From the NCBI GenBank assembly GCA_004524445.1, contig SDNP01000002.1:32001-96000 (forward strand): a stretch of DNA of 64,000 nucleotides, written 5' to 3'. The notes beneath the pieces were generated by a model. It had not been told where the DNA came from and did no database searches. It worked only from the letters and a program-made list of their open reading frames with translations. The translations under genes and the position numbers were made by a program. This document shows, in pieces, positions 1 through 64,000 of this stretch; the first letter of the stretch is position 1; each line of letters starts with the position of its first letter. This DNA is from Candidatus Thorarchaeota archaeon. GTDB taxonomy: Archaea; Asgardarchaeota; Thorarchaeia; Thorarchaeales; Thorarchaeaceae.

Positions 1-322
1 CCTGCAGCAACAATACCATCAGATTGGCAATTTTAGTAAGAGATTCTACATCATTTTCTTGTTCGAAGGTAGAACCCACCGTTTGCAGTTTGATTAGTAG
101 TTTCTCTCTTAGTTCAGGAATTAGTTCTTTCACGGACTGGGTCTGCATTTGTTCTTCCGATTCCACCACTATAACAGGACGATCACAATGAGCACAATAC
201 ATCTCATCATCAATTTTGAAAAGGGGTGAGCCACACTGGGGGCATGCCTCTGCTAGCATAGTGGCACCTTTTCTCAATAGCTCAGCCATTCTCTTTACTG
301 ATTCATCGTTCTTGTCTGGCAT
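1..322 (-). CDS. UPF0148/Sjogren autoantigen p27-like Zn-ribbon protein (3' end outside window)
   Basis: Manual translation MPDKNDESVKRMAELLRKGATMLAEACPQCGSPLFK..YCAHC; divergent from UPF0147, a common archaeal neighbour. Confidence 0.8.
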   Translation of the reverse strand, partial: MPDKNDESVKRMAELLRKGATMLAEACPQCGSPLFKIDDEMYCAHCDRPVIVVESEEQMQTQSVKELIPELREKLLIKLQTVGSTFEQENDVESLTKIANLMVLLLQ

Positions 323-569
323 ATTTGATTCAAGCATGTCATCTATTCAGTGGATATAAGCCAATCTACGCAAAGGAAGATTCCGGATCTTTCAAACAGG
401 TTGAGCTCGCTCAATCTGTCAGAAGCAGTTTATCCAGAAGTTTCTGATTGGAAACAAATACTCACAGTATCTTGGACACGCCAAAATGTCTATATGGACA
501 TTGCTTGCCACCTTTCTTTTGTAACTCGCACTCCATTTGTGCGTCAAGATAATTTGAGGTGAGTCCACA

Positions 570-833
570 GTGGACCCCGAAATACAGAGGAGCATAGACC
601 AGAGCAAACACCTGCTCAAACAGATATCAGAGGATTCTTCAGTTCCGCGAAATATTCGCCGAGCTGCTAATGAGGCAATAGCAGTTCTCGATGACGAGAA
701 CGACTCTCCAGCGGCGAGAGCTCAGAACGCAATATCTATTCTCGACGAGCCAAGTCAAGATCCGAACTGTCCAAATCATGCACGTACAAAGATTTGGCAT
801 GTGTCGAGTCTCTTAGAACCCATCCGTGATTAG
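570..833 (+). CDS. UPF0147 family protein
   Basis: DSSVPRNIRRAA..DPNCPNHARTKIW signature. Confidence 0.85.
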   Translation: MDPEIQRSIDQSKHLLKQISEDSSVPRNIRRAANEAIAVLDDENDSPAARAQNAISILDEPSQDPNCPNHARTKIWHVSSLLEPIRD

Positions 834-914
834 CTCTTCACGATTTCACATTTGGAGCACAGTGTTACCATCACTTAGTGGTGACGCGTGCATATTACAT
901 GGGCCGGTTTGCAA

Positions 915-2360
915 ATGAGCAAGGTGAGAATTCGAGGTATATATTCAGAATCATTATCACAGATACTGCTACAGAATCACTATGATATTGTGCAGCCTAC
1001 ACCCTCAGTTGCAAGAAGATTTGGACTCCCAGTACGTACAGATATTCCAGATATTGATATTTGGGATCGCAGCGATTTACAGGGAATCGTTGCAATTGCT
1101 TACGAAGAAACGCTTATGAAACTCACTGAGGTGCTTCGTAGAAGGCTGGGATGGGTTATTACGCGTACGCCGCGAGTGGCAAAGAGCTCAATTTACACGG
1201 GCTGTGTCTCGGGTCGCGATAATCGGACAGGGCATACAAGGATTGATTTGGGGAACATACCAGCCCTTCTTCCGGACAAAGGTCTAAGGCGCGGAGAAAA
1301 AGTTATGGTCCAAGTGAGAGCTCATGACTACGGAAGAAAGGCGCCAGTTTTATCATCTAGTATCACAATTCCGGGAAGAACTGCAGTGCTCTTACCGGAA
1401 CCGGTCGTACGATTGAGCACAAAGATAAAGGACCAAGAAACTCGTAGAAACCTCATTCAGCTCGGTAACGACCTTCGTAAACATACTGGAAAATGGGGCA
1501 TATTGTGGCGTACGGCAGCTGCACGTCTTACAGAAGAAGAGCTTGGAGAAGATGTTGAAGATCTTCTAGATGTTGCACACCGTATCTACAGAGAGTATGA
1601 TGATTCTGATGAGGTGGGACTCTTATTTGAGGGGACGAGCAACGCAGACATCGAGTTTTCAGCTGAGGCAAAAGAAGCGCTGGACAAGACACATGCCAAA
1701 CTAAGACCTACAATAACTCACCACCATTTTTACAAGAGTGCAGGATACGGTGCATTAGTTGATTTAGCCGAAATGATTGTCGAAGACCGACCTGAAGAGA
1801 GGGACTACATGACCTCAAAATTGGAGTTGGTGGTAAGTAAAGACTTGCCTCGGGTTAATGACGCCGTTAATATTGAACATGTAAAACTCGATGGCAGAAA
1901 TATCATTTTGTCAAAAGGCCGGGTTCTTGAGATAAATGCAAATTGCATTTCTATTAGAAGGCAGTTCCGGCATACTAGCAGGAAATTAAAAATGACCCGC
2001 GACTATCCTGATAACGAGGTTCCACGGGACCAGGGAGACTATGCAATCACAAAAGTCGTTCCAGGATCTATGACATTGATTACCGATTATTATTCAAAGA
2101 AAGGGACTCTAAAGGGACGGTATGTAAACATCAACACCGGCATTGAGCTCTATCCCGGTTCGGGGACATCTCCTGGAAGAATCAGGTATATTGATTTGGA
2201 GATTGATGTTATCGACCCAATGCATGGAGATGCTAGAGTTATCGACCAACATTTACTGAAACGAGCGATTCAAAGAGGTTTTATCACAGAAGAGATGGCT
2301 GAAATCGCCAGAAAAAAGGCCAAAATTGAATATCAAAAAATAATCGCCAAAAAAACATAG
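915..2360 (+). CDS. FAU-1-like RNA-binding protein/ribonuclease (DUF402)
   Basis: N-terminal KVRIRGIY, C-terminal YVNINT..IRYIDLEIDV. Confidence 0.85.
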   Translation: MSKVRIRGIYSESLSQILLQNHYDIVQPTPSVARRFGLPVRTDIPDIDIWDRSDLQGIVAIAYEETLMKLTEVLRRRLGWVITRTPRVAKSSIYTGCVSGRDNRTGHTRIDLGNIPALLPDKGLRRGEKVMVQVRAHDYGRKAPVLSSSITIPGRTAVLLPEPVVRLSTKIKDQETRRNLIQLGNDLRKHTGKWGILWRTAAARLTEEELGEDVEDLLDVAHRIYREYDDSDEVGLLFEGTSNADIEFSAEAKEALDKTHAKLRPTITHHHFYKSAGYGALVDLAEMIVEDRPEERDYMTSKLELVVSKDLPRVNDAVNIEHVKLDGRNIILSKGRVLEINANCISIRRQFRHTSRKLKMTRDYPDNEVPRDQGDYAITKVVPGSMTLITDYYSKKGTLKGRYVNINTGIELYPGSGTSPGRIRYIDLEIDVIDPMHGDARVIDQHLLKRAIQRGFITEEMAEIARKKAKIEYQKIIAKKT

Positions 2361-2421
2361 AGGGTATACCAACAGCTACAGCAAACTTGGACAAATATGA
2401 GATAACATGTTGAACAATGAG

Positions 2422-2522
2422 CGGACTTCAGTGTGGTGCCTAAATAGTCTGCTTCTGAACTCTCGTCCAAGGTCATTCCATGACCTCAAGGAGTTCAACC
2501 CAGTGCCGTTTCTTCATAACCG
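2422..2522 (-). ncRNA. Candidate box C/D guide sRNA
   Basis: C-like AUGAAGA (2511-2517), 12-nt guide, D' UUGA, internal hairpin closing a K-turn, D box CUGA (2428-2431). Confidence 0.55.
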
Positions 2523-2604
2523 TTTCTGGGAGGCCAACGCTCCTGTGTCCAAGATTGTCCAACTTACAATAAACGGTGCTCCCATCTGCCATGAGGGGGA
2601 TAAT

Positions 2605-2850
2605 TTAGGTTTCCAATTCGTTGAGTGTTCTCATGGATAGGTCTATGGCACTCATAATGTCTTCAACGGTTGCCCATAGGGACCGAACTCCTTTTTCGCA
2701 TTCAACATTTATTTCTATTCTGTTTTCTCTAACTTCAGAATCTATTCCTATACCAGACGGCAGGGGTGAATTATCCGGCGATATGATACGATGGATAGTT
2801 TTAGCATGATCAGCTACGAAAACAATCTTCATGCGGGCTATTGACTTCAT
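2605..2850 (-). CDS. pcc1: KEOPS subunit Pcc1
   Basis: 81 aa, ISPDN motif, SLWATVEDI; in kae1-bud32-rps15 cluster. Confidence 0.8.
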   Translation of the reverse strand: MKSIARMKIVFVADHAKTIHRIISPDNSPLPSGIGIDSEVRENRIEINVECEKGVRSLWATVEDIMSAIDLSMRTLNELET

Positions 2851-2857
2851 TTGTTAT

Positions 2858-4135
2858 CTATCCTGTTTCATAAAAAATCTGTTGGATTTCCCTGATGTTT
2901 TTCTCTGGTTCTGTTGACATCATAAAGGAAGTAGATGATGTTGCAATTGGGGAGAACTCTGCTTCAAAAAAGGGTTTCATTACCTCAGAGAGACTCTTCT
3001 TATGATTTGACCACGAAATACTGACGAAGTCATTCCCCGTGAGAATTAGAGATTTCGCATTGCCAAATGATGTTTCTAAAAGAATTCTACTAACGTCAGG
3101 AAGAGCCAGGGGGGACCCTATTTTGATTGGTGCAACTAATGTGTCTTCGACCCTCTCCACAGTCGTATCGGAGCTGTTCAAGTATACGATTGTTTCTTGA
3201 TGGGCGTCTAATACTTCAGTAGTGTGATTCTTGTAGACATCCTGTAATCTCTTCAGAATTCTTCCGCGGTCGCCCAATAAGACGCCTATAGCTAGTCCGA
3301 ATAACTTCCTGCTCCATACGGTTTTTAGTAGTGACTTCATCTCGGAGAGGTAACGAAGGGGACTTTGAGATTCCTCCAATAGAAACTCTAAATCGGTACC
3401 TAGAATTTGAGAGAGGGTATTAGGAGATAAACGGGTTACTAAACTCGCAGAAAGCTGCTTTCTTTCTTCAGTGGTCAATTCGTCGATGGTTCCACTTCTC
3501 TTAGCCAGCGGAATATTGGATTCTTCAAGCAACCTCTCGCATGCACTCTCCATTCCACTAAGGCCATCTAAGTAGGGATGAATACATCTACTAAGAGCAT
3601 CTACAATTGTGAGGTGATTGGTACCAGGGATTTTGAATCCCTTTTTCTTTTGAATGATGTTTTGCTCTGTTCCAGATGCTAGCAGGGAATCTACAACTGT
3701 AGATGATTCGTTTTCAACATGGGCGCCAAGAATAGAGAGGCCGAGGTCTGCTTCTGCGACCTCCATTTGCTCTAAAGCAAAACCATACACTTGAAGACCT
3801 AACGGAATGCCATCTGTTCCATGGGATGAGAAGGTGAGAGTGTTTTTGAAGTCATTTTTCCCTATGATATCAACCCCAATCAAGACATTCGTATAATTCC
3901 TGTTCTTTTCTATAATTTTGAGAAGCTGCGACCTTTGAATGATTGGATTGATGAATTTTACATGAAAGAGTTGCTTGGTTTGAAATGCAGCTCTACATAG
4001 AATTGAAGCAGAAATTATACTATGCGGCTCAAAGGATGCGAGGATTAGAATTGGCTTATCGGCTCTGAGCGGCGTCTTGACATAGTCTTTTCTGATGCTG
4101 TCAAGTAGACCATTATCTGGTGCTCGTTCGCTCAT
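2858..4135 (-). CDS. Degenerate DHH/RecJ-like protein
   Basis: Occupies the usual DHH-gene position after rps15; DHH-like N-terminus but DxDG appears as EPHS and no DHH motif is seen. Confidence 0.65.
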   Translation of the reverse strand: MSERAPDNGLLDSIRKDYVKTPLRADKPILILASFEPHSIISASILCRAAFQTKQLFHVKFINPIIQRSQLLKIIEKNRNYTNVLIGVDIIGKNDFKNTLTFSSHGTDGIPLGLQVYGFALEQMEVAEADLGLSILGAHVENESSTVVDSLLASGTEQNIIQKKKGFKIPGTNHLTIVDALSRCIHPYLDGLSGMESACERLLEESNIPLAKRSGTIDELTTEERKQLSASLVTRLSPNTLSQILGTDLEFLLEESQSPLRYLSEMKSLLKTVWSRKLFGLAIGVLLGDRGRILKRLQDVYKNHTTEVLDAHQETIVYLNSSDTTVERVEDTLVAPIKIGSPLALPDVSRILLETSFGNAKSLILTGNDFVSISWSNHKKSLSEVMKPFFEAEFSPIATSSTSFMMSTEPEKNIREIQQIFYETG

Positions 4136-4167
4136 TTTTGAAAATGAGGAACAGTAGAATGATAAAA

Positions 4168-4623
4168 CTACCGCAAGAGAACAGCAGCCTGCTCAGGACT
4201 GTATTTCCAGTCTGCAGGTAGTACTCTCACCCTTCGATAGTATTTAGAGAGCCTGTGGACTTTGCTTTCAATAAGTTGCAGCCCACGCTTTGCGACAAAA
4301 TCTTTCCTGTTTTCTTCAAGATGCCTACGAATTCGTTGAGCTTTTGCAATCAGATTTCTAAGATCTTCTGGGACTTGTCGCTGTAAATCGTTCTCTTCAA
4401 CAATCTTGGTTATTCTCTTCCCCGTGATGACTTTGACCAGAGGAACTCCATACTGATCTCTGAGAATTGTTCCTATCATTGAGGGCGTATTTCCAGCTTT
4501 TGCAAGCTCGACAACTTTGTCCTCTACCCACTTTGCATCTTTGTCAAACCATTCGGGTACTTCGGGGGTGGAGGGTCTGTTGCTTGCTGCTTGCCCTTTT
4601 CTTCTGGTATGCATTCTCGCCAT
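4168..4623 (-). CDS. rps15: 30S ribosomal protein uS15
   Basis: MARMHTRRKG..IGTILRDQYG..LIESKVHRLSKYY. Confidence 0.97.
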   Translation of the reverse strand: MARMHTRRKGQAASNRPSTPEVPEWFDKDAKWVEDKVVELAKAGNTPSMIGTILRDQYGVPLVKVITGKRITKIVEENDLQRQVPEDLRNLIAKAQRIRRHLEENRKDFVAKRGLQLIESKVHRLSKYYRRVRVLPADWKYSPEQAAVLLR

Positions 4624-4737
4624 CAGTATTACCTCTTAATAGCAGCATTTTCCGCTGCCTGTCGAGTCGCTCTCACGGCCAGAAACTCGCGATATAAAGA
4701 TTGCCTTGTGTCCGGCGTTAGTGCAGTATTTTGGAGA

Positions 4738-5367
4738 CTAATGGTATCTTCCACGTGTTCGAATTTCTTCCATTCTAGACAGATTTGGTTCGGCAAAATC
4801 ACCCAATACTTCAGTGTAGCCTTCTATTGTTGATTGTAGCATCTCGTCTTGATGAGTCCAGTGGGTTGTTTCAAATGCTCTGCGAATGAGATGTAGGTCT
4901 ACGCCTTTCATTTCGGTGTCAGCATTAAATTCCGACAGTCCAAAATCAATCATCCAAAGGCGAGATTTCTTGTCAATTATCACGTTACTGGTGGTGGGAT
5001 CACCATGAACCAGATTTCCATCATGAAGCTTGCCAATTAGTGATCCGAATTGATTACACAAACGTCTTAGAAGGGAGGGAGAAACTTGGCCAACTGCTTC
5101 CTTTAGTTGCTTGCCCGCAATGTGGTCCAAGATTAGTGTGTAATTCTGCATATCGACTGAGTGCACGGCAGGTGTTGGAATTCCAAGACTCCGGGCGATG
5201 TTAAGGCTCTTACATTCTCTTGCCGTTCTACTGGCTCGCAAGTATGTATCCAATTCGCTCAATAGGTATGGTTTCCTTGGTCTCCTTTTTGCTACGTATG
5301 TGTGTCCCCAAATAGTAATTCTTGTAATCTCGGATTCTGCCCCCAATGCAATGATATCGTTCGTCAT
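4738..5367 (-). CDS. bud32: KEOPS kinase Bud32
   Basis: GAES, HGDPTTSN, IDFGL, KGVDL. Confidence 0.95.
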   Translation of the reverse strand: MTNDIIALGAESEITRITIWGHTYVAKRRPRKPYLLSELDTYLRASRTARECKSLNIARSLGIPTPAVHSVDMQNYTLILDHIAGKQLKEAVGQVSPSLLRRLCNQFGSLIGKLHDGNLVHGDPTTSNVIIDKKSRLWMIDFGLSEFNADTEMKGVDLHLIRRAFETTHWTHQDEMLQSTIEGYTEVLGDFAEPNLSRMEEIRTRGRYH

Positions 5368-5369
5368 AA

Positions 5370-6359
5370 CTAGGTCCTCCAATTGATTTCTTGTTCATCT
5401 GTCCGCCATTTCGGAATTACAACAGATTCCTCAATCGCTGTCTGATTGCCGTGCTCATATTGAAGAATTCCAGTCCAAGCAATCATCGCCCCCTGATCCC
5501 CAGCTAGTGAGGGAGATACTCTATGATATCTACTACTGTGTCTTTTTGCTAAACCGGCCAGCATCTGTGATAAACGTTCATTTCGTGCAACGCCCCCTGT
5601 CAGAAGTAGTTCCTTCTTTCCGGTATGTGCAATAGCCCGCTCTGCTACTTCAGCAATCATCCCAAATCCAGTTTCTTGAATACTATAACACAAGTCGGGT
5701 AGTGGCGTTCCTTCATCATGCAGCCGTTGTGCTGCAGTTAGCATTCCGGAGTAACTGAAATCCATCCCTTTTACTGAGTAGGGTAATGTATGATATTCAC
5801 TGCCTTGTCTTGCCTCAATTTCAATCCGAGGGCCTGCGGGAAATGGCATGCCCACATATCGCCCGAACGTATCAAGCATGTTCCCGATAGCAATATCCAA
5901 TGTTTCTCCGAATGTCCGGTACCGCTTCCCAGCATAAGCGATAATTTGTGAATTGCCACCGGATACGTATACTGTGACTGGGTCAATGAAATTGGATTCC
6001 ATTCGACCAATCTCAATATGAGCAATACAGTGATTGACGCCTACCAATGGCACGGATAAGGTCAGTGCCAATGCCCGAGCAATTGTAGCTGTTGTTCGTA
6101 GGCAAGGACCCAAACCCGGCCCTTGTGAAAAAGCAACCAGGTCAATGTCTTCTGGGCTAATTCCGGCCTGCGTGATGGCATTGCTGATGAGTTCCGGTCC
6201 CACTTGAGCATGGTGCTGACTTGCTTCCCTTGGGTGAATTCCCCCACTGTCTGGTTGCAACATGTCCCACAGGTTGGAGTGAACTGTGCCATCATTTGTT
6301 ACTAAAGCCGCACCAAAGGAGTGAGCTGTTCCTTCAATTCCAAGACAGGTAAGTGTCAT
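5370..6359 (-). CDS. kae1: t6A synthase Kae1
   Basis: GIEGTAH, HPREA, VNHCIAH, GGVARN, DQGAMIA. Confidence 0.97.
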   Translation of the reverse strand: MTLTCLGIEGTAHSFGAALVTNDGTVHSNLWDMLQPDSGGIHPREASQHHAQVGPELISNAITQAGISPEDIDLVAFSQGPGLGPCLRTTATIARALALTLSVPLVGVNHCIAHIEIGRMESNFIDPVTVYVSGGNSQIIAYAGKRYRTFGETLDIAIGNMLDTFGRYVGMPFPAGPRIEIEARQGSEYHTLPYSVKGMDFSYSGMLTAAQRLHDEGTPLPDLCYSIQETGFGMIAEVAERAIAHTGKKELLLTGGVARNERLSQMLAGLAKRHSSRYHRVSPSLAGDQGAMIAWTGILQYEHGNQTAIEESVVIPKWRTDEQEINWRT

Positions 6360-6471
6360 ATTTTATACCATCCCTCATGTAGCATTATTGTTGGCTGTGA
6401 TTCTTTCACTGGGTCTTTGTAGCAAAGGCTTTATAATACACTCAACGGGGCATTTCGAAGAGGATACATAA

Positions 6472-6717
6472 ATGTCGGATGAGAAAAACCCAATAAAGGC
6501 ATTGGAGCAGCATCTTGGCAATGTCGTATCAATCAAGCTGAAGGATGAGAGAATATTCAGGGGACGCCTAACAAGATGTGATGTGTACATGAATCTGACG
6601 ATGGCTGACGCAGAGGAGCTGGACTACGACGAAGAGGGTTCAACACAAGTGAAAGCTAAGTATGGTGAGATTCTACTTAGAGGCAATAATATCCTCTGGA
6701 TTCAGATATCAGAATGA
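6472..6717 (+). CDS. Sm/Lsm-like protein
   Basis: Sm1 (GRL..D.YMNL) and Sm2 (ILLRGNNI) motifs. Confidence 0.92.
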   Translation: MSDEKNPIKALEQHLGNVVSIKLKDERIFRGRLTRCDVYMNLTMADAEELDYDEEGSTQVKAKYGEILLRGNNILWIQISE

Positions 6718-6718
6718 A

Positions 6719-8737
6719 TTATCTTTCGATGTCACGTCTGTATTTTTCCACCATTTCAACAAGCTGATCTTCACTTCTTTGTCTCGCCTTTTCTCTAGCT
6801 TCCATCATGAATTTCCTCATTTGCTTCTCGAATTTCTTCTGATTTATGAATGCAAATTCATCAATACGCTGAAGTTCGACTTCTGTTGCCTCTATCACGG
6901 GAATGGTTGCATCAACTAATTCATTCACTGCGAGATGTGATAATGGAGTGTCTGTTACTACGGCAGCCACTCCTCTATCGATTAACATTGAGGCAGTTTG
7001 AGGACCGCCTCCCGATGCGTCTTCGAATAGAATGATGTCGTTCGATTTTATGCCAACATTATTCTCATATTCTAGAATACATTCCTTAGTGAAGTGTGGA
7101 ATGGTTTTAATGGCGAGCATATCCCCTCGCATCTCAAGCCTTTTTACGCCAATCAAGCGGTCTAATCGTTCTTCTAGCGATTTGATGGTTCGTCTTAGTT
7201 TCCGGTTATCCCGTCTAATATGTTTTATAGCAGACTCTTTCCTCGCAAGTTCTCTATCCCTCTTAACACGCCAATAATTGTCTTGATTCACTATTTCCAA
7301 GCTGTGTTCCAATTCAGTTTGCCTGAATTTGTGATATTCGACCAGTCGATTCAAATCGTCGATTTTCTCCTCCAGAACATCCTTTTCATGTTCTAATGAT
7401 TCTATTATAGTTCTTAGCCGGTCCAGTTGTTCGCGTGTCACGGGTTCTTCTTTGGGCATTTCTGCTGGAGGGGGTTCGACAACTTTCGCTTCCTTGCGAG
7501 TAAGACTGGCTATTGCTTCACTCATAGGCATTCCTTTGATCACTAGAGCTTTCAGATGATTCCTATTGAGAGGAAGGCTTTCTTCACGTACTCGTTTGTC
7601 GATTTGATCTAGTTTGGGTTGTTGGTTACGCAATGCGTATACAGCGGCTGTCAATGCATCCCTTTCGTGAGCATTTCGAATCTTATAGTCGTCTGAGTAT
7701 TCACGTGCAATTTCGTTCTTTTCTGCAACGGGAATCTCCTTGCTGGGAGTGAATACCTCAGCCTTGATTGAACTGGCAAGCTTATCAACAAAATGAGGGG
7801 TATTCGGAACGTCTGACGCCACCAAAACTGGCATTCCTTGCCGATAGACTCTCCTGATTATTTCTGCCCGCGTAAGGCCCTTCTTGCTAACGAGTTTGTG
7901 AATCTTTCCAGTGAGTGTCAAGAGACAAATGGCTGCAGTGGTACCAGGGTCAACCCCTAAGACAAAGTATTTGGGAGTGAAATCTTTCGGGACGGGTTGA
8001 GGTTCTAGAGGGATGAACTCGGTTCTCTTACGGACCGGACTTATTTGTACATTAAAGTCGCCCCCACGCTTGGAGCTGACAAGCTTACGGATGACTGGTA
8101 TGGGTGAATAGGCGATAATTCTAGCACTAGAGTATCCAAAATCTGATTCGCGTATATCACGTTCGTATTCGATTTCTTCTTCTTTTAGTCTGCTCTGAAT
8201 TTCTCGTGTCATTTGCTGGATACGAGAATGCATTCTTCTGCGATATCTATTGGTACTCTGCCCCCCTCTACCAACTTTTCTACCACGGGTGATTTTGATT
8301 TCTGTTTCTCCGCTAAAACATTCTAATCTATGTCCTACACCCAATGAAGTCAATTCAGCGGCAATTCTTGCAGATTCTAGTGGACTAGGTTTTCCCCGTA
8401 CATCTATGTGGTGATTTTTCGCCAAACGTTTTAGGGAAACCTGGTGAGGAGGAGCTCCAGTTACTTGAACAATTCTGGTTTCTGACGGGAGGCGCTTAAC
8501 GAATTGATAAAGCGACTTGCTGTCAGGTACGATTTCAAAGATGTTATCTGTGCTGACCCAGGTGGGCTCTATTTCCCGAATCAAACGTATTAGGGAAGAA
8601 CGGCTTATCTGAGGGTATTCATTCAAAACAGCTCCATCTCGAAATACAACACATGCAAATTGAGCCATAGACTTGGACCTTGGGCTTCGGGAGGGGAGGA
8701 TATCGAAACCAACGATAAGGTCGCCGTTTTTATCCAT
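6719..8737 (-). CDS. DUF460 protein (RNase H-like plus coiled coil)
   Basis: GGQSTNRYRR, GVDPGTT, HERDAL, long coiled coil. Confidence 0.85.
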   Translation of the reverse strand: MDKNGDLIVGFDILPSRSPRSKSMAQFACVVFRDGAVLNEYPQISRSSLIRLIREIEPTWVSTDNIFEIVPDSKSLYQFVKRLPSETRIVQVTGAPPHQVSLKRLAKNHHIDVRGKPSPLESARIAAELTSLGVGHRLECFSGETEIKITRGRKVGRGGQSTNRYRRRMHSRIQQMTREIQSRLKEEEIEYERDIRESDFGYSSARIIAYSPIPVIRKLVSSKRGGDFNVQISPVRKRTEFIPLEPQPVPKDFTPKYFVLGVDPGTTAAICLLTLTGKIHKLVSKKGLTRAEIIRRVYRQGMPVLVASDVPNTPHFVDKLASSIKAEVFTPSKEIPVAEKNEIAREYSDDYKIRNAHERDALTAAVYALRNQQPKLDQIDKRVREESLPLNRNHLKALVIKGMPMSEAIASLTRKEAKVVEPPPAEMPKEEPVTREQLDRLRTIIESLEHEKDVLEEKIDDLNRLVEYHKFRQTELEHSLEIVNQDNYWRVKRDRELARKESAIKHIRRDNRKLRRTIKSLEERLDRLIGVKRLEMRGDMLAIKTIPHFTKECILEYENNVGIKSNDIILFEDASGGGPQTASMLIDRGVAAVVTDTPLSHLAVNELVDATIPVIEATEVELQRIDEFAFINQKKFEKQMRKFMMEAREKARQRSEDQLVEMVEKYRRDIER

Positions 8738-8927
8738 TTGTTTGCCACTCGTTACCGAGTTTTTTGGTAAGGCTATAAGGATTCACATGTAGAATTAGAG
8801 AAATTTATGCATTCGAACAACACAGAACGTACAGTTTTGTCAAAGATTTCTTTATTTGTAGAGAGATTGGGCCATTGTAAGATAAAGAGTGTTGACTCAG
8901 AGCAACCACATAGTGGAACGACCATAT

Positions 8928-9518
8928 TTAGCTGGACACTAGATAAGCATGCCATCTCTTGATTCTGCGCAATATGTTTTCACGTTCATCAGGATTGATT
9001 GGTTTTGTGCCTCTAGCTCGTAGAAATTTCAAAACTATGTCCATATCTTGAGATACTTTATTATTCGGTTTTTGAGGGGTGATCAACTCATCCTTGGCAG
9101 ATTGTACATATTCTGCCACCACTTCTGCTGGGCTATTTGCATTTTCCACCTCAAAAGCTATTGGATCCAGTACTCTCGATACACGAGCTTCATTCAGATT
9201 GGTTTCTCCGACTGCCTTCTCGGATTCTGATTCCACCGACTCAGAAAATGATGATTCGGTTTTTGCATGGTCGGAAGACGGTTGTTTTGATTCACTAGCG
9301 GCTGGCTTAGTGACGGGGTCGTATGGTTGAGCAGTCCCTTTTTTGGCTTTCACTTCGGAAAAAATAGCCGAATTTTCTTCGTCGGATAGAGGAATGCCTC
9401 CCAAATGGGATCGAAGCTCGTTCATGATATCATAAAGCTCAACTAGATTCGACTGCATGGCATCTATCAGCCTGTTTACCTTCTTCCGCGTTTCATCTGA
9501 CAGCGAAAACATCTCCAC
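8928..9518 (-). CDS. Hypothetical protein
   Basis: 196-aa ORF with helical ends and S/E-rich linker, co-oriented downstream of herA. Confidence 0.6.
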   Translation of the reverse strand: MEMFSLSDETRKKVNRLIDAMQSNLVELYDIMNELRSHLGGIPLSDEENSAIFSEVKAKKGTAQPYDPVTKPAASESKQPSSDHAKTESSFSESVESESEKAVGETNLNEARVSRVLDPIAFEVENANSPAEVVAEYVQSAKDELITPQKPNNKVSQDMDIVLKFLRARGTKPINPDERENILRRIKRWHAYLVSS

Positions 9519-9583
9519 GATTTATTGGTATGCAGATAAGGAAGATTTGCATATCAGAATTATGTAGTGGTACATGATTATTA

Positions 9584-11095
9584 TCATGATTTATCTGCCC
9601 TTCTAATGGCATCGGACAATGTGGTTTCTGTTCCACTAGGATTGAATTTCCTTTTTCGGATATTAACAAAAGTTGGCACTGTTACTGAGTTGCCAATGAA
9701 TAACGCCTCTCCGACATCCAGAGTTGTTATCGCATCCAAGGAGGCTCTATCAATGCCTTCACTTGAACGACCAATATGTTCAAGGTCATAGGGATTTGTA
9801 CATTTCAAAACTGCTTGATTGCTGCATTGACTCAAGACTGTTGTTGATAGCTTGACCGGTCTTTGTGAAATTAGACATAGAAGCGCAAAAAATTTTCTGC
9901 CTTCTCGCGCGATAGTTTCTATCTTGCTCTTTGGCAAGGCAAGTTCGTGTCGACTCTCAGGACAAAATTGGTGTGCCTCTTCCAGGACAAGGAGAAAAGG
10001 TGGGATCATGGATTGGCGACGTTTGTAAATTAAGTCACCAACGAGATAGGAAACTATAATTTGTTTCTTCTTAAGGCTGATGAAATCGCTGAGATCGACA
10101 ACCGTTATTTTGCCAGGTCTGACAATATTTGGAAGATATGGAACTCCTTCCTTCCCGAATAAATGAGTGTCTTCAAGATTGATTAACCAACCAATCAATG
10201 CTTCTTTGGTGTTCTTATTGATGGTTTGGTCGTTTCGAATCACATCTATTATCCCTCGGAGATTATAGCTATTTGATTCGTTGCTCATTATTGAGATTAT
10301 TCTCCGCAACTCGCGCCTTTGCACACTACTCATTTTTGCCACAAATGAAGCAATGGTATCAGCTGAAAGGGAGGACGCGGGGATTTGAATATGGGTTCCC
10401 CGAATGTGTTCAATCTCAAAAGCATCTTCTTCCAATCCCAAATCCTTTGCTGTGACGTGTTTAAGGTAGGAATATTCCCCATGAACATCTATGACGATGG
10501 TTGCCAAGCGACCTTCATCCCTCTTCCGAGAAAGTATTTCTTCGAGTAACACAGATACGAAATAGGATTTTCCCGCTCCGCTCATGGCCAATACTGCTAG
10601 ATGTTTAGATAGGAGAGAATCAACAGATGGACTAAAATTGATTGCATGGTGAACCAGTGTACCTAAATTTAACCCCTCATCTCCCTCAAGACCTAGAAAT
10701 CTGTGTAGAATGTCGTCATCTATGGTTCTGACAACTGCACCGGGTGAAACACTTGTAGTTGCACGCGCTGATTTTTCGTTAACCCAGAAACCAAGAACTT
10801 GCGCTTCTGCCACTGCATACTGCCAGCGGTCAGTAGGAAACACACTTCTGAGTGGTTCGCCTCTTAGTTGATATTCTCGAACAGCTTCAGCCTGCTGGAA
10901 GTATCGATTGGTCTGAATTATTTCACTTACACGGGCAATGACAATTCCTGATTGAAAAGGAACGGAAACGAATTGACCCCGACGTACAAGTGTATTTCCT
11001 GATTCTCCTTCAATTACAAAGGAAAAGCCCCTGACGTTAGGAGATTCATTTCTGCAAACGACTGTTCCTAATCTCTTTGGATTCTCATGATTCAT
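9584..11095 (-). CDS. herA: HerA helicase/translocase
   Basis: HAS-barrel-like N-terminus, AMSGAGKS, DVHGEY, EEAH, REGRKF, SQRP; adjacent to nurA. Confidence 0.9.
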   Translation of the reverse strand: MNHENPKRLGTVVCRNESPNVRGFSFVIEGESGNTLVRRGQFVSVPFQSGIVIARVSEIIQTNRYFQQAEAVREYQLRGEPLRSVFPTDRWQYAVAEAQVLGFWVNEKSARATTSVSPGAVVRTIDDDILHRFLGLEGDEGLNLGTLVHHAINFSPSVDSLLSKHLAVLAMSGAGKSYFVSVLLEEILSRKRDEGRLATIVIDVHGEYSYLKHVTAKDLGLEEDAFEIEHIRGTHIQIPASSLSADTIASFVAKMSSVQRRELRRIISIMSNESNSYNLRGIIDVIRNDQTINKNTKEALIGWLINLEDTHLFGKEGVPYLPNIVRPGKITVVDLSDFISLKKKQIIVSYLVGDLIYKRRQSMIPPFLLVLEEAHQFCPESRHELALPKSKIETIAREGRKFFALLCLISQRPVKLSTTVLSQCSNQAVLKCTNPYDLEHIGRSSEGIDRASLDAITTLDVGEALFIGNSVTVPTFVNIRKRKFNPSGTETTLSDAIRRADKS

Positions 11096-11098
11096 GAA

Positions 11099-12253
11099 TT
11101 AGCCTCCAAATGGGTTTCGAGATCTTCTCCGTTCAAGGGTTGCATAAGCTAAGCCACTCAATGCCATCAACCTATCAACAATCATTTCGGCTTCGTTTCT
11201 GCCAATGCGTGCCCGGGTATCGGCTTCAACAATTGGCGTGGGCATACCGTATTCCTGATGGAGTGAAGATAGGGGCAAAATTGCAGCCAGTGCCTTATCC
11301 ACAACAGCTGTAGCTTCATCCGAGCGGGTTAGTACTTCGAAACGGACGGGTAGATCATTTGATACAGTCTTGAGATATGTTACCATAATTGATGACGTCC
11401 ACTTGGATAGCGATTTTTCCACCATGAAATTATTGGACTCGGCAGAATGACGAAATATACAGGACCGCTCCCCAGCTTTTAGAAATGAACCTAAAAGGTC
11501 ACAGTCTCTTAATATATTCAAGAGCCAACGATAATCAATATCTTTCATTTTTTCAAAGCTCTGTGGTTTGCGAAGAATATGAGGCAATACCTGTCCCAGC
11601 ATTGTAGCAAACTTTCTTGAACGGCTATCCTTTACAACACCAACTAGTGTTGTCTTGCCCTTTGATACTTTATTATAGATTTGTTTGTATAGGGCCAGAA
11701 CCTCCTGAAATTTTTCATTCGCAAGAGTTTCTTTAGAGGGCCTATCATGAGGATGAAAGAGAAGACTCCCATCTAGCAAGACGATGTCAGTATGATATTC
11801 ATCTATTATGCCAATAGTGGTCGTTAATTCGGATAATAACCGCTCCAGAGAAGCGATCTGGTCTACTTCGTTTGAAGAAAGTGTTGCAATTATTGGCTTA
11901 ATAACTGGATTTGGAAATGGTGAAGGGTAAAATTCGACCGCGGGACTATCTTCAGCTTGAAAAGAAAACACAACACCGACAGCCCGTTTCATTATCAAAT
12001 CAAGCGATTGGTATCGTTTTTTGACAAGCCCACCATCAACAGCAGCAATTCTCAGACCGGAAAGATTTGTCGGGGAAACAGTAGAAACTAGGCTTGATTC
12101 AAGAAAGTCAGATGCCAGCGCAGGAAACTTGCCCAGATTAATTGCTGGTAGAAGATGTCTTATCGCGTGAGCAAATCCGCTCTTCGTGTTTTCAATATGT
12201 GAAATCTGCTGTACCAGAGTCCTGAGAGCTTCATCAATATCTGATTCCACCAT
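11099..12253 (-). CDS. nurA: NurA nuclease
   Basis: AAVDGG, LLDGSL, GVVKDS, YGMP..EAD. Confidence 0.88.
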   Translation of the reverse strand: MVESDIDEALRTLVQQISHIENTKSGFAHAIRHLLPAINLGKFPALASDFLESSLVSTVSPTNLSGLRIAAVDGGLVKKRYQSLDLIMKRAVGVVFSFQAEDSPAVEFYPSPFPNPVIKPIIATLSSNEVDQIASLERLLSELTTTIGIIDEYHTDIVLLDGSLLFHPHDRPSKETLANEKFQEVLALYKQIYNKVSKGKTTLVGVVKDSRSRKFATMLGQVLPHILRKPQSFEKMKDIDYRWLLNILRDCDLLGSFLKAGERSCIFRHSAESNNFMVEKSLSKWTSSIMVTYLKTVSNDLPVRFEVLTRSDEATAVVDKALAAILPLSSLHQEYGMPTPIVEADTRARIGRNEAEMIVDRLMALSGLAYATLERRRSRNPFGG

Positions 12254-12255
12254 GG

Positions 12256-13923
12256 TTATCTCTTCTTGTATTCTTGTGCAGCCCTTATTAACCCAAGATA
12301 AAGAGGATGAGGATTTCCGGGTTGTGATCGAAATTCAGGATGATACTGAACTCCAATCCAAAATGGATGGTTTTCAAGTTCTATTGCATTTATGATTTTA
12401 CCACTAGTATCATAAGCGGAGATACTCATACCTTCATTTTTCATTCGACTAATGTATCTATCAATCAAATGGTATCTATGTCTAAAACGCTCTCTTGTAT
12501 TCATTTTTCCGTAGATTGTGTGAAGTTTAGTCCCTTCCACAATTTCTACCTCATGCCCCCCCAATCGCATAGTACCACCTTTCTCTTCGGTGCTTTTCTG
12601 CTCATCCATCAAATCTACCACAGGATATAGGCTGTTTTTGTCTACCTCTGTGGTATGGGCCCCTTTCCATCCCATCACATACCTTGCAAATGCAATACTC
12701 CCAAGCTGCGCTCCATAGCAAATCCCTAAAAAGGGGATTTTAGACTGAATTGAAACTGCTGCAGCATTTATCATCCCTTCAACCCCTCGTTCTCCAAAGC
12801 CGGGAGTAAGCAATATTCCATCTACATCCGAGAGGTCATTTTTCAGGCACTCAACATCGCAACGCTCTTCTGTTTCAATCCATTTGATATTAACATCCAC
12901 ACTGCGCTTGGCCCCTGCGTGAGCAAATGCTTCGTTTATGCTCTTGTACGAATCGCTGAGCATTGTGTATTTTCCCGGCATGGCAATAGTGATTTCATCA
13001 TCAAGCTGTTCAAAGGAGCTTACCACTCTTTTCCAAGAGTTAGTATCCGGATTCCGTGGGTCTAGACCAAGATGGTTAGTGACTATTTTTCCCAGTTGTT
13101 GCTCCTCAAATGATAATGGAAGCTGGTATATTATCGGAATATCGGGATTTGAGATTACATGCTCTTCAGGAATATTGCAGAAAAGGGCAATTTTGCCTTC
13201 AGCTGAAGATGTTAGTTCCTTTTGAGCTCGACATACAATGATATCGGGTTGGAGACCCAAGCCCTGCATTGTACGAACGCTATGTTGAGTAGGTTTTGTC
13301 TTGAATTCTCCCACAGAGGGCAGATAAGGGACCAGAGTCACATGTACAAAAGCGACCTTGTCCTTTCCCACTTCTCTGGCTAGCTGGCGAATAGCCTCAA
13401 GAAAGGGCATAGCCTCTATGTCGCCAACAGTCCCGCCGATTTCAACTAGCAGGATGTCTGGCGTTGGTTCTTGGTGTGCAACTTCCCATACTCTCTCCTT
13501 GATTCGATTTGTGACATGAGGGATGATTTGGACTGTCTTTCCAAGAAAAGTGCCTTTGCGTTCACCAAGAATAACAGAGATGTAAATCTGTCCCGATGTG
13601 ATGTTTTGTGAGGGGTGAACTTCAATCCCTGTAAATCGTTCATAGGTTCCAAAGTCCAAGTCTATTTCAGAGATTGTAAACTCAAAATCAGGAACTGGTC
13701 TAAAGGTCCATGGTTTGTCAGTAACAAAGACTTCACCATGCTCAATTGGGTTCAGAGTCCCAGGGTCTATATTGAGATAGGGGTCAATTTTTACTATACG
13801 AACAGAATATCCGCGGAACTGAAACAATTTTGCAATAGAGGCAGTTGTGACTCCTTTCCCAATTCCAGAAAGAACCCCACCAGTAACGAAGACAAATCGT
13901 GTATCATTATCTATAGATTTCAA
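12256..13923 (-). CDS. pyrG: CTP synthase
   Basis: [27 protein letters not shown]. Confidence 0.97.
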
Positions 13924-14025
13924 TTTTGGATAGCCTCTATGGTGCTACAATAACTTGTAGATAAATACTAATTTTGCACTTTTATCGCATCGTATAAAGT
14001 AATCGTTGGCGGGATGATTATGATG

Positions 14026-14613
14026 CTATGGAAAGGGTCTAACGAGAGCATTAGCCCTTAGTGCACCATGAAAGAGGATCTGAAATGCCTCCATTATTTT
14101 TTCCCCCCTAGTGGCTATGCTTTCTAAGACCGGGACTGAATCTGGTAGTTGAAGATATGAACGAAAGGTAGTTTCGTCGATGCTATCAGGCAAATCCTGC
14201 TTATTCAGACAGACAACTATCGGTATTGCTGAGTCTTCTTCATCCATCAAAGTGATGAGTTCGTTCCAGCTTGCTAAATTCTCATCTAACAGAATTCTTT
14301 GCGAGTCGGCTACAAATACAATTCCATCGGATCCTACTAAAACAACTTCTCGCGTAGAGCGATAGAAATCTTGTCCAGTTGCAGACCATATGTGAGCGTT
14401 AATTGTCCAACTACCCCCGAGAGAAAAGGGGATTGTCCCAAAGTCGCAGAACATCGTACGACCAACTGTGTTTTCTATTGATGTTAAGCGGTCAGCGAAA
14501 TTCAAACTTGAGAACAACCAACGTATTGATGTAGTCTTTCCACTCATGGCTGGACCGAAAAATACCAATTTTAATCCGACTGTTCGATTCCCATAATCTA
14601 CTATCATAAGCAA
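14026..14613 (-). CDS. MglA/Arf-like small GTPase
   Basis: GPAMSGKTT, RTMFCDF, SATGQ (MglA-type G3), NKQD. Confidence 0.88.
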   Translation of the reverse strand: MLMIVDYGNRTVGLKLVFFGPAMSGKTTSIRWLFSSLNFADRLTSIENTVGRTMFCDFGTIPFSLGGSWTINAHIWSATGQDFYRSTREVVLVGSDGIVFVADSQRILLDENLASWNELITLMDEEDSAIPIVVCLNKQDLPDSIDETTFRSYLQLPDSVPVLESIATRGEKIMEAFQILFHGALRANALVRPFP

Positions 14614-14619
14614 TACCTC

Positions 14620-15540
14620 CTAGCTACCCCACATACTGTCAACCCATGCGCCCAGTCCAGAAAGAGAACCTCCTTTAATGCAGTCTGAGAAGTCCTCATG
14701 CCATTCAGAGCGGATGAATTGTATCAATTCATTCAGCCCTCCGTAATCCAAACCAATTGCCTCGTAGAGGTTTCGCTCTGTCAAGACAGTTGATGCTCCC
14801 AGTTCTCTAGCAAGTCGAATCCGTGATAGCAATGTCACTGCTCTGCGTGCCGCATAGACAAAGCCCTTTATTTCCTCTTCAAAGATATCTTGTGTGATTT
14901 TCTCGGCCTCATCATCTAACTGTAGAACCGCCTTCATCATTCCCTTTGGAAGCTCCAGGCCTCTCAGTGATTTCCCAAGTAGCCTCTTTATACGCTCCAA
15001 TGCCTGTTTCTTTCTTGTAAGGATTATATCAACGATTCTTCTCTCTACCTCAAGTTGGCTGTTAGATGGCTTGAGCAAAGAGAAATGGATTCTGGAAGGA
15101 GATTCAACTCGAAGTGTACCTACATTGCGAATAGATGCCCCGACTTTTTCTTCTATTTCACCTAGTTGGTATTCAGTCATCGCATGTGCATAGGAATCCT
15201 GTCTAATACAAGCGGCCATAATCCAACTAGCAAAATTCTGAATTCTTTCCAGTGCCAGAGAAATGGTAGAAGATAGACAACATACTATCGTTCTGGCGAC
15301 TTCATGGTCGTGTTTTTCCGCTTCTATTACTGATCTTATCTCATCAGAAGAGGTGAATTCTCGCCAAAATACTAGCTTGTGACGGTGCGGACTAAGCCGT
15401 GTCAAACTCTCTGTCAAATCGTCAAGTATCTCGCTATCTCTCCCTACAACCAATATTGGGATTCTATTGAGTACTGAGTTAAGCAAGGAGGGGAATTGGT
15501 CACCCAACAGCTCAATTAGTTTCAAAATGGAGTAGGTCAT
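14620..15540 (-). CDS. Putative DENN-core-like protein
   Basis: N-terminus SVLNRIPILVVGRDSEILDDLTESLTRLSP resembles the cDENN start pattern; helical C-terminus. Confidence 0.5.
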   Translation of the reverse strand: MTYSILKLIELLGDQFPSLLNSVLNRIPILVVGRDSEILDDLTESLTRLSPHRHKLVFWREFTSSDEIRSVIEAEKHDHEVARTIVCCLSSTISLALERIQNFASWIMAACIRQDSYAHAMTEYQLGEIEEKVGASIRNVGTLRVESPSRIHFSLLKPSNSQLEVERRIVDIILTRKKQALERIKRLLGKSLRGLELPKGMMKAVLQLDDEAEKITQDIFEEEIKGFVYAARRAVTLLSRIRLARELGASTVLTERNLYEAIGLDYGGLNELIQFIRSEWHEDFSDCIKGGSLSGLGAWVDSMWGS

Positions 15541-16484
15541 TTTTCTCGCCTCGCAACAACTAGATTGTTATCCGAGCCTCCCGAGAGAATTAAATCCCGG
15601 AGGTCATCTGGCAAACCAGGATCTGTTACAATGGCAGATTCCAAAATACGAGTCGTTTCTGAGATATAGTGTTTCAGCAAAAGCCGCATTAGTCCTAGCT
15701 TTTGGCTATCTCTTTTCACCCATAGGCTAAACACCCCATGGGGAACCGAATAGATAAAATGTCGAATACTATTAGTCTCACACAGAACATTTTGAAGCCG
15801 ATTATTCCTCAAAGTTGCAATGACTCGCTGAGAGGCATCATGCAATGCAAAGGACATTGCTGCCATACGATCGTTTGTGAATCCTTCAAGCGAGACTCTT
15901 ACTCCACCGCTTAGAGAGAGAAATACAGATTCAATAGCAGGGATGCTATCGTGGACTTGCCTCAAAACGGCTCTAAGAGACAATGCCTGTGACCTGTCAA
16001 GCTGGATTGCTGATCGTGAACTGGCATATTGTGTTTGTTTGCCTTCCGCAACTGAAAATCCACTGAGTACTTCATTTGTTTCCTCCTGATTGAAGGACCG
16101 GAGGGGGGGAAGACGCCCATCGAGATGTTGATGAAGGAGATACGCAATTCGAGACATGCTATCCCGCATCTCAATAAATAGAGCAGCCAGATTTACTCGA
16201 GGTGCCGTTGTAATCGCCAAAAAGAAATCCGGAGCATCAGGCAGGGATGCCAAAAACACCTTGGACGTGTTGGACTCCATCAGTAGGTACTGAAAATTTC
16301 CATGAATAAGCTTAGCAACACCAAATATTGCCGCTGTTGATGAGGCAACTGCAAAGACTTCATCCTTGCTAAACCACACGCCGGCACTTGCCACTGGGAG
16401 TCCGTCTTTTTGAATCAAGACGACATTCTCTACGCCAGATATCATCTTAATGATCTGCAAGGTGTCATTGAGATCGTTAGTCAA
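15537..16484 (-). CDS. Tandem roadblock/LC7 domain protein
   Basis: Two repeats with roadblock pattern (VVLIQKDGLPVAS; VFLSLSGGVRVS..MAAMS). Confidence 0.8.
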   Translation of the reverse strand: MTNDLNDTLQIIKMISGVENVVLIQKDGLPVASAGVWFSKDEVFAVASSTAAIFGVAKLIHGNFQYLLMESNTSKVFLASLPDAPDFFLAITTAPRVNLAALFIEMRDSMSRIAYLLHQHLDGRLPPLRSFNQEETNEVLSGFSVAEGKQTQYASSRSAIQLDRSQALSLRAVLRQVHDSIPAIESVFLSLSGGVRVSLEGFTNDRMAAMSFALHDASQRVIATLRNNRLQNVLCETNSIRHFIYSVPHGVFSLWVKRDSQKLGLMRLLLKHYISETTRILESAIVTDPGLPDDLRDLILSGGSDNNLVVARREK

Positions 16485-16574
16485 TATTATTCCCCGGATC
16501 AGAGCAATCCAGAGATGAGTTTGGCTCTGGAGTATATAATCTCCACACAGGTTAGCACCCAGGTTTTTTTGTGA

Positions 16575-17870
16575 TTACATATGAATTAATGCAGCATCTG
16601 GTACCTCTTGAAATACCTCTCTAGCTGCTCTACCCACATCAAATCGATGGCGATCGAAGGTATAGACACGAATAACATCTAGATATACTTTCATCATCTG
16701 TGCAATGTTTGAAAACTCCGATAGTCGGCGGGGAATTCTCTCTTTTTCAATTGTTTCGAATATCCGTATCTCCATAGGATCTAGTTGATGAGGATTATAC
16801 GGTACTGATGGGAGCGTAGGCACATCAACGATGACTTCATCTGAAGGAACGCCAGCAAGAGCTGCAATCTCGTCTTGAATGCTTTCTCGGACTCGTTTCT
16901 TAGTTAGTACTTTCGATACAAATTGGTCTCCAGTATGCAGGACCTTTTCAAAAGCTGACTTATATAGAATGCGAGAATCTAATGCTTTCATTAGTTTTGA
17001 TGCTTCTTCAGCATCAGAGGATAAGTTTGGGTCAATTTTCCGTACACGGGATACCACAGACATGTCATCCAAAGATAGAAACTCGTCGGGCGTGGAAAAG
17101 GCGGTGAATCCTAATGCCTTGTCAGCAGCGTTAATTAATTGTATCAGCATGACTTCAACACTGCGTACGGTTTTGTGATAATAGACATTCAAGAACATCT
17201 CATATCGAGCAACAAGGAAGGACTCTAGTGCCCCTCTCGCAGCAAGGTCTATCTCAATATCATAGTCCTCTGATATCTCCATGCTGTTGATGAGCCTGTG
17301 GATGTCGATTAGACCGTAATTCACGCCACAATAGAAGGAATCACGGATTAGGTAATCCAATTTGTCCGAGTCGATTTGGCCTGCAGCAATGCTACTTACA
17401 ACCTTATCCTTCTTGCTTTCCCGTCTTCCACGAACCAAAGATGCAATTCTTTTGCTGGATATGCCATAATCCTCAATTATGTCACTTACTTCACTTTTCT
17501 TGATGAGCCATTCAGTGACGTCTTCGTGGTTGCATTTTCTACTTTCAATCAGTGATTCTTCAAATACGTGACTAAATGGGCCATGTCCTAAATCATGAAG
17601 AAGGCCAGCCAACCTCACTTCCTGAAGAGCCGTTTCGCCTAGGCCCATTTGTCCCAACAAGCGTCTGCCTATTAGTCCGGCCAAATACATAGCACCAATA
17701 CAATGTCCAAACCGAGTGTGTTCAGCTGTAGGATACACATAGTGTGCTCCAGAAAGTTGTTTTATTCTCCTAAGTCTTTGATATGGTTCAGAGTCAATAA
17801 TTTTGGTTTCTAGTTCTGTAAGACCAATGAATCCATGTACAGGGTCATTTATTTCTAAAACGAATTCCAT
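16575..17870 (-). CDS. HD-domain phosphohydrolase (SAMHD1/dNTPase-like)
   Basis: DPVHG, QRLRRIKQL, HTRFGH, LLHDLGHGPFSH, DKLDY. Confidence 0.92.
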   Translation of the reverse strand: MEFVLEINDPVHGFIGLTELETKIIDSEPYQRLRRIKQLSGAHYVYPTAEHTRFGHCIGAMYLAGLIGRRLLGQMGLGETALQEVRLAGLLHDLGHGPFSHVFEESLIESRKCNHEDVTEWLIKKSEVSDIIEDYGISSKRIASLVRGRRESKKDKVVSSIAAGQIDSDKLDYLIRDSFYCGVNYGLIDIHRLINSMEISEDYDIEIDLAARGALESFLVARYEMFLNVYYHKTVRSVEVMLIQLINAADKALGFTAFSTPDEFLSLDDMSVVSRVRKIDPNLSSDAEEASKLMKALDSRILYKSAFEKVLHTGDQFVSKVLTKKRVRESIQDEIAALAGVPSDEVIVDVPTLPSVPYNPHQLDPMEIRIFETIEKERIPRRLSEFSNIAQMMKVYLDVIRVYTFDRHRFDVGRAAREVFQEVPDAALIHM

Positions 17871-17889
17871 CTTAATCTCTCCAGTATTT

Positions 17890-18633
17890 TCAAAGCTGTG
17901 GGTCAAATCCGCGCAGTTTCTTGACAAGATCATCTGCCGATTTTATTTCGGACACGCATAGAGGCACATGTATGCTATCTGCGATTTTGACAGCGAGCAG
18001 ATCTAGTTCTTCCACACCTTGGAGTATTACCGCTGCTGGTTTCACGGCCATAGATGTGCCAATTTGGCTGGCTTTAATTGCAACCATGGGTGAACGTCCT
18101 GTAGTGACATGCGTCAATATTGCAATTCTTTGTGTCGTACCACCATATAATTTCAAGAGCTGTTGCGGAGTTAATGATACGATGGCTTTGACACTGTCAA
18201 GAGCAGTATAGCCATATACATCACGATCAAGAAGGCTCTTATGAGTTAAGACCTTACACTCCAATTCCTCTACGAGAAGACGAGCTGGAACAGGAATTCC
18301 AAACTCACGACTATCCAGTATTGCGTCGGATGATATCTCAGGAGCCACCAATTTTTCGAGGGCCATGGCAATTCTGCCTCCACTGGCAGCGTCCATCTCA
18401 ATAAGACCTTCCACAAACCGTTTGATGGTGTCAACTCTAGGTGACTTTCTTCTCCCACTCTCATAGTCACTGATAACTGATGGGGATACGTCCAAATGCT
18501 TAGCTAGGTCCTTTTGTGATATTTGAAACTGTTCCCTCCACCTTTTCATGACTGAACCAGGAGTATGTTCAGCTAAGCATATTTCTCCGGCCATGGTTTC
18601 GGCCAATCGGTTTAGAGCTTCACTCTGTTCCAT
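17890..18633 (-). CDS. XRE-family HTH regulator (conserved archaeal)
   Basis: SPSVISDYESGRRKSP; VTTGRSPMVAIK. Confidence 0.85.
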   Translation of the reverse strand: MEQSEALNRLAETMAGEICLAEHTPGSVMKRWREQFQISQKDLAKHLDVSPSVISDYESGRRKSPRVDTIKRFVEGLIEMDAASGGRIAMALEKLVAPEISSDAILDSREFGIPVPARLLVEELECKVLTHKSLLDRDVYGYTALDSVKAIVSLTPQQLLKLYGGTTQRIAILTHVTTGRSPMVAIKASQIGTSMAVKPAAVILQGVEELDLLAVKIADSIHVPLCVSEIKSADDLVKKLRGFDPQL

Positions 18634-18798
18634 ACACAGCTCTTTTGTCTGGACTTTGATAAGACTTTTCGCATGGATTTTACTGTAATTCGTCACCTGA
18701 CGAAATGTTGCCTCGGACTAATTTGTTTGATCTTAATGATTTGGATACCTACCGAAGAACTGAAAGAGCTGGATGAATTCCAACAGTTGGTTCCAAAA

Positions 18799-19569
18799 AT
18801 GTTTTTCATTTATCTTGTAGGGACGGCAGGCTCGGGAAAGTCAGTACTAGCAGGAGCCTTAGAGAATTGGCTCGTTAGTATGGAATTGAGCACCACTGTT
18901 GTTAATCTTGACCCAGGAGTTGAAAACCCACCCTATACATCTGACGTGGATATCAGAGAATATGTGGACTATGGTGAAATTATGCAACAGTTTGGACTGG
19001 GTCCTAACGGAGCATTAGTTGCTTCATTGGATATGGGGGTTTCGTATACTAGTGATTTACGTGAAGAAATTATTGGCTTAGAAAGAGATTATGTAATTGT
19101 TGATTGCCCGGGGCAAATGGAGCTTTTTGCTTATCGTAACTCAGGACCACTAATAGTCTCAAGTCTATGTATGCATGATCCCAGTGTTTCGTTATATTTG
19201 CTCGATTCCAATATAGCACGAGTTCCAACGGGCTATCTTTCATCAGTGCTTCTGGGCTTTTCCATTCGCATTAGATTTGGGCTACCACAACTTAATGTCA
19301 TCAGTAAGTCTGACATCTTAAGCGAAGAGAAACTTGAGGAGATACTAACATGGACAGAAGAGCCGTTTGTTCTGGAAGAAGCAATAAATGCAACAGCAGA
19401 TGGTTTGATTCGAGAATACTCATTGTCCATATTACAGCTTCTTGAGCACATGGGTAGTCAGATTTCCCCCATCCCAGTTTCAGGACAAAACATGGCTGGA
19501 CTGGATATTCTTTATGGCGAACTCCAACGCATATTCTTGGGCGGGGATAATCTTTACGAGATGGGATAA
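18799..19569 (+). CDS. GPN-loop GTPase
   Basis: GTAGSGKS, NLDP, LGPNG, DCPGQ, SKSD. Confidence 0.93.
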   Translation: MFFIYLVGTAGSGKSVLAGALENWLVSMELSTTVVNLDPGVENPPYTSDVDIREYVDYGEIMQQFGLGPNGALVASLDMGVSYTSDLREEIIGLERDYVIVDCPGQMELFAYRNSGPLIVSSLCMHDPSVSLYLLDSNIARVPTGYLSSVLLGFSIRIRFGLPQLNVISKSDILSEEKLEEILTWTEEPFVLEEAINATADGLIREYSLSILQLLEHMGSQISPIPVSGQNMAGLDILYGELQRIFLGGDNLYEMG

Positions 19570-19572
19570 AAA

Positions 19573-20595
19573 TTGCCGAAGTATTTTGCAATTCTATTTG
19601 GAAACGACTTGAATTTAGCCAATACTGAACTCCAAGCTATATTGGATTACATAGATGAGGGTGTCAGTAAGATTCCCGTCAAACGCTTTGTAACCTTTGA
19701 TTCTAATCATAATCCAATTCAATTTATCAGAAATCGTGCAGCTCTGGTTAGAGAAACAGGGTATATAGTTCAGGAGGCTCCTAGTGGAGAGGCATTGATT
19801 GCTTCAATTTCAAAGGATAGCCTCAAAGAGTATGTTTCTAGAGAACAAACATTTAGTGTTCGTGTTCGAAATATTGGAGATAAGCAAGAGTCCAGAAGTC
19901 CGCGGATTGAAAAAAGGATAGGCAAAGTAATTGAACAGCAAGCAGGCGCTTCAGTATCATTAGAGAATCCTGATGTTAGGTTTCTTGTAGTTATTGACGA
20001 TCACCGTCAGGTTCTTGTTACTTCTGAGCAATCCATTGCAAGAGAATCAATAGAAGAACGAAGGCCTCGAAACAGGGCCTTTTTCCATCCGAGCATAATG
20101 AACACTTCTCTTGCCAGAGCAATGTGTAACATTGCAAAAATAGATAGAGAATCCTTGGTCGTGGACCCATTTTGTGGAGCGGGAGGGATTCTTTCTGAAG
20201 CAGTGGGTCTCGCCAGTTCTGTAGTGGGAATCGACAGAAACTGGACACTCTTGGCAGGAGCTCGTGAGAATTTGAAGAAGCTTAAGAGAGAAAACTATAG
20301 CTTGGTACAGGCTGATGCACGACGACTATCTATGAGCTCTTGCGATAGTGTAGTTACGGACCCACCCTATGGAAGAACTAGTTCAACAAGGGGAGTAGAA
20401 GCGATAAGACTAGTGAGGGCATTTCTAGAATTTGTGTTGGAGGAGAAGATCGTTGAGAAGTCTCTTTGTATTTGCGCAAGCTTACAGATGGGCGTTTCTG
20501 AACTGGTTATGAATATGGGACTTGAAATCAGATATCATGTTAAAAGTCGTGTTCACAAGAGTCTCACCAGAGAGGTAATTTGTATCGAGTTTTAG
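19573..20595 (+). CDS. THUMP tRNA m2G10 methyltransferase (Trm11-like)
   Basis: THUMP domain, DPFCGAG, TDPPYG, VHKSLTR. Confidence 0.85.
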   Translation: MPKYFAILFGNDLNLANTELQAILDYIDEGVSKIPVKRFVTFDSNHNPIQFIRNRAALVRETGYIVQEAPSGEALIASISKDSLKEYVSREQTFSVRVRNIGDKQESRSPRIEKRIGKVIEQQAGASVSLENPDVRFLVVIDDHRQVLVTSEQSIARESIEERRPRNRAFFHPSIMNTSLARAMCNIAKIDRESLVVDPFCGAGGILSEAVGLASSVVGIDRNWTLLAGARENLKKLKRENYSLVQADARRLSMSSCDSVVTDPPYGRTSSTRGVEAIRLVRAFLEFVLEEKIVEKSLCICASLQMGVSELVMNMGLEIRYHVKSRVHKSLTREVICIEF

Positions 20596-21017
20596 CTATC
20601 TACTATTTCGCCTTTCACAGTATGCGGGACAAACCAGTCAAGAAAACTCTCAAATTCATGATTGGTTGCGAGTCTTATGATAACCTCGATTCCACCCAAT
20701 GGCGGTGCATATTCAGTATCATCTACAACCTTGAGCTTCCCCGAGGAAGCAGCTTGCTTGTCTAATACAAGCATTGTCATTGTTCCGGTCCAATTGTTTC
20801 GCAAAAGCTTCTTCACCGCATCAATTATTCTGTAATCATGAATTGCTTGTCGAAGAGACACCAAGGATTCTCTATTAGTGGTAATTAGGGAGATAATTAT
20901 TCTATTTCCTTCCCCAACCTCTTCGAAGTTTTTGGTCATCCAAAAATAGGACAACGCATCTAGTACCTTGTTTTTATCTTCTGTAGGATTGACGGGTGTT
21001 CTGATCGTTATTTCCAT
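20592..21017 (-). CDS. UPF0201/DUF54 RNA-binding protein
   Basis: VNPTED..KV, LDKQAA, PPLGGI. Confidence 0.85.
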   Translation of the reverse strand: MEITIRTPVNPTEDKNKVLDALSYFWMTKNFEEVGEGNRIIISLITTNRESLVSLRQAIHDYRIIDAVKKLLRNNWTGTMTMLVLDKQAASSGKLKVVDDTEYAPPLGGIEVIIRLATNHEFESFLDWFVPHTVKGEIVDS

Positions 21018-21018
21018 C

Positions 21019-21558
21019 TCATAGCACAGACTCCATGACCTTCAGTGTGATTCTTCTAAGTTCCTCAATGGAACTCTCATTCACAATCATATGATCACTC
21101 AACGCAATTACTCCTCCTATACCAACTGATATTTCTCTCAAATCGCGTTCTCGGAAGACCTCCCATTTCTCAGGAGCGTCCTTTCTATTCCGGGATTGTA
21201 GCCGGGTAAATCGTGTTATGGGCGACGAATGGACAGCGACAGTTATGACATCATTTGAAAATTCCCGAAAGCGATTCATCTCAGGGATGCTTCTGCAACC
21301 CTCGATTATTACGGTATCAGAGTCGATTTTTTCCAACTGATTTATGCACCTCTCTGCAACAGCAGCAGGTCCATCCACTGCTCTCAATTCCAACATGACT
21401 TTCTTGGTGTTTTTTGGAGTGGCCTTCATTCCCCTTTTCTTTACCTCAAGCCTGATTACGTCCCCCATGATGACTATCGGCAATCCACTCTGCTTGAACT
21501 GCTTAGCCACTTCCGATTTGCCTGCACCAGGCATGCCTGTGATTATGATTATCTTCAT
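21019..21558 (-). CDS. UPF0200 dephospho-CoA-kinase-like P-loop protein
   Basis: TGMPGAGKS, MGDVIR, RDLRE. Confidence 0.85.
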   Translation of the reverse strand: MKIIIITGMPGAGKSEVAKQFKQSGLPIVIMGDVIRLEVKKRGMKATPKNTKKVMLELRAVDGPAAVAERCINQLEKIDSDTVIIEGCRSIPEMNRFREFSNDVITVAVHSSPITRFTRLQSRNRKDAPEKWEVFRERDLREISVGIGGVIALSDHMIVNESSIEELRRITLKVMESVL

Positions 21559-21787
21559 GTCCTTTCCACCGTTTCTTCTAGTATTCGGGCAAGAGTTATT
21601 GAATAGTAAATGAGGATTTGTATGGGTAGGGAGCGTTTTATTGTTTACAGTTTCTGATTTACCATTCACTACCTAGCTAATGGGATACGATATCCTTCAA
21701 AAATGGCTCGATGACATTGTTATGTTTCGAGAAGACACCACCAATCTAATGAGGGGGGGTATTCGATCTGGTATCTAGGTCAACACC

Positions 21788-22351
21788 ATGTCTGACAAAA
21801 TCAGGGCATTTCTAAGTATTGATATCAATGAAGATGACCTTCTCAATGAGATCGTCGAAATCCAGCATCTGATAGACACAAATGCAGCGAAGATAAAGCT
21901 TGTAGAGAGAGAGAATATACATTTCACTTGGAGATTCTTTGGGGATATAAAGAAGAGAAGAATTGAGCAAATTAAGGAAAAGCTCTCAGAGATTGATTTT
22001 GGTTCCTTTGACATTACTATTGGTGGGGTTGGGACGTTTCCGAATATCAGAAGACCTCGTGTCATATGGATTGGAGTGTTGGATAATATCGATAAGATGA
22101 GAGAATTGAAAAATCGGACAGATGATTTACTCGCATCTATTGGGTTTCCAAAAGAGAGAAGGAAGTTCATTCCTCATGCAACCATAGCAAGAGTCAGGTC
22201 AATTCATGACAAAGCACATCTTCAAGAGAATATTCAGTCAATCGCGAATCACAAAGTGGGAAAAATGACTGTTTCCAAAATCAGTATGACCAAAAGTACA
22301 TTGACGTCCTCTGGCCCAATATACGAAACGCTTTGGCAAATAGAAGCATGA
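21788..22351 (+). CDS. thpR: RNA 2',3'-cyclic phosphodiesterase
   Basis: Two HxT motifs (HFT, HAT), RVIWIG. Confidence 0.9.
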   Translation: MSDKIRAFLSIDINEDDLLNEIVEIQHLIDTNAAKIKLVERENIHFTWRFFGDIKKRRIEQIKEKLSEIDFGSFDITIGGVGTFPNIRRPRVIWIGVLDNIDKMRELKNRTDDLLASIGFPKERRKFIPHATIARVRSIHDKAHLQENIQSIANHKVGKMTVSKISMTKSTLTSSGPIYETLWQIEA

Positions 22352-22362
22352 ATTGGATTATT

Positions 22363-22472
22363 TGGTGGGCCGGGGGCGACTTGAACGCCCGATCTCTTGC
22401 AGTCTGTGACTTGAGGCATATTCACCAAAAGCCGCCCCAAGCAAGAATCATACCAAGCTAGACTACCGACCC
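22363..22472 (-). tRNA. tRNA-Pro(GGG) with 33-nt intron at 37/38 (22402-22434)
   Basis: Full cloverleaf, anticodon stem CTTGC/GCAAG, TTCAAGT T-loop, encoded CCA, relaxed BHB. Confidence 0.9.
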
Positions 22473-22635
22473 TAATCTGTTCCAAATTGCATATATCTCG
22501 TATTTCTAGTCGTTTGCTATGTCAAAGATAAAGATTACCACCTAGCAAGTATCCAAGAAGGGGGCTTGTAAATGGAAAGGTCTTGATGGTGAGAAATATA
22601 TCAGCTAGGAGTTTATGACTTGATGGTGCAATCTC

Positions 22636-23676
22636 ATGAAAACAGACTTGGTCTTTCACGAACTCTTCACGAAACATGTTCTCTCTCCAGGGCATCCTGA
22701 GTCTCCGAAGCGGGTAAATACAGCACTTGATGCCCTCAAGAAGTCAGATTTGTTGGATTCTGGGAGAGTCAATATGCTACAACCCCGACCAGCACATTCT
22801 GATGAAGTGAGAACAATTCATTCTAAGAGCTATCTTGAAGAAGTGAAAGAGAGGTCCGATTCCGGTGGAGGATATTTCACACTAGACACATCTGTGAATG
22901 AATATACATTCGATGCAGCTATGCATGCTGCGGGAGGTGGCATTCAGACAGTAAATCGGATTCTTGATGGAGAAGCCAAAAATTCATTCATATTATGCAG
23001 ACCACCGGGCCATCATGCAGAGTATGACAGAGCTCTGGGCTTTTGTTTCATTAATAATATCGCCGTTGCTGCAAGACATCTTGTTTCTCGGAGGGGCATG
23101 CGTCGAGTTCTCATAATAGATTATGATGCTCATCATGGAAATGGGACACAAAATGCCTTTTATTCGGAAAGGGAGGTGTTCTATGTTGGCATACATCAGG
23201 ATGGAAGAACCCTCTTCCCCGGGACGGGTTTTGTTCACGAGAGAGGAGAAGGAAAAGGTGAGGGATACAACGTTAATCTACCCATGTACCCCGGATGTGG
23301 TGATATTTCCTATGACCTTCTCCTTCGGAAAATAATCAAGCCATTGGTGGATGAATTCTCTCCAGAATTTATCCTGATTTCTGCAGGTTTTGATTGCCAT
23401 TTTAGAGACCGTTTGACCTCCTTATCGCTAACCACTTCAGGTATTGCAAAGATGAATAATTCATTGAATCAGATAGCGAAGGATCACTGTGAAGGCAGGA
23501 TTGCTTTCTTCTTAGAAGGAGGCTATGATCTTGACGTCATGCGGCAGGCGTCTGTAAATCTTATTGAAGTGCTTACTGGATTGCCTAGGACAGAATATGG
23601 AGATGTCATGGAAGAGAACACTGTATCTGTAGAGAAAACCAGACAGCTCATAGAAACTGTAGAAAAATATCGGTAA
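22636..23676 (+). CDS. Zn-dependent histone deacetylase family protein
   Basis: HPESP, RPPGHHA, GFC, DAHHGNG, SAGFD, LEGGY. Confidence 0.93.
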   Translation: MKTDLVFHELFTKHVLSPGHPESPKRVNTALDALKKSDLLDSGRVNMLQPRPAHSDEVRTIHSKSYLEEVKERSDSGGGYFTLDTSVNEYTFDAAMHAAGGGIQTVNRILDGEAKNSFILCRPPGHHAEYDRALGFCFINNIAVAARHLVSRRGMRRVLIIDYDAHHGNGTQNAFYSEREVFYVGIHQDGRTLFPGTGFVHERGEGKGEGYNVNLPMYPGCGDISYDLLLRKIIKPLVDEFSPEFILISAGFDCHFRDRLTSLSLTTSGIAKMNNSLNQIAKDHCEGRIAFFLEGGYDLDVMRQASVNLIEVLTGLPRTEYGDVMEENTVSVEKTRQLIETVEKYR

Positions 23677-23695
23677 GTCGCTACCCAAGACATTC

Positions 23696-25936
23696 TTATT
23701 CGAAGTCTTCTAAGAGTGTCTGCATTGACTCATCCAAAAGGGGTTCATTTTCTAATGTTATTTCAGCCTTGCTTTCATCCACATCAAATCCAAGCTGTTT
23801 CTTAATTGACATAGCAATACCTGTTCCTATGGCTGGAACCCGTCCTATCTTCTGTATGTCAGCTTTATACAAATCTGATAAATTGTGTAGACCATTATTG
23901 AACAGCATTCTGGCACGGACTCTGCCTATGCCCCTTAACCCAACGAGTTCCAGCAATTCTTCTTTTACGCCATGTCTTATTCTTGAGTGGAGCTTGTGTA
24001 TGAGTGGAATATGTTTAGTAATTGCAGTCACTCGACATATTTCAGATGTGGAATATAATAGCCATTCAGCTGAACGTACATATCTATGAACATCACCCAT
24101 ACCCACGTTGTAGTTCTCGGTCATTTCTCTCTCGCTTTTTTCATTAATCCAGTCTTGAAGCAATCTTGCAGTTTTGAGTTCTGCAAGATAATTTGTGTAT
24201 GACTCTGGGTCCTCCCAACTATCAGGAAGAGGGACGCTTAAGTCGGGAAGATAGTCCGCGACCATAATCTCGTAATCTTCAAACTCTGATCTTGCTATAT
24301 AGGATGTAGGTTGGTCAGGAGTGTGACAAATAAGATGCAACAAGCCAATCTCAGTGATTTCTTCGCTTTTACCTAGAGTGTTTCGCAGCAGAATGGCTGA
24401 ATAAGGGTCAATATAAAGCCGGGACGTTCTCTCGCCTAATGGTGTGGCAACGAGAGTTCCGCCGTTATCACTCTTAGTCAGTCCACCGTCTTCGAGGAAG
24501 GTTATGACGGAAGTTATATGATGGTCAATTTCCCACTTCTCGAATTGATGGGAATAAAATGTCCCTTCTATCAGATTGTCTATTTTCTCGCGAGTTCTAG
24601 TAATTCCACCTGCAATCGTAGATAGGAGATGAAATCGCAGTGCCTTGGGGGAGGCTAATTTTGATGTTATCGCCTCAGTTTCTGATAGTACGTAGTTTTC
24701 CATCAAGAATTCTCTTTCTAGCTCACTTCGAGCAATAAGTATTGCCTCCCCATAGTCATCATATGCGGGCCGCCCGGCACGACCAGCCATCTGTTTGTAC
24801 TCGAGTATGGGTATTGGATAGCTTCCCCTTCCACGTTCAAACCTCCGATAATCGCGGATAACTACGCGTCTGGCTGGAAGATTTACACCAGCCGCTAATG
24901 TGGGAGTTGCTATGATGGCTTTTAGGGTATTATTCCTAAAGCAAGACTCAATAATGCTACGCTCTCGGTTTTTAAGACCAGCATGGTGAAATGCAGACCC
25001 TTTTCTTAAGACATCAGAGAGTGTCTTGGTTGATTCGGGGACAGTGGCACTTGATACCAAGCTTTTGGATACACGATGTAATTCATCCAAATCTTGGGGT
25101 GTCAAATACGGTCGGACTGATGATGCAATTCGCTTACTGAGAGAAACTGTAGACCTACGCGATGATACGAATACAAGTACCTGTCCATCCTCTTCGAGGA
25201 TGTCACAGACGATATCCGCAATGTGTTCTTTTCTTTTCATGCGTATATTGCGTGAGGTGTTATCCTCGAATGTGATTTCTCCATCAAGAAAAACCCCCTC
25301 AGTCAAGGGAATCGGACGCCAAGAACTTTTCACTAATTTGGCGTCAAGCCAACTAGCAATCTCGTCTGCGTTAGAAATCGTTGCACTAAGTGCAAGTACT
25401 TGTATACCACTCAATAGGCGTTCCAACTTGGCTATCACCATCTCGAGTGTAGGTCCGCGGGAAGAATCATTGACTAAATGAATCTCATCTGCAACGACTA
25501 TCCCAATTTTGTGAAGCCAATCTACATTATGTCGAATGATTGAATCTGCCTTTTCAGTAGTCATGATGACAATATCTGCTTCCTTTAATCTAGTGCCAGA
25601 TGAATCGTAATCTCCGACTGATACTGCAACAGTTATGCCAATCTTCTCATATTTCTTGAAATCGGCGTATTTTTCATGGGCCAAGGCACGAAGGGGAACT
25701 AGATATAGAGCCTTACCCCGGCCCTCCAAAATTGCCTTTAGCATTGCAATCTCAGCCACTAGTGTCTTACCTGAGCTAGTTGGGAATGCGAGAACGAGAT
25801 TTTCTCCTTGGAGTAATTTTGTATTGAATGCCATTTCTTGAGGCGGAAAAAGTTTGACTATTCCTATGCCTTTGAGTAAATCAATGACTCGTTGATTGAT
25901 TGGTAGCTCATCTATATTCGTTTCTTTCAACCCCAT
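23696..25936 (-). CDS. hel308: Hel308 SF2 DNA helicase
   Basis: PTSSGKT, DEIH, SAT, QMAGRAGR, C-terminal HhH. Confidence 0.93.
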   Translation of the reverse strand: MGLKETNIDELPINQRVIDLLKGIGIVKLFPPQEMAFNTKLLQGENLVLAFPTSSGKTLVAEIAMLKAILEGRGKALYLVPLRALAHEKYADFKKYEKIGITVAVSVGDYDSSGTRLKEADIVIMTTEKADSIIRHNVDWLHKIGIVVADEIHLVNDSSRGPTLEMVIAKLERLLSGIQVLALSATISNADEIASWLDAKLVKSSWRPIPLTEGVFLDGEITFEDNTSRNIRMKRKEHIADIVCDILEEDGQVLVFVSSRRSTVSLSKRIASSVRPYLTPQDLDELHRVSKSLVSSATVPESTKTLSDVLRKGSAFHHAGLKNRERSIIESCFRNNTLKAIIATPTLAAGVNLPARRVVIRDYRRFERGRGSYPIPILEYKQMAGRAGRPAYDDYGEAILIARSELEREFLMENYVLSETEAITSKLASPKALRFHLLSTIAGGITRTREKIDNLIEGTFYSHQFEKWEIDHHITSVITFLEDGGLTKSDNGGTLVATPLGERTSRLYIDPYSAILLRNTLGKSEEITEIGLLHLICHTPDQPTSYIARSEFEDYEIMVADYLPDLSVPLPDSWEDPESYTNYLAELKTARLLQDWINEKSEREMTENYNVGMGDVHRYVRSAEWLLYSTSEICRVTAITKHIPLIHKLHSRIRHGVKEELLELVGLRGIGRVRARMLFNNGLHNLSDLYKADIQKIGRVPAIGTGIAMSIKKQLGFDVDESKAEITLENEPLLDESMQTLLEDFE

Positions 25937-25952
25937 GGAAGAGCGGACGATT

Positions 25953-28025
25953 TTAGCTCTGGGCCCGTTTCAACTTACCATGTTTGGGACTAAACAAAAT
26001 TCCTTCTGCGACAAGTTTTCTGATTACTTCTTCTGCCCTTTCCTTTGAGAGACCCAGAGGCTCCACCCGTCGAATCAATTCCTCTTCGCTGACAGTAGAG
26101 ATGCCCTCCGACTCCATATCTCTCATTACCTTCAATATGGTATCGGACGAGCTCCTTTGTGCTGCACTCATCTTGGAAACCATTCGGTCTATGTCGATTT
26201 TTCCTGTTATACGGTCAAGTGCAACCATTTTCAGAGACTCTTCCATGAGTCTCACGGAGGCTTGGGCATCCTCTTTGCTCACTTTGGATTTCAGTGCCAT
26301 TCGAGCTCTTGCCTCTGAAAGACGAACAAGTGCCTCTAACTGTCGAGCTGTGATAGGAACGGGAGCTGCGCCCCCTTCGGCCGTCTTTCTAAGGTCCACA
26401 TAGAAATTCTCTATAACTTCGGCAGCTTCTACTGTGAGTTGCGGCAACACATATCTGTGAGCATATCCAATGTATTTCTTCAAGAAACCGGGTGGGATGG
26501 GAGGGGTCTTGCTGTCCGTTTCGCTCCGTCTCATTCTATGCATCCCTAATATGAATTGAGCAAGTTCACGGTCCTTTGTTGCCTCAACTGTATCAACAAG
26601 AATCCACATTAAGTCGAATCGAGAGAGAATTGTAAAAGGTAACTTTATGTTGTCCTGAACTGAGGCGGATGGCTCATATCGACCAAGAGTCGGATTTGCA
26701 GCTGCGAGAATGGATGTTCTTGCATTTAGTGTTGCTACAATGCCTGCCTTTGCAATGCTCACTGTATGTTGCTCCATTGCTTCATGGATAGCTGTTCGAT
26801 CGTTTGGGTCCATCTTGTCAAATTCATCAATACATGCGATTCCTTGGTCAGCAAGAACCAATGCTCCCGCCTCCAATGTCATAGCACCACTATCTGTATC
26901 ATGAACAACAGCAGCAGTCAATCCGGCAGCTGTTGTTCCCTTTCCAGATGTGTAAAGACTTCTAGATGCCAATTTCGAAACAAACTTCAATATCTGGCTT
27001 TTTCCCGTTCCGGGGTCTCCAATCATTAGAATATTAGACCTGCCTCTCAAGCGTGTTCCGTCTGGAAGGGTTTTTCCTACTCCCCCAAAGAGAAGCAAAG
27101 CAATGGATTCCTTTATGTCTTCATGCCCCTTGATTGAGGGCGCAATAGATGCGACAATTCGTTCATGTACGTACGGATCTTCGGCAAGTTCCTGAATCTG
27201 CTTTTCGTCTTCTTCAGATAGCTCCAATTGTTCATACTCTTTTTCCGCTATTTCAACACCGTTTGCTTGAATGAAGACATTAAAGGTTGCCAATCGACCT
27301 CTTCTTCTTGAAAAGTCAGGTGCCGTCATCAGAATGCCAGTTATTTTCACAAGGTCACCAGGTCGAGAGATATCAACAATATCTCCTTCTAGAATGACAT
27401 CAACTGACCGCGGCATTTGACCTGGGGGAAGTTCTTCGGGTGACTCTTGTATTCGTACTTTTTGCCAGTCACGGAATTGTGACTTTTCTGGAACGAGTCT
27501 TACAGGTGTCTTTTTCCCACACACGGGACATTGATCAGGTTCTATATATCTTCCATCTTCTTGGGATAGCGAAATTTCTTCACCACATCTTCTGCAGCGA
27601 AAGGTTGCATGAACGAGTAGAGGCTTAACCTCACTGGCTCGCATCATGATGCCACTGATGTGTATCAGTTTTCCTATATGCCTAGACCGAATAGACCGAA
27701 GTGAAACGTGCTCTGGATAGTTAACAATTCTGACTTTTATTAAGCCCTCTTCAATTCCGGCCATATAATCGGGGTCTTCGGTCCTGAGAAGGGAACGTAA
27801 TGCATCATCGGCCAGTTGCAGAAAACTAATTGGATCCTCTTTGGAGAGAGCTAGGAACACATTGTCAAAGCTTGTCAAGTCCTGAAAATCAACATTAATC
27901 GAGGTTTCCTCATTGATAGACATCTGTTGTGTTCTAGTCCAATATGTTGCGTTTCCTTGTTCATCTTTATAGGATTTGAGAAATTCCTCAAATCTTTCCT
28001 GTGGCCCTACTTCGTATTCTGACAT
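25953..28025 (-). CDS. mcm: MCM replicative helicase
   Basis: Zn finger, GDPGTGKSQ, IDEFDKM, SRFD; no intein evident. Confidence 0.97.
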   Translation of the reverse strand: MSEYEVGPQERFEEFLKSYKDEQGNATYWTRTQQMSINEETSINVDFQDLTSFDNVFLALSKEDPISFLQLADDALRSLLRTEDPDYMAGIEEGLIKVRIVNYPEHVSLRSIRSRHIGKLIHISGIMMRASEVKPLLVHATFRCRRCGEEISLSQEDGRYIEPDQCPVCGKKTPVRLVPEKSQFRDWQKVRIQESPEELPPGQMPRSVDVILEGDIVDISRPGDLVKITGILMTAPDFSRRRGRLATFNVFIQANGVEIAEKEYEQLELSEEDEKQIQELAEDPYVHERIVASIAPSIKGHEDIKESIALLLFGGVGKTLPDGTRLRGRSNILMIGDPGTGKSQILKFVSKLASRSLYTSGKGTTAAGLTAAVVHDTDSGAMTLEAGALVLADQGIACIDEFDKMDPNDRTAIHEAMEQHTVSIAKAGIVATLNARTSILAAANPTLGRYEPSASVQDNIKLPFTILSRFDLMWILVDTVEATKDRELAQFILGMHRMRRSETDSKTPPIPPGFLKKYIGYAHRYVLPQLTVEAAEVIENFYVDLRKTAEGGAAPVPITARQLEALVRLSEARARMALKSKVSKEDAQASVRLMEESLKMVALDRITGKIDIDRMVSKMSAAQRSSSDTILKVMRDMESEGISTVSEEELIRRVEPLGLSKERAEEVIRKLVAEGILFSPKHGKLKRAQS

Positions 28026-28292
28026 CAATGCCTGCCTCAGATATTGAATGTGATTCTAAATCGGTTGAGTATCTGCCCCGAGTTCTACTTAATGATTTCT
28101 TGGAGTTGTATTTAAGCTACTGTATTCATACTTTCATTTTTTTGGCGAAAACAACAACATGCAATTGCTTTTGCACATGAAAAAAAGCGGTTCCTCCTGA
28201 ATTGTGTGAGAACCATTTCATGTGCGGCCTTTAGTCCTTTTTTTGTAGACCGAAGAATTTCATCAAATAGGACATGGAACGTTTGAAAACGG

Positions 28293-28853
28293 TCATTGTG
28301 TTATTTCTGCTCGCCAAGAAGATAGCAAAGCAATCATCTCTTCACATAGCCATCTCTCTTCCAAAGTCATTCCTTTCCTCTTGTCTTGATAAGCTCCTGA
28401 TTTCGCAACCCGGAGTATTTTTGAAAGTCGAGTTTCCACAATCAAAGGAATTATACGTTGCATCTTTTTAATTTCGTCACGGATTCTTGGGTCAATGGAG
28501 GTTCTATCTTCTTGTAGATTGAGAAGACTTCTTCTTAGAGCAGAATAGAGAAGAGGGTGAAATTCTTGAATGCGATGGGGATGATCCTCTTCTACTCGAT
28601 AGATATTTTGAAGGTGTCGTAGAGAATCGTAGTCATCTTCTTGTGAAATGTCAGCAATTTTTCTATGAACCAAATTTTCAATAACCCAATTCGGAAGATG
28701 AACCTTGGAACCAGCCTTAAACGGTCCAAATTTTTTGCCACCAACGATGATTTCGGACATATCTTCTTTGATAAGACAATCGCGGTAGGCGTTTAGAAAA
28801 GCCATGTCTGAGCGTCGTACAATATCGGAGGTGTGTTCTCTAATCTCTATCAT
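28293..28853 (-). CDS. GINS23 (Psf2-like) subunit
   Basis: GPFKAG..LPNW B-domain first, MTLEER; upstream of mcm. Confidence 0.8.
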   Translation of the reverse strand: MIEIREHTSDIVRRSDMAFLNAYRDCLIKEDMSEIIVGGKKFGPFKAGSKVHLPNWVIENLVHRKIADISQEDDYDSLRHLQNIYRVEEDHPHRIQEFHPLLYSALRRSLLNLQEDRTSIDPRIRDEIKKMQRIIPLIVETRLSKILRVAKSGAYQDKRKGMTLEERWLCEEMIALLSSWRAEITQ

Positions 28854-29036
28854 GACCCTTCACCAGGTATTTGATAGTCAAGCAGTGTACTTCATAAACT
28901 TCTTGTTAGATTAGTAGGTATGGGTAAGTGAAATTCATATTGGATGCTTCTTTTCACATATTCGAAGAAGCTTTTAAGGCCACCATATACGTGAGAATGA
29001 GCCAAGATGAAATATCCAATTGGATGGGATTCGTGA

Positions 29037-29981
29037 ATGGAAATAGACTTATGGACAGAAAAGCACCGACCCGCTACATTAGGCGATATTGTTGGACAGG
29101 ATTCCGTTGTAAATCGACTACAGAAATTTGTGGAGAGAGAAGCTGTACCACATTGTCTCTTTGCAGGTCCACCTGGGACAGCTAAGACTACGGCAGCTAT
29201 GGCTCTAGCAAGAGATTTGTTTGCAAGCTCATTCAATCGAAATTTCATGGAGCTTAATGCTAGTGACGAAAGGGGGATTAATGTGGTCAGAAACCAGATT
29301 AAGAATTTCGCTCGATCCCTGCCAGCAGGAAATGCACCATTCAAGATTCTTGTATTGGATGAAGCAGACCACCTCACCAGTGATGCTCAGCATGCATTAA
29401 GGCGGACCATGGAATCATATGCTACCTCCTGTCGAATGATTTTGATTTGTAATTACGCAAGTAGAATTATTCCTCCCATCCAATCTAGATGTGCAGTATT
29501 CAAATTTTCACGACTCTCAGATGACGATATCGCCGATAGGTTACATCATATCGCGGAGAAGGAGAATGTATCTATTGATGGGGAAGGAGAAAACGCGATT
29601 TTGTACCTATCAAACGGAGATATGAGAGCCGCCATTAACATATTGCAGGCTGCTTCTTCAACAGGAGAAATCGTAACTGCGGATATTGTATTTGCGATTT
29701 CAGGAAGAGCGAATCCAAAAAGTATCGGTCAGATGTTAGGCTCTGCTGTACGGGGGGACTATAATGCTGCAATTATGAGCCTCAGACAACTAATCTATCA
29801 CGAGGGAATCTCGCCATTGGACTTAATCAAACAGATACATAGGGAGATTCTCAGACTCGAGTTGGAAAATAATCTCAAAATGAAGATTCTAGAGCATACC
29901 GCAGATGTCGAATTCCGCATCGCAGAGGGAGCTAATGGTGAGATACAAATCTCTGCACTACTGTCTACATTTGGTGGATAA
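29037..29981 (+). CDS. rfcS: Replication factor C small subunit
   Basis: WTEKHRP, GPPGTAKT, ELNASDERG, SRC. Confidence 0.95.
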   Translation: MEIDLWTEKHRPATLGDIVGQDSVVNRLQKFVEREAVPHCLFAGPPGTAKTTAAMALARDLFASSFNRNFMELNASDERGINVVRNQIKNFARSLPAGNAPFKILVLDEADHLTSDAQHALRRTMESYATSCRMILICNYASRIIPPIQSRCAVFKFSRLSDDDIADRLHHIAEKENVSIDGEGENAILYLSNGDMRAAINILQAASSTGEIVTADIVFAISGRANPKSIGQMLGSAVRGDYNAAIMSLRQLIYHEGISPLDLIKQIHREILRLELENNLKMKILEHTADVEFRIAEGANGEIQISALLSTFGG

Positions 29982-29987
29982 TGAATA

Positions 29988-31187
29988 ATGAAGGAAAGCG
30001 ATTTACCTTGGCCGGAATTGCATAGGCCGATCAGCAGAAGCCAGCTCGTAGGCAATATAGGCTCAATTAATCGGCTGAAACAATGGCTAGTTAAATGGAG
30101 AAACTCTATCCCTCGCAATAAGGCTGCACTATTAGTTGGTCCTCCAGGAACCGGCAAAACAGCAACTGTTGGAGCCATCTCACGTGACATGAATGCAGAA
30201 TTAGTGGAATTCAATGCTAGTGATAAGAGGAACAAGGGGGCTATTGAAACCCTCGTGTGGAGAGCTGCCACTCAGCAGACATTAGACGGAAGGAGGCGCA
30301 TTATTCTTCTTGATGAGGTAGATGGGTTATCCGGAACTGGTGATAGAGGCGGAGTTCGGGCAATTATGAAAATACTAGACAAAGCCGTCCACCCAATTGT
30401 AATGACCGCTAATGACCCAGATAATCGTCGTTTGAAGAATTTGAAGAAGAAGTCATTGGTACTGACATTTCAGCCAATAAGCGATGATGAGATGTTGACT
30501 GTATTGAAGCGTGTACTCAATCAACATTCTTCTTCTACCTCTAAGGACCTACTAGATTTGATTGTTGCAAAATCTGCGGGAGACCTTCGTGCGGCGATAT
30601 CTGATTTGGAAACGACTTATGATGACATTGAAACAAAATCAGCTCTAGGAAATCGTACAACGAGAAGAAATGTGGAAGAAACTTTACAGAGATTATTCAT
30701 GGCTACGGACCTACAGGCGGCAAAGAGTGTAGTATCTCAGAGTGACGTTTCTTATGATGACTTGCTCCTTTGGATTGAGGAAAATATACATCTCCACTTG
30801 AGAACCGCTAATGAGCTAGAGGAGGGTTTTGAAGCGTTGTCGCTTGCTGACCTATATCTGGGGAGAATTATGCGAGATCAGAATTGGAAGTTGCTGGCGT
30901 ATGTCTACGATTTTCTTTCAGCAGGTGTATCGAACAGCAGGAAACAAACCCCTTTTTCATTAGTGGATTACACTAGACCAGAATGGCCGTTGCTTGTATG
31001 GAGAGGGAACAGGCGACAGTCTAAGAAGGCTGAGTTGGCATCAAAAGTAGCTGCTATTACAAATACCTCCGAAGAACGAGTACAAGAAACACACCTATGG
31101 GCCTTGGAAGGAATCCTGAAGAATAGTCCCGACTTGAAGAGTCAATACAGTGACTGGTTGAAAGTCAACAAAGGAATGTTTCGTTAA
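29988..31187 (+). CDS. rfcL: Replication factor C large subunit
   Basis: GPPGTGKT, EFNASD, DEVDG, GDLRAAI. Confidence 0.92.
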   Translation: MKESDLPWPELHRPISRSQLVGNIGSINRLKQWLVKWRNSIPRNKAALLVGPPGTGKTATVGAISRDMNAELVEFNASDKRNKGAIETLVWRAATQQTLDGRRRIILLDEVDGLSGTGDRGGVRAIMKILDKAVHPIVMTANDPDNRRLKNLKKKSLVLTFQPISDDEMLTVLKRVLNQHSSSTSKDLLDLIVAKSAGDLRAAISDLETTYDDIETKSALGNRTTRRNVEETLQRLFMATDLQAAKSVVSQSDVSYDDLLLWIEENIHLHLRTANELEEGFEALSLADLYLGRIMRDQNWKLLAYVYDFLSAGVSNSRKQTPFSLVDYTRPEWPLLVWRGNRRQSKKAELASKVAAITNTSEERVQETHLWALEGILKNSPDLKSQYSDWLKVNKGMFR

Positions 31188-31989
31188 AACAGTCGGCAAC
31201 TACTCCTTCAAGTGCTCTTCGATAACGGTGAAAATATGCGATGCGTTTCTTCAATCTTTTTCTAATAGTATTAAGTGCATTTTTGTTCTTTTTCATTCGA
31301 AGTGGAATGGCTGCATCTATGAGAAATAGGTTTTCTGGAGGGGCAGGTTCAATGCCACTCGGTAAAACATCCGCTCCATCCAGTAGTTGTCTACATACAT
31401 TTGGGTGAATTTCCCCTTTTCCAATACTGACAAGAAGATTAACACTCTTTCGCACAAGTTTCCATAGGAAATTAATACCATAAAAATCTGCAAATGTAAT
31501 CCTTTCATTTGCTATACATACATTCAGAAGAACGGTGTTGGTAGATTTGTCGCCATCTGGTTTTGACAGGAATTGAAAGTCGTGCAGACCCTCCAGCTTA
31601 CTAGCGGCGTTCATAATTCTTGAAAAATCAACATCGCTCTGGCTTGTATCAAAATAATATCTGTAGTGCCGGAATAGCACCCTATGCCTAGGATTAAAAT
31701 CCATAGGAACCTCAGTTTCTGCCCATAGGATGATATCTTCTGGCAAGTGCTCATTTATTTGATTGATTTGTATTTTGCCTTCTGTTTCAAAACACACTGT
31801 TTGACCTATGCTGTTAACTCCCTTATCTGTGCGTCCCGAAAAGGCTACCGATGTTGATGGGTACTCGTAACCACTCCATTTGGTTAGACCATTTATTAAC
31901 TCTCCTTGGATTGTAGGTAAATTCGGTTGGTACTGAGAACCATGATAGCCGGTTCCTAAATAGAAGAGCTTGCAAGCATATTTGGGCAT
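31165..31989 (-). CDS. truA: tRNA pseudouridine synthase TruA
   Basis: GSQYQP, SGRTDKGV, FLWKLVR. Confidence 0.92.
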   Translation of the reverse strand: MPKYACKLFYLGTGYHGSQYQPNLPTIQGELINGLTKWSGYEYPSTSVAFSGRTDKGVNSIGQTVCFETEGKIQINQINEHLPEDIILWAETEVPMDFNPRHRVLFRHYRYYFDTSQSDVDFSRIMNAASKLEGLHDFQFLSKPDGDKSTNTVLLNVCIANERITFADFYGINFLWKLVRKSVNLLVSIGKGEIHPNVCRQLLDGADVLPSGIEPAPPENLFLIDAAIPLRMKKNKNALNTIRKRLKKRIAYFHRYRRALEGVVADCFNETFLC

Positions 31990-32001
31990 AGAGTCACTTC
32001 C

Positions 32002-32295
32002 TTAAGATTGCCATAAATCCAAGAAGTTTCGAAATGAACGTGCTCTCAAATCCTCTGATTTGAAGCGATAAATTTTGATTCGGCCGAAGGTTTTTTCCTC
32101 AACAAGTCCTGCTTCCATCAATGCCTCCAGATGCCCCTTTGTTGTGCTATGATTTAGGCTAACACGCCGGCATAATTCAGATATGTTCAGCTCATTGGAT
32201 AGTGCAAGCTCCTTCAATATCTTCATTCTGCCTTTTGAGGAGAAAAGCTCCTCAAGTGGAATTTTCGCATTGCCTTTTTGCTCATCGGGTGACAT
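32002..32295 (-). CDS. ArsR-like wHTH protein
   Basis: LNISELCRRVSLNHST..GLVEEKTFGR; directly after cdc6. Confidence 0.85.
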   Translation of the reverse strand: MSPDEQKGNAKIPLEELFSSKGRMKILKELALSNELNISELCRRVSLNHSTTKGHLEALMEAGLVEEKTFGRIKIYRFKSEDLRARSFRNFLDLWQS

Positions 32296-32304
32296 GCTTT
32301 GTTT

Positions 32305-33498
32305 CTACTCCAGAAGATTGACCATGAATTGCTCAAGTAAATCTGCAGGAACATCTGATAATCCGATAAGAGTTGTTTGACCTCTTTGGCCCACTCCCGA
32401 TTTCTTCGCGTCTATTACGCCATGGGCGTCCAAGTCCTGGACCCATTCCCAAATTTGTGTATGTGCCCTAGATTGTTTTCCGAACTCTTCGCAAACTGCT
32501 TGGTACATCTCCTCAACTTCTCCAATCGTTACATATACACTTCTTGCTTCTTTCAACTGGCGCGCTGCAGCGAGTAATAACAGTTTATTATGTAATGGGA
32601 GTGTTTCGAAAACCTCTTCTCGTAGTTCTGGGTGAGTATCAGCTTTGGCCTTTCGAACATAATCGGGGATTATTACATCAGAGCCAACTGCATCAGCTTG
32701 TTTCCCACCACGCCAAAGGAGTTCGATGGCATACCGTGCATCACCCCTATTGGAGGCAATGTCACAAATGAGGCTAATCGTTTCCTCCATAATTGCCCCA
32801 GGTTCAAAAGCCATTTTAATTCTCTCAGAGAGGATATCTCTCAACGCATTTGAGGTGTATTTTTCAAAATATAGGACGTTGCGTTGTAATGTACTCAATG
32901 TACTGGCATCAAAAGCACTATCATCTAAGGGTATCTTTCGACCAATACCAATAATCGATAGCCTTTGGGGAGCATTCAGCCGATCATCCATTAATCGAGT
33001 CAGATTGTATATTATGTCTACACCCTTTTGCTTGATGAAATAATCAAGTTCGTCCAGTATTAACAAAAGATATCGATCCTCGGCATCAAGCACTTCTATA
33101 ATCATTTGAAGAACTTCTTCAGGAGAATGCCCTCGACGGGGAAAGTTGGGTTTGAATGTTCGAAGAATCTTAAGGTATACAAGATATTCACTCTTATTGA
33201 CTCTGCAGTTGATGTGTATTTTGCGTAATCTTATTTTTCGCCTTACTGCAGCTTGAACCAATTGCTCAGAGAATCTCTTTGTAACTGCAGTTTTTCCTGT
33301 CCCAACAGGCCCTTGGATAATGAATTTCTGACTTGTCTGTCCAGGAGAAGTGATCATTGTTTTGAAACTTTGAGCCAGTGTTCTCAATTCTGTTTCTCTG
33401 TGTGGGAGATTCTCTGGTACATAGTCGATTGACAAATATTTCTCTGATTTGAATACGCTAGTCCTTCCGAGTTCATCCTCAACATAGTCACGCGGCAT
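32305..33498 (-). CDS. cdc6: Orc1/Cdc6 initiator
   Basis: LPHRE, GPVGTGKT, LDELD, GDARYA, C-terminal wH (GQRGQTT). Confidence 0.95.
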   Translation of the reverse strand: MPRDYVEDELGRTSVFKSEKYLSIDYVPENLPHRETELRTLAQSFKTMITSPGQTSQKFIIQGPVGTGKTAVTKRFSEQLVQAAVRRKIRLRKIHINCRVNKSEYLVYLKILRTFKPNFPRRGHSPEEVLQMIIEVLDAEDRYLLLILDELDYFIKQKGVDIIYNLTRLMDDRLNAPQRLSIIGIGRKIPLDDSAFDASTLSTLQRNVLYFEKYTSNALRDILSERIKMAFEPGAIMEETISLICDIASNRGDARYAIELLWRGGKQADAVGSDVIIPDYVRKAKADTHPELREEVFETLPLHNKLLLLAAARQLKEARSVYVTIGEVEEMYQAVCEEFGKQSRAHTQIWEWVQDLDAHGVIDAKKSGVGQRGQTTLIGLSDVPADLLEQFMVNLLE

Positions 33499-33596
33499 CA
33501 GAAACCACGAACTTCTGTTGGGCTTTAGCATAAAAAGGCTTGCTTGTTTGTTCGGTTAACTGAACATCAGTGGTAGAGGTGAGTGAAAGTATTGGT

Positions 33597-33668
33597 GGCG
33601 GCTCAGAACTCAAGATCCGCATCATTGTCCCGAAAGACTCAGTGGGGTCATTACCATCATCGCACGCC
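33597..33668 (-). ncRNA. Box C/D guide sRNA (predicted tRNA-Leu(CAA) Cm34 guide)
   Basis: GGCG/CGCC terminal stem, AUGAUG, 12-nt guide, CUGA, UUCG hairpin, AUGAUG, 13-nt guide, CUGA. Confidence 0.85.
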
Positions 33669-33717
33669 ATGAAAATATTCAGCTATAGCCCTTAAGTTTC
33701 ATTGCATGAAGATAATG

Positions 33718-33818
33718 TGGTGCGGCCGCCGGGATTTGAAGTCCCGCAATTCGTGATGAATTGACTCGGGTTGGAAGCTTGGGAAGCTTCCGTCCTAACC
33801 AAACTAGACCACGGCCGC
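33718..33818 (-). tRNA. tRNA-Gly(CCC) with 24-nt intron at 53/54 (33741-33764)
   Basis: GCGGCCG acceptor, GAAGC/GCTTC anticodon stem, CCA; BHB-type CCCG/CGGG helix plus CAATTC/GAATTG. Confidence 0.9.
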
Positions 33819-33940
33819 CAAACGTGAAGTTTGTGGAATTGATAAAAGCGTATCGGCATTTTTTCTTTGGTTTATGCATTTGGCTCAAATCTGAACTTTT
33901 ATCTTCATCTGATAGTGTGCGGGTCGTGGGTATAATACGG

Positions 33941-35062
33941 ATGAAGACACCAAATGGTAATGTTGCTTTCTGGCAGGGTAACCAAGCTTGTGCAGAAGCT
34001 GCTATTGCAGCAGGCTGCCGTTTCTTTGCAGGCTATCCTATTACTCCTGCATCTGAAATTGCAGAAATCATGTCGAGTAGACTGCCTGAAAATCATGGTA
34101 TCTATTTGCAGATGGAAGATGAAATTGCCGCATTATCTGCGGTTATTGGTGCGTCTTGGGGAGGAAGGTTATCTATGACTGCAACATCGGGGCCAGGTTT
34201 CAGTCTGATGCAAGAGGGCATAGGTTATGCAATAATGACTGAAACTCCCTGTGTGATAATAGATGTACAGAGAGCAGGTCCAAGTACCGGGCAAGCAACA
34301 AAGGCCGCACAAGGAGATTTGATGCAATCACGCTGGGGTACACATGGCGATCATGAGAGTATTGTATTGGCACCCAACTCGGCACAAGAAACATATGAAC
34401 TTACAATAGAGGCATTCAGAATATCGGAAATGTTACGCCACCCAGTTATAGTTCTAACAGATGAAATTGTTGCTCATTCAAGAGAGAGAGTAGTGATTAC
34501 GGAGAGAGAGAAAGCAGTCAAGAGGAAATTTCTTGAGAATACAAATCAATCATATTTTCAAATAGATGAAACAGGGCATGCCTTGATGCCAAGATTTGGT
34601 GATGGACTTGATTTACTTGTGACTGGGTCAACGCATGACAAAAATGGAATCAGAAAAACGTCAGATCCGGGCACTCATGACAACTTAGTGCGACGATTGA
34701 AAGAAAAGATATCTGGAGCAGAAATATTTCCAGAACCAAGATATATAGGACCAAATGACGCCGATTTAGCTATAATCTCATTTGGCAGTACTTCACGTTC
34801 AGCAGAACAGGCCATTACCGAGCCAAATGGCGATTCGTCGATAAAGGGTATGCAGCTTAGGACACTCTGGCCTTTTCCGGAGAAAGCAGTAATAGAGTTC
34901 TCAAAAGGTGTGGAGAAATTATTGGTACCTGAGTTGAGTCTGGGGCAATTGGTTCGAGAAGTAGAGAGAGTTGTGGATGATTCATTGCAGGTTGTGTCAC
35001 TGACCAAAATTGGTGGGGGAAGACTCATTGATCCCTCGGAGATTGTCGATTCATTATTATGA
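33941..35062 (+). CDS. 2-oxoacid:acceptor oxidoreductase alpha subunit
   Basis: GYPITP, QMEDE, TATSGPG, QRAGPSTG. Confidence 0.92.
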   Translation: MKTPNGNVAFWQGNQACAEAAIAAGCRFFAGYPITPASEIAEIMSSRLPENHGIYLQMEDEIAALSAVIGASWGGRLSMTATSGPGFSLMQEGIGYAIMTETPCVIIDVQRAGPSTGQATKAAQGDLMQSRWGTHGDHESIVLAPNSAQETYELTIEAFRISEMLRHPVIVLTDEIVAHSRERVVITEREKAVKRKFLENTNQSYFQIDETGHALMPRFGDGLDLLVTGSTHDKNGIRKTSDPGTHDNLVRRLKEKISGAEIFPEPRYIGPNDADLAIISFGSTSRSAEQAITEPNGDSSIKGMQLRTLWPFPEKAVIEFSKGVEKLLVPELSLGQLVREVERVVDDSLQVVSLTKIGGGRLIDPSEIVDSLL

Positions 35063-37368
35063 TCAGGCACTGTAGGACTCTTCGGAGGGTTGGAGGATAG
35101 AGGTGTCGAAGAGGGTTCATTATCCTCTACCGTTATTGAAAAGAATACTGTGGTTCGCATCCAAACAAATACACTAGCATAATGTATTTCTTCTTCATAA
35201 AAGGGCTGTGAGAATTTCAATATCACGGAATGCAATCCAGGAAACAATGATGACGGCAGCTCAAGTGTAACTGCCCCACTAAGATCAACCTCCTGTTGAT
35301 GTGTAAGTAGCGTGCTATCGATGCTATCGAATAACCGAATATCGATTTCAGTTAATCTAGTGCCATTGTCCTGAATAACTGATATGTTAGCGGAAATTTG
35401 CTCGTTGTAAAATGCAGACAAAAAGGAAACATTGGAGTTGAATCTGCCCTGAATAATTACTTGGATTATATTTGGGGATTCTATAAAGACATATTCATCT
35501 TGAATTGTTAATTCTGCATAGTATTGACCTACATCTATTTGGGGCTGAATATCAAATTCCAATTCTTCTTTACTATTGCAATTAAGGAGTCTGTTCAGTG
35601 TAAACAAATCATGGACTTCATTGATATATACTGTAACGCTGGCATCAATAATCGGAGACTGGAGAGTAATATTCACTTGTGATATCTTACCCCTGGTGAA
35701 GGACCAAGGAGTAGAATCCATAATGATTTGAATGGGATTGTAAATGGACACTGTGAAGTTTCTAAATGACTCGTGCACAAATTCAGAGGGGAATGAAGAA
35801 ACGTGCAAAATGAGTTCCATCTCTCCGAGTTTTGTGTCGTTTGCAATATACCAAATGAGATACAACTTACCAAGCAAATCTGTGACTCCATCACCAAGAG
35901 GATGTCCGTTTTTGTCAGTTAGTTCAACTTCGATACCTTTGAGTGGTATGCTAACGGGATTAAGAAGCTGCACCGAGATATTGCAGGCATCTTCCAGCAG
36001 AGCTATTTGTGGTCGCTCAACTTCAATCCGGGGAATAAATTCTATGCTGACAGAGGTAGTTGTTGAGTAATTTTTGTAGCAAGTAGTAGTGTTAACTTCT
36101 GTAATCAAGTAGCCGTTGCCCCACAATGTTGACGGAACTGTGAATTCCCAATAGAGTAATCCGTTTTCATTTGTTATGCCATAGTAACAGATTTCAGTGG
36201 AGTCTAGGACTAGTTTGGTTGCTACGTTAATATTGGTGAGCTTTTCAAGAGATAGGCTATCATATAATTGAACAGTGCCATTGATTGGACTTGGACTTAT
36301 TGCAGTGTATACTGTGATATTGGATAGCATGCTCCGTGGCGTGACATTCAGTGGTAAACTCATCATGGCAGGTTGATAGTTGGGATGAGATGCTGTGATA
36401 TCTAGAGTATATGTGCCAGGATTTGTCTTGATTGGGATTTCAATCAGAAAGGTCCCATTGGATTGAATTGGTGTAGTGCCAGTGCAAAAGGGTGTACTCC
36501 ATTCAACAATGCCATTTCCTATGACATTTTGTTGAGGATTCAAATGCAGTGCTTCAATAGTCATATTCTCGTAAGATTTTCCACTTTGAGACTGACAGAC
36601 TATGGAATCTTGAGCGCCAGTAATGTGAATATAGGATTTCTCTTGAATAACTTCAATATGGAAAGTTTCGTTAACTGGTTCCCAAACAGCAGTTGCATTA
36701 GAGAGGACTTGAAGACTGTAGTTTCCTGTGACTAAGAGATCTTGTTCAATCGCGGTTGAAACAATACCGGATTCGTTAGTGTAAACATATCTTTTGAATA
36801 CCTGATTGGAATTATTATCTGAAAGAGTAAGAAGTAAATCAGACTCTGCATAGGCAAAGCTCTGATTGTGGCGACTTACAACTTGAAAGAACAGAGTAGC
36901 ATTCGTGTTTTCTTCAAAAGTTAAATCGGATAGAGCTATGCAGTCCAGTTGCCCACGGGATATATTCAATTCAATCGTTTCAGTCACTGTCTCTGAGTAA
37001 CCGTCGAACATCTCTGCGTTGAATATAGCATATACATTTGTTCCATTTTCCCCTGGAAGTAAATGTGATGGCTCTATGCAATACTTTGATGACAAAAATC
37101 TTATTTCGGGTGATGGTGGAATCATTCTCTCATCCAAATATATGGTTCCAGAATCGGCTACGACTGCAAAGGATACGTAACACCAGCCAGTATCACTGAA
37201 GTCTGCTATAATCTTGGAGAGCAGTTCCATTGTTTCTCCGATATGGTAGTCGAGCTGGTCAGTTTCGAAATAGTACAGTTCAAATTGGAATGCCGATACT
37301 TCAACGGCACTCCCAAGAACAATAACTAGTACCATAGATGAGCATAGCAGAGCCAGTCTTCTATTCAC
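34675..37368 (-). CDS. Large secreted Ig-like repeat surface protein
   Basis: Signal peptide, repeated TNESG/TNENG/TDLLG beta modules, many NxS/T sequons; 3' end overlaps the oxidoreductase gene. Confidence 0.75.
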   Translation of the reverse strand: MNRRLALLCSSMVLVIVLGSAVEVSAFQFELYYFETDQLDYHIGETMELLSKIIADFSDTGWCYVSFAVVADSGTIYLDERMIPPSPEIRFLSSKYCIEPSHLLPGENGTNVYAIFNAEMFDGYSETVTETIELNISRGQLDCIALSDLTFEENTNATLFFQVVSRHNQSFAYAESDLLLTLSDNNSNQVFKRYVYTNESGIVSTAIEQDLLVTGNYSLQVLSNATAVWEPVNETFHIEVIQEKSYIHITGAQDSIVCQSQSGKSYENMTIEALHLNPQQNVIGNGIVEWSTPFCTGTTPIQSNGTFLIEIPIKTNPGTYTLDITASHPNYQPAMMSLPLNVTPRSMLSNITVYTAISPSPINGTVQLYDSLSLEKLTNINVATKLVLDSTEICYYGITNENGLLYWEFTVPSTLWGNGYLITEVNTTTCYKNYSTTTSVSIEFIPRIEVERPQIALLEDACNISVQLLNPVSIPLKGIEVELTDKNGHPLGDGVTDLLGKLYLIWYIANDTKLGEMELILHVSSFPSEFVHESFRNFTVSIYNPIQIIMDSTPWSFTRGKISQVNITLQSPIIDASVTVYINEVHDLFTLNRLLNCNSKEELEFDIQPQIDVGQYYAELTIQDEYVFIESPNIIQVIIQGRFNSNVSFLSAFYNEQISANISVIQDNGTRLTEIDIRLFDSIDSTLLTHQQEVDLSGAVTLELPSSLFPGLHSVILKFSQPFYEEEIHYASVFVWMRTTVFFSITVEDNEPSSTPLSSNPPKSPTVPDHNNESTISEGSMSLPPPILVSDTTCNESSTTLSTSRTNCPRLNSGTNNFSTPFENSITAFSGKGQSVLSCIPFIDESPFGSVMACSAEREVLPNEIIAKSASFGPIYLGSGNISAPDIFSFNRRTKLS

Positions 37369-37483
37369 TTATTTCCACCGTAATCTATTGTCTATGCAAG
37401 AATAAAAACAGCACAGGATGTAACGACAGGTTTAATTCTTTCAGTTCGACAGGAGATTACAGCATATTAGGAGAATAGAAAGC

Positions 37484-37849
37484 ATGGTCGTTCGACTCAA
37501 AAATGCAACTATTGATTCATTGGAAACAACAGAAACAAGAAGACTATTGCTAATGAAAATTGTTTCCAAAAGCGATGGAGCTGTTCTGGAGCTTGAATTG
37601 CCTGAAGTCTTGTGTGGCCCTTTCAAAGAAAAGGACAAGATTGATGTAAGAATTGATGCAAAAGAGATTACTAAAGGAGACCAAGCTAAATTGTACGTAG
37701 AAGGTACTGTATTCAAAGTAACCAATGAGAAGAACTTTGATGTGATAGCAGCAGTTGGAGGCCTGAAATTCAATCTCTCTTTATCTGACCCCAAACCTTC
37801 ACAGAAAAAAATCTTTTCGAGTGATAGGTTTTATTTGACGTTGGATTAG
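37484..37849 (+). CDS. RNA polymerase subunit Rpo8/Rpb8-like
   Basis: LELELP..FKEKDKI..YVEGTVFK..AVGGL matches the Rpb8 OB-fold pattern. Confidence 0.75.
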   Translation: MVVRLKNATIDSLETTETRRLLLMKIVSKSDGAVLELELPEVLCGPFKEKDKIDVRIDAKEITKGDQAKLYVEGTVFKVTNEKNFDVIAAVGGLKFNLSLSDPKPSQKKIFSSDRFYLTLD

Positions 37850-38001
37850 TTCTGATTACTTTCGCTCACCCCCCTTTCTGCCAGTGACCTGATTGTTCCT
37901 TCAAACTACTTGGTAGTTTTATTGGCAGTACCCCAAGGTAGCTGCTAGAGACTTTGAACTAGTGAAATCTAGTTAGGTAGAGAAGCAAAGACTTCTCTTG
38001 G

Positions 38002-39036
38002 GTGTGGTCATTGGTTGATGCGGTACAATCCTATAATATTCCCGAGAGTTGTCCAGATTGCTTGGGAAGGGTAATAATAAGCAGAGGACATCTTGTATGT
38101 ACGAGATGTGGTCTAGTAATATCTAGAGAGTATGTGCTTCCCACTTTCCAAATGGGAGCGGAACGGAGAGAAGGAGATCCAGAAGCCAGCCAGTATGTTT
38201 CTTTGGGTAATCGTTTACATATTGTGGATGGTTTGGGCAGTTACATAGGATACCATAAGGACAGATATTTTCGTGATTCTACGGGTCAATCTCTCTCAGG
38301 AAAACAACAAAAAAAGTTCAGGCGTCTGAAATCTGTATATAGTACCAGAGTCAGAATTGGAAAGGACGAGGCTAAATATCGTGCCTTGCGCACTCTTAAT
38401 CGCGTAGCTAAGTTACTAATGCTGAATGAACAGGTACGAGACCGGGCGGCGTATTTATTCAACAAAGTACTCTCTGAAGCTGAGGAGCGGATATCAAATA
38501 ATATACTCCTAATGGCAGTATGCCTCTTGATGGGGGTGAGGGAATTTAAGCAAGAGGCCCCTATTACTTTAGAAGAGATTGCAGAAGTGTTTGAACAATG
38601 TGGACATCGTGTAAGCGTTCGCACAATTGTACGTGAAGCACTTAGGTTGAGATCCATTACAGGACATGTGCCCAGAATTCGAAAACCACGGGATTATGTT
38701 CCAAGAGTATTGTCACTGTTGATAAATAATGGCGAAGTAGTTCGCAAGGTCAAGACCAGAGGCTGGGATGTGAGTGAGTACAAAAGTAAACTGCAAAAGA
38801 AGATGTTCTTCATACTAGATCTCGTTCCCAGTTCAAAACGAGGAGGGCGTAATCCATTCATTTTCACCGTTTCATCTGCTTATGCAGGCGACCGGTTAGT
38901 TGCAGAAGAGTGTGGCTCTAAGAGTGTTCTAACTCAAAAATTGGCCTCTGCTGCAACGGATGTTGCAGAGTATAGCATTAGAGACCATTTTGGAATGATA
39001 AAGAAGATTGCAAAGATGTCAGCTATTGCTATCTAG
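38002..39036 (+). CDS. Divergent TFB/TFIIB paralogue
   Basis: CPDC..CTRCG Zn ribbon, two cyclin-like repeats, LTQKLASAATDVAEYSIR. Confidence 0.8.
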   Translation: MWSLVDAVQSYNIPESCPDCLGRVIISRGHLVCTRCGLVISREYVLPTFQMGAERREGDPEASQYVSLGNRLHIVDGLGSYIGYHKDRYFRDSTGQSLSGKQQKKFRRLKSVYSTRVRIGKDEAKYRALRTLNRVAKLLMLNEQVRDRAAYLFNKVLSEAEERISNNILLMAVCLLMGVREFKQEAPITLEEIAEVFEQCGHRVSVRTIVREALRLRSITGHVPRIRKPRDYVPRVLSLLINNGEVVRKVKTRGWDVSEYKSKLQKKMFFILDLVPSSKRGGRNPFIFTVSSAYAGDRLVAEECGSKSVLTQKLASAATDVAEYSIRDHFGMIKKIAKMSAIAI

Positions 39037-39068
39037 ATAGGGTATTGGGACTTGCAGATTGATGGTGT

Positions 39069-40757
39069 GTGTATAGATTGATGGATGCAACGGTCATCGT
39101 AAATCATTGTCCTATTGGTCGCTGTGAATCCTGTAGCGATCTTTTGCAATCTAAATGCAAGTGGCTTCATGAAGAAACGTATGTCACGATTCCCAAGGCG
39201 ATTTTGTTTGTGGAGGCAGGGAAAGGACTGATTCATATAGGCGGTCTAGATGGGAAATTACCCTCTATGCCACCCTGGAAGGATGAAAGCTGGAATTCAA
39301 TTTCTACAGAAGAGTGTGTGCTCCGGGATATCGATGCATGTATCGATGCTTACAGAGTTGGCTCGTATTTGTCCTTATTTTTGCAGAGAGCGAATATTAT
39401 TACCTATATGCCATTGGCTATACTCGGGTCTAGTCTAGAGCATGCGTTGCTGGAGGATTTGAAGAAAAGGTATCGAGATAGCATTAGAATTGATTCTCAT
39501 GAGCGGAAATCCCTAGAAGAGTCTGTTAATCATGCAATAAAGCTCCTTTTTCGGGATGCTAGTTGCAGGTTTCCCGAGATTGGAGAGGAAACTCTTCAAA
39601 CAGTATCTCGATTAGCAGCTCATTCGGAAACGGTGCTGTATCCTATAATGCCGTTGATATTAGATGACATGGTTGAGGAGATTTTCTTTGACAAGCCCAA
39701 TCAGCGTATCTATTTTGATCATGCAGAGCATGGACGTTGTTTGTCCAAACTCACGTTTAGGAATGATGATTTGAGTAGGATATCTACTTTACTACGAGCA
39801 GAAAGCAATATGCACTTGGATAGTAGAAATCCATCTCTTAAAACGAATCTCAATCTGTTGGGCAATAGATTGAGAGTCACGGCCATAATTGAACCACTTG
39901 CAAATGACGGATTCAGCCTAAGTTTGAGACGACTAAGGAAGTCTCCGTTTTCAATACTAGATTTGATTGGAAATGGATCTCTAACACGAGAAGTAGCAGC
40001 GGCATTGTTACTGGCAGTCAATAATAGAATGAACATTACCATAACAGGAGCACCCGGATCAGGAAAGACGACTCTACTTAATGCACTAGATGCGACTACA
40101 CCTAGCAAATGGAGGAAATTGTACATAGAAGATACTGTAGAGAGCAGGCCACTCGAAAACCATCATCAATTGCGTTTGTGTGTTGACCCTGTTGATGAAT
40201 TGGCGGGCGTGCTCAGCAAAAGCAAGGAAATAGTCAAATCACTCCATAGATCCCCCGATTATGTTGTTCTAGGGGAAATCCAAACGATGGAGCATAGTCG
40301 AGCACTATTCGAGGCCCTTGCTGCAGGACTGCGTACCATACAGACGTGTCATGCAAATTCGGCTTCCGGACTTGTCAGCAGATGGTCCATCAATCACGGG
40401 ATTAGTGATGCAAATTTGGCGATGATGGATATTGTAATTACTATGGATAGACCGAATCCCGGTAGTGCAAAACGATTCGTAAAAGAACTAGTAGAGGTGA
40501 AACGAAAAGTAAGTGATGGCATTATTCGTTTTGCTGGATTGAATAATCTATATTCTGCGGTTGATTCTGCGAAATCTTTCCAATGGTGTGATAATGGAGC
40601 CTTCAAACTTGCGGCAAAGGAAGTTGGTACGAATTCTCATACGGCCACCTATGATGAGATTCTTCAAAACCTATACAACCTGGATTCAGGCGATGTGTTA
40701 GATTCTTTTCTACAGAATATAGCTAATCACGGACAGCTTATACCCAAAAAGTCGTGA
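39069..40757 (+). CDS. Type II/IV secretion ATPase (VirB11/CpaF-like)
   Basis: GAPGSGKTT, IEDTVE, VVLGEIQ, TCHANS. Confidence 0.88.
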   Translation: MYRLMDATVIVNHCPIGRCESCSDLLQSKCKWLHEETYVTIPKAILFVEAGKGLIHIGGLDGKLPSMPPWKDESWNSISTEECVLRDIDACIDAYRVGSYLSLFLQRANIITYMPLAILGSSLEHALLEDLKKRYRDSIRIDSHERKSLEESVNHAIKLLFRDASCRFPEIGEETLQTVSRLAAHSETVLYPIMPLILDDMVEEIFFDKPNQRIYFDHAEHGRCLSKLTFRNDDLSRISTLLRAESNMHLDSRNPSLKTNLNLLGNRLRVTAIIEPLANDGFSLSLRRLRKSPFSILDLIGNGSLTREVAAALLLAVNNRMNITITGAPGSGKTTLLNALDATTPSKWRKLYIEDTVESRPLENHHQLRLCVDPVDELAGVLSKSKEIVKSLHRSPDYVVLGEIQTMEHSRALFEALAAGLRTIQTCHANSASGLVSRWSINHGISDANLAMMDIVITMDRPNPGSAKRFVKELVEVKRKVSDGIIRFAGLNNLYSAVDSAKSFQWCDNGAFKLAAKEVGTNSHTATYDEILQNLYNLDSGDVLDSFLQNIANHGQLIPKKS

Positions 40758-40860
40758 GTGTGTGGTTTGTCCAACAAGATTCGCTTTAACTCTGGCTGTG
40801 AACCTCATTCTTTAGGTCCTTAAATACGCAAATCCGGAAATGAGAGAATAGGGTTATAAA

Positions 40861-41061
40861 ATGGTTTCATCCAAACTAATAGAAAATCAAAATGGTGGAC
40901 CTTTGGTTGAAGAGAGTCTCTTGTTAGGACTGGCGATTGTCACTATCTCTATTGTTATAGGTGTAATTCTTCAAGCCACAGGTTGGGCACAGGATGTAGT
41001 TAGTACTCTAATGGAAATGCTGGAGGAAAGTTGGAGCATCTTTGGTGAAGTTGTACCATAG
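40861..41061 (+). CDS. Flp-like pilin (class III signal peptide)
   Basis: NQNG|GPLVE (E at +5) followed by a hydrophobic helix; 66 aa; next to the ATPase. Confidence 0.7.
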   Translation: MVSSKLIENQNGGPLVEESLLLGLAIVTISIVIGVILQATGWAQDVVSTLMEMLEESWSIFGEVVP

Positions 41062-41144
41062 GAGGTAAGTGTTGGCCCTGGCCTTTGGGAAAGCCTTATT
41101 TGCTGAACATTTGGTGAAGACTCGCTTCGGACTGCGGTGACTCG

Positions 41145-41254
41145 GCTCCGGTAGATGCCTTCACATTTCGCGGTTGGCTAGCCGATTGTAGTCCGGCCCA
41201 GCATGAGGGACTCTCGATCCCTCGACCCGGGTTCAAATCCCGGCCGGAGCACCA
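41145..41254 (+). tRNA. tRNA-Glu(CTC) with 32-nt intron at 10/11 (41155-41186)
   Basis: GCTCCGG/CCGGAGC acceptor, AGGGA-CTCTCGA-TCCCT, TTCAAAT, CCA; BHB-like helix CGGU/GCCG. Confidence 0.88.
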
Positions 41255-41260
41255 TTTATT

Positions 41261-43240
41261 CTATCCAATAAGGTAGTGTTTCCTAGCAAAAGGAATGGCC
41301 AATATTAAACATGAGATAATCAGAGCAGAAGCAAGAGGTGTGACACCAATGCCGCTTGCAACGTTCGCATCGATTGGCGTTATGACGAGTGTGAATGACC
41401 CAACGGTGGAAGTAATCCCTGATTGCTCATTAATTTCATAGCTGAGATGGTACACCCCAGCTTCTAATGGAGTCACTAAACACAGATTTACAACACCATA
41501 CACAGATTTTGTGATTTGTTTCTCGGATGCTAACCACCAATATGCAAAATTGATGTCAATATTTCGAGTTCCATTTTGGGCAAATAGCAGAATTTCCACA
41601 TTTATGTATTTCATCATGCCTGATTGAGAATATGATTTCAGAAGAACAGTCAACGGTATAAGTTTGCTAATAGTAATCTTCGTTAAGAAGTTGCTCGGTA
41701 ATTCCATTCTTGACTCATTACCGGAATAGATGATTTTGACTAGGTACTTTCCTTCTTCTTTCGGTGCAGTAAATGATATTTGGCCTAATTGGAAGTTGGT
41801 AGTGAGCAACGTTTGATTTGCTGGTGCATCCAAGGGAGATATAATCAGACTTAGATTGCGTTGGATACTTTTTCCGTCAAAATTAGATATATTGACTAAA
41901 TAGACTACTTCTTGAAGTGGAGATGCATAGCCCATAGTATTGCTTTCTAACAATATGATATTCGGGCGAGACCAAACAGGAAGCAATGTAATCAACGAAT
42001 TGTTAAGGAGAAACTGATTGTCGGTTACATTCACAATGATTTCATGGATGCCCTTTGGTGGCATCATGAATAGATACCCAACAAATTTTCCACTACTAGG
42101 AATAAATATTGCATTGGCACTCTCTAATGTTGTTGTATCTTGCACACTAATATTGATGTCTCGGATGGTGCGGTTGAATATATCTCTAACTGAAATTCCA
42201 AAACTCAAGCTGGTATAAGTTTCAGCTATTGAAGCGTTAAAACTAGCCACAATATATGCTTGACCAAGAACGGATAACTGGACTGTTTTCGTGCATGGCT
42301 CATTCCGGATGCTTCCATTATAGCGAATCGTTAGTTGATGCATCCCTAAAGAAAAAGAGTCATCAATATCGATTTCAATTTCGCTCCAGCCAGTTTCATT
42401 TGTTAGTACTTGCATATACATGATTTCATCAATGAGAACTAGAATACACTCATTAGAGAGACCGCTGTCATTATCAGTTAGTAACACATCTGTTTTCCAA
42501 GTTGTATTGAGGTATGCATCTTCGTGAGCTGAAATATTGGCTGCAATTTCTGTGTCGATCTGACTCAAAATAATCTCTAATTCTTCCATTGCTTGGGAGT
42601 GATAATTTACACTGCTTCCTTCGTACCAGAAAATCAATGAGTTCTTACCAAGATATGCCCAACTACTATTTGTAATGATACTTGTGGACAGATATCCATC
42701 TGTATCTGATTGGAGTATACATAGGGTGTTACCATTAGCGATTACCGTTATATCTGCATTAGGAATCGCATTATTTGTGTCATCAGTCAAGTAGGCAGAA
42801 ATGAGAAGTTCGTCACCATATATCAAAGAAGTATTGGAGAGAGTTACCTCGAGGTTTGTAGATGAAACGATTAAGACCGGCATCCATTGGCAAGAGGGAT
42901 ATAGAGCAAGAGTTTCATTACCTCGATATGTGGCATTGAAAATAGTTTCTCCAAGAGGGTAGCCAAATGGTACATCCATGCAGAATGTAGCATATCCGCT
43001 TTTGTCTGTGTATTCGATTCCTAATAACCAGTCGTTGGTTTCGTCATGAAACTCCACTGGTTGGAATTCTACTGGATCACCGTAAGATCCGTTTTGTAGC
43101 ACCTGTGCTGTTAGTGTTAAATTCTGGCCCCGAGAAATGATAGGAACTTCTTCCGCCTCAACTGGAATCGGAGAAAAAATCATTAGAACTAATGCCGCGC
43201 CGATGAAGATCAAAGTGATGGTATTAGATCTATTCAACAC
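41261..43240 (-). CDS. Membrane-anchored Ig-like repeat surface protein
   Basis: Signal peptide, TDKSG/SDTDG/TNETG repeats with Y.G motifs, C-terminal TM helix plus RKH. Confidence 0.8.
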   Translation of the reverse strand: MLNRSNTITLIFIGAALVLMIFSPIPVEAEEVPIISRGQNLTLTAQVLQNGSYGDPVEFQPVEFHDETNDWLLGIEYTDKSGYATFCMDVPFGYPLGETIFNATYRGNETLALYPSCQWMPVLIVSSTNLEVTLSNTSLIYGDELLISAYLTDDTNNAIPNADITVIANGNTLCILQSDTDGYLSTSIITNSSWAYLGKNSLIFWYEGSSVNYHSQAMEELEIILSQIDTEIAANISAHEDAYLNTTWKTDVLLTDNDSGLSNECILVLIDEIMYMQVLTNETGWSEIEIDIDDSFSLGMHQLTIRYNGSIRNEPCTKTVQLSVLGQAYIVASFNASIAETYTSLSFGISVRDIFNRTIRDINISVQDTTTLESANAIFIPSSGKFVGYLFMMPPKGIHEIIVNVTDNQFLLNNSLITLLPVWSRPNIILLESNTMGYASPLQEVVYLVNISNFDGKSIQRNLSLIISPLDAPANQTLLTTNFQLGQISFTAPKEEGKYLVKIIYSGNESRMELPSNFLTKITISKLIPLTVLLKSYSQSGMMKYINVEILLFAQNGTRNIDINFAYWWLASEKQITKSVYGVVNLCLVTPLEAGVYHLSYEINEQSGITSTVGSFTLVITPIDANVASGIGVTPLASALIISCLILAIPFARKHYLIG

Positions 43241-43476
43241 AGTCTACCTCTTTCAATGCTCGTTTTCTGAACACGTCCTATGTCGGCATGATTCGCATTC
43301 GGACCTTATCTGTTCAGCTATTGATTCATAATTTCTTTATTTCAGGAGTTTTTAATCTCCTATAGAATGAGAGATACTCAGGCGTTTTCAGTGGTGGTTA
43401 TTATGGGACATCATTAACACATGTTAGACGTGAACACAATTTAGTCAGCCTTTAGCAGGACAAGAAGAGAGAGGAG

Positions 43477-46400
43477 TTGGTGAATGTGATTGATGGAATA
43501 AATGAACACTTGCTTCGAGTATCGATTCGGTATACTAGATTGTTATGGTTCCTATCGAGCTTTCTTGCTGGCGTCTATCTTCTTTTGACTTATCTACTGC
43601 CAACCACAAATTTTGGTGCAACATTTCTAATACCAGCCAGGTATTTCATTGAGGTTTTTATTTTCTTGACACCTGTTGTGGGAGCCATTATAACAGCATC
43701 TAGACATTTCGTGAGTCTTACACCCGCCATCTTGATGACTGATGAGTTTCTTTGGTATGAGGTGGGTGATAGTCTTATCGGTGTTTCTTGCCTAGATATA
43801 TCAAATACGCATAGCTCGGTGGTGAATGGAGAGAATGGAACCACTGTCTATGATTCATCCTTCCTTCGAGCTTTAAGATCTGGATTGCAGAAAAATACTA
43901 GTCTTGCATTCGAAGCGGGAATAAATCAGAATGGGCCCTGTCTTCGCTTTTTTATAAGTACTTACTCGAAAAGTAGAGAAGATGCAAAGAGTGTTTTGAT
44001 GAGAGAAAGAATGAAACTGGAGGCTATTCTTCTGTCATCGATAAAGAACATCGAGTTTCATCCTCTTAGTGGCTCTGACCTAAGAGAAGCAATTGGAGTT
44101 TCTATCTTTCACGAAGGGAGTTTTTCTTCAGTTTTTGATTCGAAAACGAATCTCCTTGTCATTAAAGGCAATCCAAAGGTAGAAGCAACAGATACCTCTT
44201 CGCAAATTGGGGTTTTCTTATCCACTGCCATGAAGAAGAGGATATCGACGCGAATCACAACCGTTCTCTCAGTTGCGGATGGTAACTCAGAGAGAAAAAA
44301 AATGGAGCGATCTTGGGACAGGATAATGGAAAAGGAGAAGCGCAAGGAAGCAAGCTTGGAAGACTGGGCAACAAAAAAGAAACTTCTTAGTCGCTATCAC
44401 GAAACTGAGAACAAGAATGGATGGTTTGATTGTTCTACTTATGTCTTAGTAAAATCTGACAATGAGAATGAAGTCGTACCTAATACTGAGAGTGTATCGG
44501 GTATGATTCAGTCAATTTGGGGTGGAGATAACACATTTTCCATCAAACAAAAGAGGTTGAGTAGAAGGATTGAATCTCGTTTGATAACTAGGAGAGCTAT
44601 TGCCAACACACGACTACATGCAAATAGAGTTGCTGCCTATGTAAATACTCCAGTTCAATCGTTGCCCATGATGTCTAAGCATACAGCACCAACCTTCAAC
44701 ATTCCTTCCGTACAGGAGATTGATAATGAATTGACTCTTGGACACGCGATATATCAAGACAAGGAAGTCAGTTCAGTTGGTTTGAGTGCACAGATGTTGA
44801 GAGAGCATTTGGCGGTCCTTGGTGCAACTGGGACAGGAAAAACAACACTGGTTAAACGTCTAATAGCAGAACTAAGCATGAGAACAGATGTGCCTTGGTG
44901 GATTTTCGATGTTAAAGGAAATGAATATTCTGAATTCCAGAAGCTTGGTAATGTGATGGTTATAAGGCCAGGTCTCGATCCTACATTTTCAATTCCATTA
45001 GTGGACTCTTCCCATTCTTCCGAGTCTGTGCAGGGGCAGTCAACTTTTACCTTGCTAAGAGAACTCATCAGGGAGGAGGGATCTTCGGACTTGTCTCCAG
45101 CAATGGAGCAGTTGCTCTTCAAGGCAGTTAGTCGACTAGCCCATAGCAAAGGGGAAGGAATGGGTGCGGATTGTCTTGTTGATTTGGTCAAAAAAATGTC
45201 TGATGACAATAGAGTGGGGAAAATGATTAGAGATGCTCTATTGAATCGCTTAGAAATATTAACCAGAGAACCCCTTGGTGCTATTCTCTCAGGAGGAGAA
45301 AATCAAGTCAACATTACGGATCTTATGAAAAGAAGGGTTGTATTTGACCTGCGCTATGTTGCCAGGATTGGAGGAATGGACGCAGCGCGTTTGCTTTACA
45401 ATCTAGTAGCAAAGAGAATATTTGAGGCAGCAATGCACAGAGGCATATCTCCGAATTTGAATCACGTAGTTGTTTTGGAGGAGGCGAGCAATCTTGTTCC
45501 AGAGAGTTACACGAGATCTTCTGCGGCAGATATCTCAACAGGGGAGTCGATGGTCATGCTGCAAAGAGCTACAGGACAAGGTGTGATTGTTGTTTCAACT
45601 AGGCCGAATATATCCACTAACATCCTTGCCAATACTGCCACCAAAGTCGCGTTTAGATTACCATATGATAGTGAGGTGGGAGGCAGATTTTTATCAATCG
45701 ATCAAAATCAAGAACGATATCTGCGTATTCTCAAACGAGGTAGAGCTCTGATATCACTACCCGGACTTGAAGCTTTTGAAATGAGTTCAGATGTTTTTCG
45801 TTGGAGCGATTACTCGGATTTTATGTCGGAAAATAAATTGATTGGAAAGGATGAAACTAGTGTGATGTCAAGAGAGGGGATGGATATCGAGTCACAGATG
45901 GATACATCAGGTGCATCTGTTACCGGTTCTACAGAAGGTTCTTCTTCTAAGAACTTCAATCGGGCATCACAAATTAACAGTCAATTGGTTGCATTTATGG
46001 CATCAGAGAAGTTCGTCGTTGAAAGAGAAATTAGAGAATTCATTAGCATACTAAGCCCACAATCAACAGACTGTGAAATTGACGAGATGATATTTAGTTT
46101 GATTTCATTGGGCACTATTGTTAGGGAGGCAATTCCATTTGTCGATGGCGGTTTTGTGTATACATTGCCTGGAAAAGGTGAGCAAGCGGTATCAGAGGTT
46201 ATTTCGACGTATCTTTCAGATAGGTTAGGCTTAGAAAAGGAAGCAGTCCAAACAGACGATTTTGAGCTCATCATCGATGATATTGCTATTATAATCATTG
46301 GAGAACACATACGAGTTTCATCATTGAATGATACAGAAAATTACATCCGTTTGAAAATGGAGAAATTTGGAAATGGTGTAGAGAAGCTATATGTTATTGT

Positions 46401-47208
46401 AAGAGGAAGTGTGGCTGCCGCTAAACTTCGGGAGAAATTGGCTCAGACTGAGGAGTTTGATTCTGTCAGCGTTTTGTCAGCCTTCCCGAGTTCGCTGGAT
46501 CGAATGATTGCAGAAATTGGGGGAGAACGTTATTCTGTGTATGATGATGCTACTGAGAAGAATGCATCAGCTAAGGAAGAAGAAGTTGAATTGATCGAGG
46601 CGGTACATAAAAGGTGTAATACAGCTACCAGAGCAATTCAGATTCGAATTTGGATAGGACTGATTCAGGACTTTATTGATATTTCAAATGGTAAGTCAAC
46701 TTGGAGGTCGGTTTTGGAGTTTATTGAAACCACTGTATTGCAATCCAAACGAGCACGAACAGTGCCCTTGGATTCAGATGAAGGACGTCGAGCAGTTACT
46801 GAATTATTGGCAGATGAGGTTCTCACTGCTGTTAGAGTTGCAGAAAATGTGGACTTTCCTGGAATGGGGTCAGGACTGTGGATTGTAAATTCCAATGTTT
46901 TGATGAAACTGAAGGATTGGGTCTTGGAGCAATTAGTAACTTGTTTGAAAAGAGAAGGACATGAAATTTATAGAAATCATGAATACTACGATTTGTGTGC
47001 TAGCGACGCATCCTATGTGGTATTTCCAAATCAGCAGCAATTGAGTACCCTGTTGCATCTCCAATCTGAGGTGATATGTAGAAAATGTAAGTCCAAAAAA
47101 GTTGTATGCATATTGAGTGCTTCTGAATATATCGATGAGCGAGAAGATGCATCGGAGAACATAATTTTCAGATATCTGGACAGCCAGCAGATTAACCTTC
47201 TTCCTTAA
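43477..47208 (+). CDS. Membrane-anchored VirB4/HerA-like ATPase with long C-terminal extension
   Basis: Two N-terminal TM helices, GATGTGKTT, FDVKGNEY, LEEASN, STRP. Confidence 0.8.
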   Translation: MVNVIDGINEHLLRVSIRYTRLLWFLSSFLAGVYLLLTYLLPTTNFGATFLIPARYFIEVFIFLTPVVGAIITASRHFVSLTPAILMTDEFLWYEVGDSLIGVSCLDISNTHSSVVNGENGTTVYDSSFLRALRSGLQKNTSLAFEAGINQNGPCLRFFISTYSKSREDAKSVLMRERMKLEAILLSSIKNIEFHPLSGSDLREAIGVSIFHEGSFSSVFDSKTNLLVIKGNPKVEATDTSSQIGVFLSTAMKKRISTRITTVLSVADGNSERKKMERSWDRIMEKEKRKEASLEDWATKKKLLSRYHETENKNGWFDCSTYVLVKSDNENEVVPNTESVSGMIQSIWGGDNTFSIKQKRLSRRIESRLITRRAIANTRLHANRVAAYVNTPVQSLPMMSKHTAPTFNIPSVQEIDNELTLGHAIYQDKEVSSVGLSAQMLREHLAVLGATGTGKTTLVKRLIAELSMRTDVPWWIFDVKGNEYSEFQKLGNVMVIRPGLDPTFSIPLVDSSHSSESVQGQSTFTLLRELIREEGSSDLSPAMEQLLFKAVSRLAHSKGEGMGADCLVDLVKKMSDDNRVGKMIRDALLNRLEILTREPLGAILSGGENQVNITDLMKRRVVFDLRYVARIGGMDAARLLYNLVAKRIFEAAMHRGISPNLNHVVVLEEASNLVPESYTRSSAADISTGESMVMLQRATGQGVIVVSTRPNISTNILANTATKVAFRLPYDSEVGGRFLSIDQNQERYLRILKRGRALISLPGLEAFEMSSDVFRWSDYSDFMSENKLIGKDETSVMSREGMDIESQMDTSGASVTGSTEGSSSKNFNRASQINSQLVAFMASEKFVVEREIREFISILSPQSTDCEIDEMIFSLISLGTIVREAIPFVDGGFVYTLPGKGEQAVSEVISTYLSDRLGLEKEAVQTDDFELIIDDIAIIIIGEHIRVSSLNDTENYIRLKMEKFGNGVEKLYVIVRGSVAAAKLREKLAQTEEFDSVSVLSAFPSSLDRMIAEIGGERYSVYDDATEKNASAKEEEVELIEAVHKRCNTATRAIQIRIWIGLIQDFIDISNGKSTWRSVLEFIETTVLQSKRARTVPLDSDEGRRAVTELLADEVLTAVRVAENVDFPGMGSGLWIVNSNVLMKLKDWVLEQLVTCLKREGHEIYRNHEYYDLCASDASYVVFPNQQQLSTLLHLQSEVICRKCKSKKVVCILSASEYIDEREDASENIIFRYLDSQQINLLP

Positions 47209-48008
47209 GTTACAATACGAGTTCCTATTGTGGGCTCTCCTAGGAGTATTCTTCTAAGACGTCCAGGAGCATTAAGATTGAAGATTATGATTTCGGTATT
47301 ATCATCTGCTAGAGTAAATAGTTCTTTCAGCTTTCTTTTCATCCCGCCTGTGACATCAATAGATTTTGAAGGGCCTGTGACGTTCAGAACAGGATTATCC
47401 TCTGATGCCTTTATTGTGGGAATGAGTTTAGCATCGGGGTTCCTGTTAGGATTATCATCTAGAACCCCATCAACATCCGTACCTAGAAGAACTGATTTGG
47501 CACCTAATTCTCTTGCAAGATGCACTGAAAGAGCATCACCGCTCAAAATTGCTGCACCTAGTTCGGCATCGAAACAAACATCTCCATGAGTTATGACTGT
47601 GATGCCAGCTTTGAGAGCACTTCTAAAAGATGAGAGATATATTGTTTCAATATAGCCATTACGAAGCTTTGTTATTGCGATTGGTGGAATTATAATGCAG
47701 GGAACTTGGTGTTCAGATAACGCTGCCTGAATTGCTGATGCTAAGAGATTCATGCTATAACGGATTTCAGGGATGCCATCCAGACGCTTTTTCCGTGGGG
47801 TTGAAAGATTTGCAAAGCCGTATTTTTTTGCGGGTTGGTGCCCATGAGCTCCCCCACCAAGTACCAATATGAGGGGGGTATCAGATATTAACAGTTCCTC
47901 ACAAATACGAATGATTGACTTACGATTTATTTCGGGAGGGGAACGTTCTTTGTGAGTGATGACTGACCCTCCGAGTTTGAGTATCACTAGGTTGTCCAAA
48001 GGCGTCAC
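47205..48008 (-). CDS. Isopentenyl phosphate kinase
   Basis: KLGGSVIT, HGD, SGD, DVTGGM. Confidence 0.9.
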   Translation of the reverse strand: MTPLDNLVILKLGGSVITHKERSPPEINRKSIIRICEELLISDTPLILVLGGGAHGHQPAKKYGFANLSTPRKKRLDGIPEIRYSMNLLASAIQAALSEHQVPCIIIPPIAITKLRNGYIETIYLSSFRSALKAGITVITHGDVCFDAELGAAILSGDALSVHLARELGAKSVLLGTDVDGVLDDNPNRNPDAKLIPTIKASEDNPVLNVTGPSKSIDVTGGMKRKLKELFTLADDNTEIIIFNLNAPGRLRRILLGEPTIGTRIVT

Positions 48009-48145
48009 ATCTCAATTTGGTTCAAGATTACTTATCATCGTTTTGACTGGTCATCGGAATTAGTACACTCATACATAAGACAACCTTTTTATCCGAACCC
48101 TTTTTGGTTGGGTTTAACATCTCTGTAGATGGAGTGGTATCGTAT

Positions 48146-48457
48146 ATGACTCAGAGAGCAAGAATTCGTTTGTCAAGTACAAGTACAGAACATCTTGATG
48201 GCGTTTGTAATCAGATCAAGCGAATTACACGCAAAACAGGTGTTCGTATGTCAGGACCTATACCACTTCCAACTAGAAGAATGGTTGTTCCGACACGAAA
48301 GACACCTTGTGGTCAGGGATCTCATTCGTGGGATAAGTGGGAGATGCGAATACACAAGCGGCTAATTGATATTGATGCTGATGAAAGAGCAATTCGTCAG
48401 ATTATGCGGGTCAGAATTCCTGAATCTGTGTATATTGAGATTGAACTAACCGGTTGA
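48146..48457 (+). CDS. rps10: 30S ribosomal protein uS10
   Basis: [24 protein letters not shown]. Confidence 0.97.
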
Positions 48458-48541
48458 TACTGAAGTGTTAGTACACAAACTCTTTCTATGAAGAACACAA
48501 TGTAGAATCACTAGTGTGAAATCCATCCGGAGGAGTCACAG

Positions 48542-50365
48542 ATGTGTGGAATTATAGGTGCAATACAGAAAAAGGGTGAAGTGGCACCATTCATTCATCA
48601 AGCTCTGAAGAGACTGGAGTACAGAGGCTATGATTCTGTAGGCGTAACTACAATTGCAGACAATGAGCTTTATATGAAAAAGGACAAAGGAAAAATAGAC
48701 CAGGTTCATAAGAAACTTGACTTGGATGATTTGCCCGGATCGACCGGTATAGGTCATACTAGGTGGGCTACTCATGGTATTCCCTCTATGTTAAACTCTC
48801 ATCCTCATTTTGATTGTTCTAATGAGATTGCTGTTGTTCATAACGGGGTAATAGACAATTTCATGGAGCTGAGGCGAGAATTGAAGAAGAAGGGGCATCA
48901 ATTCGAGTCTGAAACTGATACTGAAGTCATCCCACATATGATTGAGGATTACATGAAAAACGGATATAGTCTAGAAGAGGCAGTGAAAGAGGTTGCCCTG
49001 ATTATTGAGGGAACATACGCTGTCGTGGCTATGTGTACAAAGGAGCCTGGAAAGATAGTCGTGACACGAGATGGCAATCCATTAGTGATTGGAAAGAAAG
49101 AGAATGCAGTCTACGTTTCATCGGATATTCCTGCTTTCCTCCCAATGACAGACAATATGGTACTACTACTCGATGGCGAGATAGCTGTGTTAACTGTAGA
49201 TGATATTGAAATTGAGAAACTGAGCGATGGAGAGAGGGTTGATAGGGATGCCATCAAAATCAGTTGGACCGCAGACCAAGCACAGAAGAGCGGTTATCCA
49301 CATTTTATGCTAAAGGAGATTCATGAGCAACCAGATGCTATTAGAAATACGTTGAGACTGCGAGATGAAGAAATCGAAAAGGCTGCGAAGATGATTGATA
49401 ATGCGGAGAGGGTTTTCCTGTTGGCTATGGGAACCTCTGGGCATGCAGCCCTCGCTGGCAGGCATATGTTTGCATCTCTTGGTGGTGTTCTGGCAACTTC
49501 TGAACTTGCAAGTGACTTTGCTGATACGGTTTATGATACTATTACCAAGAGTGATCTTGTTGTTGCGATAACACAATCTGGTGAAACAACCGATACTATC
49601 ACTGCCGTTAAATCTGCAAGACAACAGGGTGCAAAAGTCCTTGCAATCACAAATGTCGTGGGTAGCTCCATAACCCGTATAGCTGATCATACTTTGATAA
49701 CTCAGGCAGGCCCCGAGATAGGTGTAGCCGCCACCAAGACCTTCATGGTGCAACTCACTTCTCTTGCTCAGATAGCACTGAAGTTGGGTGAGATTTCTGG
49801 GAAACCTGGCACTGATGAATTAGAAAAGAAAAGGGAATCATTACATGGTCTTCCTGATATTGTTTCACGTGTGATAGCAACGGAGGAGGAACATGCTCGC
49901 CAGATTGCAGGATTGTTTTATGATAGCCCAAGTATGTTATTCCTTGGCAGAGGTATTTCGATGGCCACTGCTTTCGAGGGGGCCTTGAAGCTGAAAGAGA
50001 TTGCATACAATCATGCAGAAGGATATTCGGCGGGAGAGTCAAAGCATGGGCCTATCGCACTCGTACAAGATGGTTTTCCCGTATTTTTTGTTGCGCCCCG
50101 TGATGACACACGCTCTAGGATAATAGGCAATATTATGGAAATGAAGGCTCGTGGAGCTTCCATTATATCTGTGATTGAAGAGGGTGATGATGAGTTGTTG
50201 GAATTATCTGATCATTCATTTGCTATTCCGAAGGGCGTGGAGCCCGAATTCACAACTATGGCCTATGTAGTGCCCTTGCAGCTGGTTAGTTACTACATGG
50301 CGACCAGAAAAGGGTATGACCCTGATAAGCCCAGAAATTTGGCAAAGTCTGTTACAGTTCTTTGA
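48542..50365 (+). CDS. glmS: Glutamine-fructose-6-phosphate aminotransferase
   Basis: MCGI, HTRWATHG, PRNLAKSVTV. Confidence 0.97.
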   Translation: MCGIIGAIQKKGEVAPFIHQALKRLEYRGYDSVGVTTIADNELYMKKDKGKIDQVHKKLDLDDLPGSTGIGHTRWATHGIPSMLNSHPHFDCSNEIAVVHNGVIDNFMELRRELKKKGHQFESETDTEVIPHMIEDYMKNGYSLEEAVKEVALIIEGTYAVVAMCTKEPGKIVVTRDGNPLVIGKKENAVYVSSDIPAFLPMTDNMVLLLDGEIAVLTVDDIEIEKLSDGERVDRDAIKISWTADQAQKSGYPHFMLKEIHEQPDAIRNTLRLRDEEIEKAAKMIDNAERVFLLAMGTSGHAALAGRHMFASLGGVLATSELASDFADTVYDTITKSDLVVAITQSGETTDTITAVKSARQQGAKVLAITNVVGSSITRIADHTLITQAGPEIGVAATKTFMVQLTSLAQIALKLGEISGKPGTDELEKKRESLHGLPDIVSRVIATEEEHARQIAGLFYDSPSMLFLGRGISMATAFEGALKLKEIAYNHAEGYSAGESKHGPIALVQDGFPVFFVAPRDDTRSRIIGNIMEMKARGASIISVIEEGDDELLELSDHSFAIPKGVEPEFTTMAYVVPLQLVSYYMATRKGYDPDKPRNLAKSVTVL

Positions 50366-50398
50366 GGGGCTTATATTGCGAAATATGGTATACTTTAT

Positions 50399-50659
50399 GT
50401 GTGGATAATGAATTGTTGGACCCTCTTAACACCATTAACAGAGTTCGCTTCATTGATTGCTACATATTTTGCGGAAATATGGCAATTTCTAGTATTCATC
50501 GCAAGAGTGTCAGCAGTGATTGTGGTTTTGTCAGGGGCGATTCTTTGGTTCACTGATGTTAATTCGAAGAGGGGCAAAAGTCTTGTATTCAGTGGTATTC
50601 TATTGGCAATAGTTGTGCAATACTTTGTTTTCTATCCCCCAACTTTTGCTCTTGGGTAA
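50399..50659 (+). CDS. Small two-TM protein, VirB2/TrbC pilin-like
   Basis: Two hydrophobic helices joined by SKRGK; start uncertain. Confidence 0.5.
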   Translation: MWIMNCWTLLTPLTEFASLIATYFAEIWQFLVFIARVSAVIVVLSGAILWFTDVNSKRGKSLVFSGILLAIVVQYFVFYPPTFALG

Positions 50660-50679
50660 CTAGTTCCCACCGTATATTT

Positions 50680-51903
50680 CTATATCAGCTGAGAAGTAAT
50701 TAGATTTAGCTGTTTTGAAAGCTTGTGAATGTCGGATATGGTATTATAGCCATGGAGAGAAACCTGAACCACGCCAGTATTGGAATATTTTTTGACTAAA
50801 AGTGATGTGCACAATAGGCCTGATCTTACAGCTATGTTGCTTTGATTCAGGAAAAGCGCAATGTCATGGCAGCTCACACCGCTATCTTCACCAATGTTGA
50901 AAATCACTGATACGTTTTCATCAGTTGGATTCCCATATAGGTTAAGTGATGGGATTTCATTTAGAGACTCTACTAGGTACTGGGACAGATTTTTCATGTG
51001 TTTTCGAAGACCTTTGTTTCGAAGACCTTCAGTATAATTGATTGCTTCATTAATGGCAGCAATATTTGACAATGGCAAGATGCCCGATTCAAATCTATCT
51101 GGAGGTAGAGCTGTTTCAAATGAGGATTCTTCAACAATCGAAACGGAGTTGGCTCCAAGAATTCCAGGCTTGATTCCACTCGCCATTTCTTTTGAAGTCC
51201 ATTGAATTGTAGTTTCTGGTGGTGCCATCAGGCCTCTATTGCTTGAGAAGAATGCGACATCAGCAAGAGAAGGAAAAGATATGTCTTCGGAGAATGCAAT
51301 TTCTCTACTTGCTTCTGTAAGAAAGAGAGCGTCCGACTCATGTGTGATCTTAGATATAGACTTCAGGGGGTTGCGTCTGTCGGTTCCAGGCACCCATTCA
51401 GATACGGCTACGATTCCTGTTCTATTGTTTGTGATTCTGTCAAGTTCCTGGATATCTAGAACTCCGTTCTCATCCGTCTGGATGATGTGCACGTCAATAT
51501 TTAGAATCTCAGCTACTCGTCTTAAGGGAATCATAACCGAATTGTGTTCTGCCTCTGATACAATTATCGAGTCCTTTTTTCCTGATTCCCAATTATAACC
51601 TAGGGCTACTGACGTGATTGCTGATGGTAGACTTCCGTGAAATGATATTTGGTTGTTATTACTACCAAGCATAGAGGCCAGTTGTTTCCTAGCGTCTTCA
51701 GCTATCTGTCCACCCTTAGCTGCAAGCTGGTATGCGCCTCTTCTGGACGAAACAGTGATTTTGCGCAAAAATTCTGACGATGCAGTGATAACAGTTTCGG
51801 GAACCAGTGTTGTACTGGAAGAGTCAAGATATACCAATTCTGGATTAGCTTGGAATATCGGAAAGTCTTCTCGTATATCTAGTTCGGGCATAATCTTATT
51901 CAT
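50680..51903 (-). CDS. SufS-like class V aminotransferase homologue, divergent
   Basis: IREDFP, YLDSS, EHNS, RFESG, VRSGLLC. Confidence 0.8.
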   Translation of the reverse strand: MNKIMPELDIREDFPIFQANPELVYLDSSSTTLVPETVITASSEFLRKITVSSRRGAYQLAAKGGQIAEDARKQLASMLGSNNNQISFHGSLPSAITSVALGYNWESGKKDSIIVSEAEHNSVMIPLRRVAEILNIDVHIIQTDENGVLDIQELDRITNNRTGIVAVSEWVPGTDRRNPLKSISKITHESDALFLTEASREIAFSEDISFPSLADVAFFSSNRGLMAPPETTIQWTSKEMASGIKPGILGANSVSIVEESSFETALPPDRFESGILPLSNIAAINEAINYTEGLRNKGLRKHMKNLSQYLVESLNEIPSLNLYGNPTDENVSVIFNIGEDSGVSCHDIALFLNQSNIAVRSGLLCTSLLVKKYSNTGVVQVSLHGYNTISDIHKLSKQLNLITSQLI

Positions 51904-51950
51904 TACCGGGCTGTCTTAACTCTGATGATTTAGCTTGGAGTTAGAGATGA

Positions 51951-52961
51951 ATGCATGGGAATATAATTGAAGGTGACTTTCTCGAGGTGCATAATGGAGA
52001 TATATTTGAAGTAAGAGGCTTAGTTCATCCTTCTGACGGGTACACTGCTTATGCGAGATATGTGAGAAGCACATATGGAGATAGGGTGTCAGTAGATGGG
52101 CGTACCTATAGGAAGTTATCGACACTACAGGAAAAAATGAGTTATGCCCAAAGGAGGACTCCATCCTACCTGCATTTTGACCCCCGCAAAGATAGAGTTG
52201 TTCAGGTTGTTCCAAAGAAGGATATTGTGCACATTCTAAGTCCGGCTGAACGTCTGAGAGAAATTAGTGAATGCAGTACGGTATCAGATTTAGAAAAAGA
52301 TGTGATTGATTTTTCAGCTAAATTGTCTACAAAAACGGGAATAAGCTTTGATAATATGGGGGTCATAGGATCGCCATTAGCTGGCCTAGCGCACTCGTCT
52401 TCCGATATTGATCTTATTATCTATGGTTATAAGACCGGGAGGAGGTTCTATACAAAAATGCGTGAGATTCTTTCTAATGAGGATGATGAATTAGAGAGGT
52501 ATTCAGGAAAAGGATTAGCTGAGCATACGCAATCTCGATGGGGAGAAAGGAGTAGTATGCCTGACCTTGAGAGGATTGAAGGAACAAAAGTCCTGCAGGG
52601 ACGATTTCGCTCTAGAGATTTTTTTATCCGTTTAGTTCCGAACAAATCGGAAGTTGGACATACATATGAAGATTATATCACAAAGTCATCAGGGCTTGTA
52701 TATAGAACTTGTAATATTGTTGACGATTACAAGGCAATCTTCACGCCCTGTGAATATTCTGTTGCCTGTGAAGAGGATCCGTTTTTGACCAAAATAGTAG
52801 GGTACCAGAGTAGATTTGCTGAATGCGCAAGTGAAGGAATGAGGGTGAAAGTATTTGGAAAGTTGGAATCTGTGATAAGTCAATTTTCTGGATTTCATAA
52901 ACAAATTGTCTTGGGAGGATATTCTCTGAACTCTTTCCTGCCAATTCGAGAGATGGACTAG
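51951..52961 (+). CDS. Pol-beta-family nucleotidyltransferase (COG1665-like)
   Basis: VRGLVHP, GVIGS..SDIDLIIYG. Confidence 0.8.
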   Translation: MHGNIIEGDFLEVHNGDIFEVRGLVHPSDGYTAYARYVRSTYGDRVSVDGRTYRKLSTLQEKMSYAQRRTPSYLHFDPRKDRVVQVVPKKDIVHILSPAERLREISECSTVSDLEKDVIDFSAKLSTKTGISFDNMGVIGSPLAGLAHSSSDIDLIIYGYKTGRRFYTKMREILSNEDDELERYSGKGLAEHTQSRWGERSSMPDLERIEGTKVLQGRFRSRDFFIRLVPNKSEVGHTYEDYITKSSGLVYRTCNIVDDYKAIFTPCEYSVACEEDPFLTKIVGYQSRFAECASEGMRVKVFGKLESVISQFSGFHKQIVLGGYSLNSFLPIREMD

Positions 52962-53019
52962 TTGGATACGGCCATCTTTCAATCATTCACTTTATCAACA
53001 CGGTTTCACAGTCACTATC

Positions 53020-53417
53020 TGTGAATGGCGCCATTTTTGTGAATATAATATGGCATAAGAACCCCATTTGTCTTTTTTTCATAATAGCAGCCCTCATAAC
53101 TCCGTTCATACATGTGAATAAAGACACCCCTTCGTTTCCACTGGAGATTAGTAATTAGAGATATGAATAACACTAGACCGTATTCACAAGGGTAATAACC
53201 ATGTGAATAGCACTTAAATTGGAGAAATATCCTTAAAACACCAAATAAGAGTTATGAGCGCTTTATATTTTTAAATAATATCAAAGAGGGGCAAAAATCT
53301 TCTAAATAATAGTTTAGAAGCTAATAAAGCTGTATCAGGTAATATCTTGACCTTATGTGTATATAGTGGATTCACATACTCACACTTATTTGGATTCTAA
53401 CGCTTCCAAATGTGAAT
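53020..53417. repeat. Seven TGTGAAT/ATTCACA heptamers
   Basis: Exact copies at 53020, 53038, 53113, 53182(rc), 53202, 53370(rc), 53411. Confidence 0.85.
53127..53146 (-). promoter_or_regulatory. Origin recognition box (ORB)
   Basis: CTCCAGTGGAAACGAAGGGG on minus strand, matching the canonical ORB with G-string. Confidence 0.8.
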
Positions 53418-53465
53418 CGGGTGCGCAGTACCCTTGGGTTTGAGTACCGATCATGGTGAATCACA

Positions 53466-54092
53466 GTGAGCGAAGAAATTCGAACAAATTACATCTACGA
53501 GTTCACCTATGGATCCGGACCAGGGATGAAAGAAATTTTTCGGTGCAAATATGTTTCGCCAGATGAAGCTCTAAAGCGTTTCAAAAAGATAGTATCAGTT
53601 ACAGAATCTCCCTTTGATTTCAAGATAGTAATATCTTCAGAAACTACTGGAGAAGAGTCTAGCTTTCAGGTCAAAGGCGATATCGATGAGATGATTCAAA
53701 AATTCAAAGTATTTCTAGAAACAAGCACGGGATATAGCTTTCCCGAAACCAAAATCGATGCATCATCGACAAGTTCGCCTGAGCTGGATTTCGAAGCTAT
53801 GAGCAATTATGAGAAGATGCAGGTTGTAATCTATGCATCATTTAAGCATGGGAAATTCTCTTCTCTTGATGTAGCTGAAATTTATGAAAGCACTTTCAAT
53901 GAGTCACTTCCAAAGAGTACAGCATCCACTTATCTTGCTAGGATGTGGGATGAGGGAGAAGGGCATCTGGAGAGATATGGAAATCGCTCGGGCTATACAT
54001 ATCGACTGAAGACCGAATTGAAAGAAACTCAAAGGGAAGTGGAGAGGTCTGAAGAAATTCTTTCAATGATTCACTTGCAAGTAGGCAAATAG
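53466..54092 (+). CDS. Protein with C-terminal winged helix-turn-helix
   Basis: FSSLDVAEIY..STASTYLARM..LERYGNRSGYTYRL. Confidence 0.75.
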   Translation: MSEEIRTNYIYEFTYGSGPGMKEIFRCKYVSPDEALKRFKKIVSVTESPFDFKIVISSETTGEESSFQVKGDIDEMIQKFKVFLETSTGYSFPETKIDASSTSSPELDFEAMSNYEKMQVVIYASFKHGKFSSLDVAEIYESTFNESLPKSTASTYLARMWDEGEGHLERYGNRSGYTYRLKTELKETQREVERSEEILSMIHLQVGK

Positions 54093-54132
54093 ACTCGACT
54101 TCAGTTCTCTGCTCAGCTTTTATCTCCATATA

Positions 54133-55446
54133 CTACAGTTCTGTTGTTCTTTCTTTGAGTTCAATCCCAAGTTCTTTAAGCTCCGATAGAATTGGCTCGT
54201 AGATTTGTGGAAGAATGGGTCGATGTACTCCCCTAGCCTCGATTTCGCCCTGTAGAATTAGTCTAGTTGCAATAGCCACTGGCAATGCTACGGTTCTAGA
54301 CATAGAGGTATCACCGTCGGGGATGCCATAATCAATCAAGGTAGATGTTATCTTCTCTTTCTTATCTGGGTACTGAGCTACGAACTCATGATGCATCACA
54401 ATCATATCTCGTTCACCACTAGCATACTGCAGTTTCTCTTCGAATAAATTGCATAGAGCATCAAGGTATGTATTCCGTTCATCAGGTACTATTTCTTGAG
54501 AAAATAATCCAAGCCAATCAAGTCGTTCGATAACTGGATCCGAGGGTTCTAGATCCAATTTCTTGGCAACAGCGTTTCTTGGAGTTCTGTCCTGAGGAAG
54601 CATTTGCTGAATCATCTCACTGTATGTTATGCCAGATAATTCTCGTTCAGTCAGGTCTAGAAGACCCAGATCAGCAATTGCTTGAATCGTATTACACCAG
54701 CCAGGATATCTCAATGTACCCCTCAACATTGTTTCCACTTCGTTAATATCGTAGATATCAATGTAGGAGAGGCTATCTCGATTGGGATAACCTTCGAATT
54801 CACCCATTTCGGGAATCTCCATGGTTTTGCAATTATTGAACAACTCTGAACCAGGAATGGTTACCTCTTCGCCATCCTGCAAGAATTGAGCATCATTTCG
54901 CCCGGCAAGTAGGACACCGCGAGGACTCCATGATAGCTTGTAGCCAAATGGATTATCATTTGCTTCTGGAGCGGGCAGGCCACCAGTAAAGGAAGTGAAA
55001 CTGATTATCCTGCCATCCTGGTCATGAATTTCATCGATGATTTTTTGTGCACTCATATGGTCAATGCCAGGATCTACACCGCACTCATTAAGAAGAATAA
55101 CATCAGCTTCCTTTGCGGTTTTATCCAGCTCCTGCATCTCGTCCGAAATATAAGAAGTGGTACAGAAGTGTTTGTTGTTCTCAATTGCCACTTTTGCTGC
55201 CTTAACATGATAGGTATATGGAAGAAGAGAGCATACCAAATCAGATTTGTTTACGAGTTCTTGAAGAAGCTCATCATTATCTTTTATATTGAATTGAACA
55301 GCCTCTGCACTCTGGCAGCCCTGAATTAGTCCTTCAGCCTTCTCTTTTGTCCGACTAGCAACAATGACATGATATCCTCTTTTACATAGATATTGAACAT
55401 AGGGCCGGGCAACGAGACCCGCGCCCAAACATAGAACAGTCTTCAT
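54133..55446 (-). CDS. Saccharopine dehydrogenase (Lys9/SDH type)
   Basis: LGAGLV, GVDPGIDH, GGLP, YKLSWSP, YPNRDS, RGTLRY. Confidence 0.93.
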   Translation of the reverse strand: MKTVLCLGAGLVARPYVQYLCKRGYHVIVASRTKEKAEGLIQGCQSAEAVQFNIKDNDELLQELVNKSDLVCSLLPYTYHVKAAKVAIENNKHFCTTSYISDEMQELDKTAKEADVILLNECGVDPGIDHMSAQKIIDEIHDQDGRIISFTSFTGGLPAPEANDNPFGYKLSWSPRGVLLAGRNDAQFLQDGEEVTIPGSELFNNCKTMEIPEMGEFEGYPNRDSLSYIDIYDINEVETMLRGTLRYPGWCNTIQAIADLGLLDLTERELSGITYSEMIQQMLPQDRTPRNAVAKKLDLEPSDPVIERLDWLGLFSQEIVPDERNTYLDALCNLFEEKLQYASGERDMIVMHHEFVAQYPDKKEKITSTLIDYGIPDGDTSMSRTVALPVAIATRLILQGEIEARGVHRPILPQIYEPILSELKELGIELKERTTEL

Positions 55447-55453
55447 AGTTTAT

Positions 55454-56761
55454 TCACCTGTTGAGGTATTTGTTTAGATACGTGTATTGTTCAGTGAGAG
55501 AGCCTCGGTAGACAATTATTGCGTCTTTTAGCTCTCTGCAGAGATCAAGTTTGTTGAATTCGACAGTAAAATCTGTTTCTGCCAAAGGCGGAATAAAATC
55601 CAATAGGGTTTCACTGAATGAGGTTGATGACTCTATCGGCAATTCACATGGCAGGTTATCAACCGCCATGATTACAGGCCCCTCTGTTGTGATACTCGGG
55701 TCTGCTGTTTTTGTTTCTATATTGTACGTGAAGGCAGGTTCATCGGGCTTGGTGCATTTGACAGTGAATTCAATGGCACCTTCAATGTCACATGAGATGT
55801 CGCCAAGTACAATGAGCTTATGTTTTGTCTTCGACCAGTAATTCTCAATGAAGTCCTTGGTTAACAAGCGGGGGTATTTCGGAGACCAATAGATGCAGTT
55901 CATCAACACGGTAAGGTATTTCGCATGTTCATGAAATATTCCATGATATTTGTCGAGTCCATGAGCGTAGTAATCTTGAAGATCGAAATCTCCCCCATCA
56001 TTAGAGACCACCATGTCTTTCTCCTTGAAAACACATTTGTACAATATGTCGAATCTTTCCGGCAGAGATGGCAAATCCTCTGGTGATACTACCTCATGGG
56101 GCAAGATATCAAAAATCCTCTGAGCTCCTTGTGATACATTACCGTAGCCTGCAAATCCGACAATGAAAGGAGCAATCTCTTTGGGAAGACCTTTTTCTTG
56201 AATTCGTTTCGCTATTTTTCTGAATTCCGTTTCTATACCTGAAACTCCATCAGACTCCAATGTAGGTTTCAATCCGTGAAATGGATTAGGATGAATGTCT
56301 TCCATCTTGAGTCGTTTGCCAAGTACCCTGAATGTATCTGAAATGCCAGCCATTCCAGCCCAATTTCCGAAGTATACTAGTCTCCTACCCTCATCGTTCA
56401 CTATAAGTTCATAATCAAGAAGAGTTGCACCTTCATCAAGTAATCTCGCAAGCATGGGCATATTATGACTCTGACCTTTGATTGTATGACTGAAGAAAAG
56501 GTGTACCTTGTTAGGTTGAAAGAAATTTTCTGGCATCTCTTTTATACCAAGTATTATTTTCGGTTCCTCACCATCTAAGGGCCCTATCTCCGCTCCGGCT
56601 TCGAGATACATCTGTTCATCGAACACCCTCAGATTACTAGGTTCAACTATGAAGTCAATGCCGTGATTTTGGTGTAGCTGTTTTGCATGACCGGGTATAA
56701 GAGGTGCCCGAGCCTCAAAGGCCTTTTCTTCTTTTCTGATCCCAATTTTGTTCACAAACAA
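55454..56761 (-). CDS. Lysine-ketoglutarate reductase (LKR type)
   Basis: EARAPL, FFSHTIKGQ, DYE, GYGNVSQGA, DISCD, VDNLP. Confidence 0.88.
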   Translation of the reverse strand: MFVNKIGIRKEEKAFEARAPLIPGHAKQLHQNHGIDFIVEPSNLRVFDEQMYLEAGAEIGPLDGEEPKIILGIKEMPENFFQPNKVHLFFSHTIKGQSHNMPMLARLLDEGATLLDYELIVNDEGRRLVYFGNWAGMAGISDTFRVLGKRLKMEDIHPNPFHGLKPTLESDGVSGIETEFRKIAKRIQEKGLPKEIAPFIVGFAGYGNVSQGAQRIFDILPHEVVSPEDLPSLPERFDILYKCVFKEKDMVVSNDGGDFDLQDYYAHGLDKYHGIFHEHAKYLTVLMNCIYWSPKYPRLLTKDFIENYWSKTKHKLIVLGDISCDIEGAIEFTVKCTKPDEPAFTYNIETKTADPSITTEGPVIMAVDNLPCELPIESSTSFSETLLDFIPPLAETDFTVEFNKLDLCRELKDAIIVYRGSLTEQYTYLNKYLNR

Positions 56762-56892
56762 GCCTCCTGAATAGAAGTTTTCCTCGGTCCGAACGGGTGA
56801 GCGACCCTACTTGTCCTTTAAGCTTTCCATCGAGGAGTCATATTACAAACTAAGAAATTGAGAACATGTGTTCTAGTTTCTAGTGAAAGTTC

Positions 56893-57183
56893 TTGGCATA
56901 TTTGTACATCTATGATTGTGTTGCGGCCAGAGAGAGCAACGCCAGAAGAGTGTCCTTCACAAAGGAGCTCTACGGATTCACCTATTCCTGGAAGACCAAA
57001 TCAGGTATGAAGACGAAAAGAAAGATTGGACTCATTGAGGAGTGTATGGGAGCTGAGCCAGTCACAGACTCTGCCATTCTAGTCCCCGATAGCTGCAAGG
57101 ATCAATTTGACGAACTCTTTGTATATTATCGGGATATACTAAAAATCAAAATCTTCAAAGTGGAGTCAGAAGTATATTTGTAA
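56893..57183 (+). CDS. Small Cas2/VapD-like ferredoxin-fold protein, no CRISPR context
   Basis: YLYIYD..RR..F.KELYG..DSAILVP pattern. Confidence 0.55.
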   Translation: MAYLYIYDCVAARESNARRVSFTKELYGFTYSWKTKSGMKTKRKIGLIEECMGAEPVTDSAILVPDSCKDQFDELFVYYRDILKIKIFKVESEVYL

Positions 57184-57211
57184 TACAAATAATACATTTT
57201 TGTAGGAACAA

Positions 57212-57441
57212 TAGAACACGTGTTCTAAATCTAACCAGACCCCATTATTTCCAGTGGAAGACAATATAAATTACAAAGAAGATAATTAGTAAAGTATAAA
57301 TAGTAGTATATGTACCCCGATATTATCTCCATTTCTATATATATCATACAACGGGTTCCTGGATCCTCATCCATTTCTATACTTCCAGTGGAAACGAGGG
57401 GGTATATTAGCCAGCGAATATTAACTAGAACACGTGTTCTA
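57212..57441. other. Candidate replication origin (oriC)
   Basis: Inverted ORBs at 57240-57260(-) and 57382-57402(+) flank an AT-rich ~120-bp core. Confidence 0.8.
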
Positions 57442-57526
57442 AGTACTATTCCAGTACCACAACACTGATAGACGATATGAGTGTCGCTGAAATTGTTGGC
57501 ATGATATGCCTTTGGAGAATTAGGTC

Positions 57527-59422
57527 ATGACAAAACCGAAGGACTTGTTGGAAGATAATCCTGGTAAGAGTATTCTATTATTGGCAAACGAAGCCATTGC
57601 AAGGGGAACTCTTGAGGCTGGAGTTAGACTAGTCGCATTGTATCCTGGGACGCCCAGTAGTGAAATTGGAAATAATCTCACCTTCATGGCGCCACATATC
57701 CCGAACTTCTACTTTGAATTCAGCACGAACGAAAAGGTGGCTATGGAGGTTGCTGGTTCTGCTGCAGTAGCCGGGGTTCGCTCAATGATGGTCTGCAAGG
57801 GACCGGGTCTCAATGTAGCAGCAGACCCGTTTTTCTCCTTGGCCTATGTTGGTGTCCGAGGGGGAATGGTTATCGTTGTTGCAGACGACCCCAGTATGTG
57901 GAGTTCACAGAATGAAAATGACAGTCGGTATTATGCACTGATGGGTAATATGCCCATGATGGAACCCTCAGATCCTGCAGAGGCAAAATCAATGCTTCTT
58001 GAAGCCTACAAATTTTCAGAGAGTCTAGAGCTTCCGGTATTATTTAGGACCACAACTCGTGTAAATCATACTCGTGCCCCTGTAGTATTGGGGCCCATTG
58101 AGGATCGGCCAGATAAAGTGGAATTCGAAAAAGAACCAACTCGATTTGTTCCAGTTCCCTCTGTTGCACGACAACGTCATCCCTGGTTGTTGAAACAAAT
58201 AGACGCCGCAAGAGAATTGTCGGAACAAAGCGAACTGAATTTCGCCGTCGGCGAGGGTGACCTCGGAATCATTACTAGCGGGGTCTCGTACAATTATGTA
58301 ATGGAATCACTTACCCGACTAAATACTAAAGCAGAAATTCTCAAACTTGGCATTACTCATCCTGTACCCGAACGGAAGATCATCGAGTTTCTGAAGCGCC
58401 ATGAGAGCGTTGCTGTGGTGGAAGAGTTAGAACCCTTCATCGAGACTCATGCTCGTCGACTGTCTAATCTACATGACCTATCCAATGTTGAAATTCTAGG
58501 AAAGGAACAAGGATACTTCCCAAGAGTGTATGAATACACTCCCAAAATAGTTACCGAAGGACTAGCAAAAATACTAGACAAAGAATTACCCGTAGATTGG
58601 AAGCATTTAGATACACTCAGCGAAGAGATTCCTGATCTCCCTCCGCGACCACCTCTGTTGTGTGCCGGCTGTCCGCACCGAGCGTCATATTTTGCTATCA
58701 GAACCGCCACTCGCGGAAAAGCAATCTATCCATCTGACATAGGATGCTATACACTTAGCATTGCACCACCATTAGAAACCGCCGACATATTGTTTGACAT
58801 GGGGTCTTCTATCAGCACAGCATGTGGATTATCTCAAGTGACTGGACAAGAAGTTGTTGCGAGTATTGGAGATAGTACTTTCTTTGCTTCAGGTCTGCCT
58901 GGCATCGTCAATGCCGTATATAATGGCCATCCGATTAGCCTAGTAGTCCTTGATAACCGAACGACAGCCATGACTGGTCATCAACCACACCCGGGGACAG
59001 GAGTCACCGGTATGCAGGAGAAGGTTGAACCACTAGACATTGAAGGAGTCTGCAAGGGACTGGGTGTCAAATACACCAAAACAGTGGACCCCTTTGAGCC
59101 ACTTGCCGATCTTGTGGCTGAAGTACGTAAAATGGTTGAATGGGTCAGGGAGAATAAGGCACCGGCTGTCCTAGTATCCAAAGCACCATGTGCTTTACTC
59201 ACGGCTGCAGAACGACGTCGAACCCAAGAGCAACCAGAGCCATACTTTGTGGATTCGGAGATGTGTACAGGATGCAAACGATGTCTCAACAGATTTGCCT
59301 GTCCTGCTATGTATTGGGACTCAGAAACAGAGAAGGCTGCCATTGATGAAACACTCTGTAATCTATGTGGGAGTTGTGTATCTGTCTGTCCTCAAGGGGC
59401 CATAGTACAGAAGGAGGAATGA
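57527..59422 (+). CDS. iorA: Indolepyruvate:ferredoxin oxidoreductase alpha
   Basis: YPGTPSSE, NEKVA, CAGCPHR, DIGCY, TAMTG, two 4Fe-4S motifs. Confidence 0.95.
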   Translation: MTKPKDLLEDNPGKSILLLANEAIARGTLEAGVRLVALYPGTPSSEIGNNLTFMAPHIPNFYFEFSTNEKVAMEVAGSAAVAGVRSMMVCKGPGLNVAADPFFSLAYVGVRGGMVIVVADDPSMWSSQNENDSRYYALMGNMPMMEPSDPAEAKSMLLEAYKFSESLELPVLFRTTTRVNHTRAPVVLGPIEDRPDKVEFEKEPTRFVPVPSVARQRHPWLLKQIDAARELSEQSELNFAVGEGDLGIITSGVSYNYVMESLTRLNTKAEILKLGITHPVPERKIIEFLKRHESVAVVEELEPFIETHARRLSNLHDLSNVEILGKEQGYFPRVYEYTPKIVTEGLAKILDKELPVDWKHLDTLSEEIPDLPPRPPLLCAGCPHRASYFAIRTATRGKAIYPSDIGCYTLSIAPPLETADILFDMGSSISTACGLSQVTGQEVVASIGDSTFFASGLPGIVNAVYNGHPISLVVLDNRTTAMTGHQPHPGTGVTGMQEKVEPLDIEGVCKGLGVKYTKTVDPFEPLADLVAEVRKMVEWVRENKAPAVLVSKAPCALLTAAERRRTQEQPEPYFVDSEMCTGCKRCLNRFACPAMYWDSETEKAAIDETLCNLCGSCVSVCPQGAIVQKEE

Positions 59423-59425
59423 AAA

Positions 59426-60037
59426 ATGAGTGGTAATACTAGTAATACAGACACTGTTGATATTGTAATCTCTGGCGTTGGAGGACAGGGAGTCTTGACC
59501 CTGGCAGAAATCTTGGCGAAGGCAGCACTAGCCGAGTCCAAAAATGTTAGAGTTGGAGAAATACATGGGATGGCTCAACGTGGGGGTCACGTCATCTGTA
59601 CAGTTCGTATCGGACCTGATGTAAGTGGACCTATTGTTGATCCCGGTACAGCAGACATCTTAGTTGGTTTCGAACCAATTGAAACGCTGCGAGAGATAGA
59701 AAGCATAAGTAAGGACGGCAAAGTACTCATGAACTCAAATGTCCTTCATCCCGTAGCAGTATCAATGGGCAAAGCTGAATATCCAAAACATGCTGACATT
59801 GTAGAATCGATTAAACCATTCACCAAGAATCTCATACAATTTAATGCAATGAACCTTGCAAAGGAAGCGGGTAGTGATAGGGCAATGAATATGGTCATGT
59901 TTGGTGCAGTCATTGCACTTAACCTCACAGGCATATCAACAAACACAGCAAAGAAGACCATTAGAAACACATTCCCCGGGCGCTATGAGGACATCAACAT
60001 CCGCGCTTTCGAATCTGGAATGAAGCAAATCAATTAA
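59426..60037 (+). CDS. iorB: Indolepyruvate:ferredoxin oxidoreductase beta
   Basis: GVGGQG, HGMAQRGG. Confidence 0.93.
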   Translation: MSGNTSNTDTVDIVISGVGGQGVLTLAEILAKAALAESKNVRVGEIHGMAQRGGHVICTVRIGPDVSGPIVDPGTADILVGFEPIETLREIESISKDGKVLMNSNVLHPVAVSMGKAEYPKHADIVESIKPFTKNLIQFNAMNLAKEAGSDRAMNMVMFGAVIALNLTGISTNTAKKTIRNTFPGRYEDINIRAFESGMKQIN

Positions 60038-60088
60038 TAGCACCAAACATCTGTTCAGGACCAGATAATTTTTGTATTATTTGTAATA

Positions 60089-62455
60089 CTATCTTGTAAG
60101 TCTGCTTGCTGCAACTGCCACTTGCCCAACTGAAATACCACCATCTCCAGGGGGAATTGAGTCTTGAAGGAGAGGCTCAAGCCCATGACGATTCAATTCG
60201 GCTATTATTGCTCTTGTGATAATTCTATTCAAGGCAACTCCACCAGAAAATCCAACCTGTCGTATGCCATGATTATCAGCCGCTTGAGCTGCAATTCTGG
60301 CAAGCCCCCTTCCTACTGCTTGTTGTACTGCCATGGCCAGGTGTGATCTCTTTTCTCCTTGTTCTTTCATTTCAAGGAGTCGAAGAAGAAGATGCTCTGT
60401 GTCAAGCTGAGGACTTCCATTTGGTGATACTATATGTGGCTCAATTGATAGCTTTGTTGGCACAGCAACTGCTTCCAGTTTCATTGGACACTCCCCATCA
60501 TAGCTATTCTGGAAACATACTCCAAGAGCAAATGCAGCTGCATCTAGCACACGACCGGTACTGCTACTCTCAATCGTGTTTATATTTTTGTCAAGGGCAA
60601 TGAGCATCTGCTCGAAGGATTCCTCATTCATGCATATATCAGCTGCAACTTCTACATCTCGGACGTACCCAAACAACTCCTCTCTGCTTAACGAACCTCC
60701 TACGATTCCCATAAACGGTCGTGCCGCATATTTTGCTGATAGATCTCCACCAACATACAACTGAGGAGTCAAACCTCCAAACTTGGAGAAATGCCTCCCA
60801 TTCCCAACTAGGACTTCTCCTCCCCATGCTTCGCCATTAGGCCCGTAGCCATAACCATCGGCTGTAATACAGATAATACTTGTATCAGTCGTTAGTTTGT
60901 TATCAACTAGGATGGAAGCCAAATGAGCATGGTGATGCTGAACTTGGACCAAGGGAATATCCTTCTCTTGGGAGATGCGCCTTGCAAGATCAGTACTGAG
61001 AAACTCAGGATGTAAATCACAAGCAATACCATCAAGTTTCTCGACGCCAATGAGACTCATCAGATGTTGATACGCATCCCTAAGAAATTGAATATTCTCT
61101 AATTGGTCCGTATCACCAATGTATTGAGTAGGATATATGCTAGTTGCCTTCAGAATTGACGCGGTAGCTTTTTCTTCTGGACCCGTAGCAACAAGATTAA
61201 GACCATCACCAGGATAAGAAATTGGAATTGGTTCTGGCACATAACCTCTCGATCGTCTTATGAAGACAGAATTTTCATTAGTTACGTACTTGATTACAGA
61301 ATCATCAGCTCTTTGCCATATTCTTCTATCATGTACCAAGAAGTAGTCTGCAATCCCAGAGAGGTCTTTTCGCATTTTCTTTGGATCGATGTACATCGGT
61401 ATGCCAGTAGGGTTGGCACTTGTCAAAACAATGGCAGGTTCATCCATATAATGAAAGAGGAGATGATGAGAAGGAGCGTAGGGGAGCATAACACCTACGG
61501 TGTCCAGTCCGGGAGCTATGCTATCCAATGAATCTCGTGGTATTATATTCAACGCATTTTGTGACTCTCTTTTTCTAACAAGGACAATAGGACGTCTCCA
61601 CGAAAGAAGATCGTCTAATTCGTTCTCCGACGGATTGAAAGCAGACTCAACAATTGACTTGTTTCTGGCCATAATTGCGAACGGCCGCTGCTCTCTCATC
61701 TTCAATAAACGAAGTCTATTGATTGGCCTCGAGTTTCTAACCGCAGTGGCTAGATGAGTACCGGATATGCCTTGTACTGCCACGATTGACCCCGACTCTA
61801 TTAGCTCTGCCGCACTTTTCACTGCATTTTCTTTGGCAATATTGTTGCCCCTATCATTGAAAAGCTGGTATGTAGGACCACACTCCTCACATGCTGTTGT
61901 CTGTGCATGATATCTTCTATCCAACGGGTCTGTATAACCGGTATTACAAGTATTACATAACGGAAAATCAACCATGGTTGTGTGAGGTCTATCGTATGGA
62001 AGATCAGTGATAGTAGAGTATCTTGGTCCGCAAGCTGCACACGAAATGAATGGATAGAGATACCATCTCGATTGAGGATCGAATAGCTCTTCAACACAAG
62101 TGTCACAGATCGAAATGTCGGGTGGAATCACTGGTTCCGCGTTACCAGTTTTTTTTGCAGAGGATTTGATTATGGAAAAATCGTCGAATGAGTTCTGCTT
62201 TGGCAACCATTCTGTGTCCAGTTGTTCAATTCTTGAAATGGATGGAGGGTTCTCTTTCAACTCATTAAGCAAAGACTTGATTCTTGTCTTCTTTCCTTCG
62301 ACAACAATCTCAACACCTGCATCTCCTAGATTCAAAACATATCCTTTCAAGGATAGTCCCTTTGCCACTCGATATACAAATGGTCTAAATCCCACACCTT
62401 GTACAATTCCATTGATGTGGATTTTAGCTCTGACACTCAGTTTATGAAACCTCAC
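60089..62455 (-). CDS. hypF: Hydrogenase maturation carbamoyltransferase HypF
   Basis: VQGVGFRP, two Zn fingers, QHHHAH, GDGGISVGQ. Confidence 0.96.
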   Translation of the reverse strand: MRFHKLSVRAKIHINGIVQGVGFRPFVYRVAKGLSLKGYVLNLGDAGVEIVVEGKKTRIKSLLNELKENPPSISRIEQLDTEWLPKQNSFDDFSIIKSSAKKTGNAEPVIPPDISICDTCVEELFDPQSRWYLYPFISCAACGPRYSTITDLPYDRPHTTMVDFPLCNTCNTGYTDPLDRRYHAQTTACEECGPTYQLFNDRGNNIAKENAVKSAAELIESGSIVAVQGISGTHLATAVRNSRPINRLRLLKMREQRPFAIMARNKSIVESAFNPSENELDDLLSWRRPIVLVRKRESQNALNIIPRDSLDSIAPGLDTVGVMLPYAPSHHLLFHYMDEPAIVLTSANPTGIPMYIDPKKMRKDLSGIADYFLVHDRRIWQRADDSVIKYVTNENSVFIRRSRGYVPEPIPISYPGDGLNLVATGPEEKATASILKATSIYPTQYIGDTDQLENIQFLRDAYQHLMSLIGVEKLDGIACDLHPEFLSTDLARRISQEKDIPLVQVQHHHAHLASILVDNKLTTDTSIICITADGYGYGPNGEAWGGEVLVGNGRHFSKFGGLTPQLYVGGDLSAKYAARPFMGIVGGSLSREELFGYVRDVEVAADICMNEESFEQMLIALDKNINTIESSSTGRVLDAAAFALGVCFQNSYDGECPMKLEAVAVPTKLSIEPHIVSPNGSPQLDTEHLLLRLLEMKEQGEKRSHLAMAVQQAVGRGLARIAAQAADNHGIRQVGFSGGVALNRIITRAIIAELNRHGLEPLLQDSIPPGDGGISVGQVAVAASRLTR

Positions 62456-62598
62456 TGTTCTGAATTCGTGTTATCGATATTAATACCATGAAGTGGCAAA
62501 TAATCTCTGTATCGATATAATTGTATTACAAGTATTACAATTAGCAATCGACACTCACAGGTAGGTTTTCTTAAGGCATGGCACATACCCAATTGTGA

Positions 62599-63021
62599 AT
62601 GACATTGACTTCCTCAAGGACACCTCATCCGAAACCGGGGAGAGAACCCATAGCTACCCCCTCAATCCTCGCAAACATTCCCGACTGTCTTCGGCAAATA
62701 CTTGTCGAGGCCGCTGATAACTCAAAGAAGAGAAAGAAATCAATTCTGATATCTAGTAATAGTTTGGCTAATAGATTCATTCTAGAACGATGGGGAATAC
62801 GACCATCTCAGCGCAGGAAATTCAGAAATCTATTTTCACAAATTCGCAAACACTGTAGGAAGATATTCGATCATCTTCTCAATAGGAAAAGAATGGAATT
62901 CGATATGAATTTGAATCGTTATTTGTTTGGAATCTACAAGTTCGATGAAATCCGCGGAAACACAATCCTTGCTTTTGTACAAGTTCCTGAGAGAGAAGGA
63001 TGGACACTTCCCTGCAAGTAA
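62599..63021 (+). CDS. Basic hypothetical protein, possible DNA binder
   Basis: K/R-rich helices followed by a beta-hairpin-like end. Confidence 0.6.
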   Translation: MTLTSSRTPHPKPGREPIATPSILANIPDCLRQILVEAADNSKKRKKSILISSNSLANRFILERWGIRPSQRRKFRNLFSQIRKHCRKIFDHLLNRKRMEFDMNLNRYLFGIYKFDEIRGNTILAFVQVPEREGWTLPCK

Positions 63022-63198
63022 TATGTGTAATACAGTGAAACCTAAGCAAAATCTTTATCCACTATTCGGCGTATACAAAAACGTATCCGTAGAGAGTAAC
63101 AGAAAACCGATTTGACAAAGTCCTCTCATAACTCTTTAAAATAGAAAATAGAGGATTATGAGCCCTTTTCAAAAAACCTCGTTCTCTCCAAAAATCAG

Positions 63199-63747
63199 GT
63201 GGAGATTATGACTCAAGGCACCAACGACGTGAATTTCGAGAAGATAAGGAAGGCTTCCCAGGGCACCAAGAGAGTGCTAAGGGAACCAATCATGAAGTCA
63301 TTACTACAAAATTCCCTCCTCACGGAAACGCAACTAGAAACGCTCCTAATTGATTTGCTTGTCGAAGACAATTTCGGTAAGCACATTCCGTATGATACGA
63401 AGGCCTCACTGCGTACAACTGAAAATGGCAAGGGTGTTTCTAGAGGAGCATTCAATAGGACACTTCAACAAGCTCGCGAAAATATTACAAAAAGCATCTA
63501 CACCATGCTTCTGTTAGGATACCTTGGTCTATTTGAAATTGCCATATTTCGGCCATTTGAAGAAGTTGCAGCCAAGATAGGCGACTATAGACATATCAGG
63601 GAGGTATTGGCAGGAAGAGAAAAGTTAACAGAAGAGGATCTTGAGAGTCATAGGGCCGCAGAAGAAACAATCATTTCTGCACTCCATGAGCTGGCATCGC
63701 CACTGAATCTTAAAACTGAACTATCAAAAGAGACTGGATCTGAATAG
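63199..63747 (+). CDS. Hypothetical protein with sigma4/Tfx-like HTH
   Basis: LTETQLETL..GVSRGAFNRTLQQARENI. Confidence 0.65.
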   Translation: MEIMTQGTNDVNFEKIRKASQGTKRVLREPIMKSLLQNSLLTETQLETLLIDLLVEDNFGKHIPYDTKASLRTTENGKGVSRGAFNRTLQQARENITKSIYTMLLLGYLGLFEIAIFRPFEEVAAKIGDYRHIREVLAGREKLTEEDLESHRAAEETIISALHELASPLNLKTELSKETGSE

Positions 63748-64000
63748 AGTCTCCGTGCAAGCTTCTTCCGTATTATTCCAGGAATCAATGATTGCGAAGT
63801 AAAAAAATTGGCACGAATGTGTCGTGTTTTATGACTGAACTCGTAAGCGACGAGTAGTTCCGCACAGTCCTACCTACACTGTATCTACTTGGAGGTATAT
63901 TTGTATGAGGAGATAGAGATAGCAATGCAAGTTGAGATCTGTGACTTATGAAACAAACCTCGAAACCAGCATTCAATCATTACTCCACAACACACTCACT

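Follow-up and report, generated by a model that had tools for sequence, protein, structure and literature searches.

A field of tandem 7-bp boxes begins at a candidate replication origin in this Thorarchaeota contig and, judged from its sequence, resembles a docking array, not described so far, that would be centromere-like or would organise the origin. Its clustering is unique in the genome, it is linked to the origin candidate and it is conserved across a family, and selection acts on the box DNA itself, even inside housekeeping genes. An earlier note had proposed seven of the sites as binding sites of an origin-organising or segregation protein. An undescribed origin-flanking binding-site array is well supported, because the sites are clustered, include many outside promoters, are linked to the origin and show synonymous-site conservation; the part of the proposal that concerns segregation is something that we infer. 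No description of such an array was found in the literature on Asgard origins and segregation.

A field of paired boxes beside a candidate origin

The pattern GTAWTAYNNRTAWTAC has seven matches in the 64-kb window (the whole stretch of DNA that was analysed) against 0.00 expected by shuffling. All seven 16-mers of the earlier note lie where it had placed them, and a scan bore out its remark that there is no site in the first 57 kb. Far from being spread evenly over the genome, the sites are confined to one 15-kb block: in the whole 2.79-Mb assembly there are 12 exact copies, every one of them on a single contig at C33:89180-104015, and six of the seven copies with one mismatch fall within the same interval. 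When the one-mismatch copies are included the array comprises 14 sites, several of them triplets, and extends about 8 kb beyond the window end into DNA for which we use L001 coordinates. Its sites are mostly 0.5-1 kb apart, with intervals of up to 3 kb, and its extent is one-sided, running from the ORB-flanked origin candidate to the PAN gene.

The sites had been read as 16-bp palindromes, and here we depart from the earlier description. The repeat unit is a 7-bp palindromic box, GTAWTAC, arranged at a 9-bp pitch in pairs or in triplets, the latter being found at 61932 in the window and at L001 115, 865 and 2423. Many sites are direct repeats and not 16-bp palindromes because the central W of paired boxes takes all four combinations, and direct repeats account for ~44% of the sites. 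Over the rest of the genome single GTAWTAC boxes are plentiful (observed/expected 0.81), whereas tandem pairs occur only in the array, a contrast that favours cooperative recognition. Two other readings of the 16-mers were discarded, namely an RNA hairpin, given the share of direct repeats and a loop that would be only 2 nt long, and a restriction-modification target, given the mild depletion of single boxes and the confinement of pairs to one locus.

The array begins at the origin candidate (57240..57402), in which two inverted ORBs, with the core TTCCAGTGGAA and a G-string, are placed around an AT-rich core. The right ORB, CTTCCAGTGGAAACGAGGGGGT, is a close match to the archaeal consensus as printed in PMC4153887. 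A third full ORB is located at 53127..53146 on the minus strand, upstream of a gene for a 208-aa winged-helix-like protein, and these three, all at this locus, are the only full ORBs in the whole assembly. The GTAWTAC boxes bear no resemblance to the ORB consensus CTTCCAGTGGAAACGAAAGGGGT, whereas the separate ORB pair does match it. The ORB-flanked locus is on these grounds a candidate replication origin. GC skew proved uninformative as an origin test: a change of sign in the skew of this contig, located at the ORB pair, had looked promising, but twenty 20-kb samples of the complete chromosome CP070658.1 displayed no chromosome-scale skew, with local skew tracking gene strand.

The first box pair (57180..57195; GTAATAC-AA-ATAATAC) overlaps the TAA stop codon of a 96-aa gene of no recognised family (56893..57183, plus strand), which abuts the origin candidate and adjoins ORBs across Asgard families; the left ORB follows 45 nt further on. 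The second pair (59433..59448) occupies codons 3-8 of iorB, while the third (60074..60089) touches the hypF stop between the convergent ends of iorB and hypF, a position in which a promoter is impossible. Within hypF are the fourth pair (60864..60879), whose slot is occupied at the orthologous position in 13 of 15 relatives, and a triplet (61932..61956), which encodes the C-N-T-C-N-T-G-Y-T of a zinc-finger motif and whose slot is retained in 12 of 15. The sixth site (62523..62538) lies in the intergenic DNA from which hypF and the gene for a basic 140-aa protein of no known family (62599..63021, plus strand) diverge. This gene has boxes on both sides, its stop codon being overlapped by the seventh site (63018..63033), and the gene for a 182-aa protein (63199..63747, plus strand) starts 181 nt downstream. 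The earlier counts of three sites in iorB or hypF coding sequence (59433 in iorB; 60864 and 61941 in hypF) and three at stop codons (57180, 60074 and 63018) agree with this layout. Across the whole array, the sites are not confined to the promoters of one regulon, as five of the 14 are intragenic and two lie between convergent gene ends; four or five sit 50-110 nt upstream of start codons.

Conservation in relatives and selection on the boxes

Exact copies of the paired pattern were found in 21 of 24 genomes of the same family, almost always clustered on one contig, and a reversed-pattern control returned 0-2 matches per genome. Arrays in relatives contain 8-18 sites. Origin linkage is present in these genomes as well: in a complete 2.58-Mb Thorarchaeota chromosome, 11 of 12 sites fall in 11.7 kb, a stretch which ends at an ORB. 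Taking the block as reaching from the 96-aa gene as far as PAN, the 14 Thorarchaeota genomes that have it complete contain 173 sites within it (0.83 per kb) and a single site in its flanks (0.013 per kb). The genes of the block have housekeeping functions (IOR, HypF, ACS, NAC, Trm5 and PAN) and their order is kept across at least 16 genera.

Box slots are held in 18/18 ACS-alpha genes and also in 14/14 HEAT-repeat genes, the latter despite only ~30% identity between the HEAT proteins. At invariant amino acids the codon is likewise invariant in 5 of 11 cases inside boxes, compared with 12 of 1558 elsewhere (p = 3.5e-8), and the majority frequency at third codon positions falls from 0.92 in boxes to 0.64 in spacers and 0.51 elsewhere (p = 7e-16). 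The synonymous-site conservation that the earlier note had suggested looking for in hypF is strong in that gene, and likewise in those for ACS-alpha and the HEAT-repeat protein. The array provides a clear example from nature of conserved enzymes in which a DNA signal takes precedence over the choice of codon, and even of amino acid; instances are the zinc-finger motif of HypF and the VLSV(I/L)(Q/P)VS peptide of the otherwise poorly conserved HEAT-repeat protein.

Candidate readers and a neighbouring AAA+ ATPase

The protein most likely to read the boxes is a tailed ribbon-helix-helix (RHH)-like protein encoded mid-array on the minus strand, beyond the window end (L001:2932-3222), and as first choice we prefer it to the binders originally proposed. 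Its assignment as an RHH protein rests on sequence pattern and a structural model. A conserved N-terminal SLLGKYRK peptide is followed by a variable linker and then by a strand-helix-helix arrangement, which is modelled as an extended strand and a two-helix unit. The Foldseek hits of this model are all RHH proteins, none of them significant (E > 4), with MatP as the top, non-significant match. Searching PDB sequences with the RHH alignment gave no match, and tblastn of the RHH domain against a phage collection gave only a match at chance level.

Beside the RHH gene, and also just beyond the window end, is the gene for an AAA+ ATPase, a single-copy protein that is 76-98% identical across the family. 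Both genes lie inside the array in every relative examined. The model of the ATPase best matches archaeal Orc/Cdc6 structures, followed by TnsC, and is missing the winged helix. A prediction of the complex between the ATPase and the RHH protein scored 0.00, which weighs neither way. A co-absence test was void: where the ATPase is missing from a family genome (G014, G145 and G182), this region is simply unassembled, with hypF missing too or the contig ending there.

A second candidate reader is the 182-aa protein, which has a predicted sigma-70 region 4-like helix and is kept beside the AAA+/RHH pair across Asgard families. The 140-aa protein is not a general reader because it is found in Thorarchaeota only. 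Searches of Pfam and NCBIfam with the RHH, 140-aa, 182-aa, 96-aa and 208-aa proteins returned no match.

Our favoured model, to which we give an even chance, is that a symmetric dimeric DNA-binder docks cooperatively at the boxes and that the resulting nucleoprotein domain, which flanks the origin, serves to organise or segregate this region. Each GTAWTAC heptamer would constitute one two-fold symmetric box and each site two or three boxes at exactly 9-bp pitch, with ~14 sites filling the 15 kb that start at the ORB-flanked origin. The tailed RHH protein, as the most likely reader, would use its tail to recruit or stimulate the adjacent Orc/Cdc6-like ATPase without a winged helix, and the two together would build the nucleoprotein domain. 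Such a centromere-like array would work as chromosomal parS or segS clusters do, with different parts; the identity of the reader, the coupling of its tail to the ATPase and the cellular output are those elements of the model which we infer.

Known systems and competing explanations

The label "parS-type" used previously does not fit the array. As in bacterial ParB-parS systems, several short symmetric sites, many of them intragenic, are clustered within ~10-15 kb beside the origin, are unique to this region and are conserved among relatives. However, no ParB_N (PF02195) match was obtained for the 90%-complete assembly, whereas control genomes do match, and no ParA gene is adjacent, with ParA-type AAA_31 matches only on contigs C61, C48, C16, C62, C49 and C8 and none on C33. 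The sequence is also unrelated to parS, which is one 16-bp palindrome and not a set of tandem 7-bp boxes at 9-bp pitch.

Another comparison is with the type Ib/II plasmid centromeres (ParG-parH, omega heptads and ParR-parC), where RHH dimers bind cooperatively to tandem short repeats, a flexible N-terminal tail lets the RHH adaptor act on an NTPase and the sites surround or adjoin the operon. The array has the tandem short repeats at fixed pitch that characterise RHH centromeres and an operon among the sites, and its candidate reader would be a tailed RHH adaptor. The plasmid motor is ParA or ParM, in contrast to the AAA+ protein here, which appears closest to Orc/Cdc6 and TnsC, and we know of no partition system with an AAA+ ATPase. 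The repeats of RHH-type centromeres are as a rule packed into a single compact block, whereas these pairs are dispersed over 15 kb in a chromosomal, housekeeping setting. The MatP-matS system of E. coli combines an RHH-containing protein with dispersed and often intragenic palindromes that mark one chromosomal domain, and resembles the array in these respects if the candidate reader is accepted; it differs in marking an 800-kb terminus domain instead of 15 kb at the origin, in its motif and in that MatP is without an adjacent ATPase gene. The archaeal SegAB-segS system of Sulfolobales provides an RHH-type site-specific binder with a disordered N-terminal part, and its short palindromic sites are mostly intragenic and near the operon and, in some species, the origin, but SegA is a ParA-type Walker ATPase, not an Orc/Cdc6-like AAA+ protein, and the SegB sites (TCTAGA-S-TCTAGA) are scattered chromosome-wide, not gathered in one 15-kb field (10.1101/2025.02.07.637068; PMC12139799).

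With an Orc/Cdc6-like partner, control of replication is as good a fit as segregation. The boxes might recruit, load or titrate the ATPase by oriC through the RHH protein, which would stand in for the missing winged helix, and might in this way license, time or restrain initiation, by analogy with bacterial datA/DARS DnaA-box clusters or an extended initiation zone. Consistent with this, the ATPase is structurally closest to archaeal Orc/Cdc6 while lacking the DNA-binding winged helix, the array starts exactly at the ORB-flanked unwinding region, and the module stays beside ORBs across Asgard families and beside cdc6 in one of them, where a closed genome has the same gene neighbourhood directly adjoining that gene. 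We nevertheless consider it unlikely, as two canonical Cdc6 genes with winged helices are already present on the array's contig, the sites extend over 15 kb and into genes instead of being concentrated at the unwinding element, and the tail-linker-RHH layout is typical of partition adaptors. It is improbable, too, that the boxes are a local transcriptional regulon, i.e. operators of an aCcr-like RHH repressor for the origin-flanking genes, possibly cell-cycle-timed, with the intragenic sites as by-products or roadblocks. In Sulfolobales, the target of the RHH regulators aCcr1-3 is a palindromic box of 9 bp; its consensus, A(T/G)G(A)TA(G)A(T/G)TACN, includes GTAATAC and contains the same heptamer, GTA(A/T)TAC, and the box is present once or twice and is read by a small RHH dimer (PMC9976878, PMC13199686). 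The array heptamer is identical to that of the aCcr1-box (A-GTA(A/T)TAC-N, or A-GTAATAC-N, 9 bp), a promoter element bound by small RHH repressors (PMC9976878), and ChIP-seq of aCcr2 and aCcr3 likewise gave many intragenic sites (PMC13199686). The sites upstream of start codons also suit an operator function, as does a weak resemblance of the RHH domain to the ATV RHH proteins ORF59b and ORF60 (28% identity over 50 aa, E = 0.17), one of which may correspond to gp29, the viral homologue of aCcr1; in the aCcr1-orthologue comparison, no other match in the genome was better than E = 0.38. Yet 7/14 sites, those inside genes or between convergent ends, are impossible as promoter operators, the in-gene slots are under codon-level selection across genera, and all sites fall in one origin-flanking block of functionally unrelated housekeeping genes, while cell-division and other promoters elsewhere are without any site. 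Two of the three basic residues critical for aCcr1 binding are not conserved in the array protein, which differs further from aCcr1-3 in its long tail and its ATPase partner.

We attach very little probability to a mobile-element remnant, whether iterons of an integrated plasmid or virus or a domesticated TnsC/MuB-type module, with no present chromosomal role. The ATPase has TnsC among its better matches in structure, and tandem short repeats beside an RHH gene are typical of plasmids, but the boxes are under purifying selection at orthologous positions in a housekeeping block of conserved order, and no transposase, integrase or repeat ends were found in the open reading frames examined.

Two other Asgard families retain the gene pair but have GATATC pairs as their boxes; in a closed 3.58-Mb genome of this kind, 9 of 10 pairs lie in 11.4 kb around its origin. 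GTAWTAC boxes at 9 bp are found in families whose RHH strand reads SFS or SAT, and GATATC pairs at ~13 bp in those with NFNVR, a co-variation which is confounded by phylogeny and which the 182-aa HTH-like protein displays in the same way. These families could, somewhat more tentatively, represent an unrecognised Asgard chromosome-handling class, defined by an Orc/Cdc6-clade AAA+ protein without winged helix, a tailed RHH adaptor and a 10-15-kb paired-box field beside oriC, with box sequence and pitch shifting with the adaptor between families. If so, DNA partition would gain a fourth motor class, or the control of origins a new level, in the archaea most closely related to eukaryotes, and an ATPase acting as motor or regulator would connect centromere-like functions in that lineage with the AAA+ initiator clade. 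The array offers a testable handle on this, in the form of a paired-box DNA code (GTAWTAC at 9-bp pitch), few candidate readers and a very conserved Orc/Cdc6-like ATPase, all beside a near-consensus origin candidate. De novo motif searches in families f2 (genome G025) and f3 gave nothing convincing, and G025 has zero GTAWTAC pairs although its RHH protein is 44% identical. Repeats of TGTGAATA were observed near an ORB in G025.

Tandem boxes beside the oriC candidate

A pattern scan of the window returned seven matches to GTAWTAYNNRTAWTAC, against 0.00 from dinucleotide-preserving shuffles. These coincide exactly with the seven 16-mers listed in the earlier note and, as it had also observed, none occurs in the first 57 kb; its gene contexts were reproduced too, with three sites within iorB/hypF, three overlapping or touching stop codons and one intergenic. 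When the scan was extended to the whole assembly (a Thorarchaeota MAG of 2.79 Mb in 64 contigs), all 12 exact matches fell within C33:89180-104015, on the contig that carries the window (C33:32001-96000), so that the motif is concentrated rather than evenly spread. The same 15 kb hold six of the seven one-mismatch copies, and the array therefore comprises 14 sites and reaches ~8 kb beyond the window end into the locus L001. By simple arithmetic, the chance of 11 more sites landing within 15 kb of the first is ~1e-22.

The adjacent oriC candidate (window 57240-57402) was recognised from its sequence as two inverted ORB elements (origin recognition boxes of archaeal Orc1/Cdc6) around an AT-rich core. 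The right element is CTTCCAGTGGAAACGAGGGGGT and the left, on the opposite strand, CTTCCACTGGAAATAATGGGGT; the archaeal consensus is CTTCCAGTGGAAACGAAAGGGGT (PMC4153887, Table 2, after Pelve et al.). Only the leftmost box pair precedes the left ORB, by 45 nt, and the remaining sites all lie to the right, making the field one-sided relative to the origin candidate.

The earlier reading of each site as a 16-bp pseudo-palindrome had to be revised. Several sites contain three boxes, as at window position 61932 (GTATAAC-CG-GTATTAC-AA-GTATTAC), and the 91 exact sites in relatives, with consensus TT-GTAWTAY-NN-RTAWTAC-AA and a weak third box 9 bp upstream, display all four combinations of the central W (T/A 39, A/A 21, T/T 19, A/T 12). 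What repeats is thus a palindromic box of 7 bp, GTAWTAC, at 9-bp pitch, which excludes a hairpin reading. Lone boxes are found genome-wide (~193 strand-counted copies, observed/expected 0.81) and are 16-fold enriched in the array, but tandem pairs alone are restricted to it, a putative signature of cooperative binding by neighbouring dimers. The most under-represented heptamers in the assembly are those containing GAGAC/GTCTC (observed/expected 0.25-0.39), which suggests a restriction-modification system targeting that site.

Conservation of the array and selection on box DNA

Exact sites are present in 21 of 24 genomes of the same family, nearly always grouped on one contig, against 0-2 matches per genome for the reversed pattern and 0-1 sites in genomes outside the family. 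The conserved gene order runs saccharopine dehydrogenase, AlaDH-like, 96-aa, ORB, iorA, iorB, hypF, 140-aa, 182-aa, HEAT-repeat, ACS-alpha, RHH (ribbon-helix-helix), AAA+, 92-aa membrane protein, NAC, Trm5 and PAN; the 14 genomes with the whole block hold 173 sites inside it (0.83 per kb) versus one in 75 kb of flanks. On the complete chromosome CP070658.1 (2.58 Mb), 11 of 12 sites (≤1 mismatch) lie in 1,795,715-1,807,397 with an ORB beside the field at 1,807,482, so the proposed origin linkage, evident here from an array that begins at the ORB pair, extends to a finished relative.

Intragenic sites keep orthologous positions across relatives, the slots being occupied in 18/18 genomes for ACS-alpha, 14/14 for the HEAT-repeat gene and 12-13/15 for the two in hypF. 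The HEAT-repeat protein is ~30% identical between genomes, and the sole conserved peptide of the stretch, VLSV(I/L)(Q/P)VS, is the translated boxes. The ACS-alpha codons GGT-ATT-ATY-AGT-AAT-ACA are shared by 18/18 genomes save at the spacer position, while nearby glycine codons vary freely. The box-bearing zinc-finger stretch of hypF reads C-N-T-C-N-T-G-Y-T, and C-S-E-C-A-T-E-Y-N in the single genome without boxes. Where the amino acid is invariant, the codon is invariant too at 5 of 11 positions in boxes versus 12 of 1558 outside them (Fisher p = 3.5e-8). The majority frequency at third codon positions drops from 0.92 within boxes to 0.64 in spacers and 0.51 in the remaining sequence (Mann-Whitney p = 7e-16). 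The synonymous-site comparison that the earlier note had proposed for hypF thus came out in its favour, and selection acts on the box DNA itself within coding sequence. The boxes are very probably a selected, origin-linked protein-binding array.

Candidate readers and possible roles

In every relative examined, a two-gene unit encoding an AAA+ ATPase and an RHH-like 96-aa protein sits mid-array. The ATPase gene (324 aa; L001:3223-4197 = C33:99223-100197, minus strand, beyond the window end) is single-copy and 76-98% identical among Thorarchaeota genera, a conservation like that of PAN. The top structural matches of its model (pLDDT 88), which has no winged-helix domain, are archaeal Orc/Cdc6 proteins (1w5t, 1fnn, 2qby), with TnsC next. 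Its Walker B motif is unusual (hhhh-E/D-D, here FIED). The 96-aa partner has a conserved N-terminal SLLGKYRK, a variable charged linker, then SPIMSFSVSTDL and two C-terminal helices; SPIMSFSVSTDL and these helices form a predicted ribbon-helix-helix pattern. No profile library searched gave it a name, and the RHH proteins returned by Foldseek (MatP, Arc, CopA, MazE) were all non-significant. In Sulfolobales, the RHH regulators aCcr1-3 offer a precedent: their 9-bp palindromic binding site, A(T/G)G(A)TA(G)A(T/G)TACN, includes GTAATAC (PMC9976878, PMC13199686). The RHH domain of the 96-aa partner aligns weakly (28% over 50 aa, E = 0.17) with the ATV RHH proteins ORF59b and ORF60, one of which may be gp29, the ATV homologue of aCcr1 named in that literature.

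Among the binders proposed earlier, the 140-aa protein (62599) occurs only in Thorarchaeota among the Asgard families examined and so is not a general reader; the 182-aa protein (63199), with a sigma-70 region 4-like helix (an Atlas lead only), stays in contention, since it co-varies with the motif just as the RHH protein does. Other Asgard families with 25-47% identical ATPase homologues retain the neighbourhood (ORB, 96-aa gene, AAA+, RHH, 182-aa gene, hypF). Family f27 has GTAWTAC at 9 bp; in f19 and f7 the RHH strand is Arc-like (NFNVR) and the pairs are of GATATC, with a pitch of 12-14 bp (about 13 bp). Such fields occur at L029 (G060:C1:1636680-1648120), L030 and L032, and in the closed genome G060 (3.58 Mb) 9 of 10 GATATC pairs cluster within 11.4 kb surrounding the ORB, cdc6 and the genes for the ATPase and the RHH protein. 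Such parallel change of strand and motif is consistent with the RHH protein as reader, confounded as it is by phylogeny. The sister-family genome G025 has no GTAWTAC pairs; many TGTGAATA repeats, some tandem at 9-10-bp pitch, surround its ORB (L025:2700-3130) and may be the counterpart of the boxes.

We infer the identity of the reader and the cellular output. The chances are about even that the array is centromere-like and origin-organising: RHH dimers would cooperatively occupy tandem boxes, and the RHH tail would link these box-bound dimers to the Orc/Cdc6-like ATPase. Replication control through that initiator-like ATPase is possible but distinctly less probable. A local regulon of the aCcr kind is unlikely: 7 of the 14 sites cannot serve as promoter operators because five are intragenic and two sit between the ends of converging genes, in line with the earlier view of most sites as non-promoter. 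That the array is a mobile-element remnant is highly improbable.

The array resembles chromosomal parS clusters in layout. The 'parS-type' label was nevertheless withdrawn, since no ParB_N was found in the assembly and the ParA-like genes are on contigs other than C33; SMC is present. SegB-segS differs in its ATPase class and in having sites scattered along the chromosome (10.1101/2025.02.07.637068; PMC12139799), whereas all array sites share one field. We found no description of the array in the literature on Asgard origins and segregation.

Origin elements and neighbouring genes

Full ORBs (core plus G-string) occur at three places only in the assembly, namely the oriC pair plus a third copy 4 kb to its left. 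C33 carries two Cdc6 genes, ~25 kb and ~64 kb from the oriC candidate, and the equivalent neighbourhood directly adjoins cdc6 in a closed genome from a different Asgard family; GC skew was uninformative as an origin indicator. Two ORB-core-like elements without a clear G-string (C33:24860-24911 and C33:25864-26139, before the window start) lie just upstream of the second Cdc6 gene, which may mark a second origin ~64 kb from the window's candidate.

The 96-aa gene abutting the origin (window 56893-57183, plus strand), distinct from the mid-array RHH gene, adjoins an ORB in all Asgard families examined (39-94% identity); its product received no family assignment. Further left, a 208-aa protein (window 53466-54092, plus strand; ORB at 53127-53146) has a C-terminal winged-helix-like part 44-53% identical to proteins with ORB-adjacent genes in two other Asgard families (G025 and G060), and is a candidate conserved origin-linked DNA-binding protein of no named family. 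A separate 16-bp palindrome, TAGAACACGTGTTCTA, brackets both ORBs (window 57212-57227 and 57426-57441), with a variant upstream of the origin-abutting 96-aa gene (window 56860-56876). Its core, GAACA[CT]GTGTTC, recurs four more times, on contigs C4, C9, C24 and C30 (twice as the complete 16-mer), so this palindrome resembles an operator through which another factor would control a small regulon.

Follow-up and report, generated by a model that had tools for sequence, protein, structure and literature searches.

Positions 57212-57441 of the analysed DNA most probably constitute the core of an active origin of chromosome replication that belongs to the classical oriC1 type of archaea. The window, i.e., the whole stretch of 64,000 nucleotides that was analysed, corresponds to G000:C33:32001-96000, in which G000 is a Thorarchaeota assembly of 2.79 Mb in 64 contigs. 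The locus unites the features of an oriC1-type origin, namely an inverted ORB pair, an AT-rich DUE, outward-facing G-strings, an Orc1-1-type gene in the same genome, and a switch in strand composition. An earlier note on this DNA had proposed an Orc1/Cdc6-type origin with inverted ORBs around a DUE, and this proposal is supported by the architecture of the locus, its conservation within the family, the skew switch, and corresponding loci in other Asgard families. Judged from sequence, three features appear to be derived or additional: an initiator gene that is not linked to the origin, palindromes tied to the gene encoding a 96-aa protein (p96), and a core that is invertible in evolution. A literature search found no publication on ORB-type origins in Asgard archaea, and none defining an Asgard replication origin. 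The locus offers a testable Asgard origin: its sequence is precisely defined and conserved, and its candidate initiator can be named as Cdc6-1 rather than Cdc6-2, which is encoded nearby.

Direct reading of window positions 56700-58000 found the inter-ORB and flanking elements, i.e., both palindromes, ORB(-), ORB(+), the two TCCATTTCTATA copies, and the AT-rich core, all where the earlier reading had placed them, and far above chance. The elements of the core are as follows.

57212-57227, no strand assigned: left bracket palindrome TAGAACACGTGTTCTA, 16 nt, perfect, read directly and conserved in the family
57240-57260, minus strand: ORB-A CTTCCACTGGAAATAATGGGG, dyad core and a G-string that faces outward from the DUE
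57261-57381, no strand assigned: AT-rich DUE, the 121-bp spacer between the ORBs, defined by A+T content and stability
57291-57303, plus strand: DUE motif m1 AAAGTATAAATAG, TATA-like, conserved in an alignment of 17 family cores
57323-57334, plus strand: DUE motif m2 TTATCTCCATTT, overlapping the first TCCATTTCTATA copy and conserved in the same alignment
57328 and 57370: the two TCCATTTCTATA copies
57368-57381: second CTCCAT-type copy, abutting ORB-B
57382-57402, plus strand: ORB-B CTTCCAGTGGAAACGAGGGGG, dyad core and G-string, inverted relative to ORB-A, with the G-string outward
57426-57441, no strand assigned: right bracket palindrome TAGAACACGTGTTCTA, 16 nt, perfect, read directly and conserved in the family

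The ORB core TTCCASTGGAAA with at most one mismatch has seven strand matches in the window compared to 1.07 expected, and the palindrome AGAACAYGTGTTCT with at most two mismatches has six compared to 1.0 expected; none of 100 shuffles reached seven or six, respectively. The strict full ORB pattern (core, 3-8 nt, GGGG) has exactly two matches in the entire 2.79-Mb assembly, namely ORB-A and ORB-B. The inter-ORB DNA is 72% A+T compared to 58% for the window, and it contains both the most AT-rich 80-bp interval and the least stable 100-bp interval of the 64 kb (dG -107.7; mean -131.9, sd 5.4; 4.5 sd off). The TCCATTTCTATA repeats are the local form of the conserved DUE motifs. An Rfam search of the intergenic region at E up to 1 gave no structured-RNA match.

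Beyond the earlier reading, we found a third palindrome copy, a third ORB, and a second Orc1/Cdc6 gene located 7 kb before the window start. The first two of these, together with two genes that accompany the ORB pair, are located as follows.

53127-53147, minus strand: ORB-C CTCCAGTGGAAACGAAGGGGT, third full ORB, 4.1 kb from the ORB pair and upstream of p208
53466-54092, plus strand: p208, encoding a two-domain protein with a C-terminal winged helix-turn-helix (alignment, model, and synteny)
56861-56876, no strand assigned: third palindrome copy AGAACATGTGTTCTAG, 17 bp before the p96 start codon
56893-57183, plus strand: p96, encoding the 96-aa origin-linked protein (alignment, AlphaFold2 model, and synteny)

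The earlier note had considered the direction of the G-strings, which face away from the AT-rich core, to be opposite to that in haloarchaea. This anomaly disappears on comparison with Haloarcula hispanica oriC1, described as having CCCCCC on the top strand at the left ORB (site I) and GGGGGGGG at the right ORB (site II), i.e., the same outward layout (PMC3936714). According to the same report, the G-string of an ORB is contacted by the AAA+ domain, and both G-strings are essential in the minimal oriC1 of H. hispanica (PMC3936714); in a published structural model, the opposite polarity of DUE-flanking ORBs turns the winged-helix and lid sides toward one another, with the DUE between them (PMC6742236). 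The H. hispanica layout and the structural model identify outward G-strings as the canonical arrangement, and they are outward in the window pair and in every family and outgroup ORB pair.

The earlier note had also proposed synteny and conservation of the ORB pair as a check, and both the pair and the gene order are kept in 17 Thorarchaeota genomes representing more than 12 genera, with ORB pairs found in outgroups as well. In 41 related genomes, the full ORB pattern occurs 45 times among the matches listed, compared to once for the reversed control. The conserved order begins with an aminotransferase gene, p336, ORB-C, p208, two saccharopine-dehydrogenase genes, a palindrome, and p96, and continues from p96 through a palindrome, the ORB(s), and another palindrome to iorA, iorB, and hypF; in the window, the two saccharopine-dehydrogenase genes and p208 are located upstream, p96 and iorA/iorB flank the ORB pair, and hypF lies downstream. 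The spacing is conserved too: across the family, the left palindrome stands at a fixed 34 bp from ORB(-), a palindrome follows ORB(+) at 35 or 45 bp, and ORB-C is located about 4.2 kb from the pair, and the start-to-start distance of about 134 bp between ORB(-) and ORB(+) is kept in 13 family genomes. Motifs m1 and m2 are conserved in 17 family cores, in which a further CTCCAT abuts ORB(+).

Several outgroup families have (-)/(+) ORB pairs 185-210 bp apart and a third ORB 1.4-1.5 kb off. In six other Asgard families (f2, f3, f7, f16, f19, and f21), a Cdc6-1 orthologue (49-61% identity) is encoded within about 3 kb of the ORB pair, with p208 and p96 between the two. Since cdc6-1 stands beside the module in these six families, the adjacency is ancestral and the Thorarchaeota layout is derived. 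A compact example is found in a closed 1.42-Mb genome of the same phylum (G026:C1:622363-625541), where p96, ORB(-) and ORB(+) 211 bp apart, p208, and the Cdc6-1 orthologue all lie within 3.2 kb.

The genome encodes two Orc1/Cdc6 proteins, both on contig C33.

G000:C33:24946-26196, outside the window, 7 kb before its start: cdc6-1, Orc1-1-type, 63 kb from the ORBs
Window 32305-33531, minus strand: cdc6-2, second Orc1/Cdc6 paralog (Pfam match), 24 kb from the ORBs

An initiator gene beside the origin is usual but not obligatory, and this adjacency fails in G000, where cdc6-1 is 63 kb away. What the earlier note had regarded as an anomaly, a cdc6 gene remote from the ORBs, is correct with respect to the 24-kb gap, but the gene in question is the second paralog (Orc1-2/1fnn-like), and the Orc1-1-type gene is located elsewhere. 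The best solved relative of Cdc6-2 is Pyrobaculum Cdc6 (1fnn, 202 bits), with Sulfolobus Orc1-1 at 171 bits. Cdc6-1 scores 353 bits with Sulfolobus Orc1-1 (2qby_A) and 340 bits with Aeropyrum ORC1 (2v1u_A), which are the two proteins crystallised on ORB DNA. By these similarities, Cdc6-2 is probably not the cognate initiator of the origin. A Cdc6-1 orthologue was found in 39 of the 41 relatives. Of the relatives that carry cdc6-1 and the origin on a single contig, six have them 58-64 kb apart and a seventh 69 kb apart; in three more, the gap is 125-156 kb. In the closed Thorarchaeota chromosome CP070658.1 (2.58 Mb), the ORB pair is located at about 1,807.5 kb, with cdc6-1 about 1.02 Mb and a cdc6-2-type gene 25 kb away from it, and only three strict ORBs are present, two of them at the origin locus. 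Origin finding restricted to orc1/cdc6 neighbourhoods misses the Thorarchaeota origin.

The absence of an ORB upstream of cdc6, likewise recorded in the earlier note as unusual, pertains to the paralog within the window: just upstream of the Orc1-1-type gene, outside the window, there are two ORB-like boxes with degenerate G-strings, TTCCAGTGGAAATAATGGTGG and TTTCCAGTGGAGC (G000:C33:24859-24920). The boxes may serve in autoregulation or mark a second origin, and given their presence, the main origin may also be a different one. The cumulative GC-skew minimum of C33, at 24,591, lies near them.

The core is asymmetric owing to m1 and m2, and its orientation can therefore be read. With respect to p96 and iorA, the core faces either way, even inside one genus, and m1 and m2 move together with it. 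In genus g5, G005, G155, G020, and G148 have one orientation, and G190, G166, G117, G202, G122, G132, and G196 have the other. When G155 is compared with G202, about 210 bp align only as reverse complements and the block ends at the palindromes, from which it follows that the cassette has been flipped repeatedly, with breaks at or near the palindromes. As far as can be ascertained from the literature search, both the occurrence of a palindrome-bracketed core in either orientation, even within a single genus, and the palindrome's tracking of the origin-linked p96 across families appear to be new.

The two orientations bear on the possibility that the ORBs are transcriptional operators only, through which Orc1/Cdc6 proteins would regulate p96 and iorAB, with replication starting elsewhere, e.g., beside cdc6-1. 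Such a role has precedents, as Sulfolobus Orc1-2 acts at damage-response promoters. Orc1-2-type proteins are described as known regulators (PMC12490963), the ORB-like boxes just upstream of cdc6-1 look autoregulatory, ORB-C lies in the promoter region of p208, and the ORB pair itself is placed between two genes. However, an inverted ORB pair that keeps a 134-bp spacing and encloses the region's least stable DNA is more than an operator requires, and this reading does not account for the strongest strand-composition switch of the assembly, which is located at the locus. Moreover, the cassette persists intact whichever way it faces p96 and iorA, which a symmetric bidirectional origin would tolerate and promoter-tied operators would not. 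We consider a purely transcriptional role of the ORBs improbable.

A skew extremum, on which the earlier note had let its reading stand or fall, is sharply present near the ORB pair. Along C33, the cumulative keto excess climbs without reversal, reaches its maximum at 89,946 (window 57,946), 0.5 kb from the ORB pair, and then declines. A switch score, calculated along the assembly contigs as the 30-kb left minus right keto skew, reaches 2226 at C33:90,000, the highest value in the assembly (next 1358, sd 536); the skew of G000 is patchy, with several weaker switches at other places. Misassembly as the source of the switch is ruled out because C33 is collinear over 138 kb with the same-genus contig G001:C4, which has the same skew pattern. 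The switch is not an artefact of gene orientation either, since the coding-strand keto skew is only +0.01 and the bias is carried by the third codon positions of genes on both strands.

In bacteria, the maximum of the cumulative skew marks the terminus. Read in the same way, the locus, at which the cumulative GC and keto skews are both maximal, would be a boundary at which forks converge, or a dormant or minor origin; dormant origins are described in haloarchaea (PMC4595724), and three family genomes have the opposite skew sign. The closed relative G060 (3.58 Mb, family f19) argues against this reading. It carries the cdc6-1 – p208 – p96 – ORB module at 1.639 Mb, and in sampled 20-kb windows its GC skew is positive in 10 of the 11 before the module, negative in all nine after it, and positive again around the antipode. 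G060 thus has the sign seen in C33 at an ORB origin of the canonical kind, next to cdc6, and switches back near the antipode; a canonical ORB origin therefore sits at the skew maximum in this phylum. A maximum at an ORB origin is also consistent with a survey that describes the leading strands of archaea as deficient in G at third codon positions and at non-coding positions (bioRxiv 10.1101/2023.11.15.567178). Furthermore, genes in the left arm of C33 are mostly directed away from the locus. Taken with these observations, a dormant origin or convergence boundary is very unlikely, and an active origin at the skew maximum is the reading that we prefer. In the closed Odinarchaeum chromosome, the origin is described as having been taken at the cumulative GC-skew minimum (PMC9246712); methods based on this minimum may choose the wrong extremum in this phylum. 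Should the closed 1.42-Mb genome G026 be that chromosome, the published origin was set at a skew minimum away from its p96 and ORB module.

The sign of the skew varies among genera. In the 21 family genomes sampled, the locus coincides with a maximum in 12, a minimum in three (G009:C2, G023:C9, and G019:C2), and no switch in six; the pattern of G009 is clean over 590 kb. Rearrangement as the cause of the difference is ruled out, since collinearity between G009 and G000 extends for about 130 kb around the locus and their keto bias is nonetheless opposite; the bias is of the AT type in G009 (minimum) and of the GC type in G000 and G001 (maximum). Cassette orientation does not predict the sign: the first 10 informative genomes fitted this idea (three flipped with a minimum, seven unflipped with a maximum), but among ten more, including within-genus contrasts, the flipped genomes G202, G117, G006, and G015 have a maximum. 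A clear skew pattern was not found in 20 sampled windows of the closed 1.4-Mb relative G026.

An origin that belongs to an integrated plasmid or virus and not to the chromosome, as a conjugation- or pilus-like cluster of deviating composition at window 34-51 kb and the frequent presence of an orc1 gene and ORBs on mobile elements might suggest, is hardly credible, because the module lies inside a housekeeping synteny block (saccharopine dehydrogenases, iorAB, and hypF) kept in more than 12 genera, p96 is single copy, the initiator linked to the module in outgroups is the universal Orc1-1 orthologue (39/41 relatives), and neither absence of the block from close relatives nor flanking att sites were seen.

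As a separate observation, window positions 33000-53000 have a strongly positive GC skew and lower G+C, and the orthologous stretch in G009 is only partial. The genes of this segment encode a TFIIB-like protein, a T2SSE/VirB11-type ATPase, Ig-like surface proteins, and a 1243-aa HerA/FtsK-like ATPase, and its composition suggests an acquired element.

The p96 protein is encoded by a single-copy gene and shows a mean column identity of 67% in the alignment. Its AlphaFold2 model (mean pLDDT 92.9) has a ferredoxin-like fold with an inserted Lys-rich hairpin, a predicted beta-alpha-beta-beta-alpha-beta topology, and an invariant Asp ending strand 1. No Pfam match at E up to 1 (18 homologues) and no PDB sequence match were obtained. 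In a sample of 201 genomes from the phylum, 66 have p96, including nearly all f1 genomes as well as genomes of f2, f3, f7, f16, f19, and f21; f12 gave marginal matches only (E about 1e-4 to 1e-3), and p96 was not found in f5 (0/21) or f9 (0/40). Its named relatives are nearly all from MAGs of Candidatus Thorarchaeota archaeon.

The predicted topology and the invariant Asp are like those of the small ferredoxin-fold nucleases Cas2 and VapD. Cas2 proteins are among the best natural structural matches of p96 (5h1o_A, Z 7.8, rmsd 2.4 A over 73 residues; 3exc at 19% identity), although p96 differs from them in the inserted Lys-rich hairpin. The Z scores for Cas2 and VapD chains (6.5-7.8) are level with those for many unrelated ferredoxin-like folds, and we therefore did not classify p96 as Cas2. 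The Pfam and PDB sequence searches gave no Cas2 match, and the neighbourhood of p96 in all family genomes comprises saccharopine dehydrogenases, iorAB, and hypF, with no cas1 or CRISPR. No Cas family was matched by any of the 20 window ORFs scanned, which included all ORFs of at least 140 aa up to about 6 kb from p96. The p208 protein (208 aa) has a PadR/MarR/Sso10a-like winged helix followed by a C-terminal helix, with a generic family match only.

The palindrome follows p96. A copy is located upstream of p96 in nearly all family genomes; in the window, the copy at 56861 has a TATA-like stretch on one side and the start of p96 on the other, i.e., it is in operator position. Across families, the palindrome GAACAYGTGTTC accompanies p96: 43 f1 genomes mostly contain 4-17 sites per strand (1-3 in four genomes), compared to 0-2 for the control in all but one, and f7, f16, and f19 have few sites, located beside p96, with only two in G060 (3.6 Mb), both flanking p96. 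In families without p96, the palindrome count equals background. With at most one mismatch, G000 has 15 sites compared to 5.8 expected, of which 12 are located outside long ORFs and three of these at the origin.

The origin may operate in the following way. Monomers of the Orc1-1-type initiator Cdc6-1 would bind ORB-A and ORB-B with opposite polarity, placing their AAA+ domains on the outward G-strings and their winged-helix sides toward the 121-bp AT-rich spacer, at which two MCM helicases would be loaded and the spacer would melt. ORB-C upstream of p208 would be the counterpart of the third, promoter-proximal ORB of other Asgard families. The ancestral order was presumably cdc6-1 – p208 – p96 – ORB/DUE/ORB within about 3 kb, as it survives in six other Asgard families; in Thorarchaeota, the initiator gene would have been relocated and two saccharopine-dehydrogenase genes inserted, which would leave the origin seemingly without its initiator gene and with the other paralog as its closest cdc6.

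The bracketing palindromes are likely sites for a sequence-specific dimeric protein tied to p96, for which the candidates are p96 itself and the winged helix-turn-helix protein p208. Occupation of the palindrome would at least control p96 expression and may also modulate the origin. Together, p96, p208, and the palindrome constitute a candidate accessory layer of initiation control. A stronger version, which we put forward only tentatively and do not favour, is that the palindrome-bracketed ORB-DUE-ORB segment is a self-contained origin cassette with a dedicated factor: p96, or p208 acting on p96, would bind the TTAGAACAYGTGTTCTAA sites 34 bp from ORB-A and gate Orc1 access or firing, and the palindromes would be the break points of the flips. 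If this were true, the cassette and its factor would be an Asgard-specific accessory layer of initiation control, with a role like that of UBP/ucm or of bacterial SeqA, IHF, and Fis.

Among known systems, oriC1 of Sulfolobus/Saccharolobus is described as comprising ORB1 and an ORB3-DUE-ORB2 arrangement, the initiator Orc1-1, and a ucm motif bound by UBP, a saddle-shaped dimer of 111 aa (PMC12141716). The Thorarchaeota locus resembles it in the two inverted ORBs of the same consensus (TCCAGTGGAAA and G-string) that flank an AT-rich DUE, in a third ORB further off, in an initiator with 353 bits of similarity to Orc1-1, and in short conserved motifs within the DUE, the likeness of m1 and m2 to ucm being drawn from their location. 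In contrast to the Sulfolobus origin, 63 kb separate the initiator gene from the origin (about 1 Mb in the closed chromosome), two metabolic genes intervene between the pair and the third ORB, which stands 4.1 kb away, and the core is bracketed by perfect 16-nt palindromes at fixed spacing. UBP is not among the structural matches listed for p96, whose fold is ferredoxin-like.

Haloarchaeal oriC1, as described for Haloarcula hispanica and Haloferax volcanii, has inverted ORBs with G-strings at the outer ends, both ORBs being essential, and an extra ORB-associated inverted repeat that modulates activity (PMC3936714, PMC1868953). The Thorarchaeota locus shares the inverted ORBs, the outer G-strings, and an extra inverted repeat associated with the ORBs. 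However, the haloarchaeal extra repeat is G-rich and located inside the ORB pair, whereas the Thorarchaeota palindromes are located outside it; the Thorarchaeota ORBs lack the halophile-specific extended G-string, and the haloarchaeal initiator gene adjoins the origin.

Several minor observations concern the surroundings of the origin module and the palindromes elsewhere in the genome. In one genus (G004:C17:144800-164799), the segment that runs from the aminotransferase gene to the saccharopine-dehydrogenase genes and includes ORB-C points the other way with respect to p96 and the ORB pair, a further rearrangement that breaks at the origin module. Further intergenic TTAGAACAYGTGTTCTAA copies in G000 are located at C4:8807, C9:81319, C24:128088, C30:65430, C33:31158, C38:33921, C40:26972, and C56:8302. 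The ORFs beside the other palindromes, judged by eye from the first 45 residues of their N-termini, resemble SurE, a PolX-type polymerase, GlyA, S3Ae, a ferritin-like protein, and an HTH regulator; with no replication theme among these N-termini, a palindrome regulon of replication genes was rejected, and the other TTAGAACAYGTGTTCTAA sites appear to represent a small regulon of some factor in Thorarchaeota. Finally, the region upstream of p208 (52986-53466) contains, besides ORB-C, about seven TGTGAAT/ATTCACA repeats, and the second least stable 100-bp interval of the 64 kb (start 53264, dG -110.8) adjoins ORB-C; this region could be an operator field of p208 or a second unwinding site.
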